The position numbers and the translations under genes are program-made. 64,000 nt of DNA from a bacterium (GTDB lineage: Bacteria; UBA8248; JACPRG01; G963555815): assembly GCA_965218795.1 (NCBI GenBank), contig OZ244653.1, forward strand, positions 1,856,001-1,920,000, in the 5' to 3' direction. Below, one piece after another: positions 1 through 64,000 of this stretch. Below the pieces are notes generated by a model. The model was given only the letters and a program-made list of their open reading frames with translations. It was not told where the DNA came from and ran no database searches. Each line of letters begins with the position of its first letter. Position 1 is the stretch's first letter.

Positions 1-3000
1 GGGCATCGGCTCCCTCGACACTGGCACTTTGATCTGCGCGCTGGCGGTCGATCCAATCGCCAAGATACGAGTAGATCAGCTTCTCAAGCGTCCGACGGCC
101 CTCGCCGTTCGGGGCGGCGAGTCGGTGATAGTTCACGAGCGCATGGAACCCGTCACGCCGGCCGTCCCAAATGTGCCAGATGAAGGGGCGTTGCTGGAAC
201 AACGCGCAGTGCTGTTCGAAGAACCCGTCGTGCAGCCAGTCGTCGAGAGATTTGCCGGAAAAGCCGGTTTCGGCCAGCAAATCAGCGAGTTTGGACGCCG
301 ACCAATCAGCGCCGAAGGCGTCGGCAAGAATCTCGCTTGCTCGTTCTGCCGCAGGTCTTTCTCCCTTTATTGCGGAAAGACAAGCAATTCCGTCTTCGTC
401 TATCAGGCGCCCAGAAATTCTTGTCGGCTGCGGTTCACCTAATACCGACCTAATCTGTCGAGGCCATTTGTAACCGAGAAAGGTTGCTATAGAGCTCTGA
501 AGTGGCGCGATCGAATCATGAATATTGCCACTGTGTATCCATTCAGCAGGGCTAATCGAGCTCGGGTTCGGCAAACCTTTATTGTATTTAACTCGAAAAA
601 TTGAGTACCATTTTGCGAGTTCAAATGGAATCTTTACAAGACTGGCGTTTGTCACCCCCAATTTCTCGTCTATTTTACGAACGTCTCTTGCATAGTCATC
701 CGATGAGCAATATGCCCAAATCGGGCCGAGGTATTCCTCATTTTTTGGAACGAGCACAGCAATATTGTTATCGAACCATCGTCCTGCAAATAAGGAACAC
801 GGGAGTGCTCGCATTTGAGTAACCGCAATGCCGCGTTTCCCGATTGCTTGAGTTCCTCTAATAGCCGCGCCTTCATGTTTCGACAATTCGCCCTTTCCCT
901 GATCCCATTTCACAACAAATCGGCAGCCGGAATACTCATCAGTCTGTTTAATTGTCGATTGCTGAAATTCCCAACTGTCATCCGCTCCATCTATTTCCCA
1001 AAAAAAGCGTCCGAACCTCTGAAAATCTCCCGTTGATGGTCCTTGCAATGAATCCGCGAATTCACTCAACAGCGCGCTAGCCTCAAATTCACCGAAAACA
1101 AAACGTTGATCGGGAACTTGGGCAATTTTTCCATGGGTTGCTAGTCTCACAGGATTTCGCTTCAGATCTTGACCGCGCTGCTTCTCTTCGATTTCGTCAG
1201 ATTCAAGGCCCGCCGCAACCTGTGACTGGTGACCTCGGAAACGGGTTATAATTGTGAGCGCCCGCAGTGTGTCCCAGCTGGCTTGAGCAGTTGTTCCTGA
1301 GCCGACTTTGGCTACGAAATTGATAGATTGCGAGTTGAGTATCCTGTTTCTGAACTTTTCATAGGTCCCTAGAAAGAGCCAATTGTTTGGGGAGACTACA
1401 GCGTAGGTACCACCGTTCTCAGTTAGTTCATGGCATCGCTTCAAAAATACCGTCGCCAAATCTTGATCAATATCGGGAGCATAAGACATGGAAAAGTCAC
1501 GAATTATCGTGCCTTGCTTTCCACGTACTAGATACGGAACGTTCGTTGCTACAAGCGAGTAGCTTGTCGCCAAGAGCTCGGCAGCCCTAGTCATCCCATG
1601 GGCGGCTACAGCCATTTCGTATTGCACTTCATCGCTTTCCACTCCAGACAGGACCAACGCGAACAGTGGTTCCAGCTTCTCGAAACCTTCACGGAAGATT
1701 TCCGCACCTTCGCGACGTGGATCGATCAGGCTGCCAAGCCAAGGTGCCTTGGCGAAGAGATCGTAGAGCGCCTCGAGCCCGTTCTTTGCACGCTCTTCCA
1801 GCCCATGGGTAAGCAGGTTGTTTTCCACGCCGAAAAGGTCGCGCCTCGCGTCCGGATCGACCGCCATGACCGCCTTGTCCGCGAGCTTCAGCCATTCCGC
1901 TTTGGTCACGCCGATTGCGAGACCTGAGCAGGCTAGGTTCAACTGCGGCAATGTGCGATAGCCGACCTTTCGCCAAGCCGCGAAGGCCAGGTTGAAAGCC
2001 GCAATCTGCGTGCAGCGCGGGTCGATTTCCAACCCGAACAAATTGTCGCGAAGCACGGCTTCGAAGGCTTCCGTCTCGCTTAGTCCTTCCTCGGCTTTGC
2101 GGAAGGCGGCGAGGATCGGCAGCGCGAAGACCAGGAAATGCCCCGAGCCCATGCAGGGATCTAGCACAGTGAGGTCTTTCGCAGCCGTCGGCCAGCCCTT
2201 GAACGTGCCGGCGGCCGGGCGCCACGGGCCTTGATCGCCGTCCTCAGCCTTCTCGCGGATGAAGCGCAGGTAGGTCCACTCGACATCGCCGACCTTGCAC
2301 GTCGCCCGCAGCTCTTCCTCGCTCTGCGCCGAAGTTGCGATATCGGGATTTCCAGCCAGAACTTTGCCAGCCCACCAAGCGCCAAGGGTGTTGTGGAGCA
2401 GGAAGAGGACCATGTAGTCCTCGGTGAAGAGCTGAGTGACCGCCGGCAGCTCGTCTGCCCCGATTTTGGTCTCGGATCGGTTGACCTCTTCTTTCTTCTC
2501 CGCTTGCCAGAACTGGTAGACCCATCCGAGGCTGTCGTCTGCGGTAAAGACATCGCGAGGCAGCGACTTCAGCAGGTCCTCCAGATCGGATCGCGTTTCG
2601 GGCGGGAGCGTGACGGCTAAGGCGGGGTCGTTAGAACGGAAGATTTGAGGCAGCATGCGTTCGGCGTAGTCGCTGGCGAGTGCAAGCCAGTCGGCGCCTT
2701 CCTCTCGCGCCAGTTCCTGGCACTCCTCCAGTGTGATGGCGACACCTGAATTGGGCTCGATCAGCAGGTCCGTCTCAGCGAGGAAGCGGGCGAACAGCAT
2801 GCGATGCCAATGCTCGTAGGCACATTCCTGGACTAGGCGGCCAACTGTCTGCGTTCCTTTCTGGCGATCTCGTCGGTCACCCAGTTGTCGACCATGCGCG
2901 CGCAGGCGATTTCGCAGTGCGCGTTGCTCCGGAGTCATTGAGCCGTAAGGCTCATGGTGATGGACGCCGAGTTGCTCCAAGACCTTGCGAGCACCGGTTT

Positions 3001-3070
3001 CAGCGACGCGCCGGGCTTGTTTGACCGTCCTTTCGAGATCCCTGCGTAGGTCTCTGGCCAGAGTTGTCAT
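1..3070 (-). CDS. pglX: BREX adenine DNA methyltransferase PglX (BrxX), 3' end beyond the window
   Basis: Manual translation from ATG at 3070 (MTTLARDLRRDLERTVK...). Contains TQLFTEDYMV, motif I LDPCMGSGHF, motif IV TNVPY and C-terminal FQQRPFIWHIWDG. The frame appears open to the window edge, which explains its absence from the ORF track. Starts 12 bp after the brxC stop. Confidence 0.92.
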   Translation of the reverse strand, partial: MTTLARDLRRDLERTVKQARRVAETGARKVLEQLGVHHHEPYGSMTPEQRALRNRLRAHGRQLGDRRDRQKGTQTVGRLVQECAYEHWHRMLFARFLAETDLLIEPNSGVAITLEECQELAREEGADWLALASDYAERMLPQIFRSNDPALAVTLPPETRSDLEDLLKSLPRDVFTADDSLGWVYQFWQAEKKEEVNRSETKIGADELPAVTQLFTEDYMVLFLLHNTLGAWWAGKVLAGNPDIATSAQSEEELRATCKVGDVEWTYLRFIREKAEDGDQGPWRPAAGTFKGWPTAAKDLTVLDPCMGSGHFLVFALPILAAFRKAEEGLSETEAFEAVLRDNLFGLEIDPRCTQIAAFNLAFAAWRKVGYRTLPQLNLACSGLAIGVTKAEWLKLADKAVMAVDPDARRDLFGVENNLLTHGLEERAKNGLEALYDLFAKAPWLGSLIDPRREGAEIFREGFEKLEPLFALVLSGVESDEVQYEMAVAAHGMTRAAELLATSYSLVATNVPYLVRGKQGTIIRDFSMSYAPDIDQDLATVFLKRCHELTENGGTYAVVSPNNWLFLGTYEKFRNRILNSQSINFVAKVGSGTTAQASWDTLRALTIITRFRGHQSQVAAGLESDEIEEKQRGQDLKRNPVRLATHGKIAQVPDQRFVFGEFEASALLSEFADSLQGPSTGDFQRFGRFFWEIDGADDSWEFQQSTIKQTDEYSGCRFVVKWDQGKGELSKHEGAAIRGTQAIGKRGIAVTQMRALPCSLFAGRWFDNNIAVLVPKNEEYLGPIWAYCSSDDYARDVRKIDEKLGVTNASLVKIPFELAKWYSIFRVKYNKGLPNPSSISPAEWIHSGNIHDSIAPLQSSIATFLGYKWPRQIRSVLGEPQPTRISGRLIDEDGIACLSAIKGERPAAERASEILADAFGADWSASKLADLLAETGFSGKSLDDWLHDGFFEQHCALFQQRPFIWHIWDGRRDGFHALVNYHRLAAPNGEGRRTLEKLIYSYLGDWIDRQRADQSASVEGADA

Positions 3071-3082
3071 AGGCCGCCTTCC

Positions 3083-6000
3083 TTAGCTCACCAGCACGGG
3101 ACCGTTGGCCACGGCGTCCAACAGGGTTTTCTTCTGGCGTTCGGTCCACGCTTCGACCTCTGCCGCGTCCCGGAGCGTGCTGCGCTCCAGCGCGACGGAC
3201 TGCACCTCCGGTTCGAGCAGTTTCGCGGCACGCTCGATGGCTTGGACGGCCCTTCCCGGGATGGCGTCGATTTCGGCCTGGGCGCTGGACAGCGGCGTCT
3301 GGTCGAGATGACCGACAAGCGCTTCTTCATCCGAGACACTTGGCTTGGTTGGTGCCCTCAGCCCGACTGTTTCCTTGATGGTGCTTTGGTCTTCCGCCGA
3401 CACCTTCTTCCAGACCTCGTTCGCATCGAGGGTCTTGATGGCTTCATCGAACGCTGACTCATGGGCCGCAAAATTCTCCTGGACCGTCTTGCGAAGAATG
3501 CTAGCGAGGCCTTTGCGAATTCCGCTGGCCGGATCTGAGCTTTCCAGCAACAGCCTCTGGGATTTGACCGCTTCGATTTCTTCAAGGTGAGGCTTTGCGT
3601 CCTCAATCGGGGCGGCATGTCGGGCTAGGCGCTCGATCAGGCCCCATTTCGGCAAGCGATCGTCGACCAGATCTCTCGCGGCCTGCCAGTCCTTGATTGT
3701 TGTTTCCCACTCGCCCGTCATGTTTTTGATGGCGACGAGCTGCTCGTTGCCGACGAGCCTCTGGATATCTTCGATTTCAGTGACCGATGGCGCAACGGGG
3801 AGGGGTGCGTTTCCGCCGGCTGAATTGGCGAGGTCAATCAGCTTGGTGAGGAAATCACCGGTACGGACCCCTTCCTCTCCGCTCTTGCAAGAGACCCCGA
3901 GGCCCTGGAACAATTTCCGGAGAAGCAGTCGATCCTGAACGGAAAGAGTCGCCTGTTCGATCCGGAAGTCCGATTTCGAGATTTTGTTCTGATCCAATTG
4001 GCCGAGTGGGACCGCTACGCCATTCAGTGTCGCGGTGATGTGCTGTGAGCGGTGGAGTGCAATCAGCGCGGCATCGACGGCGTCCCGCGGCCAGCCGAAG
4101 GGTGATTCGCTTAGCGTCTTACGAATATCCTTGCCCGACTTACCAGCGCCGATGGTTGAGAGCACCTGCTGGCAAACCGCATGCTTCTCGGTGGCGTCGG
4201 AATGCCCTGTCGGTTGGAAAGGGTGATCGGCGCCGTCGCGTGCGCGCTTGATGACGGCCGTCCAAGCAGCGGTGTCGGCTTCCTTGAAGCGTGGGAACAT
4301 GCGGACCAGCGCGTCGTCGCTGGACGTCTTGATGCGATCCTCAAGCGTCGAAAGGAGAACTTCGTTGCCACCGCCCTGAAAGACCTTGGCATTGGAAACG
4401 ATCTCGCGGATCAGTCGATCGCGGTCACCGACAACCCGGGCCCTGCGGCTGTCCATGCTTTGCCGCGCTTCCTGCCCCTCAGGACCAGTCGGATTGCCTC
4501 TCGTGTCCAGGGTCTGCTGTGCCGCGTCAGCCTCGACGAGCAGGCACCGCAGGTCGTCCGCCGACTGACGAGGAATAAACACGTGAATCGTCGGACTGTC
4601 GGATCCGGCCGAGCGTGCGGCGTCGGTCACATCTTTTTCCGATGCGCTCCACCCGTCACGGATCCAGACTGGGATACCGGACCCGTCGACGTCAGACGGT
4701 GCCGCCTCCCGATGGATGACGAACTGCCGCGGTTCCTTTGCAGCCCCGTGCACCACGCGCAAGCCGCGAATGACCTTGTCGATCTCGCTGTAAAGGAACT
4801 GGTCGCGTTTGAACTGGATGCCGGCATCGTCGTTGTTGAGCTTGGTTTGCCGGTTCCGGAATTCCTGGTCCCATTCGCTGCCTTCGCGGGTCTGCAGCCG
4901 GTATTCATGGCCGACAAGCATCAGCACACCGTCGTCGGCCAGCTTCTTGAGCATCGTCTCGATATCGTTCCGAAGCTTGCCGTTGTCCCCGGCAAGATCG
5001 TCGATGATCAGGTCCGCGATATGGTCCTTGGTGGCCCGGACTCCCGTGTCTGCGCCCGCCTCTCGCGTAAGCTTGCCGATAAGGAACACAAGGCCGCAGA
5101 GGCGCTGGGCGAGAGGGCCGTCGGTTTTGCCGACCTGGATGATCCGCTCGTTGATTTCCCGCAGTAACACACCGGTATTGACCATCTCCGGTGCAAGGGC
5201 ATCGAAGAGCTCGTCCGCCGACACAACCGTGCCGACGGGCCGATCCGACAGTTTGGCAACCGCGTCATGGATAATGCGCAGTTGAGATCGAAGCTGGCTG
5301 CTCGTGCCGGCAGCGTCGATTTGACGGAAGCACTCTTCCCAGAACCGTCGTCGCACCGGAAGCAGCGGATAATCATCGACAATGACCGCGCGATCTTCGG
5401 TGATTTCACCAATTCGTGTTCCCTGCAACTGTCGCGAAATCTCGCCGCTGTGCTTGTCGAGCAGGGTGCGCACGTCACCGACGGCGCTGGGTTTTTTCTG
5501 GAGCAGCACCTTGCGGGTGACAGTTTCCACCTCCGCATCGGAGAGGGGGACCCGGATCGTGAAGCGATCCATCAGCTTCTGCAGAAGAGGGATGTCGGTC
5601 AGGGCGCTCTGGCCAGCGCCCACGATCATGACATGACTATCCAGCTGTTTCTCAGCAGCCTCAACAACCTCTGTGACCAGAACCGACCGGTCATTTGATT
5701 CGCCGATATACTGCTGGACCTCGTCCAGAACGATGAGTGTGCACGGCAGCCTGTCGTTCTGGGAAGCGAACTCAAGTGCATCCTTGGCGATGCGAAGAAA
5801 TTCCTGCGTCGTGATGTCCGAGGCCTGCGGCGGGAACTGGGCTTTGATCAGCTGTTTCGCTTCGGCTTCACCATCCGCGAATGTCGGCTCGCAGTCGATT
5901 ATCGCGCGCGCGATCAGGCCGCTGACATATAGATTGTTGAGCTCGCGGTCGAACGATTTGCCCGCGGCCTCGATAGTTGATTTCACCGCCTCGAAGTAGT

Positions 6001-6532
6001 CTTGGGAGTGAAGCCACAAGCAGAAACGTGCTTGGGGATACTGTTCGGGCAGGCCGGTGGCGCGAAGCAAGATGCCCAGGATTGTGGTCCGGACGTTGTC
6101 CGTCGTACCGCTTGGCAAGGAGCCCGCGGCAGCCAGAAGACCGCCGGCGCGTTTGCCGGCAACGTCCAGTTCGCGGAGGAGCGCGTTCAGTTCTTCTGGT
6201 ATCGATGGCACGAGGCTGCGAGCCGTCGCGCCATCGGGAAACTCGGTGTTCTGCCACAGGTGGCACAGCATCTTCAGAAGGTGCGACTTTCCGCTTCCGA
6301 AAAATCCGCTGACCCAGGCGCCCCTTTGATTCGTTCTGCCAAGATTGTCGATGAAGGAGCGGATGATCTTCTGGATCCCGTCCGCGTACTGTCCTTCGCA
6401 GACAAACGTGGACAGTTCGCCGTGGAGTTCCTGCATGGTGCGTTCGTCCTGGCGATCGGTGATGCGCGCCTGACCCTGGTTGATAAGGGGGTTCGCCGCA
6501 GGGTCTCGCTGCAGCACGTCTTTGATTTTCAT
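3083..6532 (-). CDS. brxC: BREX P-loop ATPase BrxC
   Basis: 1149 aa; Walker A WVSGFFGSGKSH, Walker B IVLDEVQQY, DYPLLP motif; lies between brxB and pglX. Confidence 0.92.
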   Translation of the reverse strand: MKIKDVLQRDPAANPLINQGQARITDRQDERTMQELHGELSTFVCEGQYADGIQKIIRSFIDNLGRTNQRGAWVSGFFGSGKSHLLKMLCHLWQNTEFPDGATARSLVPSIPEELNALLRELDVAGKRAGGLLAAAGSLPSGTTDNVRTTILGILLRATGLPEQYPQARFCLWLHSQDYFEAVKSTIEAAGKSFDRELNNLYVSGLIARAIIDCEPTFADGEAEAKQLIKAQFPPQASDITTQEFLRIAKDALEFASQNDRLPCTLIVLDEVQQYIGESNDRSVLVTEVVEAAEKQLDSHVMIVGAGQSALTDIPLLQKLMDRFTIRVPLSDAEVETVTRKVLLQKKPSAVGDVRTLLDKHSGEISRQLQGTRIGEITEDRAVIVDDYPLLPVRRRFWEECFRQIDAAGTSSQLRSQLRIIHDAVAKLSDRPVGTVVSADELFDALAPEMVNTGVLLREINERIIQVGKTDGPLAQRLCGLVFLIGKLTREAGADTGVRATKDHIADLIIDDLAGDNGKLRNDIETMLKKLADDGVLMLVGHEYRLQTREGSEWDQEFRNRQTKLNNDDAGIQFKRDQFLYSEIDKVIRGLRVVHGAAKEPRQFVIHREAAPSDVDGSGIPVWIRDGWSASEKDVTDAARSAGSDSPTIHVFIPRQSADDLRCLLVEADAAQQTLDTRGNPTGPEGQEARQSMDSRRARVVGDRDRLIREIVSNAKVFQGGGNEVLLSTLEDRIKTSSDDALVRMFPRFKEADTAAWTAVIKRARDGADHPFQPTGHSDATEKHAVCQQVLSTIGAGKSGKDIRKTLSESPFGWPRDAVDAALIALHRSQHITATLNGVAVPLGQLDQNKISKSDFRIEQATLSVQDRLLLRKLFQGLGVSCKSGEEGVRTGDFLTKLIDLANSAGGNAPLPVAPSVTEIEDIQRLVGNEQLVAIKNMTGEWETTIKDWQAARDLVDDRLPKWGLIERLARHAAPIEDAKPHLEEIEAVKSQRLLLESSDPASGIRKGLASILRKTVQENFAAHESAFDEAIKTLDANEVWKKVSAEDQSTIKETVGLRAPTKPSVSDEEALVGHLDQTPLSSAQAEIDAIPGRAVQAIERAAKLLEPEVQSVALERSTLRDAAEVEAWTERQKKTLLDAVANGPVLVS

Positions 6533-7092
6533 GCGTATCCTCCTTCGCCATGCAGCGTGATCGGCACCGCCAGGTAGTTCCAGCCATCACGCGCATCGAG
6601 CAGGCGGTAATTGTTTTTTTCGTAGTGGCCCGGAAAGAAGACAACGAGGCGACCGAGGATGTCGCCCTCCACCATTTTCAGGATCTGAGAAACGCGGGCG
6701 AATCCGAAGATGGCCCCGACGCCGAAGACGGCGACAACCGATGTCTCTGTTACGCCTGGTTGGTTCAGTAACTCGCTCAGGCGTTCCGCCACATAGTCCG
6801 CGAATTCGGCATCCAGCTTAAGTTGGAGATCCTCGGGCGAGGCAAAGTACTCATCCTTGTAGTCGTCCTGCGCGATCCATTCGGCAAAGACCGAAGCTAG
6901 ATCGATTTCGTGCCATTCGTGGCCGGCCTGCTTGGTGGCGGTTTCGAAGGCGAGTTTACGGGCGCGTAAGGTTCTCTCGAGCTCCTTGTCGTAAACGACC
7001 ATCACGACGCGTTGGGCGCCGGCGACCGTTCGTTGCCAGGGGGTCGCAATGTGCCGGCCGTACTTCTCTGCGAGAGCTTCAATGCGGGCCAT
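6529..7092 (-). CDS. brxB: BREX protein BrxB (DUF1788)
   Basis: 187 aa; C-terminal RLVVFFPGHYEKNNYRLLDARDGWNYLAVPI typical of BrxB; 4-bp overlap with brxC. Confidence 0.88.
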   Translation of the reverse strand: MARIEALAEKYGRHIATPWQRTVAGAQRVVMVVYDKELERTLRARKLAFETATKQAGHEWHEIDLASVFAEWIAQDDYKDEYFASPEDLQLKLDAEFADYVAERLSELLNQPGVTETSVVAVFGVGAIFGFARVSQILKMVEGDILGRLVVFFPGHYEKNNYRLLDARDGWNYLAVPITLHGEGGYA

Positions 7093-7094
7093 GG

Positions 7095-7901
7095 TCAGGT
7101 CCTCTTGCTTGCAGGATCAAGGAGCGAGACATCCAACTCGACGACATCCCCGGCCATGCGAAGATTGATCAATCCCAGTCGTTTTGCTTCAAGGGCGTAA
7201 TGGCGAGTTTGAGATGGATCGCAGTCGAGCACCCGGAACCAAGCCGAAGTAAAGGTTTCAGTCCCGCGATAGCCTGCCGCGCTGGCCAGATAGAGCGCGA
7301 ATGCAGCCGTTGCCGGAGAAGCCTGGACAGGCCGCCGCTTTTTGAAAGTGCGCCCTTCGAGGTGCCCCGATTGTGTCCAACTGCTCGCCGCATTCTGGCA
7401 CACTTTTTTAAGGGTACTGTCGCTCAACCGATCACCGACTGCAGCACGCAGGGCGGCCTTCATCGGTACGCGCTGAAATTCCTCACCGGGAGCTAGAAGG
7501 ATGATGGAGGGGGCGCTTGCCGCAAGAAGGGGGTCTCTGGCGATTGCGGCCAGCAAGGCCAGTCTCGAACGGTTCTCTTGGTCGATGTTCCACAGCCGAC
7601 GTAGGATCCGAAACAGAGGGATCTTGGAGTCCAATCCGTAGAGTTCGCTCAGTCTCTGGCTTGAGAGCCGCCGGGTTGCAGCAGTAACCTTCGAAAGGCA
7701 ATTTGCGTCGATGATTGCCGAAGTGTAGTCATCTCGCACTGCTGTTTCTCCGGTCGCATCGAGGATTGCTTCCAGTTCCGCCAGCATCATGGTACGGCTG
7801 GTGTGCGTTCCTTTATCTCCGAACCGAAAGCCGGCCTTTTCAGCTCTTGTGCGCGGTTCGTTGGCCGGGTAGAAGCGAAATTCTGCCTGTTGTGAATTCA
7901 T
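7095..7901 (-). CDS. brxA: BREX protein BrxA-like (DUF1819-like)
   Basis: First gene of the operon, 2 bp before brxB; helical protein (N-x-L-x-K-x-T...RLSELYGLD...SSWTQSGHL). ATG at 7901 follows GGAG. Confidence 0.75.
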   Translation of the reverse strand: MNSQQAEFRFYPANEPRTRAEKAGFRFGDKGTHTSRTMMLAELEAILDATGETAVRDDYTSAIIDANCLSKVTAATRRLSSQRLSELYGLDSKIPLFRILRRLWNIDQENRSRLALLAAIARDPLLAASAPSIILLAPGEEFQRVPMKAALRAAVGDRLSDSTLKKVCQNAASSWTQSGHLEGRTFKKRRPVQASPATAAFALYLASAAGYRGTETFTSAWFRVLDCDPSQTRHYALEAKRLGLINLRMAGDVVELDVSLLDPASKRT

Positions 7902-7967
7902 AAGGGCTCCGTCTACAAATTTTTCAGTATAATCGATCACGAAAAATCCCAGAGTCAATCAAAAATA

Positions 7968-8001
7968 AAATTTTCGCCGGCAAAGTTGCCGGCTAAAATT
8001 T
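7968..8001. promoter_or_regulatory. Palindromic operator-like site upstream of brxA
   Basis: AAATTTTCGCCGGCAA-AG-TTGCCGGCTAAAATTT, 15/16 bp inverted repeat in an AT-rich stretch about 70 bp upstream of the brxA start. Confidence 0.45.
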
Positions 8002-8462
8002 AACTCATTGCTCTTACAAGCTCAGAGGAGACTCTATTCGCCGCGTACCTGATTGGATCGTCTGAAATGTGGGCATAGCGAACAACCTCAGCCCGGCGTC
8101 AGCGCCGGGCGTGATTATGTTTCGCTTGTCCGTATCCGATTGCCGTAAACGGCCGCCGTTTACCTACGCCCGCTGAGCGCCACGCGCCACGGAGAGGGCA
8201 AGCGTGGCCGTGAGCGGGGTGGCGAAGGCGCTCCGGAGAGCGAGGCACTGCCGCCGTCCTCATCCACTGACGCTCTCATATTTGTCAAGTGTTCGTTGAG
8301 GCAGTAAGGACACGGTCGCGCTCGGCGATCTCATCGTTCAGGTCGAGGCCTCTTCGGGCGAAGTATTTCAGTGAGGGCTTGATGTCTACCACAGGGTCGT
8401 GGTATCCGACGGTGTCCGCTCTCCAGACCGCGCAGGCGCGAAGGCACTGCATGCTAGTGAGA

Positions 8463-8942
8463 TTACGGATTGGTCGCGCAATATGCCTCAACAATTGCCG
8501 TGAGCGCCGTCTTGAGGACACCTGTTTCGGCAAACAGAGCATGGTGTTCATGCGCGTATCTCCACTCCACGAACAGATTCTTGTTTTGGGACAATGCGTC
8601 TCTTATGCCCGGATAGTACGGCGGCAATCCTGCCCCCGGTCCTGGAACTTCCGGCATCTTGTCCTCAAGTCGTCTCCGCGTGTTCTCCCCCAAGGCATCG
8701 AACAGCTCCAGAAGATCGTGAGTGTGATCGGGCGGCCCGTTGCGTTCTTTACATTGCCATGCCTTCAAACCGATCTCGGCGGCGAGGGACAGTAGGATCG
8801 GGACCGCTACAGACGTTCCTTCGAACCGTGAACCGTCACTCTGTCCAGACATCTCAGCGTCGTCGAGATGTTCCACAAGCCGCCGCAGTTCGTTTGCCCG
8901 GATCATCATGAGATCGGGATGCCAGACCACCTCCCGTGTCAT
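8463..8942 (-). CDS. HEPN-like domain protein
   Basis: LAAEIGLKA...THDLLELF...EWRY pattern of HEPN-superfamily helical proteins; GGAGG before the ATG at 8942. Confidence 0.55.
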   Translation of the reverse strand: MTREVVWHPDLMMIRANELRRLVEHLDDAEMSGQSDGSRFEGTSVAVPILLSLAAEIGLKAWQCKERNGPPDHTHDLLELFDALGENTRRRLEDKMPEVPGPGAGLPPYYPGIRDALSQNKNLFVEWRYAHEHHALFAETGVLKTALTAIVEAYCATNP

Positions 8943-9269
8943 CCCACCCTCCCCGCTGACCTGATTTCCGCCTGTTCGAGCACCGTCCGCGTCACCTTTT
9001 CCTGACATGTCAGGGTCAAACTATGCCACTGAACTCCGAACGGCTCCCCGTCATGCCATGTCTTGCCTTGCCATGCGCACGGCATCTCCGACTTTCCATC
9101 GTGTGTCTCGCACCCCCCCGGTTCGAACGCGCCCCGGCGCGTTCGGAGTCAACCACCGCGGGTTCCAATGCCGGAACTCAACTGACCGAGCAACGCAAGA
9201 CACCGTCGTGATCGCCACTGCCGCGGCGGATGCTTCGACGCGGTCGCGCCGCCGAGAGGGGAGTCTAGC

Positions 9270-9460
9270 CGGAAGCGGGGCGGCGGGTGGATGTCCGGGG
9301 GAGGGCATCCCCGCCGTTCCCGACCACCGGCACGAGGACGGCACCATGACGACAGCGATCGCGTTTCCCGGCAACACGCGTCCACCTTCCTGACGCACTT
9401 CTTCGGCAGCGGCCTCGCGGACGAGCGCTACGTCGTCGAGCGGTTCAAGGCGCTCGCCTG
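9270..9460 (+). pseudogene. Frameshifted remnant of the hypothetical gene at 17368-17658, with its leader
   Basis: FPGN/ASTFLTHFFGSGLADERYVVERF versus HPGNASTFLTHLFGQGLDDDRYMIERF; upstream GGATGTCC..GGGAGGGC.TCC.CGCC.TTCCCGA is also shared. Confidence 0.65.
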
Positions 9461-9750
9461 GATTCCCACCCTTCGGCAAGGAGCACGTCCCATGTGCTCC
9501 AGCGGCCCGCGCGATCTGCGATTGGATCACCTCGTCTGGCTCGGCTTCCGTATTGTCCAACCACAGCCGATCATCCCAGTCAAACAGCGAGATTTCGACC
9601 GCGTCGTTGTTGTATCCATTGCTGAAAAACACGGCGGTCACATTGTAAGCGCGGAGCCTCAATTCCTGGATCATCTCGCGCAAATGGTCGATAGAAGACC
9701 CATGCGCTTGGGAGGAGAGAAACTAATACACAACAATTCGTCTGTTTCCT

Positions 9751-10500
9751 CTATCTTCCGGCAAACTCTCCATCCCGAAAAAGCTTGTGACAAGAACCGC
9801 AGGATTGCCATACATCCACCAATGCCCGAACGGCCTTGTCCACTTCCCCCCGATCCAGGGCGGCCACGAGTTCTCCCGTATCTCCCTTGAGCTTCTCCGA
9901 CAACTCGACGAATTTACCCTGCTCTGCGCCTACCCTCAGAGCAGGTATCAATTCAGCCATCCGATCCAAACGTCTCGCCCGCCTGGCGACAGCCTGAATC
10001 ACCTCTCTGCCGGCAGGATCCGGCAAATCGAGCTCCATCAGGGGACCGGCGAGAGCGGCGAACCTTCGGTATATATCACCCATCAACTCTTTGAGTCCCT
10101 GATAGCCGTATTCAAATTCAAACGTGGCCTCTCTCTTACGAAAATATTCTTCCCGCCTCTTGGAAAGGGCACTCAGGACCATTCTCTTGGGCTCCAGCAT
10201 CACAACCAGTTCGTACGCTCCCCGACGGTCCAGCCGAACGTTTCCCCCATAGTGGAACCCCCTTTCTCCGAACCTCGGCTCCATCGGGAAGTCCTTCCGG
10301 TACCCTTCCTCTCCTCGCGCCGACAGCGTGACAGCCAGTCTCGGGACCGGCTCCCTGAGACGGGTATCCTCAACGAAGACCTGAAAGTGATGTGTAAAAC
10401 CCGCCAGACTTTTATGTGTCTTTTCGATTTTTTCCCGATTGATGCAGGTCCGTCGAGGTGAAAGACGCTTCAGGCGGTTTCACGATCAGCGTAACGCGCG
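9751..10500 (-). pseudogene. P19/FetP-like iron-binding domain fused to a cytochrome c'-like domain; 5'-truncated or frameshifted
   Basis: HHFQVFVED...PMEPRFGERGFHYGGNVRL...GAYELVVMLEP, then a helical region ending VWQSCGSCHKLFR (C-terminal CxxCH). The frame is open upstream to about 10480 with no start codon or signal peptide. Confidence 0.5.
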
Positions 10501-11259
10501 ATAGCCATTGACCAAATTCTTCCCGACCTGCATCCAGGTGCAGGCAAACCTCGTTACGTGGTGCCCCCCGGATGGGAGAGGAAAAATCGCCAAGGTGACC
10601 ATGACAACACCTGCCTGCAAGGACCAACGAACCTGACGACTGATCATGCGATGCCGTCTCCTCAAGGGTCTGCCGCTCCCTCCTTCACACGACCTGAATC
10701 ATCGTTGTTTGACCCGCTCTTCGTGTTTGATGAAACTGTACCAGCCCACAGCATCCTTTGAGGTCCCAAAGCGCGATCGCCAAGTGCTCTTCGGACGGTT
10801 CCTGGTCACCGTCACAGGGCGTCGAAATTTTCCCCCGGTGTTCGACAAAATAACATTTGCCGCTGTCCGAGCGGCGCGGGGCGCATCGTTTCAGTTCTTT
10901 GTACTCGCCGCAAAGCGCGTTCCGATCAACACTGGAAATGGCCTCGGCGAGCCGAGTTGTGGGCCACTTTTTGTTGAAAAGAATATTGAAATCGCTTGGT
11001 GAGAAGCTCGAGATTTTCCCACTCCTTCCTCAGTGCGGCGATCCGTTGCCTTTCCGCTTGGAAGGCGATTCGGAACGCGCTCGGAGATCACGGGCCGATC
11101 GTGTCGCTCAATCGCCGGACAGCTCCAATCCCTCGGCACGCAGCGGCCTTACGGGTCGATGACGGTGTGCAGGGCGCAAGTGCCCATCGGGATCCCCGCG
11201 GAGTTTTTTTTCACAACCCGGACGATCACGTTTGCGTCGCAGCCGCCCGCGTTAGCAGC

Positions 11260-11504
11260 TTGCAGATGGTCATGATCGGTCGAATCCAGTTGGTTCTCGA
11301 TGATCACCGCGCGGTTGGTTCCGGTGTCGCGAGCCAGCAAATCCAGTGACAATGTCCCGACCTGGGCTTCGCTGGATTGCAGTTCGAGTTCCAATCCCAA
11401 GGCGGCGCCAAGTTCCGATACATGGTCCCGAGCCAAGGAGTGAAATCGGCGGCCTCACGGAGGTCGGCCGTTTCGATGCGACCAAGTCCCGCCGTTTCCG
11501 TCAT
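11260..11504 (-). pseudogene. DUF4268-associated / NucS-like PD-(D/E)xK nuclease, N-terminal fragment
   Basis: LGRIETADLREAADFTPWL/...LGLELEL...SLDLLARD...VIIENQLDSTDHDHL; frameshifted and truncated. Confidence 0.7.
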
Positions 11505-11577
11505 TGTTCTCTCTCTCCCTTTCGGTTTTTTATCGAACGCATGCGGCCTGTAGCCGGGTGCTTCTCGACGGCCGGGT

Positions 11578-11949
11578 TCATTTCGAGGCATCTTCCAAGA
11601 TCGTCGCCTGGGTCTCCCGGGCCGCCTTTATCATCTCGTCGAGCTCGTCGCCGCGCCCTTCGCGGAGCATTTCATCGCGCTTGAGGGTCGCAACGATGTA
11701 CGTGCTTCGATAGATGCGCTCGATCAGCGCGACGATTCCGGGCGGAATGGCGGCTGATTTGCCCTCGGCTGCATCCAGCGCCGCCATGCGAACGTACTCG
11801 GCGGCGGGCATTCCGCGCCGGACCGCGGCGCTTTCGACCAGTTCCCACTCGGGACCGGAGAAGCGAATCGTCTTTGGTGTTCGGGTATCGCCGCGTTTTT
11901 CCTCCTGCCGTGCTCCGATTTCCGACGGGTTTCGGGCGTCTCCACTCAT
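11578..11949 (-). CDS. Ribbon-helix-helix protein, probable TrwA-like relaxosome accessory factor (paralog 1)
   Basis: PKTIRFSGPEWELVESAAVRRGMPAAEYVRMAAL (beta-helix-helix); RBS AAGGAGCAAAA; transcribed away from the adjacent nic site. Confidence 0.7.
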   Translation of the reverse strand: MSGDARNPSEIGARQEEKRGDTRTPKTIRFSGPEWELVESAAVRRGMPAAEYVRMAALDAAEGKSAAIPPGIVALIERIYRSTYIVATLKRDEMLREGRGDELDEMIKAARETQATILEDASK

Positions 11950-12045
11950 GATTTTGCTCCTTCTGGCGCCGGGTCGGGTCGGGAAGGGATGGATTTTCTG
12001 CGGTAAATCCATCAGTTCCCGGGTTCATCGTGCATTCGGTGGCGA

Positions 12046-12290
12046 ATGCTTATTAGCATACGCGCTGGAAATCCCCTAGTCTCGTCGTATGCCGTTCAGC
12101 ATCCACATCGCCGAAGTGCAGGGAATTCAAGGGGTTTCGCCGATGCTGATCAGCATCGCCTCTGTCCAACAACATGGAGGGGTCCAAAGCGTCGAATGCG
12201 CACAGGAATGCAGGACAAGCGCGCGCATGGAGCGCAGGGCACCCCAGGTGCGTGGGGTGTGAGAGTAAAAGCGCCGACCGGCGTCCGACA
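12046..12290 (+). promoter_or_regulatory. oriT: MOBF-type origin of transfer, copy 1 (predicted nic 12260/12261)
   Basis: GCACC-CCA-GGTGC hairpin overlapping TGCGTGGGGTGT^G (the F plasmid nic core); three ATGCY-N4-AGCAT palindromes and an IHF-like site upstream. Confidence 0.8.
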
Positions 12291-12520
12291 GACCAAAATG
12301 CGAGGAACGAGCGAAGAGGGGATCTCCGCGGGCGCGGGACGCGCGGGGGAGCCGCCGCGGCGATTGAGCGGACGGCCGTGCGGAGCATGGTGCATGGAGC
12401 AGTGCGGGACGGAGTGAGCAGTGGGGTCCGCACCGGTGCGGTGCGAAGTGCGGCGGGCGGTGCAAGGAAGGAAGAACGGGCCGCGCCGCCGAAGCGACGC
12501 GACCCGCGAGGTCGTGCGGC

Positions 12521-13444
12521 TTATGCCGCGACGCGCTGGACCGGGATCCCGAGCTTGCGCGCCTTGTCGACCAGATTGTCCGTGATGCCCGAACCCGGGA
12601 ACGCGATGACGCCCTTGGGGAGGAGATCGAGCAGCTCGTCATTGCGCCGGAAGGGAGCCGCGCGTCCGTGTGCGTCCCAGTCGGGCTTGCAGACGATCTG
12701 ATGGACGCCGTTGCGGTCCGCCCACTTGGCCGCGATCTTCTCGACGCCGGGGCCGCCTCCGTGGACCAGGACCACGTCGTCGTACTTGGCCTTGAGCCTC
12801 TCGAGGGTGCGGATGATGGCGCCTGCGTCGCCGGCCTGCTTGCCGCCTGCCACCGCCACGAGGGTTCCCTGGGGCAGGAGCGCCTTGTTCTCGCGGTCCC
12901 TGCGGGCACGCTGGAAGTCGCGGGCATCGATCATGGCCGAAGTGAGCTTGCCGGTCTGGCTGGTGTGGGACCCGCGCCGGGGCCGCCAGAGGTCTCCGGT
13001 CTCGACCCGGTAGGCCTCGGCCGCGGTGTCTCTGAGCTGCTCGAAGGCGTCCCGCCGGTCCGTGAGGTTCTTGGTTCGGTCGGTGACGAGTTCGAGCTCT
13101 CGGGACTTGAACTCGGAGCCGTCCTGCTCGCGCTGGAGGTCGCGCATCTCGGGTACGAGCCTGTCGGCCGCGCGGTCGAGGCGTTGGGTCTGGGCGTCGA
13201 GCATGTTGACGAAGCCCCAGAGCAGGCTCTCGCGTTCGTCGGCGAGCTGCGTTCCGTCTGGCCCGACGCCCAGTGCGAGGATGCGGAAGGCTTCCGTGAC
13301 GGCGGAGAGGGCGTTCTCCGGGTCCCAGACCTCCCGGTTGTCGAATTCGTCGCGCTCTGGAGTTGCGCCGAAGAGAGCCGCCTGGTCGCAGACGGTGGCG
13401 GTGACGGACTGCGCTTGCGCTTGGATGTTGTCGATATCGTTCAT
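12521..13444 (-). CDS. DUF2493 (YspA/SLOG family) domain protein
   Basis: C-terminal VAVAGG...VLVHGGGPGVEKIAAKWA...KPDW..HGRAAPFRRNDELL...IAFPGSGIT; RBS AAGGAG before ATG 13444. Confidence 0.85.
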   Translation of the reverse strand: MNDIDNIQAQAQSVTATVCDQAALFGATPERDEFDNREVWDPENALSAVTEAFRILALGVGPDGTQLADERESLLWGFVNMLDAQTQRLDRAADRLVPEMRDLQREQDGSEFKSRELELVTDRTKNLTDRRDAFEQLRDTAAEAYRVETGDLWRPRRGSHTSQTGKLTSAMIDARDFQRARRDRENKALLPQGTLVAVAGGKQAGDAGAIIRTLERLKAKYDDVVLVHGGGPGVEKIAAKWADRNGVHQIVCKPDWDAHGRAAPFRRNDELLDLLPKGVIAFPGSGITDNLVDKARKLGIPVQRVAA

Positions 13445-14099
13445 GATGCTCTCCTTATGGATTGAGTGTAGAGAACCGTTACGGTTCGTTGTGCGGAGAG
13501 AGTCTCCGAACGTGATGGTTGAGTGGCCCACGCGCGCGCAGCAAAGCCACCGCGGCCGCAAGGCCTGGCGCGGCGAGTGGCGCGAGTGGTGCGGGCGCAC
13601 AAGCGACCGCAGGGAGCGCGGAGCCTCGGTCGCGTTTCTCGGCGCGCCTAGGCGCTTTTGCGCCGTAGCCTTGCGAGCCAAGGCCGGAACGGAGCGTAGC
13701 GGAGAGTAGGACCCCTTGGGGGTTGGCGCAGCGAGCACGTGTGGGACAATGGTCCATCACGTCGGGAGGAGTAGTGTTTGTTAGCCACTGGCGTGGACGC
13801 CCTGGGCGGTTCCGGAATTGAGATCCGGGTCTCGGGCGCCGGCCCGGCAAGCGGAGATTGCAGCGGAGAGCCCGGCCCGAAGGGATCGCCCGAAGACGGC
13901 ATGGCCCGTCACCGCAACGGACGCGTATCGACGAGTCGCTCCGCAACCTCGCAGGCGAGATTGCCATCGTGGTAGACCCTCGACGCATACGGGGCGATGC
14001 ACTTGAAAGTGACGGATTGCATGGTGCGGTTCTCCTTCCGTGTTGCCGATGCCCGGGGCCCTCTCTCTCCCTCCTCGCGGCGTTCGCCCCGCTCCCGCT

Positions 14100-15093
14100 C
14101 TTCCCTCCCTCTCTCCGACCCGCTGCGGCGCGGGGAACAGGGCGGCGAGCCGAAGGGCCAGGGCCCGGGGTCCGAGAGCAACGAGATCGTCGTTGAAGTC
14201 GCCGTATTCGGAGACGATGACGTGGGCGGCGACGCCCGCCCGCGCGCAGCGCCGGGCGAGGCGTTGGGCGGCCCGCTCTCCCTCGGAATCGTTGTCCCGG
14301 ACGATGACGAGGCGCGCGACGCCGCCAGGCGGAGCGAAGGCGCCGAGGCTTCCGGCCGAGAGCGCGGCGGCCGAAATGACCCCGGGCGCCGCGGTGACGA
14401 TCGACAGAACGGTCTCGGTGCCTTCGCCGACGAGCAGCGAAGCGGCGGCGGCGGGCCTGCCGAAGCGCACGGCGCGTCCGTGGATGCGGCCGAGCGCCTT
14501 GCGCGGGGCCGCGACGTCCGCCTTGGCGGGCAAGCGCGAATCGAGCCAGGTGCGCTGCACCCCGTGGATGGCGCCGTCGTCGCCGGTCACGGCGGCGACC
14601 AGCGCCGGGAAACGGCGCAGGGAAGAGCCTTCGCGATAGCGAAGCTCGGGATGGAAGCGCAATGCCGGGAACCGGCAGCGCGCGAGTCCGCGGGCGCGGA
14701 GATAGGCCTCGGCATGGGTGCCGTGGATGGCGCGGCAACGCCGCCAGAGGCGGCGGGCCGCTTCCGTTGCGTCGTAGCTCTCGCCCGACGCCGGCGGAGC
14801 CGGCAGGGCGAGGAAGGCCCGGGCCTCGGCGCGCCCGAGCGATGCCGGACGAGATCGAGCAGGTCGCCGTGCTCTCCGGTGGCCGCGTCGGCCCACTTCC
14901 CGGGAACACCGGGACCGTGCAGGCGGACGAAGAGCGAGCGGCCGCGAGCGCCTTCGAGATCGCCGGCGACCCAGTACCGGCCCTGCTTGCGGCCCTGGGG
15001 CAGGTAACGCCGGCACACGGCCTCGGCGCTCGCTCCGAGCGTGGCGGCCATGTCGGCGGCTGGAGATGCGGAACGGGACGATGGGGGCGGCAT
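14100..15093 (-). pseudogene. Zn-binding plus TOPRIM primase-like plasmid protein, frameshifted
   Basis: AEAVCRRYLPQGRKQGRYW...WADAATGEHGDLLDL in one frame, then AEAYLRARG...PALVAAVT...GVQRTWL...LVGEGTET...IVRDND in another; break near 14830. Confidence 0.8.
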
Positions 15094-15287
15094 GACGGGC
15101 CTCCTCTGGATGGACGGGGAACGCCCGATACCGGCCGGCCTTTGCCTCCGGCCGGCGCCGGAGGGCGAAGCGCCGCGCGTAGCGCCGACGCGATGCCCGA
15201 ACGGGTACGGACTCGGAACAGGCGGCAAAAAGAAAGGCCGACGCGCGAAGCGCCGGCCCAGGTAGAGGGAAGAAACGGAATGCGTGC

Positions 15288-15713
15288 TCAGAACGGGATG
15301 TCGTCCATGGGCGCTTCGGCGGACGGCGTCTCTGTCTCCGCGACCGGCGCGCCGTTGCCGTTCGGCTTGTCGAGGAACTGCACGCGCCCGCCCGGAACCA
15401 GCAGGATCTCGGTCGAGAACCGGTCGGAGTCCTCGTCGTCCTTCTTCCAGCGACGGGTCTGCAGCTTGCCAGCCACATAGACCAGCCGGCCCTTCGTCGC
15501 GTGCTTTTCGAACATGTCCACCAGCCCGGGCTGGAACGTCACGACCCGGTGCCACTCGGTCTTGTCGACCCGGTCTCCGGTCTGCTTGTCGATGTAGCCC
15601 TCGTCGGTGGCGATGGACAGGTTGGCCACGCGTCCGCCGCTGGCGAGGTGGTTGACGGTGACGTCGGCGCCCAGGCGTCCGATCACTTCAGCGCGATTGA
15701 GTCCGAAGGCCAT
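15288..15713 (-). CDS. ssb: Single-stranded DNA-binding protein
   Basis: LNRAEVIGRLGAD...TEWHRVV...KGRLVYVAGKLQTRRW...DDIPF tail. Confidence 0.95.
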   Translation of the reverse strand: MAFGLNRAEVIGRLGADVTVNHLASGGRVANLSIATDEGYIDKQTGDRVDKTEWHRVVTFQPGLVDMFEKHATKGRLVYVAGKLQTRRWKKDDEDSDRFSTEILLVPGGRVQFLDKPNGNGAPVAETETPSAEAPMDDIPF

Positions 15714-15790
15714 GACGAATCTCCTTATGGTTAAGGTGTGGAAGACGATGGGTGACGGGAGATCCTCTCTCCCAAGCCCCTTGGTTCACC

Positions 15791-15919
15791 CTAGAAGAGC
15801 GTCTCTCCTTCTTCTCCGGCTTCTGTCCGGATCCTTCGGATGGTGTGGGCATCGAGTCCGATCTCGGCTAGCAGTTCGTCAGTGGTGGTGACATCGAGTT
15901 CGAGGTCACAGTCGAGCAT
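15791..15919 (-). CDS. Small acidic protein (42 aa), below the ORF-track cutoff
   Basis: MLDCDLELDVTTTDELLAEIGLDAHTIRRIRTEAGEEGETLF; AGGAG RBS; directly upstream of ssb on the same strand. Confidence 0.5.
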   Translation of the reverse strand: MLDCDLELDVTTTDELLAEIGLDAHTIRRIRTEAGEEGETLF

Positions 15920-16476
15920 GGGCTGGTCTCCTGTTCCGGGGTTGCCAATTCCCGGCATCGGGACCGGGAGACCGTTCTCCCTCTCCCATGCCGGGCGTTC
16001 GCCCGGCCCTTGCTTCCCTCTAGCTCGAAGGACGGAGACGGAACCCTGGGAGCTCAGAGAGCGCGATGGACGCCGGCAGCCGCTCGCGGACCACGCCGTT
16101 GCGGTCGTTCATGAACGGACAGGCGGAGTGAGTGCGCGGGACCGGGGCGATGCGGCGTGTTCGCGCCTCCCGACCGTCGATGAGGAGCCGGATCTCCCAG
16201 GGTGCGTTTCGAGGTCGTAAGAAGGACAGAAGGCATAGTCTGGGTTCTCCGGCGGGGTGTGTGCGGTGATGTGCAGGTCTACTGTGATCGTTCCGCGATG
16301 CGCGGGGAGCGCGTGGGTAATCGTCCCCCCCGGCAATGGCAATACGGATTCTGGACGGATCCGGGCCGACGATGTGTATTCGGGCGGACGGCAAGCCGGC
16401 TGTACGGACAGGCTCAGTCCTCCTGGGGCGAGCGCTTGTGGACGCGTTCGAGCAAGCTGCCGTCGAACGCCTATGG

Positions 16477-17289
16477 CTACCCCGTGAAGGTCGCCATGGG
16501 TGACTGGTCGCTTATCACCTCCACCTGATCGTGAGACAGCCTTGCGAAGGCCATGCACATGGCCACCTCCTCCCAGCTGTCCCAGGTCCCGTGGTCCTCG
16601 CCCGTGGCGGTCTCGATCACGGTGTAGCGAGGCGGAAGGATCGGAAGGCCCCGGTGCTGGCCCGACCGCACCCAGGACCGATGCGCGCACGGCACGCACC
16701 GCGCCGCTCCCTGCGAGGGTTGGCCGCAGTCCGTGCAACGCCACCTCTCTCGCCTTTGGGCGTAGCGCCTTCGGCTGACCGCGTTCTTCCGTGGATGGCG
16801 CCCGGCCTCCAGGGCAGCGCAGGGACCGCAACGGGAGGCGCCTTCAAGGGCATGTCTTCCACACCTGCCGCACCGGCCCTCGGCCCGCCGGCCGGCATAC
16901 TGCTCCCGTTCGGCCGCCTGCCGGATGTCACGGCAAGCCCGGCAGGTCGTGCCGCCCTCTACGGGAGGACGGTGGCCGCATCGCGTGCAAAGGCCGGCGT
17001 CCCGGAGTGCCCCGAGGCGCTTCCTGCTTCTCTCCCGCCCGATCCTCCGGCGGTCCTTGGGATCCCGGCCGCCGTAGAGCCTGCCTTCGGCCTTGCCCCT
17101 GGCGTACCGGGCGCGCTCGGCCTTGCGCTTCTTCTCGCCGCAGGAGCGGCACAGTCTGCGGTCGGGAGGGAGGGGCTCTCTTCCACATTTGGGGCAGAGG
17201 CCCTGGGCGAGGCGCTCCTTGGTGAGCCGGCGGTAGCGTTCCCGATCTTGCTCGCGGGCCTTGCCTAGGTCCCTGTAGGGCACCGGCAT
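16477..17289 (-). CDS. Basic protein with four tandem CxxC-CxxC zinc-ribbon modules
   Basis: Eight CxxC motifs (CPKC, CRSC, CTRC, CRAC, CGRC, CGPC, CTDC, CVPC) separated by Arg-rich linkers; GGAGG before ATG 17289. Confidence 0.7.
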   Translation of the reverse strand: MPVPYRDLGKAREQDRERYRRLTKERLAQGLCPKCGREPLPPDRRLCRSCGEKKRKAERARYARGKAEGRLYGGRDPKDRRRIGRERSRKRLGALRDAGLCTRCGHRPPVEGGTTCRACRDIRQAAEREQYAGRRAEGRCGRCGRHALEGASRCGPCAALEAGRHPRKNAVSRRRYAQRRERWRCTDCGQPSQGAARCVPCAHRSWVRSGQHRGLPILPPRYTVIETATGEDHGTWDSWEEVAMCMAFARLSHDQVEVISDQSPMATFTG

Positions 17290-17367
17290 GTCCTCCATGA
17301 GGTTGGAATCGGGACGACGGACGACCGGCCGGCGACGGGCCGGCGGGACGTCCCTTGAGAACGCCGT

Positions 17368-17658
17368 TCAGCGCTGCAACATGTTCCGCCAGAGAACATT
17401 GCAGCCCCAGTACTGGACCCCGGAGTTCCGGAGGTTGATTCCGGTTGCAACGATGATCTCGTCCCGCGCGGGCCGCATCTTCCGGACCGCCTGCCGGGAC
17501 ACGTTGGTCCTCGTCCCTCCGTCGCGAAGGGGCCGGATGTCGCCGTCGGCCATGGACCGGAAGCGCTCGATCATGTAGCGGTCGTCATCGAGACCTTGGC
17601 CGAACAGGTGGGTGAGGAAGGTGCTTGCGTTGCCGGGATGGGTCTGGACCGTGCGCAT
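17368..17658 (-). CDS. Hypothetical protein of the mobile element (possibly truncated)
   Basis: RBS AAGGAG; a homologous remnant lies at about 9350-9460. Confidence 0.55.
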   Translation of the reverse strand: MRTVQTHPGNASTFLTHLFGQGLDDDRYMIERFRSMADGDIRPLRDGGTRTNVSRQAVRKMRPARDEIIVATGINLRNSGVQYWGCNVLWRNMLQR

Positions 17659-17779
17659 GGCGCCGTCTCCTTCGGATGGGTGATCGGGAATGGCGAGGAC
17701 GCCCTCTCCCGGGACATCCGTCCGCCGCCCCGCTCACGGCCCGGCTCGGTCTCTTGGCGGTGCACCGCGCGCCAAGGAG

Positions 17780-18230
17780 AACGGCTCACGCGATAGCGGT
17801 CCAGGGTGCGGGGCGACAGGCCCAGGAAGGCCGCCACCTCGCACGTGCTCATGTAGCTCTCGTCTTGCATCACTTCCTCCCTTTGCCTTGTGGGATCGAT
17901 GGGAACCCCCGGGGTGCCGTCCTTGATCGCAGCCCTCACGGCCTCGCGTTCGGCCGGGCTCGAGTTGGCCGCCATCCAGGTGCGTACGCAGTCGAACGTA
18001 TGCAGCGTCGGGGATGATCCGCAGCGCAGCCGCACCACGAAGGATGGATCTCCTACCGGTTCCTCGTCCATGAATGCCAGCACCTTGTCGGCAGTGGCCA
18101 CCCGCACCGCCGCGCCTCTCGCGAGGCGGCCCACGAAATTCGGATTCCCGAGCGCCAGTTCGCCGAAGCGGGTGCGCGTCATGCCGACCGCGGCGATGAA
18201 CGCCTCGATGGCGTTCTCCTGAGTCTGCCT
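17780..18230 (-). pseudogene. Cro-like regulator plus excisionase-like HTH remnant
   Basis: AIEAFIAAVGMTRTRFGELALGNPNFVGRL...ADKVLAFM, then MQDESYMSTCEVAAFLGLSPRTLDRYR, truncated. Confidence 0.6.
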
Positions 18231-18409
18231 GCTGTCCGAAGTAGCGGATTGGGTGTCTGTCGCGGTGTTTATGGGGCAAGAATAAAAAAAGAACGACTAT
18301 CGTTGACAATAGGACTGTATAGGGCACAAGTCATTCGCGACGACACAACCGCGAGGACGTGCGATGGAACGCGACCCGGTACGATAGAAAAATACCAACC
18401 TGCTTTGGT

Positions 18410-19050
18410 ACCGCGGCCTCACCATGCGCGAGGCCTCGCTCTCCATCTGACGCAACGCCTCCTAAATGCACCAGTTCCTGGAACGGGGTATTCCGAAGGC
18501 GCTGGGATTCAGGGCTCGGAGAAGCTCGCCGAGTTGCTCGGCTGCGAGGCCGAGGAGCTGCGCCCGGAGACGATCCCCAAGCGCAAGCCCTGGGCGCGGA
18601 AGAAACGCCCGAAGTCCCCGGAGGCTCCGGCCCAGCTGTCAGCGGTGGTTCCCGAGATGGAGATCGAGGCCGCGCCGGGGTGAGGGTATTCAATGAGGAG
18701 TTCGTTCAGGAGAAAGCGCGCTGGCGGATCCCCGAAGGCATGATCCGCCACCAGGGCGACGCCGTCCCTGAGAACCTGCGCATCCTCCGGGTACGGGGCA
18801 ACTCGATGGAGCCCGAGATGCGCGAGGGCGATCGGCTGCTGGTTGACACCGGAAGGTGCAGGCTGACCACAGGAGAGATGTTCGTGCTCTGGGACAACAA
18901 CGGTCTCGTGGCCAAGCGGGTTGAGGCTCTAAGGAGCGAGCCAAGGCAGCTCAAGCGGCTCTCCGCCAACCCGGACTACGAGTCCTATACCTGCCTCGCC
19001 GAGGATGGCATATCGTCGGCAAGGTGGTCTCTGGGCTCTGCGGAGGATGT
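18410..19050 (+). pseudogene. CI/LexA-like repressor with S24 peptidase domain, with stops and frameshifts
   Basis: GLTMREASLSI*RNAS*MHQFLERGIP...; LRVRGNSMEP...GDRLLVD...LVAKRV...SANPDY; divergent from the cro-like gene. Confidence 0.75.
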
Positions 19051-19711
19051 GATCGTCACACTGGATCAGAGAGGATGGGCAGGATTTCGGACAAGAATGG
19101 GAATATGACTGGTTCCGGACGAAGCCCCAGACATGAAGTGACGGAGTCCCCGACGGATACCCCTGGACGATGGCGCCTCGAAAGCCGATCTCACGGCACA
19201 TCAATCGAAAATGGCGGCGCTCGGCAACGATCTGGCCTTTGAGATCGATTGTATTGAGGACTAGATCGGTGTCCGGGGAGCGGTTCACGTGAATCAGCCG
19301 GACCAAAGGTTTGGTGGGCGTGGGAATCCGAATCTTTCTGGTCAGGCCGTGTCACGGATAGGCGACAACAGCGACTGCAATATAATCAAGGCTGGGGAAC
19401 AGATCCCGCTTCCGTTGGCTGGCAGCATGCCGGCCAAGGCAGGCATCTCGACATCCCGAGATATGATCGATTCTCGTACTTACACAGTGGCCGATGAGAA
19501 GGATCACTCCTTCGGGAAAGTTCGATCCCATGTGACCTTGGAAATTGAGGCGCTAAGCGCCTCAGCGGAGAGAGCGCAGAGCGAGACGATGATGAAAGCG
19601 TCGATTGAACGCCATCGGAAGGACTAACCTGATGCTGTTTCCGTGCGCCTTTGGAGGGAGTCAACCGTGGTATATTCCGCCGGCTTGCTCCAATACCCAG
19701 CCAGGATCCGA

Positions 19712-22700
19712 ATGGCCATCCTGAGAAACGATATCGAAAGGGCTCTCGATGAACTCACCTCTCAAGAGGAGGGGATGCGTTTTCAGGGGCTGGCGGTAGT
19801 ACTCGGCAAGAAGCGCTGGCCCGAACTCATCGCGCGCCAGCGCAAGAAGGATTTCGGCCTTGATGCTTACGCGCCTGCAAGCCTGACGCCGGAGAAATTC
19901 GGCAAGGGACTCGCCGCCTCGATCACACCAACGCTGCAGAAAGTTTCTCACGACGTAACGGAGGCCAAGAAAAAATTTCCTGATCTAAAAACGCTTCTCT
20001 TCGTGACGCCTGCCAAAGTGGGCAACCTGAAACGAAAACAATGGGAAGAGGCAATTCAGAAGGACCACGATCTCGAACTTCATATCATTGAGCGTGAGGA
20101 AATCATCACGCTGATGCTGATGCCGGAGAACGCATCGCTTTGCGCCAGCTTCCTCTACCTCGAGATCCATGCCGAACCGGAGATCGCAGACCTCATTGAA
20201 AGAACGAGGCGTGCGGCCGCTGTTGTCACGCGGACCTGGGCTGAGAAAACGAAAGGACATCCGCTCATCGATCTCACAGCGGTGCGGCTTGACCCGAATG
20301 GTGCGGAGTCTGCCGACGTGCTGTCGCTTGAGCAGATCGACCGGGCGCTGTCGCAGAGCGGCCGCATCGTTCTCGAAGGGCCCGCCGGGCGTGGAAAAAC
20401 AACGACGCTGATACAGCTCGCGCAGCGTACACGCACCGCCGGCATACCGTTCATAGTCGAACTTTCGGCGTGGACGACGTCGCGCCGGAACATTCTCGAA
20501 TACATTGCCGGCATGCCTGCGTTCCAGGCCGAACGTCTCGCACCAGCCGACCTCGCGTGGGTGCAGCAGACGGAACCATTCCTGTTGTTGTTGAACGGCT
20601 GGAATGAAATTACGGAGTCGAGTTCTGCGCAAGCACACGATGCACTCCGGGAACTCGAGCGGAATTTTCCGAGCGCGGGCATCATCGTCGTTACCCGCAC
20701 GCACCATTTGGCCCCACCGCTGCCCGGCGCATTGCGGCTCCGGTTGTTGCGCCTTCGACGCGTGCAGCGTGCAGCTTACCTGGCAGCCCGCCTTGGCGCG
20801 AAAAGCGTCGAACTCCGTGCCCGCATTGATGCCGACCCGTCGCTCGATGGCCTGACACGCACGCCGTTCATCCTCTCGGAAGTCGCTTCTCTGTTTGAAG
20901 CCGGCGCCGAAATTCCCTCCATGAAGTTCGGCGTTCTCGCCCAAGTTCTACGTCTGCAAGAACAACGAGACGAACACAGAAACTCGCTACAAGCCGCTCC
21001 GATCTTCGGTCAGCAAACGGACTACCTGAAAGCTCTCGCAACTGAGATGACACGCCGCGGTGCAGTGGCAATGTCCGAGGCTGATGCGCGCGCTGTAGTT
21101 GCCACCGTCGCACGAGATCTTTTGGACCGTGGGCAGATCGAGCGGGCGGGAGCGCCGGCGGTCCTCGCGAGCCTCACGGCGCACCACCTTCTTGAGCGCG
21201 TTGAGTATCCGGAAACTGTGTTTCAATTCGAGCATCAGCAGTTTCAGGAGTATTACGCAGCGCTCGACGTCCGCGCGCGGCTTCTCGACCTGCGGGACGA
21301 TGACCACGACACGACCGAGCGCTTCACTGACGACTACGTGAACTATCCGGCATGGGCCGAATCTCTGCGCATGATCGCTGAGACTCTTGCCGAACAGACC
21401 GGCAATGAAGGAACCGACAGGCGAAACATCTGCGCTAGCGTGAAGCTGGTGAATATGGCGCTGGTGGTCGACTTGGTATTCGCCGGTGAGCTTGCGCAGG
21501 TTTGCGGCGCGGCCGTCTGGAATGAAGTTCGCGCCGTGGTGGGCGAGACCTTCCGCGCCGCGTACGCGATCCCCGACGGGAACTATCAGCAGTATGCCAT
21601 CGCCGCTATGCTTACGACTGGCGCGGACGACTTCCGCGACATCATCCTGCCGCTTTTGTCGGGACAAGATCAGCAAACGCGGCTAAGCACGTACCGGATC
21701 TGGCCTGACATCAAGCTCTCGTCTCTTGGATCGAACTGGCGCGAGCAGGTGCGCGGCTGGAGCGATGAGGCGCGAGCGGATTTCGTCTCCGAACTGCTTC
21801 ATCATCGTGTCGATGGCGAGATAGCATCCTTCGCTGTGGTGGACAACAGCGTCGCGGTGAAGAAGGCGGCGGTCTCCGGCCTCATGTGGACCGGGTCTGA
21901 CGACGCGCTGACCCGCGTCCTTGAGTCCATGGATGCGCAGACTTTCGAGGATGTTGCGAGCGAGAATGCCGATCGTATGCCCCTGGCCCTCAGGCCCAAG
22001 GCTATCGCAGCGATGCGGAAGCTTATCGCCAGTACGGCCGACTATTCTGTCCGCCTGCGCACTGCGCTTCATCTGATCGAGCTCGGCGAGCCAGGCCTGG
22101 ACCGCATCGTCAAGGACGCGATGGCGGCATTGCCCGGCGGTGACATGCGCAAACTGAATTCGCACCTCATCCGAACGGCGCTTGAGTATCTGCGTGATAC
22201 CGATCCCGCTTGGACCAGCGAGTGGGTGGTAATCCGGATTGCCGAAGGCATCCTTTACGGGCATGAGGAATGGTTGCCCTTCGCCACCGTTATTCCCGAT
22301 GAATTCGTGGAGACCTACCTGCACCGCCTCGAGACCGAAGACCTCAACAACTCGCGCTTTGAGGGGATGATTGCGGTTATCGCTACGCAGGCGGATGCAA
22401 AGCTTGCGGCGCGGGTGTTTGCGAAGCTGCGCGAGTTGCGGTGCAAGTTGGATGCGGAACCCGACAAGCGGCACGAATTCGAGTGGCAGGTGATGAGGCA
22501 GCTGGAGGCTGTGTTTCGTGGTCTTCCCGGCGACGTCGTCGCGGCCGGCATCCTCTCGTCCGTCATGAGCGGCGACCCCCTCGACATCAAAGTCGCGGCG
22601 AACCTTCTTAGTAGAGTCGCCAGATCCGATCTGGAACCGTTGCGCGTCGCCGACGACGACCTAAAGGGACGCCTCCGCGCATACCTGAAGAGCAGCGTCA

Positions 22701-24220
22701 ATCTTGTGCTCCGCCAGGACGACTTCAACGGCGAGGAGAAAGCCAATCTGGCGTCGTCGATTGCACAGGTCGGAACAGCCGAAGACATGGCGGACTTGGT
22801 GACGCTCATCCGCGCCGACATCGAGAGGATACGCCGAGGCCGGGCCGCACGAGCGGCTGGCGACCGTGGACCTCTCGGCAATGACAGCAGCATGAGCTAC
22901 GCTGGATGGCACATCTCCGCCGTCATGCACCTCGATCCGACCGGAGCCGATCAGGTCCTCATTGACCTGCTTCCCGAGCCGGAATACTCCTCCGACGCTG
23001 CGGCAGCGATGGCGCGAGACTTCGTGTCAAAGCCGGAGCATTCCTTCGATCGGGGGTTCCGGTACGACTTGATATGGGACGCGCGCGAATGCCGCACTCC
23101 CCCGCTTGACGACGACCAGCGGCGCACACGGTTCGTCGCTGCACTCAATGCCGAGATCGATCGCCTGCGAGAGCAGAATCAAGACGGGAAACCCGCCGCC
23201 GGTCTTAAAAAGCTTGCACAGGTACTTGCCGCAATTGACGGCAGCAGTTCGGCGGCAGCGGTGCTCGACGTAATTGCCATGCCTAGTGAATGGGACCAAG
23301 GCACCAGTCTCGACGCCGCTGAGCGCTTATTGATGGCGGGTGTCGTATTGCCCGCGACCACCGCGTTCGCTCTGGTCGATTCCATCCTCAAGCGGACAGA
23401 GAAGTGGATGCAAAATTCAGACAGATACCTTCTGCGCCGCTTACTCGCTCTCTGCCCCTTCGTTGACGACCCTGTGGCAGGGATCGCCAAGATACGCGAG
23501 GTGATCGGCAAGCGCCGGCTCGGGGCATACGAACTGCGCGAGGTCATCACCGCTCTCGGCGAGAGCCGATCGGATGACGCCATCGACCTTCTGTACAAGC
23601 TCACCTCCGATGCGCAGATGTTCGAGCAATGCGAGGACAATTTCATCAACGCCATCGCCGCGCTCGATACGCCGCGCGCACGCGAACTGCTCCTGGGTTT
23701 TGTCGATCCAGACATACGCGCCATCGCACTGTCACGCCGTCCTGACCACGAGGACTTGCTGGTCGCGCGGCTCACGGAACTAGCCCAGCGCAGGCCGGCG
23801 GTGGCAGCGCGGTTGCGGGAATTGTGCGAACGCGAACTGCCAGAAATCAATCGGCACGTCCTCTCGAAAGTCATGGGCTGGTTCGGAACGCCCGAGGCCC
23901 TGACCGCCAATCTGAACCTGATCGATGACGCTAAGCCCTCGTCGGTTCCGCAAGGCGTCTGGGACCAACTCGAAAGCGCTTTCGTCGAGCGACAACCTTA
24001 CGGGCAAAATCCCAACGTCTTTACGGTACACGCACGAGCCTCAAACGAACTGCGCGCCCGGCTGCTCAGAATGGCGCTTGAGGACCGTAAACGTCGAAAA
24101 TCCGCCTTCATTCTTCTAGGACAAATCGAGGTATGGCGCCTTGAGCATGGCAGGCCGACGGACGAACCGCGTCACCCCGATCTCGCATCCGGCCAGTATT
24201 GGCCGCCCAAGGAGTTCTGA
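19712..24220 (+). CDS. STAND/NACHT NTPase with N-terminal restriction-endonuclease-like domain and C-terminal helical repeats (Avs/bNACHT-like)
   Basis: About 1500 aa; Walker A GPAGRGKTT, Walker B-like LLLLNGWNE, IIVVTR, TPFIL, FEHQQFQEYYAA; N-terminal FQGLA...DFGLDAY. Confidence 0.78.
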   Translation: MAILRNDIERALDELTSQEEGMRFQGLAVVLGKKRWPELIARQRKKDFGLDAYAPASLTPEKFGKGLAASITPTLQKVSHDVTEAKKKFPDLKTLLFVTPAKVGNLKRKQWEEAIQKDHDLELHIIEREEIITLMLMPENASLCASFLYLEIHAEPEIADLIERTRRAAAVVTRTWAEKTKGHPLIDLTAVRLDPNGAESADVLSLEQIDRALSQSGRIVLEGPAGRGKTTTLIQLAQRTRTAGIPFIVELSAWTTSRRNILEYIAGMPAFQAERLAPADLAWVQQTEPFLLLLNGWNEITESSSAQAHDALRELERNFPSAGIIVVTRTHHLAPPLPGALRLRLLRLRRVQRAAYLAARLGAKSVELRARIDADPSLDGLTRTPFILSEVASLFEAGAEIPSMKFGVLAQVLRLQEQRDEHRNSLQAAPIFGQQTDYLKALATEMTRRGAVAMSEADARAVVATVARDLLDRGQIERAGAPAVLASLTAHHLLERVEYPETVFQFEHQQFQEYYAALDVRARLLDLRDDDHDTTERFTDDYVNYPAWAESLRMIAETLAEQTGNEGTDRRNICASVKLVNMALVVDLVFAGELAQVCGAAVWNEVRAVVGETFRAAYAIPDGNYQQYAIAAMLTTGADDFRDIILPLLSGQDQQTRLSTYRIWPDIKLSSLGSNWREQVRGWSDEARADFVSELLHHRVDGEIASFAVVDNSVAVKKAAVSGLMWTGSDDALTRVLESMDAQTFEDVASENADRMPLALRPKAIAAMRKLIASTADYSVRLRTALHLIELGEPGLDRIVKDAMAALPGGDMRKLNSHLIRTALEYLRDTDPAWTSEWVVIRIAEGILYGHEEWLPFATVIPDEFVETYLHRLETEDLNNSRFEGMIAVIATQADAKLAARVFAKLRELRCKLDAEPDKRHEFEWQVMRQLEAVFRGLPGDVVAAGILSSVMSGDPLDIKVAANLLSRVARSDLEPLRVADDDLKGRLRAYLKSSVNLVLRQDDFNGEEKANLASSIAQVGTAEDMADLVTLIRADIERIRRGRAARAAGDRGPLGNDSSMSYAGWHISAVMHLDPTGADQVLIDLLPEPEYSSDAAAAMARDFVSKPEHSFDRGFRYDLIWDARECRTPPLDDDQRRTRFVAALNAEIDRLREQNQDGKPAAGLKKLAQVLAAIDGSSSAAAVLDVIAMPSEWDQGTSLDAAERLLMAGVVLPATTAFALVDSILKRTEKWMQNSDRYLLRRLLALCPFVDDPVAGIAKIREVIGKRRLGAYELREVITALGESRSDDAIDLLYKLTSDAQMFEQCEDNFINAIAALDTPRARELLLGFVDPDIRAIALSRRPDHEDLLVARLTELAQRRPAVAARLRELCERELPEINRHVLSKVMGWFGTPEALTANLNLIDDAKPSSVPQGVWDQLESAFVERQPYGQNPNVFTVHARASNELRARLLRMALEDRKRRKSAFILLGQIEVWRLEHGRPTDEPRHPDLASGQYWPPKEF

Positions 24221-24353
24221 CTTTCCTCCTTGGCCCAAAGGGGCAGTTACCCCCCTGTCGTCCATATCGCAGTGCGCAACTTCCTCGTGTTCCGACATCG
24301 CGATCATGTTCACTTATTGCTTGGTGGACACCAAACCGGGGGCCATTCATGGT

Positions 24354-24985
24354 TGACCTGCCCCCTTTAACCGGAGCCATTTGCTGAGTTAGTGTATTTC
24401 GGCATTTGGGTCATTGAGGAGGGGGATCAGCTGCCCAGGAAACGTTTTACGGTCGAGCAGATCATCAATCATCTTCGGGAGGCGGAAGTGCTGCTGGCAC
24501 AGGGCCAGCGGGTTGGCGAGCTCTGTCGTCGGATAGGCATCACGGAGCAGACGTTTTACCGGTGGCGCCGCGAGTATGGCGGCCTGAAGCTGGACCAGGC
24601 GAAGCGTCTGAAGGTGCTAGAGCAGGAGAATGCCCGGCTCAAGCGTGCGGTTGCCGATCTGACGCTGGACAAGTTGATCCTGAAGGAAGCTGTTGAGGGA
24701 AACTGGTAAGCCCCGAGCGTCGCCGACGCTGTGTGTCCTACGTGATGGAACGCTACCCTGTTTCCGAACGTCGGGCCTGCATGGTCCTGGGCCAGTCGCG
24801 CACGAGCCAGCGCTACAGTCCGATCATCGTGGAGGAGGCCGGTCCGTTGGCGGCGGCGATCATCCGCTTGGCTGGTCAGTATGGCCGTTATGGCTATCGC
24901 CGGGTGACGGCGTTGCTTCGAGCAGAAGGTTGGCGCGTGAACCACAAGCGGGTGGAACGGTTCTGGCGGCGGGAGGGGCCCCAGC
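24354..24985 (+). mobile_element. IS3-family element, truncated (IRL, orfA, 5' part of orfB)
   Basis: Starts TGACCTGCCCCC; orfA KRFTVEQII...EQTFYRWRREYGG...EGNW; GGGAAAC slippery site; orfB RYGYRRV...VNHKRVER then lost. Confidence 0.85.
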
Positions 24986-25435
24986 GAGGCATGGCTCGGC
25001 GCCGGCTGTCATGGGATATTGATGGTTCGTGAGGACGCATGGCGGATGAGCCGGGACGGGACGATCCCGGGTAGGTTCGAGAGGGTTTCCGGAGCGTTCC
25101 CATCCCGCCCGGCTCTGGCTGGCGGCCTTCGTGGCCGATGGAAATCATCGAGAGATGGACACCGGCCTTGACGACCATGCCGGCTAGCGCAGGGTGGTCA
25201 ACTCATCAAGGGAAAATATGGGAAACCGTATCTATGACCAGGTGGGTTGCGGAGGTTGAACCCTTCACCGAAACGGAACATCATTGTCGCTCTCACCCGG
25301 GCGCAGGCAAACGAAGTCGTGTACATGATCGATGCGTCGTGTTGCAATAGTGTTGACAATTATTATCTAGAAAATCTATTTCTAAATAAATCCATTATAT
25401 TCAATAGTTTATGTTGAATATAAAGTATTGAATAC

Positions 25436-25663
25436 ATGTTCGAGAAGCACGCGACGAAGGGCCGGCTGGTCTATGTGGCGGGCAAGCTGCAGACCCGTCG
25501 CTGGAAGAAGGACGACGAGGACTCCGACCGGTTCTCGACCGAGATCCTGCTGGTTCCGGGCGGGCGCGTGCAGTTCCTCGACAAGCCCAACGGCAACGGC
25601 GCGCCGGTCGCGGGGGCGGAGACGCCGTCCGCCGAAGCGCCCATGGACGACATCCCGTTCTGA
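25436..25663 (+). pseudogene. ssb: ssb, 5'-truncated
   Basis: Nearly identical to the last 75 aa of 15288-15713; N-terminal part of the OB fold missing. Confidence 0.88.
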
Positions 25664-25857
25664 GCGCGCATTCCGTTTCCTCTCTCTACCCGGGCCGGCG
25701 CTTCGCGCGTCGGCCCTTTTTCTTGCTGCCCGTTCCGAGACAGCGCCCGTTCGGGCCTCGCGCCGGCGCTACGCGCGGCGCTTTGTCCTCCGGCGCCGGC
25801 CGGAGGCGGAGGCCGGCCGGTATCGGGCGTTCCCCGTCCATCCAGAGGAGGCTCGTC

Positions 25858-26780
25858 ATGCCGCCCCCATCGTCCCGTTCCGCATCTCCCGCCGCCGACA
25901 TCGCCGCCGCGCTCGGCGCGCGCGCCGAGGCCGTCTGCCGGCGTTACCTGCCCCAGGGCCGCAAGCAGGGCCGGTACTGGGTCGCCGGCGATCTCGAAGG
26001 CGCTCGCGGGCGCTCGCTCTTCGTCCGCCTGCACGGTCCCGGGGTCCCCGGGAAGTGGACCGACGCGGCCACTGGAGAGCACGGCGACCTGCTCGATCTC
26101 GTCCGGTATCGCTCGGGCGCGCCGAGGCCCGCGCCTTCCTCGCCCTGCCGGCTCCGCCGGCGTCGGGCAAGAGCTACGACGCAACAGAAGCGGCCCGCCG
26201 CCTCTGGCGGCGTTGCCGCGCCATCCACGGCACCCATGCGGAGGCCTATCTCCGCGCCCGCGGGCTCGCGCGCTGCCGGTTCCCGGCATTGCGCTTCCAT
26301 CCCGAGCTTCGCTATCGCGAAGGCTCTTCCCTGCGCCGTTTTCCGGCGCTGGTCGCCGCCGTGACCGGCGACGACGGCGCCATCCACGGCGTGCAGCGCA
26401 CCTGGCTCGATCCGCGCTTGCCCGCCAAGGCGGACGTCGCGGCCCCGCGCAAGGCGCTCGGCCGCATCCACGGACGCGCCGTGCGCTTCGGCAGGCCCGC
26501 CGCCGCCGCTTCGCTGCTCGTCGGCGAAGGCATCGAGACCGTTCTGTCGATCGTCACCGCGGTGCCCGGGGTCATTTCGGCCGCCGCGCTCTCGGCCGGA
26601 AGCCTCGGCGCGTTCGCTCCGCCTGGCGGCGTCGCCGCCCACGTCATCGTCTCCGAATACGGCGACTTCAACGACGACCTCGTTGCACTCGGACCCCGGG
26701 TCCTGTCCCTTCGGCTCGCCGCCCTGTTCCCCGCGCCGCAGCGGGTCGGAGAGAGGGAGGGGAGAGCCGGGGAGGGGTGA
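25858..26780 (+). pseudogene. TOPRIM primase-like protein, frameshifted and internally deleted
   Basis: Same frameshift as copy 1 (near 26120), plus loss of the RDND-containing segment between GGCGTCGC repeats. Confidence 0.8.
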
Positions 26781-26804
26781 ACGGATCCAAAGGAGAAACG
26801 GAGC

Positions 26805-27140
26805 ATGGCGCACATCGTCAATCTCAGGCATGCGCCCGCCCTGCGGGCGGCGCTCGACGGCAAGGCGGAGCACGGCGGGACCGTGCGGATCGACCGCCGC
26901 TTTCAATGGGGAAACCGGTTCCGCATCGGCCCGGACGGACCGCGCGATGAAGTGATCGCGCGCTATCGCGCCGATCTCTGGCGCCGCATTCGCGCCGCCG
27001 AGGTCGGGCTCGACGAACTCGCCGCCCTTCACGGCAAGCCGCTGGCCTGCCGGTGCGCGCCGCTGCCCTGCCATGGGCAGGTCCTCGCCCGCGCCGCGGC
27101 ATGGGCGGCCTCCGTTCTGGCGGAACGGAGGGGAGAGTGA
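26805..27140 (+). CDS. DUF4326 domain protein
   Basis: VRIDRRFQWGNRFRIGPDGPRDEVIARY...LHGKPLACRCAPLPCHGQVL; AAGGAG/GGAG RBS. Confidence 0.85.
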   Translation: MAHIVNLRHAPALRAALDGKAEHGGTVRIDRRFQWGNRFRIGPDGPRDEVIARYRADLWRRIRAAEVGLDELAALHGKPLACRCAPLPCHGQVLARAAAWAASVLAERRGE

Positions 27141-27787
27141 AGCGGGAGAGGGGCGAACGCCGCGAGGAGGGAGAGAGAGGGCCCCGGGCATCGGCAACAC
27201 GGAAGGAGAACCGAAATGCAATCCGTTACCTTGAGGAGCATCGCCCGTACGAGTCCAGGGTCTACCACGATGGCAATCTCGCCTGCGAGGTTGCGGAGCG
27301 ACTCGTCGATACGCGTCCGTTGCGGTGACGGGCCATGCCGTCTTCGGGCGATCCCTTCGGGCCGGGCTCTCCGCTGCAATCTCCGCTTGCCGGCGCCCGA
27401 GACCCGCGTCTCAATTCCGGAACCGCCCAGGGCGTCCACGCCAGTGGCTAACAAACACTACTCCTCCCGACGTGATGGCCCATTGTCCCACACGTGCTCG
27501 CTGCGCCAACCCCTAAGGGGTCCTACTCTCCGCTACGCTCCGTTCCGGCCTTGGCTCGCAAGGCTACGGCGCTGAAGCGCCTAGGCGCGCCGAGAAACGC
27601 GACCGAGGCTCCGCGCTCCCTGCGGTCGCTTGTGCGCCCGCACCACTCGCGCCCCTCGCCGCGCCAGGCCTTGCGGCCACGGTGGCTTTGCTGCGCGCGC
27701 GTGGGCCATTCAACCATCACGTCCGGAGACTCTCTCCGCACAACGAACCGTAACGGTTCTCTACACTCAATCCATAAGGAGAGCATC

Positions 27788-28711
27788 ATGAACGATATCG
27801 ACAACATCCAAGCGCAAGCGCAGTCCGTCACCGCCACCGTCTGCGACCAGGCGGCTCTCTTCGGCGCTACCCCGGAGCAAGACGAATTCGACAACCGGGA
27901 GCTCTGGGACCCGGAGAACGCGATCTCCGCCGTCACGGAAGCCTTCCGCATCATGGCACACGGCGTCGCGCCCGACGGAACGCAACTCGCCGACGAGCGC
28001 GAGAGCCTGCTCTGGGGCTTCGTCAACATGCTCGACGCCCAGACCCAGCGCCTCGACCGCGCGGCCGACAGGCTCGTCCCCGAGATGCGCGACCTCCAGC
28101 GAGAGCAGGACGGCTCCGAGATCCGGTCCCGAGAGCTCGAACTCGTCACCGACCGGACCAAGAACCTCACGGACCGGCGGGACGCCTTCGAGCAGCTCAG
28201 AGATGCAGCGGCCGAGGCCTACCGCGTCGAGACCGGAGATGTCTGGCGGCCCCGGCGCGGGTCCCACACCTCCCAGACCGGCAAGCTCACCTCGGCCATG
28301 ATCGACGCCCGCGACTTCCAGAGAGCCCGCAGGGACCGCGAGAACAAGGCGATCCTGCCCCAGGGAACCCTCGTGGCGGTGGCAGGCGGCAAGCAGGCCG
28401 GCGACGCAGGTACGGTCATCCGGCACCTGGAGAGGCTCAAGGCCAAGTACGACGACGTGGTCCTGGTCCACGGAGGCGGCCCCGGCGTCGAGCGCATCGC
28501 GGCCAAGTGGGCGGATCGCAACGGCGTCCATCAGATCGTCTGCAAGCCCGACTGGGACGCACACGGCAGGGCCGCTCCCTTCCGTAGGAACGACGAGCTG
28601 CTGGACCTGTTGCCCAAGGGCGTCATCGCGTTCCCGGGTTCGGGCATCACGGACAATCTGGTGGACAAGGCGCGCAAGCTCGGTATCCCGGTCCAGTGCG
28701 TTGCCGCCTGA
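27788..28711 (+). CDS. DUF2493 (YspA/SLOG family) domain protein, copy 2
   Basis: Near-identical paralog of 12521-13444; intact frame. Confidence 0.85.
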   Translation: MNDIDNIQAQAQSVTATVCDQAALFGATPEQDEFDNRELWDPENAISAVTEAFRIMAHGVAPDGTQLADERESLLWGFVNMLDAQTQRLDRAADRLVPEMRDLQREQDGSEIRSRELELVTDRTKNLTDRRDAFEQLRDAAAEAYRVETGDVWRPRRGSHTSQTGKLTSAMIDARDFQRARRDRENKAILPQGTLVAVAGGKQAGDAGTVIRHLERLKAKYDDVVLVHGGGPGVERIAAKWADRNGVHQIVCKPDWDAHGRAAPFRRNDELLDLLPKGVIAFPGSGITDNLVDKARKLGIPVQCVAA

Positions 28712-28944
28712 TCCGAACGACCTCGCGGGTCGTGTCGCCACCCGGCGGCGCGGCCCGTTCTTCCTTCCTTCACGTCCCGCTGCACTGTGCACCGCACCGG
28801 TGCGGACCCCACTGCTGACTCCGTCCCGCACTGCTCCATGCACCGTGCTCCGCACGGCCGTCCGCTCAATCGCCGCGGCGGCTCCCCCGCGCGTCCCGCG
28901 CCCGCGGAGATCCCCTCTTCGCTCGTTCCTCGCATTCTGGTCTG

Positions 28945-28994
28945 TCGGACGCCGGTCGGCGCTTTTACTCTCACACCCCACGCATCGCTGATGC
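28945..28994 (-). promoter_or_regulatory. oriT: MOBF-type nic site, copy 2 (predicted nic 28973/28972)
   Basis: Minus strand reads GCATC-AGC-GATGC-GTGGGGTGT^GAGAG: same nic core with a variant hairpin. Confidence 0.72.
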
Positions 28995-29165
28995 ACTTCC
29001 GGCCAGCGTCCGCCATCGCGTGAACTGGCGGAAACGTCCGTAAATACAGGGCCTTCCGGCTCGACCCGTCCCGCCCAGGCGCGCGGCTTCCTTGGATAAA
29101 CGCCGCCGCGGCCGCTTCCTATACTGACCACCGGTCGCGCGGCCCAACTCAGGGAGCCGCGACCC

Positions 29166-30356
29166 ATGACCGACCCAAACAGATCCACCTTCGCGCGCCG
29201 CGTCCGCGCCGCCAGGCCCCGTAACAAGCCCTACGATGTCTGGGACGACGTGATTTCCGGCCTCGCGCTGCGCGTCGGCACGACCGGCTATCGCTCGTTC
29301 TTTCTACGCCGCAGCGTGCGCGGGCACAAACGCTACGCCACCATCGGCAACGCCGACGAGATGACCGTACCCGAGGTCCGGCGGGAGGCCCGCAAGCTGA
29401 TCGCCGCCTTCATCGACACGTTGAAGACGAACGACGGCCCCAGGACGCCCGGCCGACCGATGGACGCCTTCGCCGACGAGTTCCTCGAACGCTACGCCCG
29501 CCACTGGAAGCCCAAAACCCTGGAGTCCAGTGCCCTCTGCATACGCAAGTACATTCTCCCCGCCTTCGGCCACCTCACCGTGGACGCCATCACCGTCGAG
29601 CACGTCAAGGACTGGTTCGCCTCCATGGCCGACCGGCCCGGCATGGCCAACCGCTCCATGCCGGTCCTGTCCGTCATGATGCGCATGGCCGAGCTTTGGG
29701 GCTACCGGCCGCACAACTCCAATCCCTGCAAGAACACGAAGCGATACCGGATGCAGGCCAGGGAACGGTTCCTTACGGCCGAGGAGATGGCCCGGCTCAA
29801 CGCGGTGCTCACCCGCGATGAGTTCTATTGTCCCCAGGTCGTCGCCATCATCCGCCTGCTCATGCTGACCGGCTGCCGCCTGGGCGAGATCGTCTCGCTC
29901 GAATGGGGCTGGATCAAGGGCAAGCGGATCCATCTCCCCGATTCCAAGTCAGGGCCACGTACGGTCTGGCTGTCCAGCGCCGCCCGCGCGGTTATCGACG
30001 CCATACCGCACTACAGCGAAGATTGCCCGTTCCTCTTTCCCGCCCGTCCCCCCACGAGCCACATCGAGAACTTTGCCAACCAATGGCATCGCATCCGCAA
30101 GGAGGCCGGTCTGGAAGGGCTGCGGATTCACGACCTCCGCCACAACTGGGCTTCGGTCGCGGCCATGAACGGCGTGGATATGGTCACCATCGCCAAGCTC
30201 TTGGGCCATGCCCTGGTCGAGACCACGGAGCGTTACGCCCACCTTTCCGACCAGTCGGTATCGGACGCCGCCAACCGGATGTCGAACCGCATTCAGGCCG
30301 CCCTGGCCGGAAGGGGCGCGGAGGGTAAGGGAGGGTCCGATCATGCCCACGGTTGA
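29166..30356 (+). CDS. Tyrosine recombinase/integrase with arm-binding domain (1 of tandem pair)
   Basis: VWDDVISGLALRV N-terminus; TGCR, DSK, HDLRH, LGH...TTERY. Confidence 0.93.
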   Translation: MTDPNRSTFARRVRAARPRNKPYDVWDDVISGLALRVGTTGYRSFFLRRSVRGHKRYATIGNADEMTVPEVRREARKLIAAFIDTLKTNDGPRTPGRPMDAFADEFLERYARHWKPKTLESSALCIRKYILPAFGHLTVDAITVEHVKDWFASMADRPGMANRSMPVLSVMMRMAELWGYRPHNSNPCKNTKRYRMQARERFLTAEEMARLNAVLTRDEFYCPQVVAIIRLLMLTGCRLGEIVSLEWGWIKGKRIHLPDSKSGPRTVWLSSAARAVIDAIPHYSEDCPFLFPARPPTSHIENFANQWHRIRKEAGLEGLRIHDLRHNWASVAAMNGVDMVTIAKLLGHALVETTERYAHLSDQSVSDAANRMSNRIQAALAGRGAEGKGGSDHAHG

Positions 30357-31536
30357 CCTCACCCCGCGCCTGGCCCGCGAGAGCAGGCCCGGCCACAAGG
30401 ACACGTTCCTGTTCGACAGGACGCTCCCCGGCTTCGGCCTTCGCATCCACCCCTCGGGGCGTAAGGTCTGGATCGTCCAGGCCCGCATCGAGGGACGGAG
30501 CCGGCGCATCGTCATCGCCCGCCATGGCGAGATGGAGTTATCGGAAGCCCGCCGCCGCGCCCGCGACATGCTCGGGCGCATCCGCGCGGGCGAGAACCCC
30601 GCCGAGGACATCCGCAGGGAGAAGGAGACGCCGACGCTCGGGGAGTTCGCGGACGAATACCTGCGCCGCTGCGATCCGCTTTGGAAGCCTTCCGGGCGCA
30701 AGACCGTGCGAATCTATCTCAAGGCCCGCATCCTGCCCGCCTTCGGTAGGATGCCCATCGACCGGATCGGCCCCGAGGACGTGGCCGCGTGGTTTGACGC
30801 GGCGAGCAAGGACAGGCCGGGCGCGGCCAACCGGGCGTTCGAGATACTCCGCGCGATGATGTTCCGGGCCGAGGAATGGGGCTGGCGCGAGCGCGACAGC
30901 AATCCCTGTCTCGGCATCGTCAAGAACCCGAGGAACCATGTCGCCCGGTTCCTCGACACGGACGAGTTGGCGCGGCTGGGCCGCGCGCTCGACGCCCGCG
31001 AAGCGGAATGGCCCGAGGCCGTCGCGGCGATCCGGCTGCTGGCCCTGACCGGATGCAGGCGGGGCGAGGTGCTCAATCTCAGATGGCGCGACATCGGTAA
31101 CGACGCCATCAACCTGCCCGACTCCAAGACTGGTCCGCGCGCGGTGCCGCTCGGCGAAACCGCACGGGCGCTGATCGACGCGCTGCCCGGACCGCGCGAT
31201 GCGGAAGCATGCCTGTTTCCGCGACATGCCGACGGCCGGGGTCTCTGGATTCTCGTGAACTGCTGGCGCACGGTCTGCGCCGACGCGAAGCTCGGCAGGC
31301 CGCGTCTGCATGACTTGCGGCATACCGCCGCCAGTCACGCCGTCATGTCCGGCGAAAACCTTCCGCTCGTGGGAAAATTGCTCGGGCATCGGCGGCACCA
31401 GACCACGGCGGGCTATGCCCACCTGGCGGATGCGCACCTTATCGAAGCGGCGGAAAGGGTCGGAAACGTGATTGCAGAGGCGATGGCCTGTATGTACAAA
31501 GGAGGCGATGTAGTTACAGTTACAATATTGGCGTGA
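30343..31536 (+). CDS. Tyrosine recombinase/integrase with arm-binding domain (2 of tandem pair)
   Basis: FDRTLPGFGLRI N-terminus; TGCR, DSK, HDLRH, LGH...TTAGY; ATG at 30343 overlaps the first integrase by 14 bp. Confidence 0.93.
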   Translation: MPTVDLTPRLARESRPGHKDTFLFDRTLPGFGLRIHPSGRKVWIVQARIEGRSRRIVIARHGEMELSEARRRARDMLGRIRAGENPAEDIRREKETPTLGEFADEYLRRCDPLWKPSGRKTVRIYLKARILPAFGRMPIDRIGPEDVAAWFDAASKDRPGAANRAFEILRAMMFRAEEWGWRERDSNPCLGIVKNPRNHVARFLDTDELARLGRALDAREAEWPEAVAAIRLLALTGCRRGEVLNLRWRDIGNDAINLPDSKTGPRAVPLGETARALIDALPGPRDAEACLFPRHADGRGLWILVNCWRTVCADAKLGRPRLHDLRHTAASHAVMSGENLPLVGKLLGHRRHQTTAGYAHLADAHLIEAAERVGNVIAEAMACMYKGGDVVTVTILA

Positions 31537-31539
31537 GGA

Positions 31540-32601
31540 CTACGCATCCGAAGCGCGTGTAACCCTAAACATCCGGTACATCATGCTCCGCAGATCGTCG
31601 TCCCAATCAATTTCGGCGGCTTTCAACGCCATAATGAAGTCCACTTGTTCCTTGCTATGCGGCGGGCGGCGTAATATCTCGCGTAGGGTCTGCGGATCAA
31701 AAAATCTATGAAGATAATCGTAAGGATTCTTTCCGCTTGCTATCTGCTCAACCATTATCTTCGCCCACTGCCTTCTTCCCTGTCGCTTGTGGCTGTCCTC
31801 GATATCGAAAAAATCTTTCTCTGAAGGAGTTACATTCCTAGCGAACACATTGTTAATTTCGCGAATAAGGCCATTTAACAATCTGAAATGCTTGCGAATT
31901 ATGCCGGATAGCTGCACCTTTTCGCCGTGAAGAGTCAAGACAAAGTTTTGAGACCTGTCATTCCATTTTCCAGACTGTATCAAATTATCAATATAATACA
32001 TCATGGAGCCCGTGCTGTCTTGTTGTTCAAAACCATAAGAAATTTCCCACTGTGGAATAATTACTCGTCCATGCAAAAGATTATTTCTAAGCTCTCGCAG
32101 AAATTCTGAAATATCTCTACCGAATAAACCATCCTTTAGTTCAGATATCTCATCGGCAATATCGACTCGCAACTTTTGAATTTCTTTAAGTGTATCCTTG
32201 ATCCCAAATGCTAGAGCGCAATAGGCAACTGCGTCCTTTTGCGCAGCGTTTCCGACCGTGTGATCTACTTCATCCTCAAAATATTCTGAACGTGCCAGCT
32301 CTCCGAGGGCTGCATCGTGGCGACAGATATCTATAGATGCTTGATGGGAAGCATGAACAAGAGATGCCATACCTTGACGCAATCTCCATTCCTTCCAGAA
32401 TATATGATGGCGCAAAACTTGTTGTCTTGTTTCTCCAACAAGAGAATTTATTGTCTTTCGAATGGCATCAGGAGTAGGAAGTTGGTATCTTTTTAGGCAA
32501 GATATACACCGATCTACTTCATATTGTTGTTGTCTGTTTTGAATTTCGACCATTTTTTGAAAGGATGATAGCGGTTCATTCGTCTCATTATTTCCATACA
32601 T
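31540..32601 (-). CDS. Hypothetical protein with HEPN-like RxxxxH motif (Cthe_2314-like)
   Basis: FLRELRNNLLHG; visibly AT-richer than its neighbours; adjoins the 3' end of the R-M gene. Confidence 0.6.
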   Translation of the reverse strand: MYGNNETNEPLSSFQKMVEIQNRQQQYEVDRCISCLKRYQLPTPDAIRKTINSLVGETRQQVLRHHIFWKEWRLRQGMASLVHASHQASIDICRHDAALGELARSEYFEDEVDHTVGNAAQKDAVAYCALAFGIKDTLKEIQKLRVDIADEISELKDGLFGRDISEFLRELRNNLLHGRVIIPQWEISYGFEQQDSTGSMMYYIDNLIQSGKWNDRSQNFVLTLHGEKVQLSGIIRKHFRLLNGLIREINNVFARNVTPSEKDFFDIEDSHKRQGRRQWAKIMVEQIASGKNPYDYLHRFFDPQTLREILRRPPHSKEQVDFIMALKAAEIDWDDDLRSMMYRMFRVTRASDA

Positions 32602-35600
32602 TACCGGAGCCCTTTGTAAATTCTCGACAGAAAGGGTATTGACTACCCGTCAGTATTCCGCAGATACGCCGCGCCATGTTCGTGAAGTGCTGTATCTCGT
32701 CGGCGCGTAGCGGACGGTCAAGGATGTCGCGCTCCCGGTAGGATAGCCATTTCTTGAGGACCTGGTAGCCGCCGAGCTTGTAGGCCCAGACGGCGGCGGG
32801 GACGTTGCGCCAGAAGGCGTCCCCGTTCAAGAAGATGTCGATGGCCGTGCCGCCGAAGGCGGACACGGCATCGCCGATCGCCGCCCGCTCTTCCGGCGTG
32901 AAGGGACGCTCGACGGAACGGCCCTGGCCCGGCATCACGGCATCACCGGTTCCGAAATAGCCCCATCCCGCCGTCACCGCGAAATCCTCACCCGCCATGT
33001 TGCGCCCGCCGACGGTAGCGGGGATGGCGACGGCGGCGATCTCCGGCCGCAGCGGCACCTGCGTCACCTCGGGGACGGGCGTGTCGGGATCGAGCAGCGC
33101 GGCGAGGTCGCGGCCCCGTGACGCCGATCGGGCAAGCGCTTTTGCCGCCTGCCTCGCCGGCAGGCAGGCGCCTTCGGCCACGCCGTCAGGCCAGCCCGGC
33201 AGCGGGATGCGCGGCCATTCCATCTTGAGCGCCCCGGCGTTGGCCTCGCGGTAGGCGGGATCGTGGAGCACGGCGAGGACGTGATGGAACAGGTCTTCCA
33301 CGTTGAGCCCCAAACGGTTGAGCCAGCGTTGCGCGGCATCCGAAAGATTGGGGCGGCGTCCGGCGTCCGGCACGTCCAGCCCCTCATCGTGGAGCCAAGC
33401 GGGGAACCAGTTGGTTCCACGTTCAATCAGATGCAGACATCCCAGGTGTTCCGTAAGACACGCCTGCGGTTCTTCCGCGCCTTTCCGCAGATGCTGTGCA
33501 GCCGACAGCCACACATTCCCCTCGAACACGTGCGGCCTATATTTGGCGCGTTTCTCGTCGAGCAGCTTCGTATCCTTCTCCCAGTAGAGCCAGCGGTCGT
33601 CGAACGGTCGGTAGGCGAAGCGGATGAAGCCGGCTTCGTCCGGCCCGCCGCGTTTCAGCAGCGCGTCCCGCACCGCGCGGGTATCGAACCGGGCCGTGGT
33701 CTTCATCGCGCGCGGATAACGCCGGGCGATCTCCTCATTGCTTAGACTTACATCGAAATAGTCAGCGATTCGTCCCTTCAGGCGATCCAAGTCAATATCC
33801 ACGAGGAACGAATCGCGGCTGGTCTTGACCCCCGGAAACGACACCGGAAAGAGATCGGGCAATGTGGGCCAGTCAAACCAGTCCTTGCTCACCGCCATTG
33901 GCTTGAACGGGAAGCCAAGGCGAAGATTGGGCTCCAACGTTGAATAGCCGTCATCTATGTCACCGGCGTCAAGGCTCTCCAACAGCGCTCGCCGTCTTTC
34001 ATCGGCCCTTGCCTGATGGAAATCGCGATACCGGATGCGTCCGCCTGTCGATGGACCGGCAACGTCTCCCGACCTGGAAAGCAGGGCGATGCTTGTTCCG
34101 ACCTTGATACCCGGCGATTGTCCCTGAAGCGCAAAGACCGTTTCGCTGGTCCGCCCGTCCGGCGCGTATTCCGAGATGATGCGGTCGCCATGCAGACTGT
34201 CGATCCGCACCACATCGAACGCCTCCAGATACCGCTCCCGCATGCCCGTGAAGGACAGGCCGTCCAGCCAGGAGTAGTTGGAAATGAAGCACACCACGCC
34301 ACACCCCGTCTTCTCCGCGATGCGCCGCTCGGCCATGCGGAAGAACCGGACGTACAGATCGTTCAGCCCCTGACCCTCGGGCCGACGCACCCGCTTCGTT
34401 GAGCGGTACGCTTCCGAAAGCTCCCGTTCCTCGTCCACGGCCATGCCGGCGAAGCCGTTGTAGGGCGGGTTGCCCAGGATCACGAGGATGGGCGTGTCCT
34501 GCTTCACTTGCTCGGCCCGGTCCCGCTCCTCCTCAAGCTCGGGGAAGGGCAAGGGTTTGGTCGTCCTCGGCTCCCAGCCGGTCAGCGCGTTGGTGAGAAA
34601 CACACCGGGGCGTTCATCCTCCGAGAGTCGGGCGTCCAGTTCCCGCATGGTCAAGCCGACCTGCAAGTGGGCCACGACAAAGGGCGCGGGCATGATCTCG
34701 AACCCGAACACCCGTTCCAATGCCGCCTCCCTCACCCGAGCGCCGGAGAGCGCGCCGAGCCCTTGGCCTTGCAGATTGGCGGCAATCCGGCGCAGGACCT
34801 CGGCCAGATAGGCCCCGGTGCCGCAGCACGGGTCAAGCACGTAGACGTTCTCCGCCGCGAGACCGTCCGGGATCCCGAGATCCTCCTTCAATGCCCTGTC
34901 CACGCGGGCGACCATGTAGCGGACCACCTCCACCGGCGTGTACCAGACGCCGAGCTGCTTCCTGAGCTCGGGATCGAAGGCTTCCAGGAACGGCTCGTAG
35001 AAATATTGAACCGCTTCGCCCTCGTTGAATTTGGCGAAAAAGGCCTCCCGGTCCACGCGGTCTAGGGCACCGGAAGTCCAGTCCAGGACCTCGACTAAAC
35101 CCAACGGCTCCAGCCGGCCCGGATCGGATATCTGCTGGAACAGCGCCCGCAGAACAGGAGCGCGCAGATGCCAGACAGCTTCGCGCCAGTTGAAACCGCC
35201 TTGAGGCGGCGGAAGTTGCCGCGCCCACAGGACCCAGGCGGAGAACACACCGTAGAAAAGCGTCTGCACCAGGGTCGAACGGAAAAAGGCCGCGCCACGT
35301 CCGCCCTCGAAGCGCACGCCCAGGGCTTCCTCAAGGGAAGAGCGCACCGCCGTGAGCTGCGGCGCATCCCCCGCCGCCTCGACGCGAAAGAGCCCGTCTC
35401 TTGCATAGGAGGCGAGCAGCCAAGCCAGGTCCCTGGGTTCGGCGAGCGCGGCTTGGTGCGAGAGGGCACGGCAGAGATATTCGCCGAGGCCGAGGCCCAC
35501 TTCCCGGGCAAAGGCGCGCGGCTTTTCCAACAGGCGCTCGAAATCCTCCGCGCTGTCGGCCAGGCGGAAGGTTTCCAGCTTGGCCGGACGGCCCGAGGCG

Positions 35601-36004
35601 TCCTCGCCGACCAGAACGAAGTCGCGCGTGTTGGTGACCAGCACCAGGCGGTAGCGGCCCCAATACTTGCTGACCTGATCGGACTCCGCGGTCAGCCAAG
35701 CGTCGTCATCGGCGGATTTCACCTCGACCACGCCACGTTCGGGAACCTGTCCCTCCTTTGGCCGGCCCTTCTGCACCTGTTTGGCCGCGTACAGGCCGAA
35801 GTCGGGGTGGCCCGCGCCCTGCTCCGCAAGCTCCGGGACGCAAAACACCTTGGGTTTCAGCGCGCCGCCCACGGCATCGAGCAGTCCCGCCAGCGCCGGA
35901 TAGTACGACCGCTCCCCGGTCGCGCCGCCCGAGGCGCGTATCCGCCCAAGATCGGCGAAATAGGTCTCCACCGCCGTGGTCAGCTTCGTGTTCGTTCCTG
36001 TCAC
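32588..36004 (-). CDS. Single-chain R-M enzyme (nuclease, N6-adenine MTase, Type ISP-like TRD) with no helicase; Type IIG/IIL-like
   Basis: HPDF...VVEVK nuclease motif, YFYEPFL...GVWYTP, LDPCCGTG, GNPPY, YRPFD, GGYQVLKKWLSYR; probable GTG start at 36004. Confidence 0.88.
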   Translation of the reverse strand: MTGTNTKLTTAVETYFADLGRIRASGGATGERSYYPALAGLLDAVGGALKPKVFCVPELAEQGAGHPDFGLYAAKQVQKGRPKEGQVPERGVVEVKSADDDAWLTAESDQVSKYWGRYRLVLVTNTRDFVLVGEDASGRPAKLETFRLADSAEDFERLLEKPRAFAREVGLGLGEYLCRALSHQAALAEPRDLAWLLASYARDGLFRVEAAGDAPQLTAVRSSLEEALGVRFEGGRGAAFFRSTLVQTLFYGVFSAWVLWARQLPPPQGGFNWREAVWHLRAPVLRALFQQISDPGRLEPLGLVEVLDWTSGALDRVDREAFFAKFNEGEAVQYFYEPFLEAFDPELRKQLGVWYTPVEVVRYMVARVDRALKEDLGIPDGLAAENVYVLDPCCGTGAYLAEVLRRIAANLQGQGLGALSGARVREAALERVFGFEIMPAPFVVAHLQVGLTMRELDARLSEDERPGVFLTNALTGWEPRTTKPLPFPELEEERDRAEQVKQDTPILVILGNPPYNGFAGMAVDEERELSEAYRSTKRVRRPEGQGLNDLYVRFFRMAERRIAEKTGCGVVCFISNYSWLDGLSFTGMRERYLEAFDVVRIDSLHGDRIISEYAPDGRTSETVFALQGQSPGIKVGTSIALLSRSGDVAGPSTGGRIRYRDFHQARADERRRALLESLDAGDIDDGYSTLEPNLRLGFPFKPMAVSKDWFDWPTLPDLFPVSFPGVKTSRDSFLVDIDLDRLKGRIADYFDVSLSNEEIARRYPRAMKTTARFDTRAVRDALLKRGGPDEAGFIRFAYRPFDDRWLYWEKDTKLLDEKRAKYRPHVFEGNVWLSAAQHLRKGAEEPQACLTEHLGCLHLIERGTNWFPAWLHDEGLDVPDAGRRPNLSDAAQRWLNRLGLNVEDLFHHVLAVLHDPAYREANAGALKMEWPRIPLPGWPDGVAEGACLPARQAAKALARSASRGRDLAALLDPDTPVPEVTQVPLRPEIAAVAIPATVGGRNMAGEDFAVTAGWGYFGTGDAVMPGQGRSVERPFTPEERAAIGDAVSAFGGTAIDIFLNGDAFWRNVPAAVWAYKLGGYQVLKKWLSYRERDILDRPLRADEIQHFTNMARRICGILTGSQYPFCREFTKGSGNVWK

Positions 36005-36377
36005 GTCATCATCCCCGTTGTCGCCGCTGCACGGCTTGGCTAGTGTCACACCATCCGGCGCGGCGAAGCAACCCCCCGACATGGCTCCAGCGCTTACTGC
36101 ATCATCCGGCATGCATAGGGCCGAGCACAGGCGCGCCCGCGCTGCGGTATGGACCCGCGAGTGCGTGTCTTGTGAATGCCGTCGCCGCGTGCCGCTCGCG
36201 TATGCATTGATTTGTTCCCTCAGGCTTCCTATAGTGACGCTCGGAAGTCGCGCAACGGGGCGGGAGACGTTTCCCCACATGCGCGGCGGACGCTGCCGCT
36301 CAGGCGCCGCTCGGGCTAACTGCTGGATACATAACGGATTGCATCGCCCGAACATTTGAGCGGAACGGAAGCACGGT

Positions 36378-36640
36378 GCGGACGCCAGTCGGCGTTTCAC
36401 TCTCACACCCCACGCACCTTGGGTGCCCTGCACACCATGCGCGCGCTTGTCTTGCAACTTTGTGCGCATTCAACAACTTTGGACGCCTTGCTGTTGTTGG
36501 ACAGAGCGTATGTCGCATCGATATACGGCCTCAACCTATTGATATATAATGATTTTCGATCGGACCGATATACGGCGGCTATACGGCCGCTACCAATTTT
36601 GGTTGTGCGCATGGATGCGCCGGGCCGATAGCGATATACG
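36378..36640 (-). promoter_or_regulatory. oriT: MOBF-type origin of transfer, copy 3 (predicted nic 36405/36404)
   Basis: Minus strand GCACC-CAA-GGTGC-GTGGGGTGT^GAGAG; about 100 bp core shared with copy 1; exact IHF consensus TATCAATAGGTTG at 36532-36544; CGATATACG repeats. Confidence 0.8.
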
Positions 36641-36866
36641 CCGGGATTCCCGGTGTCCGCGGCCATGTCGCGATGTTCCCGCCGGTCCGTCATGCCTCCC
36701 GGCGTCATTTTTGATGCCCGGTATCGCCGCCGAGCCGCTGTTTCATGCTTGGCAGGGTCGTCATGACATGAGCCGTTCGGTAGCTGAACGGCTTCAGGAT
36801 CGTATCGTTTTTCACTCAAGGCGACCCCGTATCATCACCCATTGGGCACCAGGAAGGAGCAAAACC

Positions 36867-37262
36867 GTGACCGAAAACGGTTCCATCGAACCCGAAACCA
36901 ACGACAGTGGAGACCCAGGACAGGGCGGCGCGCGCAGGACCCGGGGCATCCGGTTCTCCGATCCGGAGTGGGAAGAGGTCAAGAAGGCGGCAGAAGAACG
37001 TGACGTTCCGGCCGGGAAGCTTGTCCGGGACACGGTCCTGGACCTCGCCCGGGGCGGGACCGGCAAAGCATCCACGGCGCTTCAGCCCGGTCACGCCGCC
37101 CTTCTCGAGGGCGTCTACCGGGGCGTCTACATCCTTTCGACCCTGAAACGCGAAGAGATGCTCCAACAGGACCGGGGCCAGGAGCTGGACGAGATCGTTC
37201 AGGCCGCGCGCAACGCGCAGGCCGAGGCGCTGAAGCCGTCGCGATCGGAGCAGCGTGAATGA
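36867..37262 (+). CDS. Ribbon-helix-helix protein, probable TrwA-like factor (paralog 2)
   Basis: TRGIRFSDPEWEEVKKAAEERDV...LVRDTVL...YILSTLKREEML; homologous to 11578-11949 with the same AAGGAGCAAAA RBS context. Confidence 0.72.
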   Translation: MTENGSIEPETNDSGDPGQGGARRTRGIRFSDPEWEEVKKAAEERDVPAGKLVRDTVLDLARGGTGKASTALQPGHAALLEGVYRGVYILSTLKREEMLQQDRGQELDEIVQAARNAQAEALKPSRSEQRE

Positions 37263-39709
37263 CGGGCAGCCCCGGTGGTGATTCGGTCCGGCGCGCCCGG
37301 GGAAGAGCGCCGGACCCCGTGCCCGGCCGCGAGGTTCTGGCCGGTCTTGTCGAGCGGGTGACCTTCCACAACCCGGAGAACGGGTTCTGCGTGCTGCGGA
37401 TCAAGGCCCGGGGCCGGCGTGATCTGGTCACCGCGGTCGGCCATGCCGCGACGATTTCCGCCGGCGAATGGGTGACCGCCTCCGGAGAATGGGCCAACGA
37501 CCGCACCCACGGCCTGCAATTCCGCGCGCGGCTGCTGAATACCTCCGCTCCCTCGTCGCTGGATGGTATCGAGAAGTATCTTGGTTCCGGAATGATCCGG
37601 GGCATCGGACCGGTCTATGCGAAACGCATGGTGCGGCTGTTCGGCAAGGACGTGTTCGACATCATCGAGGCCAGCCCCGAGCGCCTGCGCGAGGTCGAAG
37701 GGATCGGTCCGAAGCGGGCGGAGCGGATCACCTCGGCCTGGGCCGACCAGAAGGCGATCCGCGAGATCATGGTGTTCCTGCACCAGCACGGCGTGGGCAC
37801 GGCCCGGGCGGTGCGCATCTTCAAGACCTATGGCGCGGACGCGGTCGAGGTCATGAGCGAGAACCCCTACCGTCTGGCCCGGGACATCCGGGGGATCGGC
37901 TTCCGCACCGCCGACCTGATCGCGGAAAAGCTCGGCATCGGGAAGACCGCGATGATCCGGGTGCGCGCCGGGATATCGTTCGCGCTGTCCGAAGCCATGA
38001 GCGACGGCCATTGTGGGCTGCCCACTACGGAGCTGAAGAAGCTCTCGGAGAAGCTGCTCGAGGTGCCCGAAGAGCTGGTGACAACCGCCGTGGAGATGGA
38101 GTTGTCCGAGCGAACCGTGACCGCGGACAGCGTGGAAGAGACCCCGTGCATCTTCCTGAGCGGCCTGTACCATGCCGAACGGACCGTCGGGGAGCACTTG
38201 CGGAGGATAGCCGCCGGGCCGTTGCCCTGGAGCAGAATCGACGCGGACAAGGCGCTACCCTGGGTCGAGGCCTGTACCGGGCTCACGCTCGCCGGGAGCC
38301 AGGCCCATGCGGTGCGCCTCGCACTGGGCTCGAAGGCGACGGTCATCACGGGCGGTCCCGGTGTCGGCAAGACGACCATCGTCAATGTGATCCTGCGGAT
38401 CCTCTTGGCCAAGGACGCGAAACTCCTGCTTTGCGCACCCACGGGCCGTGCCGCCAAGCGCATGTCCGAGGCCACCGGCATGAAGGCGAAGACCATCCAC
38501 CGGCTGCTGGAGTTCGACCCCAGGGCCTTCGGGTTCCGGCGCAACGAGGACAGTCCGCTCGACTGCGACCTCCTGGTGGTGGACGAAAGCTCAATGGTGG
38601 ATGTGATGCTCATGCAGTCGCTGGTGAAGGCGGCGCCCGACCATGCCGCCCTGTTGCTCGTCGGCGACATCGACCAGTTGCCTTCCGTGGGTCCGGGCCA
38701 GGTGCTCTTTGACGTCATCGCCTCGGGGACCGTTCCCGTGGTGCGCCTGACCGAGGTGTTCCGTCAGGCCTCCCAAAGCCGGATCGTGACCAATGCCCAC
38801 CGGATCAACGCCGGCAGGATGCCGGAGCTGGACGAAGCCGATGGCGGAAACGACTTCTACTTCGTGCCGGCCGAGGATCCCGAGCAGGCGGTCGAGCGGA
38901 TTCTGTCCCTGGTCCGGGAGCGCATTCCCCGCCGGTTCGGCCTGGATCCGGTGCGCGACATCCAGGTGCTGTGCCCGATGAACCGTGGGGGCGCGGGGGC
39001 GAGGTCGCTCAATATCGAGCTGCAGGCGGTGTTGAACCCGGCCGGGGAGGAGAAGGTCGAGCGCTTCGGCTGGACCTTCGCACCGGGAGACAAGGTCATG
39101 CAGATCGAGAACGACTATGACAAGGACGTCTACAACGGCGACATCGGAAGGGTGGAAGCCGTGGACGGGGTGGAGGGCGAGGTGATTGCGGTGTTCGACG
39201 GCCGCAGGGTGTCCTACGGGTTCGGGGAGCTGGACATGCTGGCCCCCGCCTATGCGGCGACCGTGCACAAGAGCCAGGGCTCCGAATATCCCGCCGTGGT
39301 CCTGCCCGTGCTGACGCAGCACTACGCCATGCTACAGCGCAACCTGCTCTACACGGGGATCACGCGGGGCAAGCGCCTGGTCGTGCTCGTGGGTCAGAAG
39401 AAGGCCGTGGCCATCGCGGTCAAGGGCGGAAGGAATGTGTCCATCCGCGATCTCCGCGCCCTTCATGGCGTCCTTGACAATGACGAGGCGGTCATGGCGG
39501 GATTGATCATCATGGACCCCCTTGGACCGACGAAGGACCGGAACTTTCACCGGGACATGGCGAAGGCCGGAGACCTGGAAGTCGAGGGCGTAAAATATAG
39601 CCGGATGCAGATGCTGACCGTCAATGAAATCCTGGAAGGGAAACGCTTTCACACGCCGGGCGTGGTGGGCCGTGGACTCGCTCAGCCAACGTTACCGGGG
39701 ACGGGCTGA
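37259..39709 (+). CDS. recD2: RecD2-like SF1B DNA helicase with chimeric Mrr-like C-terminal extension
   Basis: GLVERVTFHNPENGFCVL, HhH GIGP motifs, TGGPGVGKTT, VDESSM, GDIDQLPSVGPG, HKSQGSEY, RNLLYTGITR; the last ~95 aa do not resemble RecD. Confidence 0.9.
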   Translation: MTGSPGGDSVRRARGRAPDPVPGREVLAGLVERVTFHNPENGFCVLRIKARGRRDLVTAVGHAATISAGEWVTASGEWANDRTHGLQFRARLLNTSAPSSLDGIEKYLGSGMIRGIGPVYAKRMVRLFGKDVFDIIEASPERLREVEGIGPKRAERITSAWADQKAIREIMVFLHQHGVGTARAVRIFKTYGADAVEVMSENPYRLARDIRGIGFRTADLIAEKLGIGKTAMIRVRAGISFALSEAMSDGHCGLPTTELKKLSEKLLEVPEELVTTAVEMELSERTVTADSVEETPCIFLSGLYHAERTVGEHLRRIAAGPLPWSRIDADKALPWVEACTGLTLAGSQAHAVRLALGSKATVITGGPGVGKTTIVNVILRILLAKDAKLLLCAPTGRAAKRMSEATGMKAKTIHRLLEFDPRAFGFRRNEDSPLDCDLLVVDESSMVDVMLMQSLVKAAPDHAALLLVGDIDQLPSVGPGQVLFDVIASGTVPVVRLTEVFRQASQSRIVTNAHRINAGRMPELDEADGGNDFYFVPAEDPEQAVERILSLVRERIPRRFGLDPVRDIQVLCPMNRGGAGARSLNIELQAVLNPAGEEKVERFGWTFAPGDKVMQIENDYDKDVYNGDIGRVEAVDGVEGEVIAVFDGRRVSYGFGELDMLAPAYAATVHKSQGSEYPAVVLPVLTQHYAMLQRNLLYTGITRGKRLVVLVGQKKAVAIAVKGGRNVSIRDLRALHGVLDNDEAVMAGLIIMDPLGPTKDRNFHRDMAKAGDLEVEGVKYSRMQMLTVNEILEGKRFHTPGVVGRGLAQPTLPGTG

Positions 39710-39744
39710 AAACACCACAAAGCCCATAACTTATAATTCCGTTC

Positions 39745-41534
39745 TTTTACAACGAAGCCATCTGCATCGACCTGTCCGATACCGAGCCCTGAGGTGGTCC
39801 CAGCAAATCGGACAGGTTGCTAAGGTGTATTCCACCGACTGAGGGAGGGATACGCAATGACGACACGACGGCGATTCACGGGGGAGTTCAAGGCGAAGGT
39901 AGCGCTGGAAGCACTGCGCGGGGACAAGACGGTTCAAGAAATCGCGGTGCGGCACAAGGTGCATCCGAACCAGGTGAGCGCCTGGAAGCAGCGAGCGGTG
40001 GAGGGGCTGAAGGAGGTATTCTCCAAGGGGGCGGAGCGGGCACGTGGGGACCATGAGGTGGAGATCCGGGACCTGCATGCGAAGATCGGGGAGTTGACGG
40101 TGGAGCGGGATTTTTTGTCCAAAGGGCTCAAGTGGTGAGCCGGGAGGGACGCAGGGCCATGATCCGTCGCGACCATCCCAAACTCAGCTTGAGCGGTCAA
40201 TGCCGCCTGCTTTCCATCAGCCGATCCTCGCTGTACCACACGCCCAAGGGCGAGAGTGCGCAGAACCTGGCGTTGATGCGGCGGATCGATGAGTTGTTCT
40301 TGAAATACCCGTTCTACGGCAGCCGCCAGATGGTCCGTCATTTGTGGCGCGAGGGAGTCCGTGTCGGTCGTCACCGGGTTCGGCGTCTGATGCGGCTGAT
40401 GGGCCTACAGGCCATCTACCAAGCGCCGAGAACCACCAGACCACATCCCGAACACCGGGTTTATCCCTATCTTCTCAAGGGACTCGCCATCGAGCGGCCC
40501 AATCAGGTCTGGACCGCGGACATAACCTATATCCCCGTCCAGCGCGGCTTCCTGTACCTGGTAGCCGTCATGGACTGGGCCACCCGCCGTGTGCTCGCCT
40601 GGCGGCTGTCCAACACCCTGGATGCCCGCTTCTGCGTCGAGGCCCTGACCGAAGCCCTGGACCGCTACGGCCGGCCTCGGATCTTCAATACCGACCAAGG
40701 CAGCCAGTTCACCAGCCTCGCGTTTACCGCTGTCCTCCAAGACGCCGGCGTCGCCATCTCCATGGACGGCCGGGGCCGATGCATGGACAACATCTTCATC
40801 GAGCGCCTCTGGCGTTCGCTCAAATACGAAGCGGTGTATCTGCACGAGCTCACCGACGGCTTCGCAGCCCAAAGGGCCATTGCCAAGTGGCTCGACTTCT
40901 ATAACACCGAAAGACCTCATTCCGCCCTGGCTGGCTCTACCCCGGCCGAGGCCTACGAAAAAGGACTGCCGCCGCAGATGCAGGCCAAGCCCCACCGCTT
41001 GCCTGCCCCTCTGCCGGCTCAACCAGAACAGAAAGACGGGTCAAACAGGACGCTGGCGGCATGATCAATGAACCGAATACACCTTCACTCAGCCGCCTAA
41101 CTGTCCAAGATAGTGGGACCACCTCACCCCGCACCTCCATCCCGCGCGAGCGAATCGAGCAGGAACTCGAGAAAACCGGTCTCGACATCCCGGAGGGCGG
41201 GACTCTCCTTTTTCACCTGGGGCACTACAACCGGTTTTATCCCTCGCCGGAATATTCGACTCAGTACGGGGGCCTGAGCGCCGAAGCGGCGGAATTCATT
41301 TACGTGGAAAAAGGAGCGCTCAACATCGGGACAGACGCGCCCAGCATCGATAATGCCGCCGACAATGCGTTTCCCTGCCACGTTATCTGCCGCCATCACC
41401 AGCGAACCAACACCGAGAACCTCTGTCACCTGGAGGAGCTGGCGGGCCAGCGGTTTCTCTTCATCGGCCTTCCGCTCAAAATTCGCGAGGGCACGGGCTC
41501 GCCAATCCGGGCCGTAGCCGTCCTTGGCGCCTAG
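39745..41534 (+). pseudogene. Cyclase / kynurenine formamidase family gene, 5'-truncated and IS-interrupted
   Basis: Removing the IS restores FYNEAICIDLSDTEP-RTSIPRE...IGTDAPSID...ENL...LPLKIREGTGSPIRAVA. Confidence 0.85.
39790..41126 (+). mobile_element. Complete IS3-family insertion sequence (1337 bp), 3-bp target duplication CCC
   Basis: IRs TGAGGTGGTCCCA...GGACAG / CTGTCC...TGGGACCACCTCA; orfA 39857-40138; orfB to 41064 with WTADITY, NTDQGSQF, DNIFIER. Confidence 0.95.
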
Positions 41535-41827
41535 CGTGGACCCGCATCCCGCCTTCTCCCGTGCGGAGAATCACGGGCCACGGGACAGGCTCTTCGACTG
41601 AAACACTCGGGGACAGCCCCGGCCGCCTGGGGCGATGATTTGCTCCATTCCCTCCTCTCCCTCATCGCCGTATGATGCGGCTCGTCCAATCCCCATCCGG
41701 ATTGACAGGGACTGCGGTTTCTTGCTTGAATGACCGGATTTTCAGGCTCCAGGATCCATGACAACGGCGTGAGGAAATTCGACCGTTTCAGAAGCTTCGA
41801 GGATTACCCACTCATGGCGGACGAGAC

Positions 41828-43666
41828 ATGAAAGAGAGAACAGAAAGAATCATGCGGCGCGCGGCGTGCGTAATGGTGGCGGGAAAGAGAACGCTCGTCC
41901 TGCTGATGCTGGCCGGCGTGATGATCGCCCAACAGGCGAATGCGGTCGATCTGCCGCGCAACGAGGCCGGCGTCACGGGCTCTTTCGACACGACCCTTTC
42001 GGTCGGCGCCGCGGTTCGGGCCGGGGACCGGGACGACCGCCTGATCGGCCTCGCCAACGGCGGTTCCGCGTACTCGATCAACGGCGACAACGGCAACCTC
42101 AACTACGACAAGGGCGAACTCGTCTCCGCCAACGTGAAGGTGACGCACGAGTTGCTGCTGGAGTGGAAGAACTTCGGCTTCTTCGGCCGGGCTTTCTACT
42201 TCTACGACCACGCGGTCATGAACCGGGAGACCGACCGTACGCCCCTGTCGAACGATGCGGAGGAACTCGTCGGCCGCGACATCGTGTTGCGGGACGCTTA
42301 TGTATCCGGCGATTTCGACGTCTCGGGAGCCCCGGTGTCGGTGCGCGCCGGCAACCAGGTGATGAGCTGGGGCGAGAGCGTCTTCATCCGCAACGGCATC
42401 AACTCGATCAACCCGGTCGACGTCTCCAGATTCCGTATCGCCGGCGCCGAGTTGCGGGACGGGCTCGTACCGATTCCGGCGATCAACGTCAAGGCCGGCA
42501 TTGGCGAGAATCTGTCCTTCGAGGCTTTCTATCAACTCGACTGGGTCAACACCGAGATCGAGCCGGAAGGCACGTTCTTCTCGACCAGAGACCACGTAAG
42601 CCCGGGCGGCCGTTTCGCCCATCTCGGGTTCGGCCTGCCGGGCGCCGCCACCGATGATCCGCCGGGCCCCTGCGCCAGACCGCCGATCTGTGCGAACGTG
42701 CCTCGCGCCGACGACCGGGAGGCCGGCGACGGGGGCCAGTTCGGCCTTGCGCTGCGCTATTTCGCCCCGGCGCTGAACGGCACCGAGTTCGGCCTCTATT
42801 ATACCCGCATCCACAGTCGTCTCCCGCTGGTCTCCGGCCGCACGGGCACGCCGGCGGGGGTATTCGCCCGAGACTACGCCGGCACGATGCGCTATTTCCG
42901 GGAGTTCCCGGAAGACATCGACATTTACGGCGCGAGCTTCAACACCGAGATCGGAGCCACGGGCTTCGCCTTGCAGGGAGAGGTTTCCTACCGCCGCGGC
43001 CAGCCGCTGCAGATCGACGACGTGGAGATTCTGTTCTCCGCCCTGTCGCCTCTCCGCAATGTCCCGGTCCCTCAATTAGCGCGCGCCGGCGCGGCCTTCG
43101 GACAGAGCCAGCTCGGGGCCCGGGGCTTCGATGAGGAGATCACCGGCTTCCGCCGCAAGGATGTCGTGCAGGCGCAGATGGCCGTTTCCAAGATTCTGGG
43201 GCCCCGGCTCGGCGCCGACGGGTTGATCTTCCTGGTCGAGGCGGGCTTCACCCATGTGCGCGACATGGAGGACAAGTCGGAGCTCCGCTACGATGGACCG
43301 GGCACGACGACCAGCGCCAATCCGTTCTTCACGGCGGCGGGCATTCAGCCGGCAACCCAAGACGGCGGCTTCGCCGATCCGTTTTCCTGGGGCTACCGGG
43401 CGATCGCGCGGGCGACCTACAACAACGCCATCGGACCCGTGAACCTGACGCCGCAGGTCTCGTTCTCTCATGACGTGAACGGCACGGCGCCGGCGCCGAT
43501 CGGCAATTTCGTCGAGAACCGGAAGACGATCACGCTGTCGATCGGAGCGAACTATCTGAACTCCTGGCGGGCCAGTATTTCCTACACGAACTCCTTCGAC
43601 GGCGGCGGTTTCAATCTCGTGAACGATCGCGACTACCTGCAGTTCGCGGCAAGCTATTCCTTCTGA
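41828..43666 (+). CDS. DUF1302 family outer-membrane protein
   Basis: Signal peptide; GSFDTTLSVG...NGDNGNLNY...GNQVMSWGES...DRDYLQFAASYSF with terminal Phe. Confidence 0.9.
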   Translation: MKERTERIMRRAACVMVAGKRTLVLLMLAGVMIAQQANAVDLPRNEAGVTGSFDTTLSVGAAVRAGDRDDRLIGLANGGSAYSINGDNGNLNYDKGELVSANVKVTHELLLEWKNFGFFGRAFYFYDHAVMNRETDRTPLSNDAEELVGRDIVLRDAYVSGDFDVSGAPVSVRAGNQVMSWGESVFIRNGINSINPVDVSRFRIAGAELRDGLVPIPAINVKAGIGENLSFEAFYQLDWVNTEIEPEGTFFSTRDHVSPGGRFAHLGFGLPGAATDDPPGPCARPPICANVPRADDREAGDGGQFGLALRYFAPALNGTEFGLYYTRIHSRLPLVSGRTGTPAGVFARDYAGTMRYFREFPEDIDIYGASFNTEIGATGFALQGEVSYRRGQPLQIDDVEILFSALSPLRNVPVPQLARAGAAFGQSQLGARGFDEEITGFRRKDVVQAQMAVSKILGPRLGADGLIFLVEAGFTHVRDMEDKSELRYDGPGTTTSANPFFTAAGIQPATQDGGFADPFSWGYRAIARATYNNAIGPVNLTPQVSFSHDVNGTAPAPIGNFVENRKTITLSIGANYLNSWRASISYTNSFDGGGFNLVNDRDYLQFAASYSF

Positions 43667-43690
43667 GTCAGAGATGGGGGAGCGGATACA

Positions 43691-45046
43691 ATGAGAACGC
43701 GATGGGTGAGCCTGGTCCTGGTCCTGGCGCTGGCAGCCGCGGGGGCGGCGACCGAGGCCGAGGCGGCGGAGAAGCTCGGCAGGGAGCTGACGCCCGTGGG
43801 CGGGGTCAAGGCCGGCAACGCATCCGGCGACATCCCGGCGTGGGAGGGCGGGCTCACCAAGCCGCCGGCCGGCTACGCGCCCGGGAAGCATCACCCCGAT
43901 CCCTTCCCGGACGACAAGCCTCTTTTCACCATCACCGCCGCCAACGTCGAGCAATACAAGTCACATCTCTCTCCCGGCCATATCGCGCTCTTCCGGCGCT
44001 ATCCGAAGACCTTCCGGATGCCGGTCTACCGGACCCGCCGCACCGCCGCCCTGCCGCAGCGGATATACGACAAGACGATCGCCAACGCGAAGACGGCGAA
44101 GCTGACCGAGGACGGCAACGGGGTGCTGAACGCGGCCGAGGGCATTCCCTTCCCGATTCCGCGAAACGGGCTGGAGGCGATCTGGAACCACCTGCTGCGC
44201 TACCGAGGCAAGACCACGACCAAGGTGTCCGGCCAAGCGGTGCCGACGGCCAACGGCAGCTACACCATGGTGCGGATCGCCGAGCAAGCTCTATTCGCCT
44301 ACCAGCAGCCCGGCGCCACGACCGAGACCATCGACAACAGGCTCGTCTACTTTCTGCAGGAGGTGCTCTCGCCGCCCAGGCTCGCCGGCAACATCACGCT
44401 GGTGCACGAAACGCTCAACCAGGCGATCGAACCGCGCAAGGCCTGGCTCTACAATCCCGGCCAACGGCGGGTGCGCCGCGCGCCCAACGTCGCCTACGAC
44501 AATCCCGGCACCGCCTCGGACGGGCAACGCACCAACGATCAGTTCGACATGTTCAACGGCGCGCCGGACCGCTACAACTGGACGCTGGTCGGCCGGCGGG
44601 AACTCTACATCCCCTACAACAGCTACCGCCTGCACAGCGACCGGAACCGCTTCGACGACATCTTGAAGCCCGGCCACATCAACCCGGACCTCACGCGCTA
44701 CGAGCGGCACCGGGTCTGGGTCGTCGAGGCGAAGGTGAAAGAGGGCACGAGACACATTTACGCCCGACGCACCTTCTATCTCGATGAGGACAGTTGGCAG
44801 ATCGCCGGCGTGGACCAGTACGACGGCCGCGGAGAGCTTTGGCGGGTCAGCGAGGCGCACATCATCAATTTTTACGAGATACCGCTGACCTGGACCACGA
44901 TGATGGCGATATACGACTTGCAGAACGGGCGCTACCTGGTCGACGGACTCGACAACGAACCCGGCTACCAGATCACCCGCTTCGACCTGCCGATGACCCG
45001 CAGTCAGTTCACGCCGGCGGCGCTGCGACGGAAGGGCCGCCGCTAG
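43691..45046 (+). CDS. DUF1329 family periplasmic protein
   Basis: LGRELTPVG...AGNASGDIPAWEGG...PFPIP...WLYNPGQRRVRRAP...FTPAALRR. Confidence 0.92.
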   Translation: MRTRWVSLVLVLALAAAGAATEAEAAEKLGRELTPVGGVKAGNASGDIPAWEGGLTKPPAGYAPGKHHPDPFPDDKPLFTITAANVEQYKSHLSPGHIALFRRYPKTFRMPVYRTRRTAALPQRIYDKTIANAKTAKLTEDGNGVLNAAEGIPFPIPRNGLEAIWNHLLRYRGKTTTKVSGQAVPTANGSYTMVRIAEQALFAYQQPGATTETIDNRLVYFLQEVLSPPRLAGNITLVHETLNQAIEPRKAWLYNPGQRRVRRAPNVAYDNPGTASDGQRTNDQFDMFNGAPDRYNWTLVGRRELYIPYNSYRLHSDRNRFDDILKPGHINPDLTRYERHRVWVVEAKVKEGTRHIYARRTFYLDEDSWQIAGVDQYDGRGELWRVSEAHIINFYEIPLTWTTMMAIYDLQNGRYLVDGLDNEPGYQITRFDLPMTRSQFTPAALRRKGRR

Positions 45047-45060
45047 GGCGAACCGCCGTC

Positions 45061-46032
45061 ATGCGGAGTCTCCGATCTTTTTTCGCGCTGTTTCTGATAT
45101 GCGCCGCCGCGGTTCCCTCGGGCGCGGACCCGCTGAACGAACCGGCGGCGGAACTGACTCGTCCCGAGCGCGGTCTGATCTCCGCCGCCGTTCGCGGGAA
45201 CGGCGGCATTGTCGCCGTTGGCGCGAGAGGCTTGATCCTCCGCCTCGACGGCGACGGCTGGCGGCAGGCGCCCATGCCGGCTCGCCGGACGCTGACCGCG
45301 ATCGCGGCGGCATCCGATGGCCGTCTCGTCGCCGTCGGTCACGACGCCCTGGTGCTGGAAAGCGTGGACGCCGGAGCTACCTGGCGCGTCGTCCGAGCGG
45401 ACCCGGGTTTCGACGCGCCGCTTCTGGATCTCTGGCTCGGCGCGGACGGACGGGGCCTGGCGGTCGGCGCCTACGGGCTGGCGTTCTCGACGGAGGATCA
45501 TGGGAGAACGTGGGCGCGCCGCGAAATCGATCCGGAGGAACCGCACTTCTACGCCATCCGGCAGGCCGCGGACGGAACGCTGTTCATTGCCGGCGAGTTC
45601 GGCACGTTCCTGCGCTCCCGTGACGGCGGAGCGACCTGGAAGCGACTGCACACCGGTTACGAGGGCACCTTCTTCGGGCTCCGGCCCGGTCGGGACGGGC
45701 GGCTGCTGCTCCACGGGCTGAGGGGCCGACTCTTCGAAAGCAACGACGGCGGCGAGACCTGGCGCAGCCTGGACAGCGGGGTTACCGCCGCTCTGTACGA
45801 CGCCGTCTACCTGCCCGACGGCCGGGCGGTGGTCGTCGGCGACGCCGGCACGGTGCTGATGGAGGAGGAGGCGGGAAGCGGCTCCATGCGGGCCGCGCCT
45901 CTCCCTCGCCGCGGCGCGATCACCACTGTACTGGCGGCGGGGCCGGACGCCGTCCTCCTGTTCGGCGAGGACGGCGTCCACCGCTTGATCCTGCCGGCCG
46001 CGGCGGAGGCGGGCGATGAACCGGTTCGGTGA
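45061..46032 (+). CDS. YCF48/BNR-repeat beta-propeller protein
   Basis: Repeated S-x-D-G-G-x-T-W Asp boxes; AVGARGLIL, AVGHDA. Confidence 0.88.
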   Translation: MRSLRSFFALFLICAAAVPSGADPLNEPAAELTRPERGLISAAVRGNGGIVAVGARGLILRLDGDGWRQAPMPARRTLTAIAAASDGRLVAVGHDALVLESVDAGATWRVVRADPGFDAPLLDLWLGADGRGLAVGAYGLAFSTEDHGRTWARREIDPEEPHFYAIRQAADGTLFIAGEFGTFLRSRDGGATWKRLHTGYEGTFFGLRPGRDGRLLLHGLRGRLFESNDGGETWRSLDSGVTAALYDAVYLPDGRAVVVGDAGTVLMEEEAGSGSMRAAPLPRRGAITTVLAAGPDAVLLFGEDGVHRLILPAAAEAGDEPVR

Positions 46033-48352
46033 CTGGATCTTCGCCCACCGGCGGTTCGTGCTCGCGGCTTTTCTGCTGGCGAGCCTGGCGCTGGGCCTGT
46101 CGGCCACCCGGCTCGGGGTCGATACCAGCTTCGGGAAGCACCTGCCCCGGCGCCACCCCTTCATGCAGATCTTCAGGAAACATCAAGCCGAGTTCGGCGG
46201 AGCCAATCGCCTTCTGATCGCGGTTCGGGCGCGTTCGGGCGACATCTTCACCACCTCCTTCATGGAGACGCTCAAGGCCGCGACCGACGCCGTGTTCTTC
46301 CTGCCCGGCGTGAACAGGGCCTCGGTCCGCTCGCTGTTCACGCCCAACGTCCGCTTCCTCGAGATCGTGGAGGGCGGGCTGGCCGGCGGAAACGTCGTGC
46401 CGGCCGATTACCGGGGCAGCGCCGCGGACCTGACCCGGGTCCGCGCCAACGTGCTCAAGGCCGGGATTGTGGGCAGACTCGTGGCCAACGACCTGTCAGC
46501 CGCGATGGTGAGCGCGGAGCTGGTCGAGATCGATCCGCGGACGGGGAAACGGCTGGACTATCTCGAGGTCGCCCGCCTGCTGGAAGACAGGCTGCGCGAG
46601 CCCTTCACCAACGAGTCGGTGGAGATCCACATCATCGGCTTTGCGAAGGCGATCGGCGACGTGGCCGACGGCGCGACGGACGTGCTCCTGTTTTTCGCCG
46701 TTGCCTTCCTGCTGTCGGCGCTGCTGGTTTACGTCTTCATCCATTCGGTCCGGTACACGGTCCTGCTGCTGTCGTGTTCGGCGCTGGCCGTGGTCTGGAC
46801 GCTGGGGCTGCTGGCGCTGCTCGGTTTCGGCATCGACCCCATGTCGATCCTGGCGCCCTTTCTCGTGTTCGCGATCGGCGTCTCCCACGGGTTGCAGGTC
46901 GTGAACGCTTCCGGGGCCGCGATTCGGGATGGTGAAAAGAAGGAGGAGGCGGCGCGCGGCGCCTTCCGCCAACTCGCCACGCCGGGGGCGGCGGCGCTGG
47001 CGAGCGACTGCGTCGGCTTTCTCATGATCCTGCTCATCGACGTGCAGATCATCCAGGACCTGGCGGTGACCATGAGCCTGGGCGTGGCCGCGATCCTCTT
47101 CACCAATCTCGTGTTGTTGCCGGTGCTGATGTCCTACGCGCCCCCGGCCGCGAATTACCGGCGGCGCATCCGGGCGGCGGCCGAGGCAAGGCGGCCCCTC
47201 TGGCGCCGGCTCTCGCGGCTGGCGTCCGGGCGGGCGGCCGCGGCGATGCTCCTCCTGGCGCTCATCGTCGCGGGCGGCGGCCTGTTCGTCGCCCGCGGCC
47301 ACGTGATCGGCGACGTCCACGCAGGCGTGCCGGAGCTGCGCCCGGATTCCCGCTACAACCGCGACAGCGCCGTCATCACGGAGCGCTTCGCGATCGGCGT
47401 CGACTTGCTGACGGTGATCGTGGAGACGAAGGCGAACGCCTGCGTCGACTTCGCGTTCCTGGACCGGGTGGACGATTTCGCCTTTCGGATGAGCCAGGTG
47501 CCCGGTGTGCGGTCCACGATCTCGCTGCCGCAGGTCTCGCGCAGGCTCAACGCCAGCTTCAACGAAGGGCACCCCAAATGGCGAACCCTGCCGCGCAATA
47601 CGAAGACGCTGGTCCAGTCGGTCGCCCCGATCCAGACCGGCACGGGTCTGCTGAACGCCGACTGCTCGGTGATGCCGGTGATCATCTTCACCGACGACCA
47701 CCGCGCCGAGACCATCGACCGGGTGGTCGCCGCGGTCAGGGCCTACGCGGCCCGTCACGAGAGCGGGGGGCTTCGCTTCGGGCTGGCCGCCGGCAATCTC
47801 GGCGTCATGGCGGCGACCAACGCGCTCGTCCGCGACACCCAAGTCGACATGCTGGTCTGGGTTTATTGCGCCGTGATCGCGTTGTGTCTGCTGGCCTTCC
47901 GGTCATTCCGGGGCACGCTCTGCGTGGTGCTGCCGCTGGCGCTGGTCTCCGTGCTGGCGTTCGCGCTGATGGCGCTTCTGCAGATCGGGCTGAAGGTCTC
48001 GACGCTGCCGGTGGCCGCGCTCGGCGTCGGTATCGGGGTCGACTACGGCATTTACATCTTCAACCGCATGAAGCGGGCGCTGGATGACGGCGCGGAGACG
48101 GTCGAGGCGTTCCGGCAGGCCATGGCGACGACCGGCAACGCGGTGCTGGTGACCGGACTGACGCTGGCCTTGGGCGTTTCGACCTGGATATTCTCCGACC
48201 TGCAGTTCCAAGCCGACATGGGAATCCTGCTGACCTTCATGTTCCTCGCCAACCTGGCCGGCGCGGTGCTGCTGCTGCCGGCGCTCGCCCGCCTGTTTTT
48301 TGGCGCCAGGGTCCAAGACCGGGCCGCTCCGGCGGACGGACCCCGACCCTGA
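46016..48352 (+). CDS. RND/MMPL family transporter
   Basis: Two membrane halves with PFLVFAIGVSHG and LGVGIGVDYGIY; last gene of the DUF1302 operon. Confidence 0.92.
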   Translation: MNRFGDWIFAHRRFVLAAFLLASLALGLSATRLGVDTSFGKHLPRRHPFMQIFRKHQAEFGGANRLLIAVRARSGDIFTTSFMETLKAATDAVFFLPGVNRASVRSLFTPNVRFLEIVEGGLAGGNVVPADYRGSAADLTRVRANVLKAGIVGRLVANDLSAAMVSAELVEIDPRTGKRLDYLEVARLLEDRLREPFTNESVEIHIIGFAKAIGDVADGATDVLLFFAVAFLLSALLVYVFIHSVRYTVLLLSCSALAVVWTLGLLALLGFGIDPMSILAPFLVFAIGVSHGLQVVNASGAAIRDGEKKEEAARGAFRQLATPGAAALASDCVGFLMILLIDVQIIQDLAVTMSLGVAAILFTNLVLLPVLMSYAPPAANYRRRIRAAAEARRPLWRRLSRLASGRAAAAMLLLALIVAGGGLFVARGHVIGDVHAGVPELRPDSRYNRDSAVITERFAIGVDLLTVIVETKANACVDFAFLDRVDDFAFRMSQVPGVRSTISLPQVSRRLNASFNEGHPKWRTLPRNTKTLVQSVAPIQTGTGLLNADCSVMPVIIFTDDHRAETIDRVVAAVRAYAARHESGGLRFGLAAGNLGVMAATNALVRDTQVDMLVWVYCAVIALCLLAFRSFRGTLCVVLPLALVSVLAFALMALLQIGLKVSTLPVAALGVGIGVDYGIYIFNRMKRALDDGAETVEAFRQAMATTGNAVLVTGLTLALGVSTWIFSDLQFQADMGILLTFMFLANLAGAVLLLPALARLFFGARVQDRAAPADGPRP

Positions 48353-48745
48353 CGGATGGAGCGGATCGAAGACAATAACAATAAATCGTCATGAGGGCGG
48401 TCCTGCCTCGCGGCTTCTGCGGGCAGGCGCGATTCACTCCGGTCTGGAGCGGGGCGTCATCCGTGCGGAGGCGGTCGAGGAGTTGGGAGCGCTACGAGCC
48501 CGCCCGAGTGGACCCCTGCCAAAAACCTCCAGGTGTGACACCCGATTCCCTCCCCGCCAGCGACCCGATAAACACCGATGCACCGCCCTTGCAAGAGGCT
48601 TGCACGGGCGATTACCCTCCCCCATTTTCTTTCGTCCTGGACCCCTACCAAGTGATCGTCGGGGCAGGCTCTCGGTCATTCCCGCCCACGATAGAAACCT
48701 TCGGGGGCATGCTTGAGCCTTCCCGTGCGCCTGTCTGGCCGGCAG

Positions 48746-49310
48746 GCGGGAATGACGAGCCGGGGGCGAATCCTCGAAGGCTCTTGTTGGAGGCCATGGC
48801 GCATGGGTTCCCGTCCTTGTCCGGCAACAAGGCCCCTCCGCCGCGTCAAGCCGAACGACCTTCTCTCCCCCCACCGGAAAATCTGCAGGCTACGCCCTTG
48901 ATTTGCCGACTCCCCTCAAGGGGGGGAAGATTGATGGACGAGGAGACCATAACTGGATTCCCGCTTTCGCGGGAATGAAGGGCCGGGGGCGAGTCCCCGA
49001 AGGCCTCTGTTGGAGGCCATGGCGCATGGGTTCTCGTCCCTGTCCGGCAACAAGGCCCCTCCGCCGCGTCAAGCCGAACGGCCTTCTCTCCCCCCACCGG
49101 AAAATCTGCAGGCTACGCCCTTGATTTGCCGACTCCCCCTCAAGGGGGGAGTGATTCGAGGACCAGGGGCGGGCGTCACGTGACGCAGCCGGCGCAATCG
49201 CAGGCAGGACACCTTATGGGAGATGACGGTTTGGTTTGGAGGCTTGGACAGGCATGGGGCCGTATCCTGCAAAGGCGGAAAACAGGACGAAAAAAGGCAT
49301 CAGCATGGAT
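48746..49310 (+). repeat. Composite palindromic intergenic repeat: two tandem ~220-bp units plus tail
   Basis: Unit GCGGGAATGA...GAGGCCATGGCGCATGG...CCACCGGAAAATC...GACTCCCC(C)TCAAGGGGGGA occurs twice; includes ATTCCCGCTTTCGCGGGAAT hairpin. Confidence 0.88.
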
Positions 49311-49354
49311 ATGGAGGAGAGTGATCACTAGATTTTCCGGGAGATATTCAAGGA

Positions 49355-49653
49355 CCACCAGGCGGAAGGGCTGACGGATGAAGACATGTTCGATGTGACC
49401 CAGATCGTCGGCTAGTTCAATTACACCAACCGGAGGGCCAACCCCCGGGGCGAGCCTCAGCATGCAGGACGGAGAAGGCCGATGGGCGACGTTCGAGGGC
49501 CGCGGACGGGTCATGGAGGATCGCCCTGCGGTGGAAGAGGCGGTCCGGCGCCACCGCCGGCGCTATGGCGGCAACACCTCGGTCTCCCCGGATTTTGTCG
49601 CCATCGAGATTCAGATCGAACGGGTCATCGGCGAGTGGTGGCTGACCCGGTGA
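49355..49653 (+). pseudogene. Joined fragments: AhpD/CMD-like C-terminus and PPOX/pyridoxamine-phosphate-oxidase-like C-terminus
   Basis: GLTDEDMFDVTQIVG*FNYTNR abuts NPGASLSMQDGEGRWATFEGRGRV...VAIEIQIERVIG. Confidence 0.5.
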
Positions 49654-49870
49654 AACACACGCCCAGGTTGAGATTCCAGTGCAGCGGAGCGAAACTCATT
49701 GAGCATGGCCCGGAATCGCCCATGAAAGGTCCTTGCAAGGGCGTTGCAAGGGGCGTGCATGGACCGCGCCTGATGCGCGGGCGGCGGCCAAACAGGATGA
49801 AAAACGGCGTCAGCATCGATCAGGAGGCAGATTTTCCCGGCAAGCTGACTTGACCCTCGGAAGGAATTCC

Positions 49871-50746
49871 ATGCCGCCTCTCAGCGTCTGGATCGCGATC
49901 TCGGCCGCTCTGCTCCACGCGGTAGCCAATACGACCGTGCGGTCCGGCCTGCGAACCGCCTCGCCCATCACGGCGTCCCTGATACTGGTCTGGATCCAGT
50001 GGATCGTTTTCGGCCTCCTGTTGGTCCCGGCGGGGGGATTCGGCCGCATAGACGCGGTGGGGCTGCTTCTGTTCTGCGCGGCGGGTCTCACGTCACCCCT
50101 GCTGTTCATGATCTTCTTTTTCATCGGGATCCAACGGATCGGCGCGGCGCGGGCCACCACCATCAAGTCGGCGGCCCCGATCTACACGGTCATCTTCGCG
50201 GTGGCCTTCCTGGGAGAGCGGCCCACCGCGCTTCGATACCTGGGGATTGCGGCGGTCATGGCCGGCGTGCTGAGCCTGGTCTGGGAAACCGCGGACAAAA
50301 AGGGCCATGCGGGAAGGAGAAGCGACTACGTCTTCCCCCTGCTGGCGGGCGCGTGCGCGGGGGTTTCGGCCGTTCTCTACAAAGCGGGCCTGACCCGCAT
50401 GGACACACCCCTGCTCAGCGTCTGGATCGGAGCGACAGAGGCGGTCCTGCTCTTTCCGCTACTCGTCCGGGTGTTCCCCAAGGCGGACCGATACCGGATC
50501 GGCAGTCGGCGGGCCTGGCTGTGGCTCGCACTGGGCGGGCTGGCCTCATCCGGGGCCATCTACTGCCAGATCCTGTCCATCAAGCTGGGCGAGGTCTCGA
50601 CGGTCTTCACCCTGGCCCAGACCTCGCCTTTGTTCGTGGTGCTGATCTCGGCGTTGTTCCTCCGGGATCTCGAGCGGGTGACGCCGAGGGTGGTTCTGGG
50701 GGCGGCGCTGACAGTGGGGGGCGGTATCATGCTCAGCGCCTTTTGA
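49871..50746 (+). CDS. DMT/EamA family transporter
   Basis: About ten hydrophobic segments; APIYTVIFAVAFLGERP and SPLFVVLISALFLRDLERV repeats. Confidence 0.9.
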   Translation: MPPLSVWIAISAALLHAVANTTVRSGLRTASPITASLILVWIQWIVFGLLLVPAGGFGRIDAVGLLLFCAAGLTSPLLFMIFFFIGIQRIGAARATTIKSAAPIYTVIFAVAFLGERPTALRYLGIAAVMAGVLSLVWETADKKGHAGRRSDYVFPLLAGACAGVSAVLYKAGLTRMDTPLLSVWIGATEAVLLFPLLVRVFPKADRYRIGSRRAWLWLALGGLASSGAIYCQILSIKLGEVSTVFTLAQTSPLFVVLISALFLRDLERVTPRVVLGAALTVGGGIMLSAF

Positions 50747-50821
50747 CCGGACGCGGCCCATCGCGCTCACCGCAATAAAGCCTCTTCATTCTTCACCCAT
50801 CATCCCCCACCCCCAAAGCGC

Positions 50822-51230
50822 TCACGAACATTGTCTGGACAGAGCAAGATTCATCGCCTTCGCAATGATACCCCCAACCTTCTCCGCTGCCTCGACGAGG
50901 TGCCTGTCGGCAAGATGGGCGTAGCCCGCCGTGGTCCGGTGCCGCCGGTGCCCGAGCAACTTGCCGACCAGCGGCAGATTCTCGCCGGACATAACCGCGT
51001 GACTAGCGGCGGTGTGTCGCAGGTCATGCAACCGCACCCTGCCGAGCTTCGCATCCGCGCAGACCGTCCGCCAACAAGCGACAAAGCTGTCATGACACCT
51101 ACCGTTGGCATATTTCGAAAACACGAAGCCATCCGGAACCCGATCTCCGGGCAGCGTCTCGATCAGCGCCCTGGCGGCCTCGCCGAGCGGCACGGCGCGC
51201 GGGCCGGTCTTGGAGTCGGGCAGGTTGATG
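50822..51230 (-). pseudogene. Tyrosine integrase, C-terminal fragment
   Basis: INLPDSKTGPRAVPLGEAA...HDLRH...LGHRRHRTTAGY; close paralog of 30343-31536. Confidence 0.88.
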
Positions 51231-51239
51231 GTTCGCGCG

Positions 51240-51502
51240 CCGGGGCTGGGTACGTGAACGGCGGGGCCCTGGGGCGTCCGGCCAACGACGGGCGAACCTG
51301 CGTCTGGTATGCTACGCTATCCACGGACGCGGACCGGCTGGAAGTGGAGCATGTTCCGGTCCGCTACGATCACGAGGCGCTGGCTCGCGAAATGGCGAGA
51401 GAGGGCATCTGTGAGGAGTTCGTCACGACGATTCGCACCGGGTGGTGGACCACCTGCCTGGAGATCCTGCCGGGCAAGGAACGGGCTCGCGGGCGCTACT
51501 GA
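51240..51502 (+). pseudogene. Metallophosphoesterase-like C-terminal fragment
   Basis: VNGGALGRPANDG...YATL...VRYDHEALA...GWWTTCLEILP; 5' part replaced by the integrase fragment. Confidence 0.6.
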
Positions 51503-51550
51503 GGGTCCGTGGTCCCGGCTTTCCTCCGGTGCGCCAACCGGGAGGCGCCG

Positions 51551-53377
51551 TTGAGTGCTCACATCGCCTATCTGGACGGACCGCGCCTGCGCCGGTCTCT
51601 GGTCGCCGCCTGCGAGTACACCCGCCAGCAGCGGCAGGAACTGAACCGCATCAACGTCTTTCCGGTGCCCGACGGCGACACCGGCACCAACCTGGCCCTC
51701 ACCGTGGAGGCCATCGCGGACCGCCTGCGGCGCAACCGCGACCGGGCAGTTTCCGCCGTCGCGGACGATGCAGCCGAAGCGGCGCTGCTGGGTGCGCGCG
51801 GCAACAGCGGGATGATGCTGTCGCACTTCCTGCTGGGCTTCGCGGCCCACCTGAAGGGACGCAAGCGCGTGGGCCCGCGCGGGTTCGCCGGGGCGCTGGG
51901 CGGGGGCATCGACAACCTCTACAACGCGCTCGACAACCCGGTCGAGGGCACCATTCTGACCGTCATCCGGGACACCGTGAACGCCGCGAAGGAGAGCTCC
52001 GCCACGGACTTCGTCCCCTGCGTCGACCGGCTGGTGGACGCCGCGCGCGAGTCGCTCGAGCGCACGCCCTCGCTGCTCCCGGTGCTCAAGGCGGCGAGGG
52101 TGGTGGACGCCGGCGGCCGCGGTTTCGTGCACATGCTGGAGGGCGTGCTCCTGCTCATCAACGGGGACCCGATCGTCGCCTCCGGAGACGAGACGGATTA
52201 CGCGCAGGTCCCGGCGACCGTCGCCGAGGTCGAGTATCCCGAGGATGAGGAGCAGTACCGCTACTGCACCGAGGCGCTGGTGCGCGGCGAGGGGCTGCCG
52301 GCGTCCGCAATCGTGCGCGAGGAACTGCGCCGCCACGGCGATTCCATAATCGTGGTCAGCTCCGACACCCTGCTCAAGGTGCACGTGCACACGGACGGTC
52401 CTGATGGAGTCTTCTCCTACCTGCGCACGCTGGGCAGGCTCGCCACGAAGAAAGCCGAGGACATGCGCGCCCAGCACGCGGCGGCGCGCCACGGCGGGGG
52501 CGGCCACCAGACCCTGGTGCGGCGTCCCTTCGCGATCGTGACCGACAGCGGCAACGATCTCCCCGAAGACATCATCCGCGCCCACGGCATCCACGTGGTC
52601 CCGGTCGTGCTAGTGGACGGAGGCCGCCCCCTGCGCGACGGCATCGACATCACCGCGGAGGACTTCCACGAGAAGATGCGCGACGCCAGCGGAGAACTGC
52701 CCACCACCTCGCAGCCTCCGCCGCAGGCCTTCGTGGACGGCTTCGCGCGGGCCGCCGAGGACGGCGACCAGATCCTGGGCGTCGTGCTGGGAAGCGGCGT
52801 GTCCGGCACCTTCGGTTCTGCGGAAGCGGCGGTGCGGACCTTCGACAAGGTGCCGGTGCACCTCTTCGACTCCCGCGGAGTGTCGATTCTCGAGGGGCTG
52901 CTCGTGCTGAAGGCGGCGGAACTGGCGGAGAGCGGGACGAGCGCCGGCGAGATCCTGGCCGAACTCTCCCGCGTGCGCGACCAGTCCGGCATTTTCGCCA
53001 CCGTGGACACCTTCGACCGCCTGCTGCACTCGGGGAGGGTGGGGAAGGGCCAGGCCTGGTTCGGGGGCATGCTGGGGGTGAAGCCCATCCTGTCGCTGAC
53101 CGAGGAGGGGAAGGTCGGTCCGGTCGGCAAGGTGATCGGCCGCAAAAAGGTGCTTCCGGCGGTTCTCGGTCTTCTGGAGGACCGCATCCCGGCCGGTGCG
53201 AAGAAACTCCGCTTCGGCGTGGTGCACGTCGGGTGCCCGGAGATCGTCGAGCAGGTCTCGGCCGCCCTGCACGCGCGCTACGGCGACGTGGACATCCTCG
53301 GCGGCCCCACGGCCCCGATCTTCGCCACCCACCTGGGGCTGGGCGCCTGGTGCCTGGCCTACATGGTCGAGGACTAG
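51551..53377 (+). CDS. DAK2-DegV fusion (fatty acid kinase FakA/FakB-like)
   Basis: LNRINVFPVPDGDTGTNL, GARGNSG, PVEGTILTV, VDAGG, KVHVHT; then IVTDS, TTSQP, SGTF..A, SGRVG; GGAGG before TTG 51551. Confidence 0.9.
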   Translation: MSAHIAYLDGPRLRRSLVAACEYTRQQRQELNRINVFPVPDGDTGTNLALTVEAIADRLRRNRDRAVSAVADDAAEAALLGARGNSGMMLSHFLLGFAAHLKGRKRVGPRGFAGALGGGIDNLYNALDNPVEGTILTVIRDTVNAAKESSATDFVPCVDRLVDAARESLERTPSLLPVLKAARVVDAGGRGFVHMLEGVLLLINGDPIVASGDETDYAQVPATVAEVEYPEDEEQYRYCTEALVRGEGLPASAIVREELRRHGDSIIVVSSDTLLKVHVHTDGPDGVFSYLRTLGRLATKKAEDMRAQHAAARHGGGGHQTLVRRPFAIVTDSGNDLPEDIIRAHGIHVVPVVLVDGGRPLRDGIDITAEDFHEKMRDASGELPTTSQPPPQAFVDGFARAAEDGDQILGVVLGSGVSGTFGSAEAAVRTFDKVPVHLFDSRGVSILEGLLVLKAAELAESGTSAGEILAELSRVRDQSGIFATVDTFDRLLHSGRVGKGQAWFGGMLGVKPILSLTEEGKVGPVGKVIGRKKVLPAVLGLLEDRIPAGAKKLRFGVVHVGCPEIVEQVSAALHARYGDVDILGGPTAPIFATHLGLGAWCLAYMVED

Positions 53378-53568
53378 GGACTAGCTCAGCTCGGCGAGGG
53401 GGCAGCGCACATGGGCCGCCAAGCGGGCGAGGCACGTCTCCTAGGACGCGGGGCTGGTCACCACGAAGAGCAGATCAACTGCCATGCCGCCATTCTCCAA
53501 ACGTCACCGCGCGGAACCACGCCCACCACGGGACAGCCAGGAACACCCACCCACCACCACCAGACCAC

Positions 53569-54979
53569 TGGAGTTGACCTGTTTCAGTGGACACCTTCAG
53601 ACTGTGCGGAGGAGGTGTTCCGATGGCGAAAACTCATTCACCCTACGCGCCGGAGTACCGGCGCCAGATGGTCGAGCTGGTTCGCTCGGGCCGTACGCCC
53701 GGGGAGCTGGCCCGGGAGTTCGAGTGTTCCGCTTCGGCGATTCGCAACTGGGTGCGTCAGGCCGACCGGGACGAAGGCCGTCGTGAGGATGGTCTGACAA
53801 GCGCCGAGCTTGAGGAGCTGCGACGGCTTCGTCGAGAGGTTCGTCAGCTTCGCGAAGAACGCGAGATACTGGCAAAAGCTACGGCTTGGTTCGCTCGGGA
53901 GACCGGCTCGGTCCGGGCGAAGTCCTCGAGCTCGTGAAGGCGAATCAGGCCCATCATCGGGTGGCCACGATGTGCCGGGTGCTGGGCGTCTCCCCCAGCG
54001 GGTACTACGCGTGGCGAGGCCGTGGGCGTTCTCCTCGTGCGAAGCGCGACGAGGTGTTGGGGGGCACGATACGGGCCATCCACGAGGCATCTGGTGGCAC
54101 CTACGGGGCGCCTCGGGTCCATGCCGAGCTGATGGCCGGCGGCTGCCGGGTGAGCCGCAAACGGGTGGCTCGTCTGATGCGCGAGGCAGGGTTGGCCGGG
54201 GTGAGCCGACGCCGAGGTATGCGCACTACGCGCGTGGACCAGAGCCATTGTGTGGTCCCGGACCGGGTCGAACGCCAGTTCCAGGCCGATGGGCCGGATC
54301 GGCTTTGGGTGGCCGACGTGACCTACGTGCCGACCTGGACGGGGTTCGTGTACCTGGCCATCGTGCTCGACGTGTTCAGCCGCCGGGCGGTGGGCTGGTC
54401 CATGACCCACCATCTTCGCACCGAACTGGTGCTCGGGGCGCTGAACATGGCGTTGGGACAGCGCCGCCCCGACGGGGTCGTGCATCACTCCGACAGGGGA
54501 TCGCAGTACACTTCGCTCGCCTTCGGCAAGCGGTGCCGCCAGATGGGGGTGGTTCCCTCGACCGGGTCGGCCGGGGATTGCTTCGACAACGCCATGGCCG
54601 AGAGCTTCTTTGCCACGCTGGAGTGCGAGCTCATCGACCGGCGCTCGTTCCGTACCCAGGCCGAAGCGCGCATGGCGATCTTCCAATTCATCGAAGGCTG
54701 GTACAACCCACGCCGTCGTCATTCGGCCCTGGGTTACCTCAGCCCCAACGACTTCGAACGCGCCGCGGCGAAGGAAACGCCACGTGCAGTGCGCAACGCT
54801 CATCGTCCGGCTCGAGCCGTCCCCGGCGCTTCCCAGAGCGGCGAGCCAAAGGTCAAGACATACCCCCCGGGGGCACCCTATCTATCGGATAGGGAGAAGA
54901 CTTTACGTCCACCGGCTGTCGCCCACCTCAGGGCTGGGGACGACAGCCATAAACTGTCCACTGAAACGGGGTAAATCCA
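53569..54979 (+). mobile_element. IS3-family insertion sequence, apparently complete
   Basis: IRs TGGAGTTGACCTGTTTCAGTGGACA / TGTCCACTGAAACGGGGTAAATCCA; orfA 53623-53937; orfB with WVADVTY, HSDRGSQY, DNAMAESFF; no exact target duplication seen. Confidence 0.92.
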
Positions 54980-55058
54980 ACACCACCCCCGCCCTCGACA
55001 AACGCTCGGCTGGATGAAACCATGTGAGGTCTTCGCCAAGACCGTTGCGTCGACCGCT

Positions 55059-55713
55059 TGAGACCGCCCCCGTTTTTGTGGACACCTTCAGACTGTGCGG
55101 AGGAGGTGTTCAGATGGCGAGAACTCATTCACCCTACGCGCCGGAATACCGGCGCCAGATGGTTGAGTTGGTTCGCTCGGGAGACCGGCTCGGTCCGGGC
55201 GAAGTCCTCGAGCTCGTGAAGGCGAATCAGGCCCATCATCGGGTGGCCACGATGTGCCGGGTGCTGGGCGTCTCCCCCAGCGGATACTACGCGTGGCGAA
55301 GCCGTGGGCGCTCTCTTCGTGCCAAGCGCGACGAGGCGTTGCGGGACACGATACGGACCCTCCACGAAGCCTCCCGGGGCACGTACGGGGCGCCTCGGAT
55401 GCATGCCGAGTTGACGGCCAACGGGCGTCGGGTGAGCCGCAAACGGGTAGCTCGTCTGATGCGCGAGGCGAGCTTGGCCGGGGTGAGCCGACGCCGAGGC
55501 ACGCGCACTACGCGCGTGGACCAGAGCCATTGTGTGGTCCCGGACCGGGTCGAACGCCAGTTCCAGGCCGATGCGCCGGATCGGCTTTGGGTGGCCGACG
55601 TGACCTACGTGCCGACCTGGGCGGGGTTCGTGTACCTGGCGGTCGTGCTCGACGTGTTCAGCCGCCGGGTGGTGGGATGGTCCATGACCCACCATCTTCG
55701 CACCGAACTGGTG
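55059..55713 (+). mobile_element. Second related IS3 copy, internally deleted and truncated by IS21
   Basis: Parallels the first copy but lacks the segment between the two TGGTTCGCTCGGG repeats; stops at the IS21 left end. Confidence 0.88.
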
Positions 55714-58227
55714 TGTAAACGGCGGTGTAAAACTGTCCCACTGAGGCGGTCGGATATTCTGGCCGCGGCGGTCTAAAAGTGGACCGCTCTTTGGTCTTCC
55801 TTCAGGTTGTGCAGGATACGACCTGAAGGGAGGCTGGAGGATGTACTCAGTGGAACTGTACGCACGGGTTCGGCACGCCTGCCGCGTAGAAGGGATGAGC
55901 ATCCGCGAAGCGGCGCGGGCGTTTGGTTTGCACCGGGACACGGTGCGCAAGATGCTGCGGTTTTCGTACCGCCCGGGTATCAGCGGAGTCATCCCCGGGC
56001 GAGGCCGAAGCTGGATCCGTTTACGGGTGTGATCGACCACATCGTGGAGGGGGACCGGAAGTGTGTGAGGAGACAGCGTCACACGGCCAAGCGGATCTTC
56101 GAGAGGCTGCGCGACGAGCACGGTTTCACGGGCGGTTACAGCATCGTGAAGGACTACGTGCGGGAGCGGCGGTAGCGGTCCCAGGAGATGTTCGTTCCCC
56201 TGGTCCACCCATCCGGCCATGGCCAGGCGGATTTTGGCGAGGCCCTGGCGGAGATTGCCGGGGTGGAGGGGAAGGTATCGTTTTTCACCTTCGATTTGCC
56301 CCACAGCGACATGGGTTTCGTGAAGGCCTATCCTGCGGAGAGGACCGAATCCTTCTGCGACGGTCATAACGCGGCCTTCGCCTTCATCGGCGGTGTCTCC
56401 CACAGCATTCTCTACGACAACACCAAGCTTGCGGTGGCACGCATCCTGGGCGATGGGAAGCGTCAGCGCACCCGGGCCTTTAGTGAGTTGCAGTCCCACT
56501 ACCTGTTCAAAGAACGTTTTGGCCGTCTGGGCAAGCCGAATGACAAGGGGAAGGTCGAAAACCTAGTGGGCTATGTCCGGCGGAACTTTTTCGTTCCCAT
56601 CCCGCGCTTTGAGAGCTTCGAGGCCCTCAATGCCCACCTGGAGGAGCAGTGCCGGAAGCGGTGGGGAGCACGCCTGCGTGGGCACAGAGAGAGCATCGGC
56701 GAGCGCTTTGAGCGGGACCGGCAGGTCCTTTTGCCGTTGCCGCCGGTGCCGTACGACGCCTGTGAGAAGAGCGGTACGCGGGTGAGCTCTCTGTCTTTGG
56801 TGCGCTACCGGGGCAACGACTACTCGGTTCCCGTGGCTTACGGCCACCGTGAGGTGCTGGTTCGGGGCTACGTGCACGAGGTGGTCATCACCTGCGGGAC
56901 GGAGGAGATTGCCCGTCACCGGCGCTCCTGCGAGCGGGAGGACCTGGTCTTCAACCCGCTGCATTACCTGGCGCTGATTGAGAAGAAGATCGGTGCACTG
57001 GATCAGGCGGCGCCCCTGGCCGGGTGGGAGTTGCCCGAGGCATTCGGCACGCTGCGCAGGCTGCTTGAAGCGCGCATGGGCAAGGCCGGCAAGCGGGAGT
57101 ACGTCCAGGTCCTGCGGCTGCTCGAGACGTTCGGGTTGGAGGAAGTTGACGCCGGGGTCCGGGATGCCCTGCGGCTGGGAACCATCGGCTTCGATGCGGT
57201 CAAACACCTGATGCTGTGCCGCATCGAGCGCAGGCCTGCCCGGCTGAACCTGGAGGTCTATCCCTATCTGCCGCGCGCCCGGGTTGCGACAACCTCCGCC
57301 CGGGCGTACCTGGACCTGCTCACGGGGGTGCGGCCGTGAAGGAGACTCCCCAGGTGCTCCTGGCCCATCACCTCAAGGCGCTCAAGCTGCCCACCTTCGG
57401 GAGGGAATACGACAAGGTCGCCCGGCAGTGCGCCGCCGAGGGGGTCGACCACGTGCGTTTTTTGATGCGCCTGTCCGAGCTGGAGCTGATTGACCGGGAG
57501 CGCCGGATGGTGGAGCGGCGAATCAAGGCGGCGCGCTTCCCGGCGGTCAAGAGCCTGGAGAGCTTCGACTTCCTGGCTCTGCCCTCCCTCAACAAGACGC
57601 TGGTTGTGGAACTGGCGAGGTGTGAGTACATCGAACGGCGCGAGAACGTGATTGCCCTGGGCAACAGCGGCACAGGCAAGACCCACATCGCTCTGGGTCT
57701 CGGGCTTGCGGCGTGTCAGAAGGGGTTGTCCGTCGGCTTCACAACCGCCGCCGCGCTGGTCAACGGGTTGCTCGAAGCGCGTGACGAAAAGCGTCAGCTG
57801 CGCCTTCAGAAGCAACTGGCCGCCTACAAGCTTCTGATCATCGATGAACTGGGCTTCGTGCCCTGTCCAAGACCGGCGCCGAACTGCTGTTCGAGGTCTT
57901 CAGCCAGCGCTATGAGCGCGGCTCTATCCTGGCGACGAGCAACCTGCCGTTCGACGAGTGGACCGAGATCTTCGGCTCCGAGCGGCTGACCGGCGCCCTG
58001 CTCGACCGCCTGACGCATCACGTCCACATCCTGGAGATGAACGGCGAAAGCTATCGGCTCAGGCAAAGTAGGAAACGGCGCTCAAACAAACAAGCAAAGC
58101 CTCAAGACTCCGTCCCAATGGAGTGAGGCCACAACCCAGGAAGGGGGCCCATGGGCCCCCTTCTTCACACACCAGGTGGGACACTTTTACGCCGCCACGC
58201 CGGTACACTTTTACTCCGCCCTTGACA
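55714..58227 (+). mobile_element. IS21-family element with degenerate istA (55841-57339) and istB (57336-58126)
   Basis: TGTAAACGGCGGTGTAAAA...TTTTACTCCGCCCTTGACA ends; istA GQADFGE, YDNTK, KGKVE with a frameshift near 55970 and TAG at 56173; istB GNSGTGKTH, IIDELGFV with a frameshift near 57865. Confidence 0.92.
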
Positions 58228-58671
58228 ATCCTTCTCCAAGACCACTTGGTTGTCGCGGAAATCCTCAACCATCGTGACTTCGACGTATCGGGCGGAGTCG
58301 GCGTTCTTCTTGGGAATTTTGTCCAGTTCGATGTTCCCGGCCCTCACCTCTTCCACCGCTTCCAGCCATTGGCTCAGGACCTCTTCATCCTTTCGCTCGA
58401 AGAACCTGTGGACCTCTTCCTTGAACTCATTGAAGGCGGCGGGGTCTTCCGCAATATCCTCCAGGATTTCGTTGAAGTTCTTCCGGAACTTCAGATAGGC
58501 GTCATAGATTTCCTCTCCCCCAGCCGACAGGTCCGCCGGCTGAACACCGTCCATCCAAACGCCTTCTTCCTCCTGGGAGGCCAGGACGCTTCCATGCGCC
58601 ACCACGTTCGCCAGGAAACCGTTACCGTAGACTTTCTGCTGGAAGGTAAACAGTAGGGGCCACCGGCTCAT
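58165..58671 (-). CDS. Hypothetical acidic protein, possible HicB-like fold; 3' end replaced by the IS21 right end
   Basis: EEEGVWMDGVQPADLSAGGEEIYDAYLKFRKNF pattern; GGAGG RBS; reads into the IS21 IR. Confidence 0.45.
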   Translation of the reverse strand: MSRWPLLFTFQQKVYGNGFLANVVAHGSVLASQEEEGVWMDGVQPADLSAGGEEIYDAYLKFRKNFNEILEDIAEDPAAFNEFKEEVHRFFERKDEEVLSQWLEAVEEVRAGNIELDKIPKKNADSARYVEVTMVEDFRDNQVVLEKDCQGRSKSVPAWRRKSVPPGV

Positions 58672-58957
58672 GCCTTTTCCTCCTGCATTTTTCCGCCAAA
58701 ACACCAATTCACCCGCCTGGAGACGCACCTTTCCTCTCCAGGCTTATAAAATTGGGTGGTCAACTGAAGCATGAACTTGAATATAGATGAGAGAACATCC
58801 CGTGCCAAGGGCGGGTGAAAAATTGTTGATTTCCCCTGTCTGCTGCTCAAGTTTTTGGCAGGAAACCTTGAATCTGCAAGTTTAGACCCGAATGTCATAT
58901 TACCGTAGGCGACTCCGACAACCTTCGAGGGGCACTCCCGACCGAAGCGCTCGATGT

Positions 58958-59335
58958 GGATTCCCGCCTTTGATTGAAGCATTCGAGGGCATGCTTGAGC
59001 GGCAATGACGGGCTGGGGGCGTGTCCCCGAAGGCTCCTATTCGAGGCCATGCCGCAGTGGCTTCCCGTCCTCGTCCGGCAACAAGGCCACTCCCTTTGCC
59101 GCGTGAAGGCGAATGGCCGTCTCCCCCCACCGGAAAATCCGCGGGCTGTGCCCTTGATTTGCCGACTCCCCCTCAAGGGGGGAGTGATTGAAGAAACAGG
59201 GGCGGGCATGACGTGACGCAGGGGGGTTCGCAGGCAGGAGGTCCTTGGGGAGATGAGGGTTTGGTCGGAAGGCTTGAGGCGGCATGGGGCCGTATCCTGC
59301 AAAGGTGGAAAACTGGACGAAAAAAGGCATCAGAA
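58958..59335 (+). repeat. Third, diverged copy of the composite palindromic repeat
   Basis: Shares TCCGGCAACAAGGCC, CCCCCCACCGGAAAATC, CCCTTGATTTGCCGACTCCCCCTCAAGGGGGGAGTGATT and GCATGGGGCCGTATCCTGCAAAGG with 48970-49310. Confidence 0.88.
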
Positions 59336-59509
59336 TAAATGTGGATGGGGTCACTTGATCCCCTTCGCCGCCCGGTCCTCCAGCCTCAAAAGCCGCTTCG
59401 GACTGGGAGGCCATACCGTTTTTGATCAGGATGTTTGAAGGGTGGGGCTGGAGACTGAGAACCTCTTGAGCTTGAGTTGCCAGCCCAACCTCACGCTCCC
59501 CCGCAGGGG

Positions 59510-59625
59510 ATGCTCCAGAGATAGAGCCAGTTGCGGCTCATGCCCCATCGCCGGCAGGCGTCCGATACGTTACCCAGGACCGCAGCCAGCTGCAGGATGC
59601 TGAGTCGATGATTCATAACCTTTTC
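59510..59625 (-). pseudogene. IS481-like transposase N-terminal HTH fragment
   Basis: HRLSILQLAAVLGNVSDACRRWGMSRNWLYLW. Confidence 0.6.
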
Positions 59626-59733
59626 TCTGCCGTTGTCATGGCTCCTCCCGCTCTGTCTTCTTCGGTCTTCCGGGGACCTCATGCCCCCTTTGAAAGAGTT
59701 CATCTGTCCGGGAAGAAACCTAAGTCGTACAGT

Positions 59734-60450
59734 TTAAACATTAATCCGTGATGCATTCAGAAATTCGCATTCGAACCGTGCCGCCTCCGTAAGCCGTGAC
59801 GATACAGTTGGCCATGCTTGGGTAATTTTGTTTTGTCTATGTCGGTAGTCATGTACGTTTTTCTTGAATCGTATCTGCTTTGGCAGGGTAGTGAGTTGGC
59901 CTCCAGGGTTGAGATTACATTCCCAATCGGCTCGTCGAACCCGGTTATTGCTCGGGCAGATAGCGGCCAATACCCAGGCTTCGGTACTTTTGGAAGGCGT
60001 ACATAAGACAACCTGCGGGGGACAAGTTTGTTCTCCAAGCCAGTTGAGAATAACTGATCGCAATGCGTTGGTGGTTCCACTTGGAGGTGGACAGGGTTCG
60101 TGACAGGGCAAATCGTTGCAGGGCGCATCATCAATATTTCCGCTGGAGTATGTTTTGTGTGCAACGTCGGCGTCTACATGCACTATTAATACGTCATGAT
60201 GCGATAATGCCGATGAACCGGACACGGACCCCTGACCCTCTAAAGCTGATTGGCGGCTCCAACGATAAACGCCGACCCATCCAATTCCCGTATCGGTGAA
60301 TTGCGTGGAGCCGAAGGCGACGGATCCCTCCGGCTGCAAGATCTGGAACTCAAATTCGGTATCTGGCAACATTACATCCAAAATTGCTCGAAGCATGATT
60401 GCGTCAGTTGGTCCTTCGACGGCAGCGGCGATGCACAACGGGTCAGACAT
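59734..60450 (-). CDS. DUF4276/RloB-like TOPRIM-fold protein
   Basis: AVEGPTD, LIVHVDAD, PSKSTEAWVLA; overlaps the ATPase stop. Confidence 0.7.
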   Translation of the reverse strand: MSDPLCIAAAVEGPTDAIMLRAILDVMLPDTEFEFQILQPEGSVAFGSTQFTDTGIGWVGVYRWSRQSALEGQGSVSGSSALSHHDVLIVHVDADVAHKTYSSGNIDDAPCNDLPCHEPCPPPSGTTNALRSVILNWLGEQTCPPQVVLCTPSKSTEAWVLAAICPSNNRVRRADWECNLNPGGQLTTLPKQIRFKKNVHDYRHRQNKITQAWPTVSSRLTEAARFECEFLNASRINV

Positions 60451-61633
60451 CAGGAACACCTCCCAGATGTCCCATCACCCACAATCGAGATAGTGACCAG
60501 CCCTGCTTTGCTTTCTCCGATAGCGTACGGTCAACTTTGACACGACGGATGGACGTGCGGCCGGTATTGGTTCGGGATACGGTGAACAACCGCACACGAT
60601 CATCCTGTAAAGGCAGTCCGTCCAATACTAATGGATTATGTGTGGTCAACAAAATCTGGCGCACCATTTCCGCGTCGAGATACCATTGACACAAGTGATC
60701 CATCAGAGATCGCGCCAATCTCGGGTTTAGTCCGTGATCCGCGTTGTCCACTGCACAGAGATCCGGACTTGCTTCGTGGCCGGCGACAACCGCGAGAAAC
60801 AAGGCATACAACGCGCCTTCGGAAGCGTCATAGCCAGAGAGGACGTTTCGTTTCTCGCGCATGAACCGGTCGCGAAACCGAATCACGGTTTTCGAAGCTG
60901 CTGCGGTCGGAGAAAGCGGAAGACGATCGGCCGACACCGAACCGAAGCTTTTGGCCCAATCAATGAGGCCCAGCACGTCTTGGCAAATCCGCTTACCACG
61001 CATATCTCGCTTGCGCTGCTTGAGCAGTTCCAATATTGCCTGTGGAAGGTTGCCTCCATACAAACCCACTGGCTTTCTTGGCTGAGTTTCGGGCGCAACG
61101 CCACGTAGGACCGCGGTTGTTGGAGAAAAAATGACGTAACCTTGAAGCAATCTCAGAAGATCAGGTGCATCCCCGGTAGTGATTTCGACCGCCTTCAGTG
61201 CTGCTATTCCGCGAGTAAGATTAGTTCTGTTTGCTTGTGCGGGTGAACGTCCAACCAGTTTCTCGTTGTCAATTTCCCACAACTCCGTTTTGAATCGCCA
61301 AGCGGGACCGGGATCGTTCAATGGGTTGTGTAGCGAGACTTCGTATTTTGCTTGTCCGCCGAGCGCGCCAAAAAACAAATGTGGAGGAATTCGCTTGCGG
61401 TTTCTCGCGGGAAAGGCGGATTTGTATAATGCGGGAAGGCCAGGCCGGACACCGCGAGCAAGCAAGGTCTGGTCGTCAACTTTTCCGTCTGCTGCAGCTG
61501 AGAGGATCCCCAACGCTTCCAGCAGATTGCTTTTTCCACTGCCGTTGGCGCCAATGAAGACGTTCACCAGTCCGAGTTCAACCGTTACGTCCTCCAAGGA
61601 CTTAAATGTTCTTATCGACAGTTTCTCCAGCAT
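60443..61633 (-). CDS. AAA_21/ABC-type ATPase
   Basis: IRTFKSL, IGANGSGKSNLLEAL, signature ASEG, Walker B/D-loop AVDNADHGLNP, ILLTTHNP. Confidence 0.88.
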   Translation of the reverse strand: MLEKLSIRTFKSLEDVTVELGLVNVFIGANGSGKSNLLEALGILSAAADGKVDDQTLLARGVRPGLPALYKSAFPARNRKRIPPHLFFGALGGQAKYEVSLHNPLNDPGPAWRFKTELWEIDNEKLVGRSPAQANRTNLTRGIAALKAVEITTGDAPDLLRLLQGYVIFSPTTAVLRGVAPETQPRKPVGLYGGNLPQAILELLKQRKRDMRGKRICQDVLGLIDWAKSFGSVSADRLPLSPTAAASKTVIRFRDRFMREKRNVLSGYDASEGALYALFLAVVAGHEASPDLCAVDNADHGLNPRLARSLMDHLCQWYLDAEMVRQILLTTHNPLVLDGLPLQDDRVRLFTVSRTNTGRTSIRRVKVDRTLSEKAKQGWSLSRLWVMGHLGGVPDV

Positions 61634-61789
61634 TTAGTCCAGCCCTCCGGTTCCGTGAATCACCATATCCGCGGCCCGAACGGGGCGTCAAGCTGCGGTA
61701 ATCATTCCTGTTATCGGCGGATAGGCTACCTCCATGAGCATAATCGGTGTTGCGGCTCCTGAAGTTCATCGTAAAGGGTAATCGGTGTC

Positions 61790-62255
61790 AATTGTGGAGG
61801 CGGTGGGAACTTGCTGAATCGTTCCCACTCAATAGGTTGCCGTCGATGCTTCTAGTGATGCGAGCCGCTGCAGTCTGGATAGAATCGCGGGCGAGGTGCG
61901 GGTATCGGGCCGTTGTCTGAACTTGAGTGTGGCCCAGAAGTTTTCCAATCATTGTCAGGCTTTCGCCCAGCGCCGGCGTTTATTAAGCGAAACAATATCG
62001 AATGTCATGAATCCGTATATCCACCAGTCCCGCCCGCGTCCGGCTCCGCCGCCAGGGGCGCTGCAGAACGGTGAGCAGGAAGCTGTGCCTGAGATCGGCC
62101 ATGACCGGCTTGGCGTCGCGCGGATCGATGCCTTTCTTCGCCAAAGCCCGTATTTTCAGCGCCTGCGCTTCCTCGGGTGCGAGGGGCCCGTGGGGGCCGA
62201 TGGTGAACCAACGCAGCTTGCCGGCGACACGCCTGGAGAAAACCACGTTCGACAC
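61790..62255 (-). pseudogene. Tyrosine integrase remnant, heavily deleted
   Basis: RRVAGKLRWFTIGPHGPL (arm domain) joined to DIRIHDIRYCFA* and LGESLTMIGKLLGHTQVQTTARYPHL. Confidence 0.78.
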
Positions 62256-62273
62256 AGAGGCGTAGCCTACAAA

Positions 62274-62318
62274 CTCATCACCTGAAAATCACAGGTTCAA
62301 ATGCTACCCCCGCAACCA
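62274..62318 (+). other. Degenerate 3' half of tRNA-fMet, probable att site
   Basis: CTCATCACCTGAAAATCACAGGTTCAAATGCTACCCCCGCAACCA resembles the anticodon-to-CCA portion of initiator tRNA; no 5' half; next to the integrase remnant. Confidence 0.7.
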
Positions 62319-62544
62319 AAGAAAACGCCTTCAACTCAATGGGTTGGCGGTGTTTCGTTTTGCGAGCCAGCTCCTATAAGACCGGACTGGCAAAACATTA
62401 GCGAACACTTTGAATCAAACTCCAGCGTACTCAAGAGTACGCCTGACATCGCTCCGGCCACGGGCCTGATGCAAACATCGAACGGCAACGAATAGTCCGG
62501 CATGATATGTTCGCCGACCGGTCTCGACGGTATCAAGCTCTTGT

Positions 62545-63231
62545 CTACTTATCGCTTTTCCTTCTTTCATCAATCTGATGAAAAAGAAGGCTTCCAAGCA
62601 TCAACAGGTGGCACGCTCGATCTGGGTTAATCTCTGTATTTGCATGGGCATTCGGATTGCGAATCGCCTGCATCGCGCCCGCAAAGATGTGAGAATAGCC
62701 CTCTTGAATGTTCCGACCAGACTCTGTTGCGAGGTCGCCCAAAAGGATTACTGGGTCATCACACCGCAACGCCTTCCTCATAAGGTCCCGGCCGTCGAGT
62801 TCTGTCCCCTTTTCCGCTCGATATAGCTCTTTCACGTTGCTGTTCAGCTCTTTGAACGTAGCTTCCACGGCGTCTGCGTAGTGGCCTGCTTCAAACCGAG
62901 GCTTTGCCAGCTTGGCGACCGTGGAATGCATCAGGGACCAATATCCGGAGTCCTCAATTTTCTGATGCTCCGCTAGCGTCCACGGATAAGGCTTGCCGCA
63001 ACTGCCACAAAACGCCGGTCTCTTTGGGAACTGCCACGGCTTCCCATCAAACTTCGATTTCCAGGTAACAAAAGCATTTCCAAGTTGGACGTTACACGAG
63101 GGACAGTCGGACAGATAAGGTTCCCCGCATTTCCAGCAAAAAGTGTCATGCTCACTAGAAGAACCTTCTTCCCAATACAGCATGTGACCGTTTGGGCACC
63201 GCTCAAAGAAGTATCTAGTATTCGTCATCAA
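62545..63231 (-). CDS. DUF2321 zinc-finger domain fused to TIGR02391/Ymh HEPN domain
   Basis: CPNGH...FCWKCG...CPSC...PAFCGSCGKPYPWT; then HYADAVEATFK...GAMQAIRNPNAH (RxxxxH). Confidence 0.82.
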   Translation of the reverse strand: MMTNTRYFFERCPNGHMLYWEEGSSSEHDTFCWKCGEPYLSDCPSCNVQLGNAFVTWKSKFDGKPWQFPKRPAFCGSCGKPYPWTLAEHQKIEDSGYWSLMHSTVAKLAKPRFEAGHYADAVEATFKELNSNVKELYRAEKGTELDGRDLMRKALRCDDPVILLGDLATESGRNIQEGYSHIFAGAMQAIRNPNAHANTEINPDRACHLLMLGSLLFHQIDERRKSDK

Positions 63232-63405
63232 TCAATCCCTTCCGGGTTCTTCACGGCGACTACATGGTTACATTGTGCCTCAGAGCTTCCGAAAACATCT
63301 CAAACGACACAAAATCTATATGCTGGAGTCGAGGCTACCTGACGAATCCGGCGGCCAGCCAGCAGAACGGCGGCGGCAAAGGAAACCTCCAGGGCCCGGT
63401 GCGGG

Positions 63406-64000
63406 TCAGGCGGCAAGGGTCTCGTGCAGGAGGGCGTCGAGCAGGAGGTGGCGGGTTTGGTCGCGGGTGGCGAGGCTGGCTTCCAGGCGGTCGCACAGGG
63501 CCATCAGTTTATCGACCCTGGCGACAATGCGATGCTGTTCGGCAAGGGGTGGAATGGGAATGACCGTTTCGTTGATTTGTTTAGCACTAAGATTCGGGAT
63601 TGCCGTTCCAAAAGATATTTCTAGGTTTTTAGCGACAATCGTTTCGAAGAAAATTCTCACAAAACTAACATCAATAAGAAATGTCTCGATTCGTCCAACA
63701 CGCTGGTTGAGAAGCAGTCTCTCGCCGGTCCTATTAAACGCAACCTTGCCGGTGGTTGCGCCTGACATGGCGATAAGAAGCGCATCAACGGGAATCCATG
63801 TCTCCTGTTCGACAGACTCTGCAATTTTCTCAGAAACGCAAACGGCATTCGATAAATCGACCTCCCCTGCATGCAGATCACCGATACGGATAACAGGTAT
63901 GCCATGCGATTGAAAATCTGCACTTTTAAAGGCAAACCCATTCGAGAGTTTAATAATTTCTCCTAAATAGGCTAATCGCCAACCGGTCGGAATCTCAAGA
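63406..64000 (-). CDS. hsdS: Type I R-M specificity subunit, C-terminal part (starts beyond the window)
   Basis: EIPTGWRLAYLGEI...NGFAFKS...LLIAMSGATTGKV...LNQRVG...IPIPPLAEQHRIVARVDKLMALCDRLE. Confidence 0.92.
   Translation of the reverse strand, partial: LEIPTGWRLAYLGEIIKLSNGFAFKSADFQSHGIPVIRIGDLHAGEVDLSNAVCVSEKIAESVEQETWIPVDALLIAMSGATTGKVAFNRTGERLLLNQRVGRIETFLIDVSFVRIFFETIVAKNLEISFGTAIPNLSAKQINETVIPIPPLAEQHRIVARVDKLMALCDRLEASLATRDQTRHLLLDALLHETLAA

What the first reader, a model, noticed from the sequence alone, without database searches (positions are those of the whole stretch)
28973..36404. 7.4-kb defence cassette bounded by two directly repeated nic sites: candidate relaxase-mobilised, twin-integrase element
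Seen: nic 3 and nic 2 are direct repeats on the minus strand and enclose the Type IIG/ISP enzyme, the HEPN-like gene and two integrases. The 5' side of nic 3 and the 3' side of nic 2 each match oriT copy 1, so deleting the cassette would rebuild an oriT like copy 1, with RHH on one side and DUF2493 on the other. Known: the MOBF relaxase TrwC catalyses oriT-oriT recombination and integration. Inference: the cassette entered at nic and can leave as a 7432-nt circle by nic-to-nic rolling-circle processing, then integrate with its own recombinases; a satellite that parasitises an oriT and delivers defence genes. This is my best candidate for an undescribed system.
Basis: partly seen in the sequence, partly recalled or inferred. 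Interest (0 to 1): 0.82.

Follow-up and report, generated by a model that had tools for sequence, protein, structure and literature searches.

The report
Twin-integrase hitchhiker inserted in transfer origin
A 7.4-kb mobile cassette carrying two integrases and a restriction enzyme sits exactly in the nicking site of a conjugative element's transfer origin, and it belongs to a widespread family that targets such sites, apparently using its own integrases rather than the relaxase to get in.

Summary
TGCGTGGGGTGT occurs three times in the window (0.28 expected). The copies at 36405-36416 and 28973-28984 (minus strand) bracket a 7,432-nt cassette. Removing the cassette rebuilds an oriT like copy 1.

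The cassette is one member of a large family. Int1 relatives were kept at 80 loci in MAGs labelled as several phyla, and Int2 follows Int1 in 77 of 80. Ends are conserved and size ranges from 2.95 to 11.2 kb. Cargo is often a Type IIG restriction enzyme. The insertion site is the same 12-mer, usually between RHH/TrwC and DUF2493/Toprim genes.

Entry by relaxase at nic is not supported. Near-identical sibling copies differ only at positions 6-7 of the 12-mer, at either end. A 99%-identical copy loses homology after TGCGT, 7 nt before the F-type nic. That pattern fits a staggered tyrosine-recombinase crossover.

The element also carries its own covarying hairpin next to the 12-mer, which target choice does not need. 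Its attP therefore probably doubles as a minimal oriT, which is inferred. Nic-to-nic exit stays untested.

Closest precedents are streptococcal IME_oriT and oriT-only hitchers. This scan noted a similar two-integrase module before on other DNA (e1-2438010).

The parts
36417..36530 (-). 5' arm of the interrupted host oriT. It includes the host hairpin GCACC-CAA-GGTGC (36414-36426) that abuts the 12-mer.
   Evidence: The arm is 86-88% identical to copy 1. The sequence was read.
36405..36416 (-). attL core: the 12-mer TGCGTGGGGTGT, identical to the 12 nt 5' of the F-plasmid nic.
   Evidence: The F nic was read in PMC2504302 passages.
36180..36404 (-). Conserved left arm of the element, about 225 nt. 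It holds the GC hairpin CGCC-GACT-GGCG, a GCTTCC box, and the motif TATAGGAAGC at 36224-36233.
   Evidence: Alignments A2 and A4 of 35-36 left ends. The motif sits at +172 in 33 of 35 left arms.
32588..36004 (-). Cargo: Type IIG restriction-methyltransferase with a Type ISP-like C-terminal specificity domain, 1,138 aa from the likely GTG start.
   Evidence: Pfam Type_ISP_C 1.6e-43 and N6_Mtase. PADLOC REase_MTase_IIG 1.4e-89. Start inferred from the paralogue alignment.
31540..32601 (-). Cargo: 353-aa protein of unknown family with one RNNLLH motif. G+C is low, 0.50-0.56.
   Evidence: No hit in Pfam, NCBIfam or PADLOC. No homologue among the other 117 cargo ORFs. AF2 pLDDT 38.7. G+C.
30343..31536 (+). 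Int2, a P4-type tyrosine recombinase. The listed ORF starts at ATG 30208. ATG 30343 would overlap the Int1 stop by 14 nt.
   Evidence: Pfam Phage_integrase 6.4e-18 and Arm-DNA-bind_3 1.4e-14. The R, K, HxxR, H and Y residues were read in the translation.
29166..30356 (+). Int1, a P4-type tyrosine recombinase.
   Evidence: Pfam Phage_integrase 1.5e-22 and Arm-DNA-bind_3 5.3e-07. Catalytic residues were read.
28985..29165 (-). Right arm of the element. It holds TATAGGAAGC at 29114-29123 and the element's own hairpin GCATC-AGC-GATGC (28982-28994) that abuts the 12-mer.
   Evidence: Hairpin covariation in 54 right ends.
28973..28984 (-). attR core: the 12-mer TGCGTGGGGTGT.
25434..28972 (-). Host DNA 3' of the oriT (leading-region side). 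It holds the hairpin CGCC-GACC-GGCG, the DUF2493/YAcAr gene 27494-28711 (+) and the DUF7146/Toprim gene 25428-26780 (+).
   Evidence: 94-96% identical to 12236-15517. Pfam hits.
12130..12300 (+). Uninterrupted paralogous oriT (copy 1). In effect it is an empty site: hairpin GCACC-CCA-GGTGC, the 12-mer at 12249-12260, then the 3' hairpin.
36549..37262 (+). RHH-like relaxosome-accessory candidate on the 5' side of the interrupted oriT. Only the C-terminal ~130 aa is homologous. Its paralogue lies at 11578-12012 (-).
   Evidence: BLASTP 44% identity, E 1e-30. NikA-like E 0.0012 for the paralogue, below the cut-off.

Best explanation
The cassette is an integrative, probably mobilisable element of a widespread family. 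Three things define the family: a conserved pair of P4-type tyrosine recombinases, conserved left and right arms, and a variable cargo slot.

Its attachment site is the nic region of MOBF-type transfer origins, with the layout hairpin - TGCGT-NN-GGTGT - GA... The two integrases recombine the element's own copy of that sequence (attP) with the origin's copy (attB). Strand exchange brackets the variable NN dinucleotide, and mismatches there are tolerated, so NN behaves like a coupling sequence.

Insertion leaves the host hairpin and 12-mer intact at attL, followed by an element-borne look-alike of the origin's 3' side. It creates a second, minimal hairpin-plus-12-mer at attR.

The element encodes no relaxase or pore. 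It most likely depends on resident TrwC-type relaxases, which would nick its oriT-like attP or carry it along as the first DNA of the ICE.

Shown here: the anatomy, the target site, the family, the cargo, and the position of the junction. Inferred: that both integrases act together, that the 12-mer is the real nic of these origins, and any transfer step.
For: Insertion in an oriT. The flanks rebuild copy 1, with RHH-like and DUF2493/Toprim genes outside. The 12-mer equals the 12 nt 5' of the F nic. The genome has TrwC matches in 5 open frames of 956-1023 aa.

Family.
- 129 stretches encode Int1 relatives, and 80 loci were kept.
- Int2 is adjacent in 77 of 80. Two of the three misses, L080 and L098, have an Int2 hit just outside my filter.
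- The right end (hairpin plus 12-mer, about 166 nt from the Int1 start) was found in 54 of 80 loci.
- Left ends were found in 35 loci. A perfect 5-bp host hairpin abuts the 12-mer in 24 of 35, and in 27 of 35 with up to 1 mismatch.
- A DUF2493 homologue lies within 3 kb outside the right end in 34 of 80. RHH lies within 7 kb outside the left end in 12 of 35, and TrwC in 5 of 35.
- A full relative at about 80% identity in G004:C6 is flanked by TGCGTCAGGTGTGA in a diverged oriT.

Mobility.
- The integrase end is 99% identical in another genus, G004:C5.
- A 2,952-nt cargo-less form is 100% identical at 4 places, with a fifth copy carrying a 4.4-kb insert.
- One of these copies lies inside a kinase-like gene at a native GCGGCAGGTGTG.
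- Tandem, attP-like junctions occur.

Junction position.
- L064 and L065 differ at 3 of 4,642 nt, all at positions 6-7 of the 12-mers. L064 has CA (left) and GG (right); L065 has CG (left) and CA (right).
- L061 has CG (left) and GG (right). L062 has CG on both sides. L104 has TGAGTCG... on the left and CG on the right.
- Homology with G004:C5 ends after TGCGT.
- Two uninterrupted oriTs of the same genome with the host-type hairpin carry GG. That dinucleotide turns up at the right junction of L061 and L064, next to host 3' DNA.

Integrases. Both have the catalytic R, K, HxxR, H and Y residues and arm-binding domains. TATAGGAAGC sits at fixed places in both arms: 33 of 35 left arms and 20 of 54 right arms.

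The element's hairpin.
- It covaries: 99.2% of cells are paired, 3 of 5 pairs show changes on both sides, and 0 of 500 shuffles reached the score.
- Target choice does not need a hairpin. Siblings sit next to different host hairpins, and L092 and L088 have none.

Cargo. MmeI-type Type IIG domains occur in 14 of the 118 ORFs scanned, Type_ISP_C in 3 and Mrr in 4.
Against: - No excision product, empty site of this locus or circle was seen. Only metagenome contigs were available.
- The nic position is taken by analogy with F, not mapped for these relaxases. If they cut after TGCGT, the junctions would coincide with nic. The single L064/L065 difference at the left position 7 would then be the only conflict.
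- The sibling evidence comes from one genome (G061) plus one truncated copy (G004:C5). That copy has lost its left end next to a repeated 461-aa ORF that looks like an insertion sequence (not tested).
- In the 5-copy minimal family, both 12-mers are constant and identity runs through GGTGTG, which does not discriminate between models.
- A palindromic double-strand binding site would show the same covariation as a hairpin.
- Right ends were not recognised in 26 of 80 loci. Six of these have a different 4-bp hairpin, five have none obvious, one is the broken L020, and the rest were not examined.
- The host ICE in this window is a remnant without a relaxase.
Confidence: 0.72

Rival explanations
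1. A MOBF relaxase inserted the cassette at nic by strand transfer, and removes it by starting at the left nic and terminating at the right nic. The integrases serve only for later integration elsewhere.
For: Both ends carry the F-type 12-mer. The right end has its own hairpin at the F-like distance from the presumed nic, conserved by covariation. Full-length TrwC genes are in the genome. In the minimal family, sibling identity runs exactly to GGTGTG at three different right flanks. TrwC-catalysed oriT-specific recombination is established knowledge, recalled and not read here.
Against: Sibling copies that are otherwise identical differ within the right-hand 12-mer, which this model makes element-borne and constant. 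The G004:C5 copy breaks 7 nt before the presumed nic. The host-type GG dinucleotide travels with the host 3' flank, not with the host hairpin. A hairpin-less coding sequence served as a target. The exit half of the model is untested rather than contradicted.
Confidence: 0.08
2. The integrases act on folded single strands. The transferred strand enters a recipient as ssDNA, its hairpin-plus-12-mer folds, and the pair recombines it with a double-strand origin. Integron attC sites and CTX phage with XerCD work in this way.
For: The hairpin is conserved by base pairing, not sequence. The element lies at the point where ssDNA first enters. There are two recombinases of different sequence, about 38% identical.
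Against: Nothing here tells single-strand from double-strand substrates. Arm-binding domains and a repeated arm motif suggest a lambda/P4-style double-strand intasome. The left-arm fold shows no covariation (term 0.01).
Confidence: 0.1
3. It is not a self-contained element. On this view it is a variable gene slot of the ICE leading region, exchanged between ICE copies by homologous recombination across repeated oriT sequences.
For: The genome holds about 9-10 related oriT-DUF2493 modules. In one multi-copy family the flanks are nearly the same at all six places.
Against: Identical elements have unrelated or strongly diverged flanks. One copy lies in a chromosomal gene. Tandem junctions occur. 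The integrase pair and both arms are always inside the repeat. Uninterrupted origins lack all of it.
Confidence: 0.04

Closest known systems
IME_oriT of Streptococcus agalactiae / S. mutans (Puymege et al. 2015, as reviewed in PMC5704250 and PMC5357655; passages read)
   Same: [quoted passage not shown] It can occupy several ICEs in one strain. Mobilisation through or with the ICE has been proposed.
   Different: Those are in Firmicutes, in origins of the Tn916 and ICESt3 families, and the passages speak of related single integrases. Here the origin is an F-type MOBF nic with TrwC relaxases, the integrases come as an obligatory pair, the cargo is restriction enzymes, and the hosts are MAGs labelled Alpha- and Gammaproteobacteria, Binatia, Acidobacteria and others. 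Sequence relationship was not tested. The primary paper was not read.
oriT-only hitchers: iOriTs (bioRxiv 10.64898/2026.01.13.699239; abstract and passages) and MGIs of the SXT family (PMC5704250 passages)
   Same: An integrative element with an integrase and an oriT that resembles the helper's. It has no relaxase and no pore. Defence genes lie near the oriT.
   Different: In those elements the oriT and the att site are separate, and the target is a chromosomal gene. Here the attachment site is itself the oriT look-alike, and the target is the helper's oriT.
Relaxase (TrwC)-catalysed oriT-specific recombination and integration (recalled; not read here)
   Same: The 12-mer and hairpin geometry at both ends is what such a reaction would use.
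   Different: The junctions do not fall at the presumed nic.
Coupling sequences of Tn916 / CTnDOT-type tyrosine recombinases (recalled)
   Same: A short stretch between the two cuts may differ between element and target. It then appears at either end of the inserted element. Positions 6-7 behave this way in L064/L065 and L061/L062.
   Different: Those elements have low target specificity and a single integrase. Here a 12-13-nt target is matched closely. Integrase kinship was not tested.
XerC/XerD and the IMEX elements that exploit dif (search listing only)
   Same: Two different tyrosine recombinases act on one asymmetric site. Mobile elements lodge in a conserved functional site.
   Different: The pair here is carried by the element. 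Both members have P4-type arm-binding domains. NCBIfam Xer models score far below their cut-offs.

Membership tests
Tyrosine recombinase, P4-type (Phage_integrase + Arm-DNA-bind_3) | Catalytic domain and N-terminal arm-binding domain | tested here: met
   Int1: PF00589 1.5e-22, PF13356 5.3e-07. Int2: PF00589 6.4e-18, PF13356 1.4e-14.
Tyrosine recombinase, P4-type (Phage_integrase + Arm-DNA-bind_3) | Catalytic R, K, HxxR, H/W and Y present | tested here: met
   Read in the translations. Int1 has TGCR, DSKSG, HDLRH and GH...RYAHL. Int2 has TGCR, DSKTG, HDLRH and GH...GYAHL.
Integrative mobilisable element without relaxase (iOriT / MGI type) | Own integrase and flanking direct repeats of the attachment site | tested here: met
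   18-nt perfect repeat in the window. Repeats at both ends in 29 further loci.
Integrative mobilisable element without relaxase (iOriT / MGI type) | No relaxase, coupling protein or pore genes inside | tested here: met
   The window's element has four ORFs. Two are integrases, one is a Type IIG enzyme, and the 353-aa ORF matched no family in any library.
Integrative mobilisable element without relaxase (iOriT / MGI type) | Carries an oriT recognised by a helper relaxase, and is mobilised | not testable with these tools
   Only resemblance is shown: a hairpin plus the F-type 12-mer in the deduced attP.
IME_oriT-like (targets the nic site of ICE oriT) | Integrated in the nic region of an ICE transfer origin | tested here: met
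   The nic identity itself is by analogy with F.
IME_oriT-like (targets the nic site of ICE oriT) | Integrase homologous to the streptococcal IME_oriT integrases | not tested
   No sequence of those elements was at hand.
Relaxase-mediated nic-to-nic insertion | Element-host joints exactly at nic, with the right-hand recognition sequence element-borne and constant | tested here: not met
Heterology-tolerant (coupling-sequence) recombination | Bases between the cuts differ between the two ends and between sibling copies | tested here: met
   L064 CA/GG, L065 CG/CA, L061 CG/GG. This rests on two sibling sets from one genome.
Type IIG restriction-modification enzyme | Single polypeptide with nuclease, gamma-type methylase and specificity domain | tested here: met
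   PADLOC REase_MTase_IIG 1.4e-89 over residues 22-519 and 3.9e-79 over residues 312-947. Type_ISP_C 1.6e-43. The nuclease motif was not examined separately.
Type ISP enzyme (LlaGI type) | Helicase-like ATPase motor between nuclease and methylase | tested here: not met
   No helicase domain was found, and 1,138 aa is too short. Only the C-terminal specificity domain is of ISP type.
HEPN | HEPN fold with an Rx4-6H motif | tested here: inconclusive
   One RNNLLH motif. No profile hit. The model is too poor to compare (pLDDT 38.7). The Atlas neighbours are unnamed.

The most novel reading that the evidence does not exclude
One 40-60-bp site serves two machines. It is the core on which an element-borne pair of tyrosine recombinases crosses over, and it is also a working minimal oriT for the helper's MOBF relaxase.

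After insertion the ICE origin still fires from attL, so the restriction cassette is the first DNA to enter a recipient. The twin integrases would then place that circle, possibly while it is still single-stranded and folded, into the nic site of whatever MOBF element the recipient holds.

This would be a hitcher that uses the helper's origin as address, vehicle and launch pad. It appears to have spread across MAGs labelled as several phyla.
Probability: 0.3. Interest if true: 0.85.

Novelty: new variant of a known kind. Interest (0 to 1): 0.62.

Why it matters
Transfer origins are the one sequence every conjugative element must keep. An element that homes to the nic 12-mer gets three things: a target in every compatible ICE or plasmid, a ride in the leading DNA, and possibly its own mobilisation signal.

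The family appears to load single-protein restriction enzymes into that position, in MAGs labelled as several phyla. This bears on how defence genes come to sit next to oriTs.

It also offers a compact, apparently very specific two-recombinase system with a target of about 12-13 bp. Mismatches at two central bases appear to be tolerated, and that can be tested directly.

Finally, it gives a natural case in which integrase and relaxase sites overlap. How the two enzymes share a site becomes an experimental question.

Tried and rejected
- Plasmid collection. Neither the 8.2-kb region (near mode) nor the right end (distant mode) matched anything.
- Rfam on 28000-37500. Only two chance-level hits.
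- Public reads.
  - Only Logan contigs of metagenomes were served.
  - A contig of X2 and one of X3 cover 36291-37343 without a difference, so the left junction exists there. These runs may be the source sample.
  - One X7 contig joins 28994 to 36490 (side 26). One X6 contig joins 28994 to 36464 with 37 other letters between. These fit other uninterrupted origins of related ICEs as well as an empty site, so I draw nothing from them.
  - No back-joint (circle) was listed.
- The 353-aa protein. A single-sequence AF2 model was unusable (pLDDT 38.7), so no fold search was made. The Atlas gave only unnamed clusters. phmmer found no relative among the other 117 cargo ORFs.
- Left-arm consensus fold. 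Hairpins are predicted, but the covariation term is 0.01 and only 3 of 37 pairs show double changes. No claim of structure is made.
- Gene-overlap script. My script for the Int1/Int2 overlap in other loci was faulty (29 'nostart'). Only its Spearman figure stands (rho 0.70, n = 74; the loci are related, so it is descriptive only).
- Other integrase pairs. At least seven more tandem pairs in this genome (about 35-41% identical) show no nic-like 12-mer at the corresponding place. They were set aside as other families.
- Earlier notes of this scan. None for this genome.
- Not run: complex prediction on Int1 + Int2, because any two tyrosine recombinases would be likely to pass by likeness to solved tetramers.
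- Not done: the metagenome contigs and viral contigs collections were not scanned, and supplementary files of the papers were not consulted.

Full report
**1. What is in the window**

The 12-mer TGCGTGGGGTGT occurs at 12249 (+), 28973 (-) and 36405 (-). That is 3 matches against 0.28 expected, and no shuffle of 100 reached 3. Read on the minus strand, the order is as follows.
- An oriT 5' arm, 36530-36417, is 86-88% identical to the arm of copy 1.
- The hairpin GCACC-CAA-GGTGC overlaps the first 12-mer.
- About 400 nt without a convincing gene follow.
- A Type IIG restriction-methylase follows. The listed 1,293-aa ORF crosses the repeat, but similarity to a paralogue begins at residue 162, so GTG 36004 is the likely start. 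PADLOC scores it REase_MTase_IIG at 1.4e-89. Pfam scores Type_ISP_C at 1.6e-43.
- A 353-aa ORF follows, with no family in Pfam, NCBIfam or PADLOC.
- Two P4-type tyrosine recombinases lie on the other strand, Int2 then Int1. Both have arm-binding and catalytic domains and all catalytic residues.
- A 181-nt right arm ends in a second hairpin, GCATC-AGC-GATGC.
- The second 12-mer follows, then DNA that is 94-96% identical to the 3.3 kb 3' of copy 1, with DUF2493/YAcAr and DUF7146/Toprim genes.

On the far 5' side of both origins lies a homologous RHH-like gene. The two are 44% identical (E 1e-30), with a weak NikA-like hit.

**2. Why this is taken to be a transfer origin**

- The 12-mer is the same as the 12 nt 5' of the F plasmid nic, as printed in PMC2504302 (passages).
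- A 5-bp hairpin ends 9 nt before that point.
- The genes after it are read towards it, as in leading regions.
- The genome has TrwC-family matches in five open frames of 956-1023 aa, ten DUF2493 matches and some nine related origin modules.
- In other genomes the same origin arm lies within 0.3-3 kb of an RHH-TrwC operon (L022, L063, L087, L093).

The nic position itself is an analogy. It has not been measured for these relaxases.

**3. The cassette is one of a family**

A search of 61 related genomes gave two notable matches in G004.
- G004:C5 holds a 99%-identical copy of the integrase end.
- G004:C6 holds a complete relative at about 80% identity. It is flanked by TGCGTCAGGTGTGA inside a diverged origin whose hairpins differ but still pair.

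A scan of one genome per species with Int1 found 129 encoding stretches, of which 80 loci were kept (63-99% identity). By their record titles they are MAGs of Alphaproteobacteria, Binatia, Gammaproteobacteria, Acidobacteria, Nitrospirales, Thermodesulfobacteriota and others. These loci were chosen by Int1, so the counts below describe that set only.

| Feature | Count |
|---|---|
| Int2 homologue (at least 60% identity) following Int1 | 77 of 80; L080 and L098 have one just outside my filter |
| Right end: GGAAG, hairpin, TGCGT-NN-GGTGT, about 166 nt from the Int1 start | 54 of 80 |
| Left end found | 35 loci |
| Perfect 5-bp host hairpin abutting the left 12-mer | 24 of 35; 27 of 35 with up to one mismatch |
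| DUF2493 homologue within 3 kb outside the right end | 34 of 80; 69 loci had at least 2.5 kb of DNA there |
| RHH within 7 kb outside the left end | 12 of 35 |
| TrwC within 7 kb outside the left end | 5 of 35 |

The 26 loci without a recognised right end break down as follows.
- One is the broken copy L020.
- Six copies form a family with a 4-bp hairpin.
- Five copies form a family without an obvious hairpin.
- The rest are short contigs and loci that I did not examine.

Further features of the family:
- The left ends start with the 12-mer and are strongly conserved for about 225 nt.
- Twenty-nine loci plus the window have both ends. Their sizes run from 3,786 to 11,239 nt.
- A cargo-less form of 2,952 nt is 100% identical at four places in one genome, and a fifth copy carries a 4.4-kb insert.
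- Junctions of right end, 12-mer and left end occur in L043, in G036 and at 4,700,031 in this genome, as tandem insertion would give.

**4. Cargo**

I called 121 ORFs of at least 100 aa between Int2 and the left end in 33 loci. I dropped the three ORFs of L038 and the one of L065 as near-duplicates of L039 and L064. I added the window's 353-aa ORF. That left 118 proteins to scan.
- MmeI-type Type IIG domains occur in 14 members, Type_ISP_C in 3 and Mrr in 4. HNH, SNase and a few transposases account for the others seen.
- PADLOC Type IIG models hit up to 16 members.
- By clustering, the MmeI-like genes lie in up to 14 of the 31 loci.

The large enzyme gene always runs inward from the left arm. 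'Defence cargo' is thus a fair description, mostly single-protein restriction enzymes.

**5. Where the joint lies**

This is the test between integrase and relaxase. With joining at the F-type nic (after position 12), the left 12-mer would be the host's. The right 12-mer would be the element's and constant among copies of one element.

Genome G061 holds two sets of sibling copies.

| Copy | Left 12-mer, positions 6-7 | Right 12-mer, positions 6-7 |
|---|---|---|
| L064 | CA | GG |
| L065 | CG | CA |
| L061 | CG | GG |
| L062 | CG | CG |
| L104 | CG (left 12-mer reads TGAGTCG...) | CG |

- L064 and L065 are the same 4,642-nt element. They are identical except at three bases: positions 6 and 7 of the right 12-mer and position 7 of the left one. 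Their flanks differ at 34 of 120 and 44 of 69 bases.
- L061, L062 and L104 are 99.97-100% identical over 2.7-4 kb and have three different right flanks.
- In L104 the A at position 3 of the left 12-mer pairs with a T in that host's hairpin, so positions 1-3 on the left belong to the host.
- Two uninterrupted origins of G061 with the host-type hairpin carry GG, and a third origin carries TA. In L061 and L064 that GG sits at the right joint, next to host 3' DNA, not next to the host hairpin.
- The window's element and its 99% twin in G004:C5 part company directly after TGCGT. The flank there is unique in that genome.

Together these place strand exchange between about position 3 and position 8 of the 12-mer, some 5-9 nt 5' of the presumed nic. 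Positions 6-7 can end up on either side, as with the coupling sequences of heterology-tolerant tyrosine recombinases. The relaxase-entry model does not predict any of this.

Two caveats apply. Both sibling sets come from one genome. And if these relaxases cut after TGCGT rather than after GGTGT, the joints would coincide with nic.

**6. What specifies the target, and what the element's hairpin is for**

One copy of the minimal element lies inside a kinase-like gene (L092). Both halves of the gene read on across the insertion, and its own codons supply GCGGCAGGTGTG. A 12-13-nt match without hairpin or origin context therefore suffices as a target. Siblings also sit beside different host hairpins.

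Yet the element keeps its own hairpin next to its 12-mer. Across 54 right ends, 99.2% of cells pair. Three of five pairs change on both sides (C-G to U-A in 18 sequences). No shuffle of 500 reached the covariation score, and shifted registers pair in 14-61% of cells.

A feature kept by pairing, but not needed for target choice, is most simply explained as the relaxase's recognition hairpin. That would make the deduced attP (hairpin, 12-mer, then a look-alike of the origin's 3' side) a minimal oriT. This is inference. A palindromic protein site would covary in the same way.

TATAGGAAGC stands at +172 in 33 of 35 left arms and at -139 in 20 of 54 right arms. It is a candidate arm-type site for the arm-binding domains.

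**7. How it most likely works**

- Shown: a discrete element with a conserved integrase pair, conserved arms and a variable restriction cargo; a target in the nic 12-mer of MOBF-type origins; and joints inside the 12-mer.
- Inferred: the two integrases act together on an asymmetric core. Supporting points are near-constant co-occurrence, both looking active, and correlated divergence (rho 0.70, n = 74, descriptive only).
- Inferred: insertion keeps the origin usable at attL, so the cassette becomes the leading DNA of the ICE.
- Inferred: resident TrwC-type relaxases mobilise the excised circle, or stop at attR.

In this window the host ICE is a remnant with no relaxase nearby. The genome has four more origins with the same 12-mer, but only this one copy of the element.

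**8. What is known, and novelty**

[quoted passage not shown] PMC5704250 and PMC5357655 cite Puymege et al. 2015; I read passages of the two reviews and not the primary paper.
- Integrative elements that carry only an oriT are described as MGIs, and recently as iOriTs (bioRxiv 10.64898/2026.01.13.699239, abstract and passages).
- My searches of the held library found no description of a twin P4-type integrase element in MOBF origins. The library is partial, and supplements were not seen.
The window's pair has the same overlap if Int2 starts at 30343.

I therefore file this as a new variant of a known kind. It is an oriT-targeting hitcher with an integrase pair, an attachment site that mimics the origin, tolerance of mismatch at two central bases, and restriction cargo.

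**9. Verdict**

The cassette is a mobile, oriT-parasitising, defence-carrying element, but it most likely enters by its own recombinases and not by the relaxase. The nic-to-nic exit remains open.
- Confidence in the main reading is 0.72. Interest is 0.62.

Noticed in passing
window 12236-15517 and 25434-28997: Two oriT-DUF2493-Toprim modules, 94-96% identical, lie head to head as a 3.3-kb inverted repeat. They enclose 9.9 kb that holds a 1,525-aa NACHT/STAND protein with a NCAB2 C-terminus (19643-24220), an S24 peptidase-like gene (18359-19108) and zinc-ribbon/HTH ORFs. The arrangement could be an invertible or recombination-built defence island. PADLOC did not hit the NACHT protein.
   Followed up: partly
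window 2-7958: BREX-like genes on the minus strand: a PglX-like methylase (open at the window edge), a 1,149-aa protein with weak BrxC-like hits, and BrxB.
   Followed up: no
window 50852-51241 (-), and direct repeats 48678-49315 / 58960-59345: A fragment encodes only the last ~130 residues of an Int2-like protein (76% identity; 80% at the DNA level). It lies inside a 10-kb stretch bounded by 83-90% direct repeats. Similar lone Int2 C-terminal fragments, some about 1.5-8 kb from lone left-end copies, occur at seven other places in the genome. They look like decayed relatives.
   Followed up: partly
G000:C1:2698259 (outside the window): An otherwise ordinary, uninterrupted origin carries exactly the element-type hairpin including its loop (GCATC-AGC-GATGC) before the 12-mer. 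The genome's other origins have GCACC-CCA-GGTGC. It may be the source of the element's right end, or a trace of an exchange. This is unexplained.
   Followed up: no
G000 genome, e.g. 476550-478864, 1313524-1315879, 1836091-1838498, 2010149-2012463, 2952434-2954812: At least seven further tandem pairs of P4-type integrases occur, about 35-41% identical to Int1/Int2. Two of them (1399519 and 4774290) appear to be frameshifted copies of one element. None has the nic-like 12-mer at the corresponding place.
   Followed up: partly
L087, L088, L090, L092, L093 (one MAG): A 2,952-nt element consists only of the two integrases and the arms. It is 100% identical at four places, and the fifth copy (L088) carries a 4.4-kb insert. 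It behaves like an insertion sequence. L092 interrupts a kinase-like gene, and L093 has an origin arm with TrwC on the left but unrelated DNA directly after GGTGTG on the right.
   Followed up: partly
L084-L086, L089, L091, L095 (one MAG): Six copies of one element have identical right arms, while the adjoining origin flanks differ by a few bases. Their hairpin is a different 4-bp one, GCAA-TTTC-TTGC.
   Followed up: no
window 36180-36404 and alignment A4: The left arm is far better conserved than the integrase genes, with many invariant columns over about 225 nt. It contains GC-rich inverted repeats, but shows no covariation. Its role is open: arm sites, a promoter for the cargo, or a priming signal for the transferred strand.
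   Followed up: partly
window 40132-41064: An IS3-family transposase (rve, HTH_21) lies just beyond the RecD2-like helicase gene 37259-39709. It marks the edge of the ICE remnant before ordinary chromosomal genes (DUF1302, DUF1329, MMPL).
   Followed up: no
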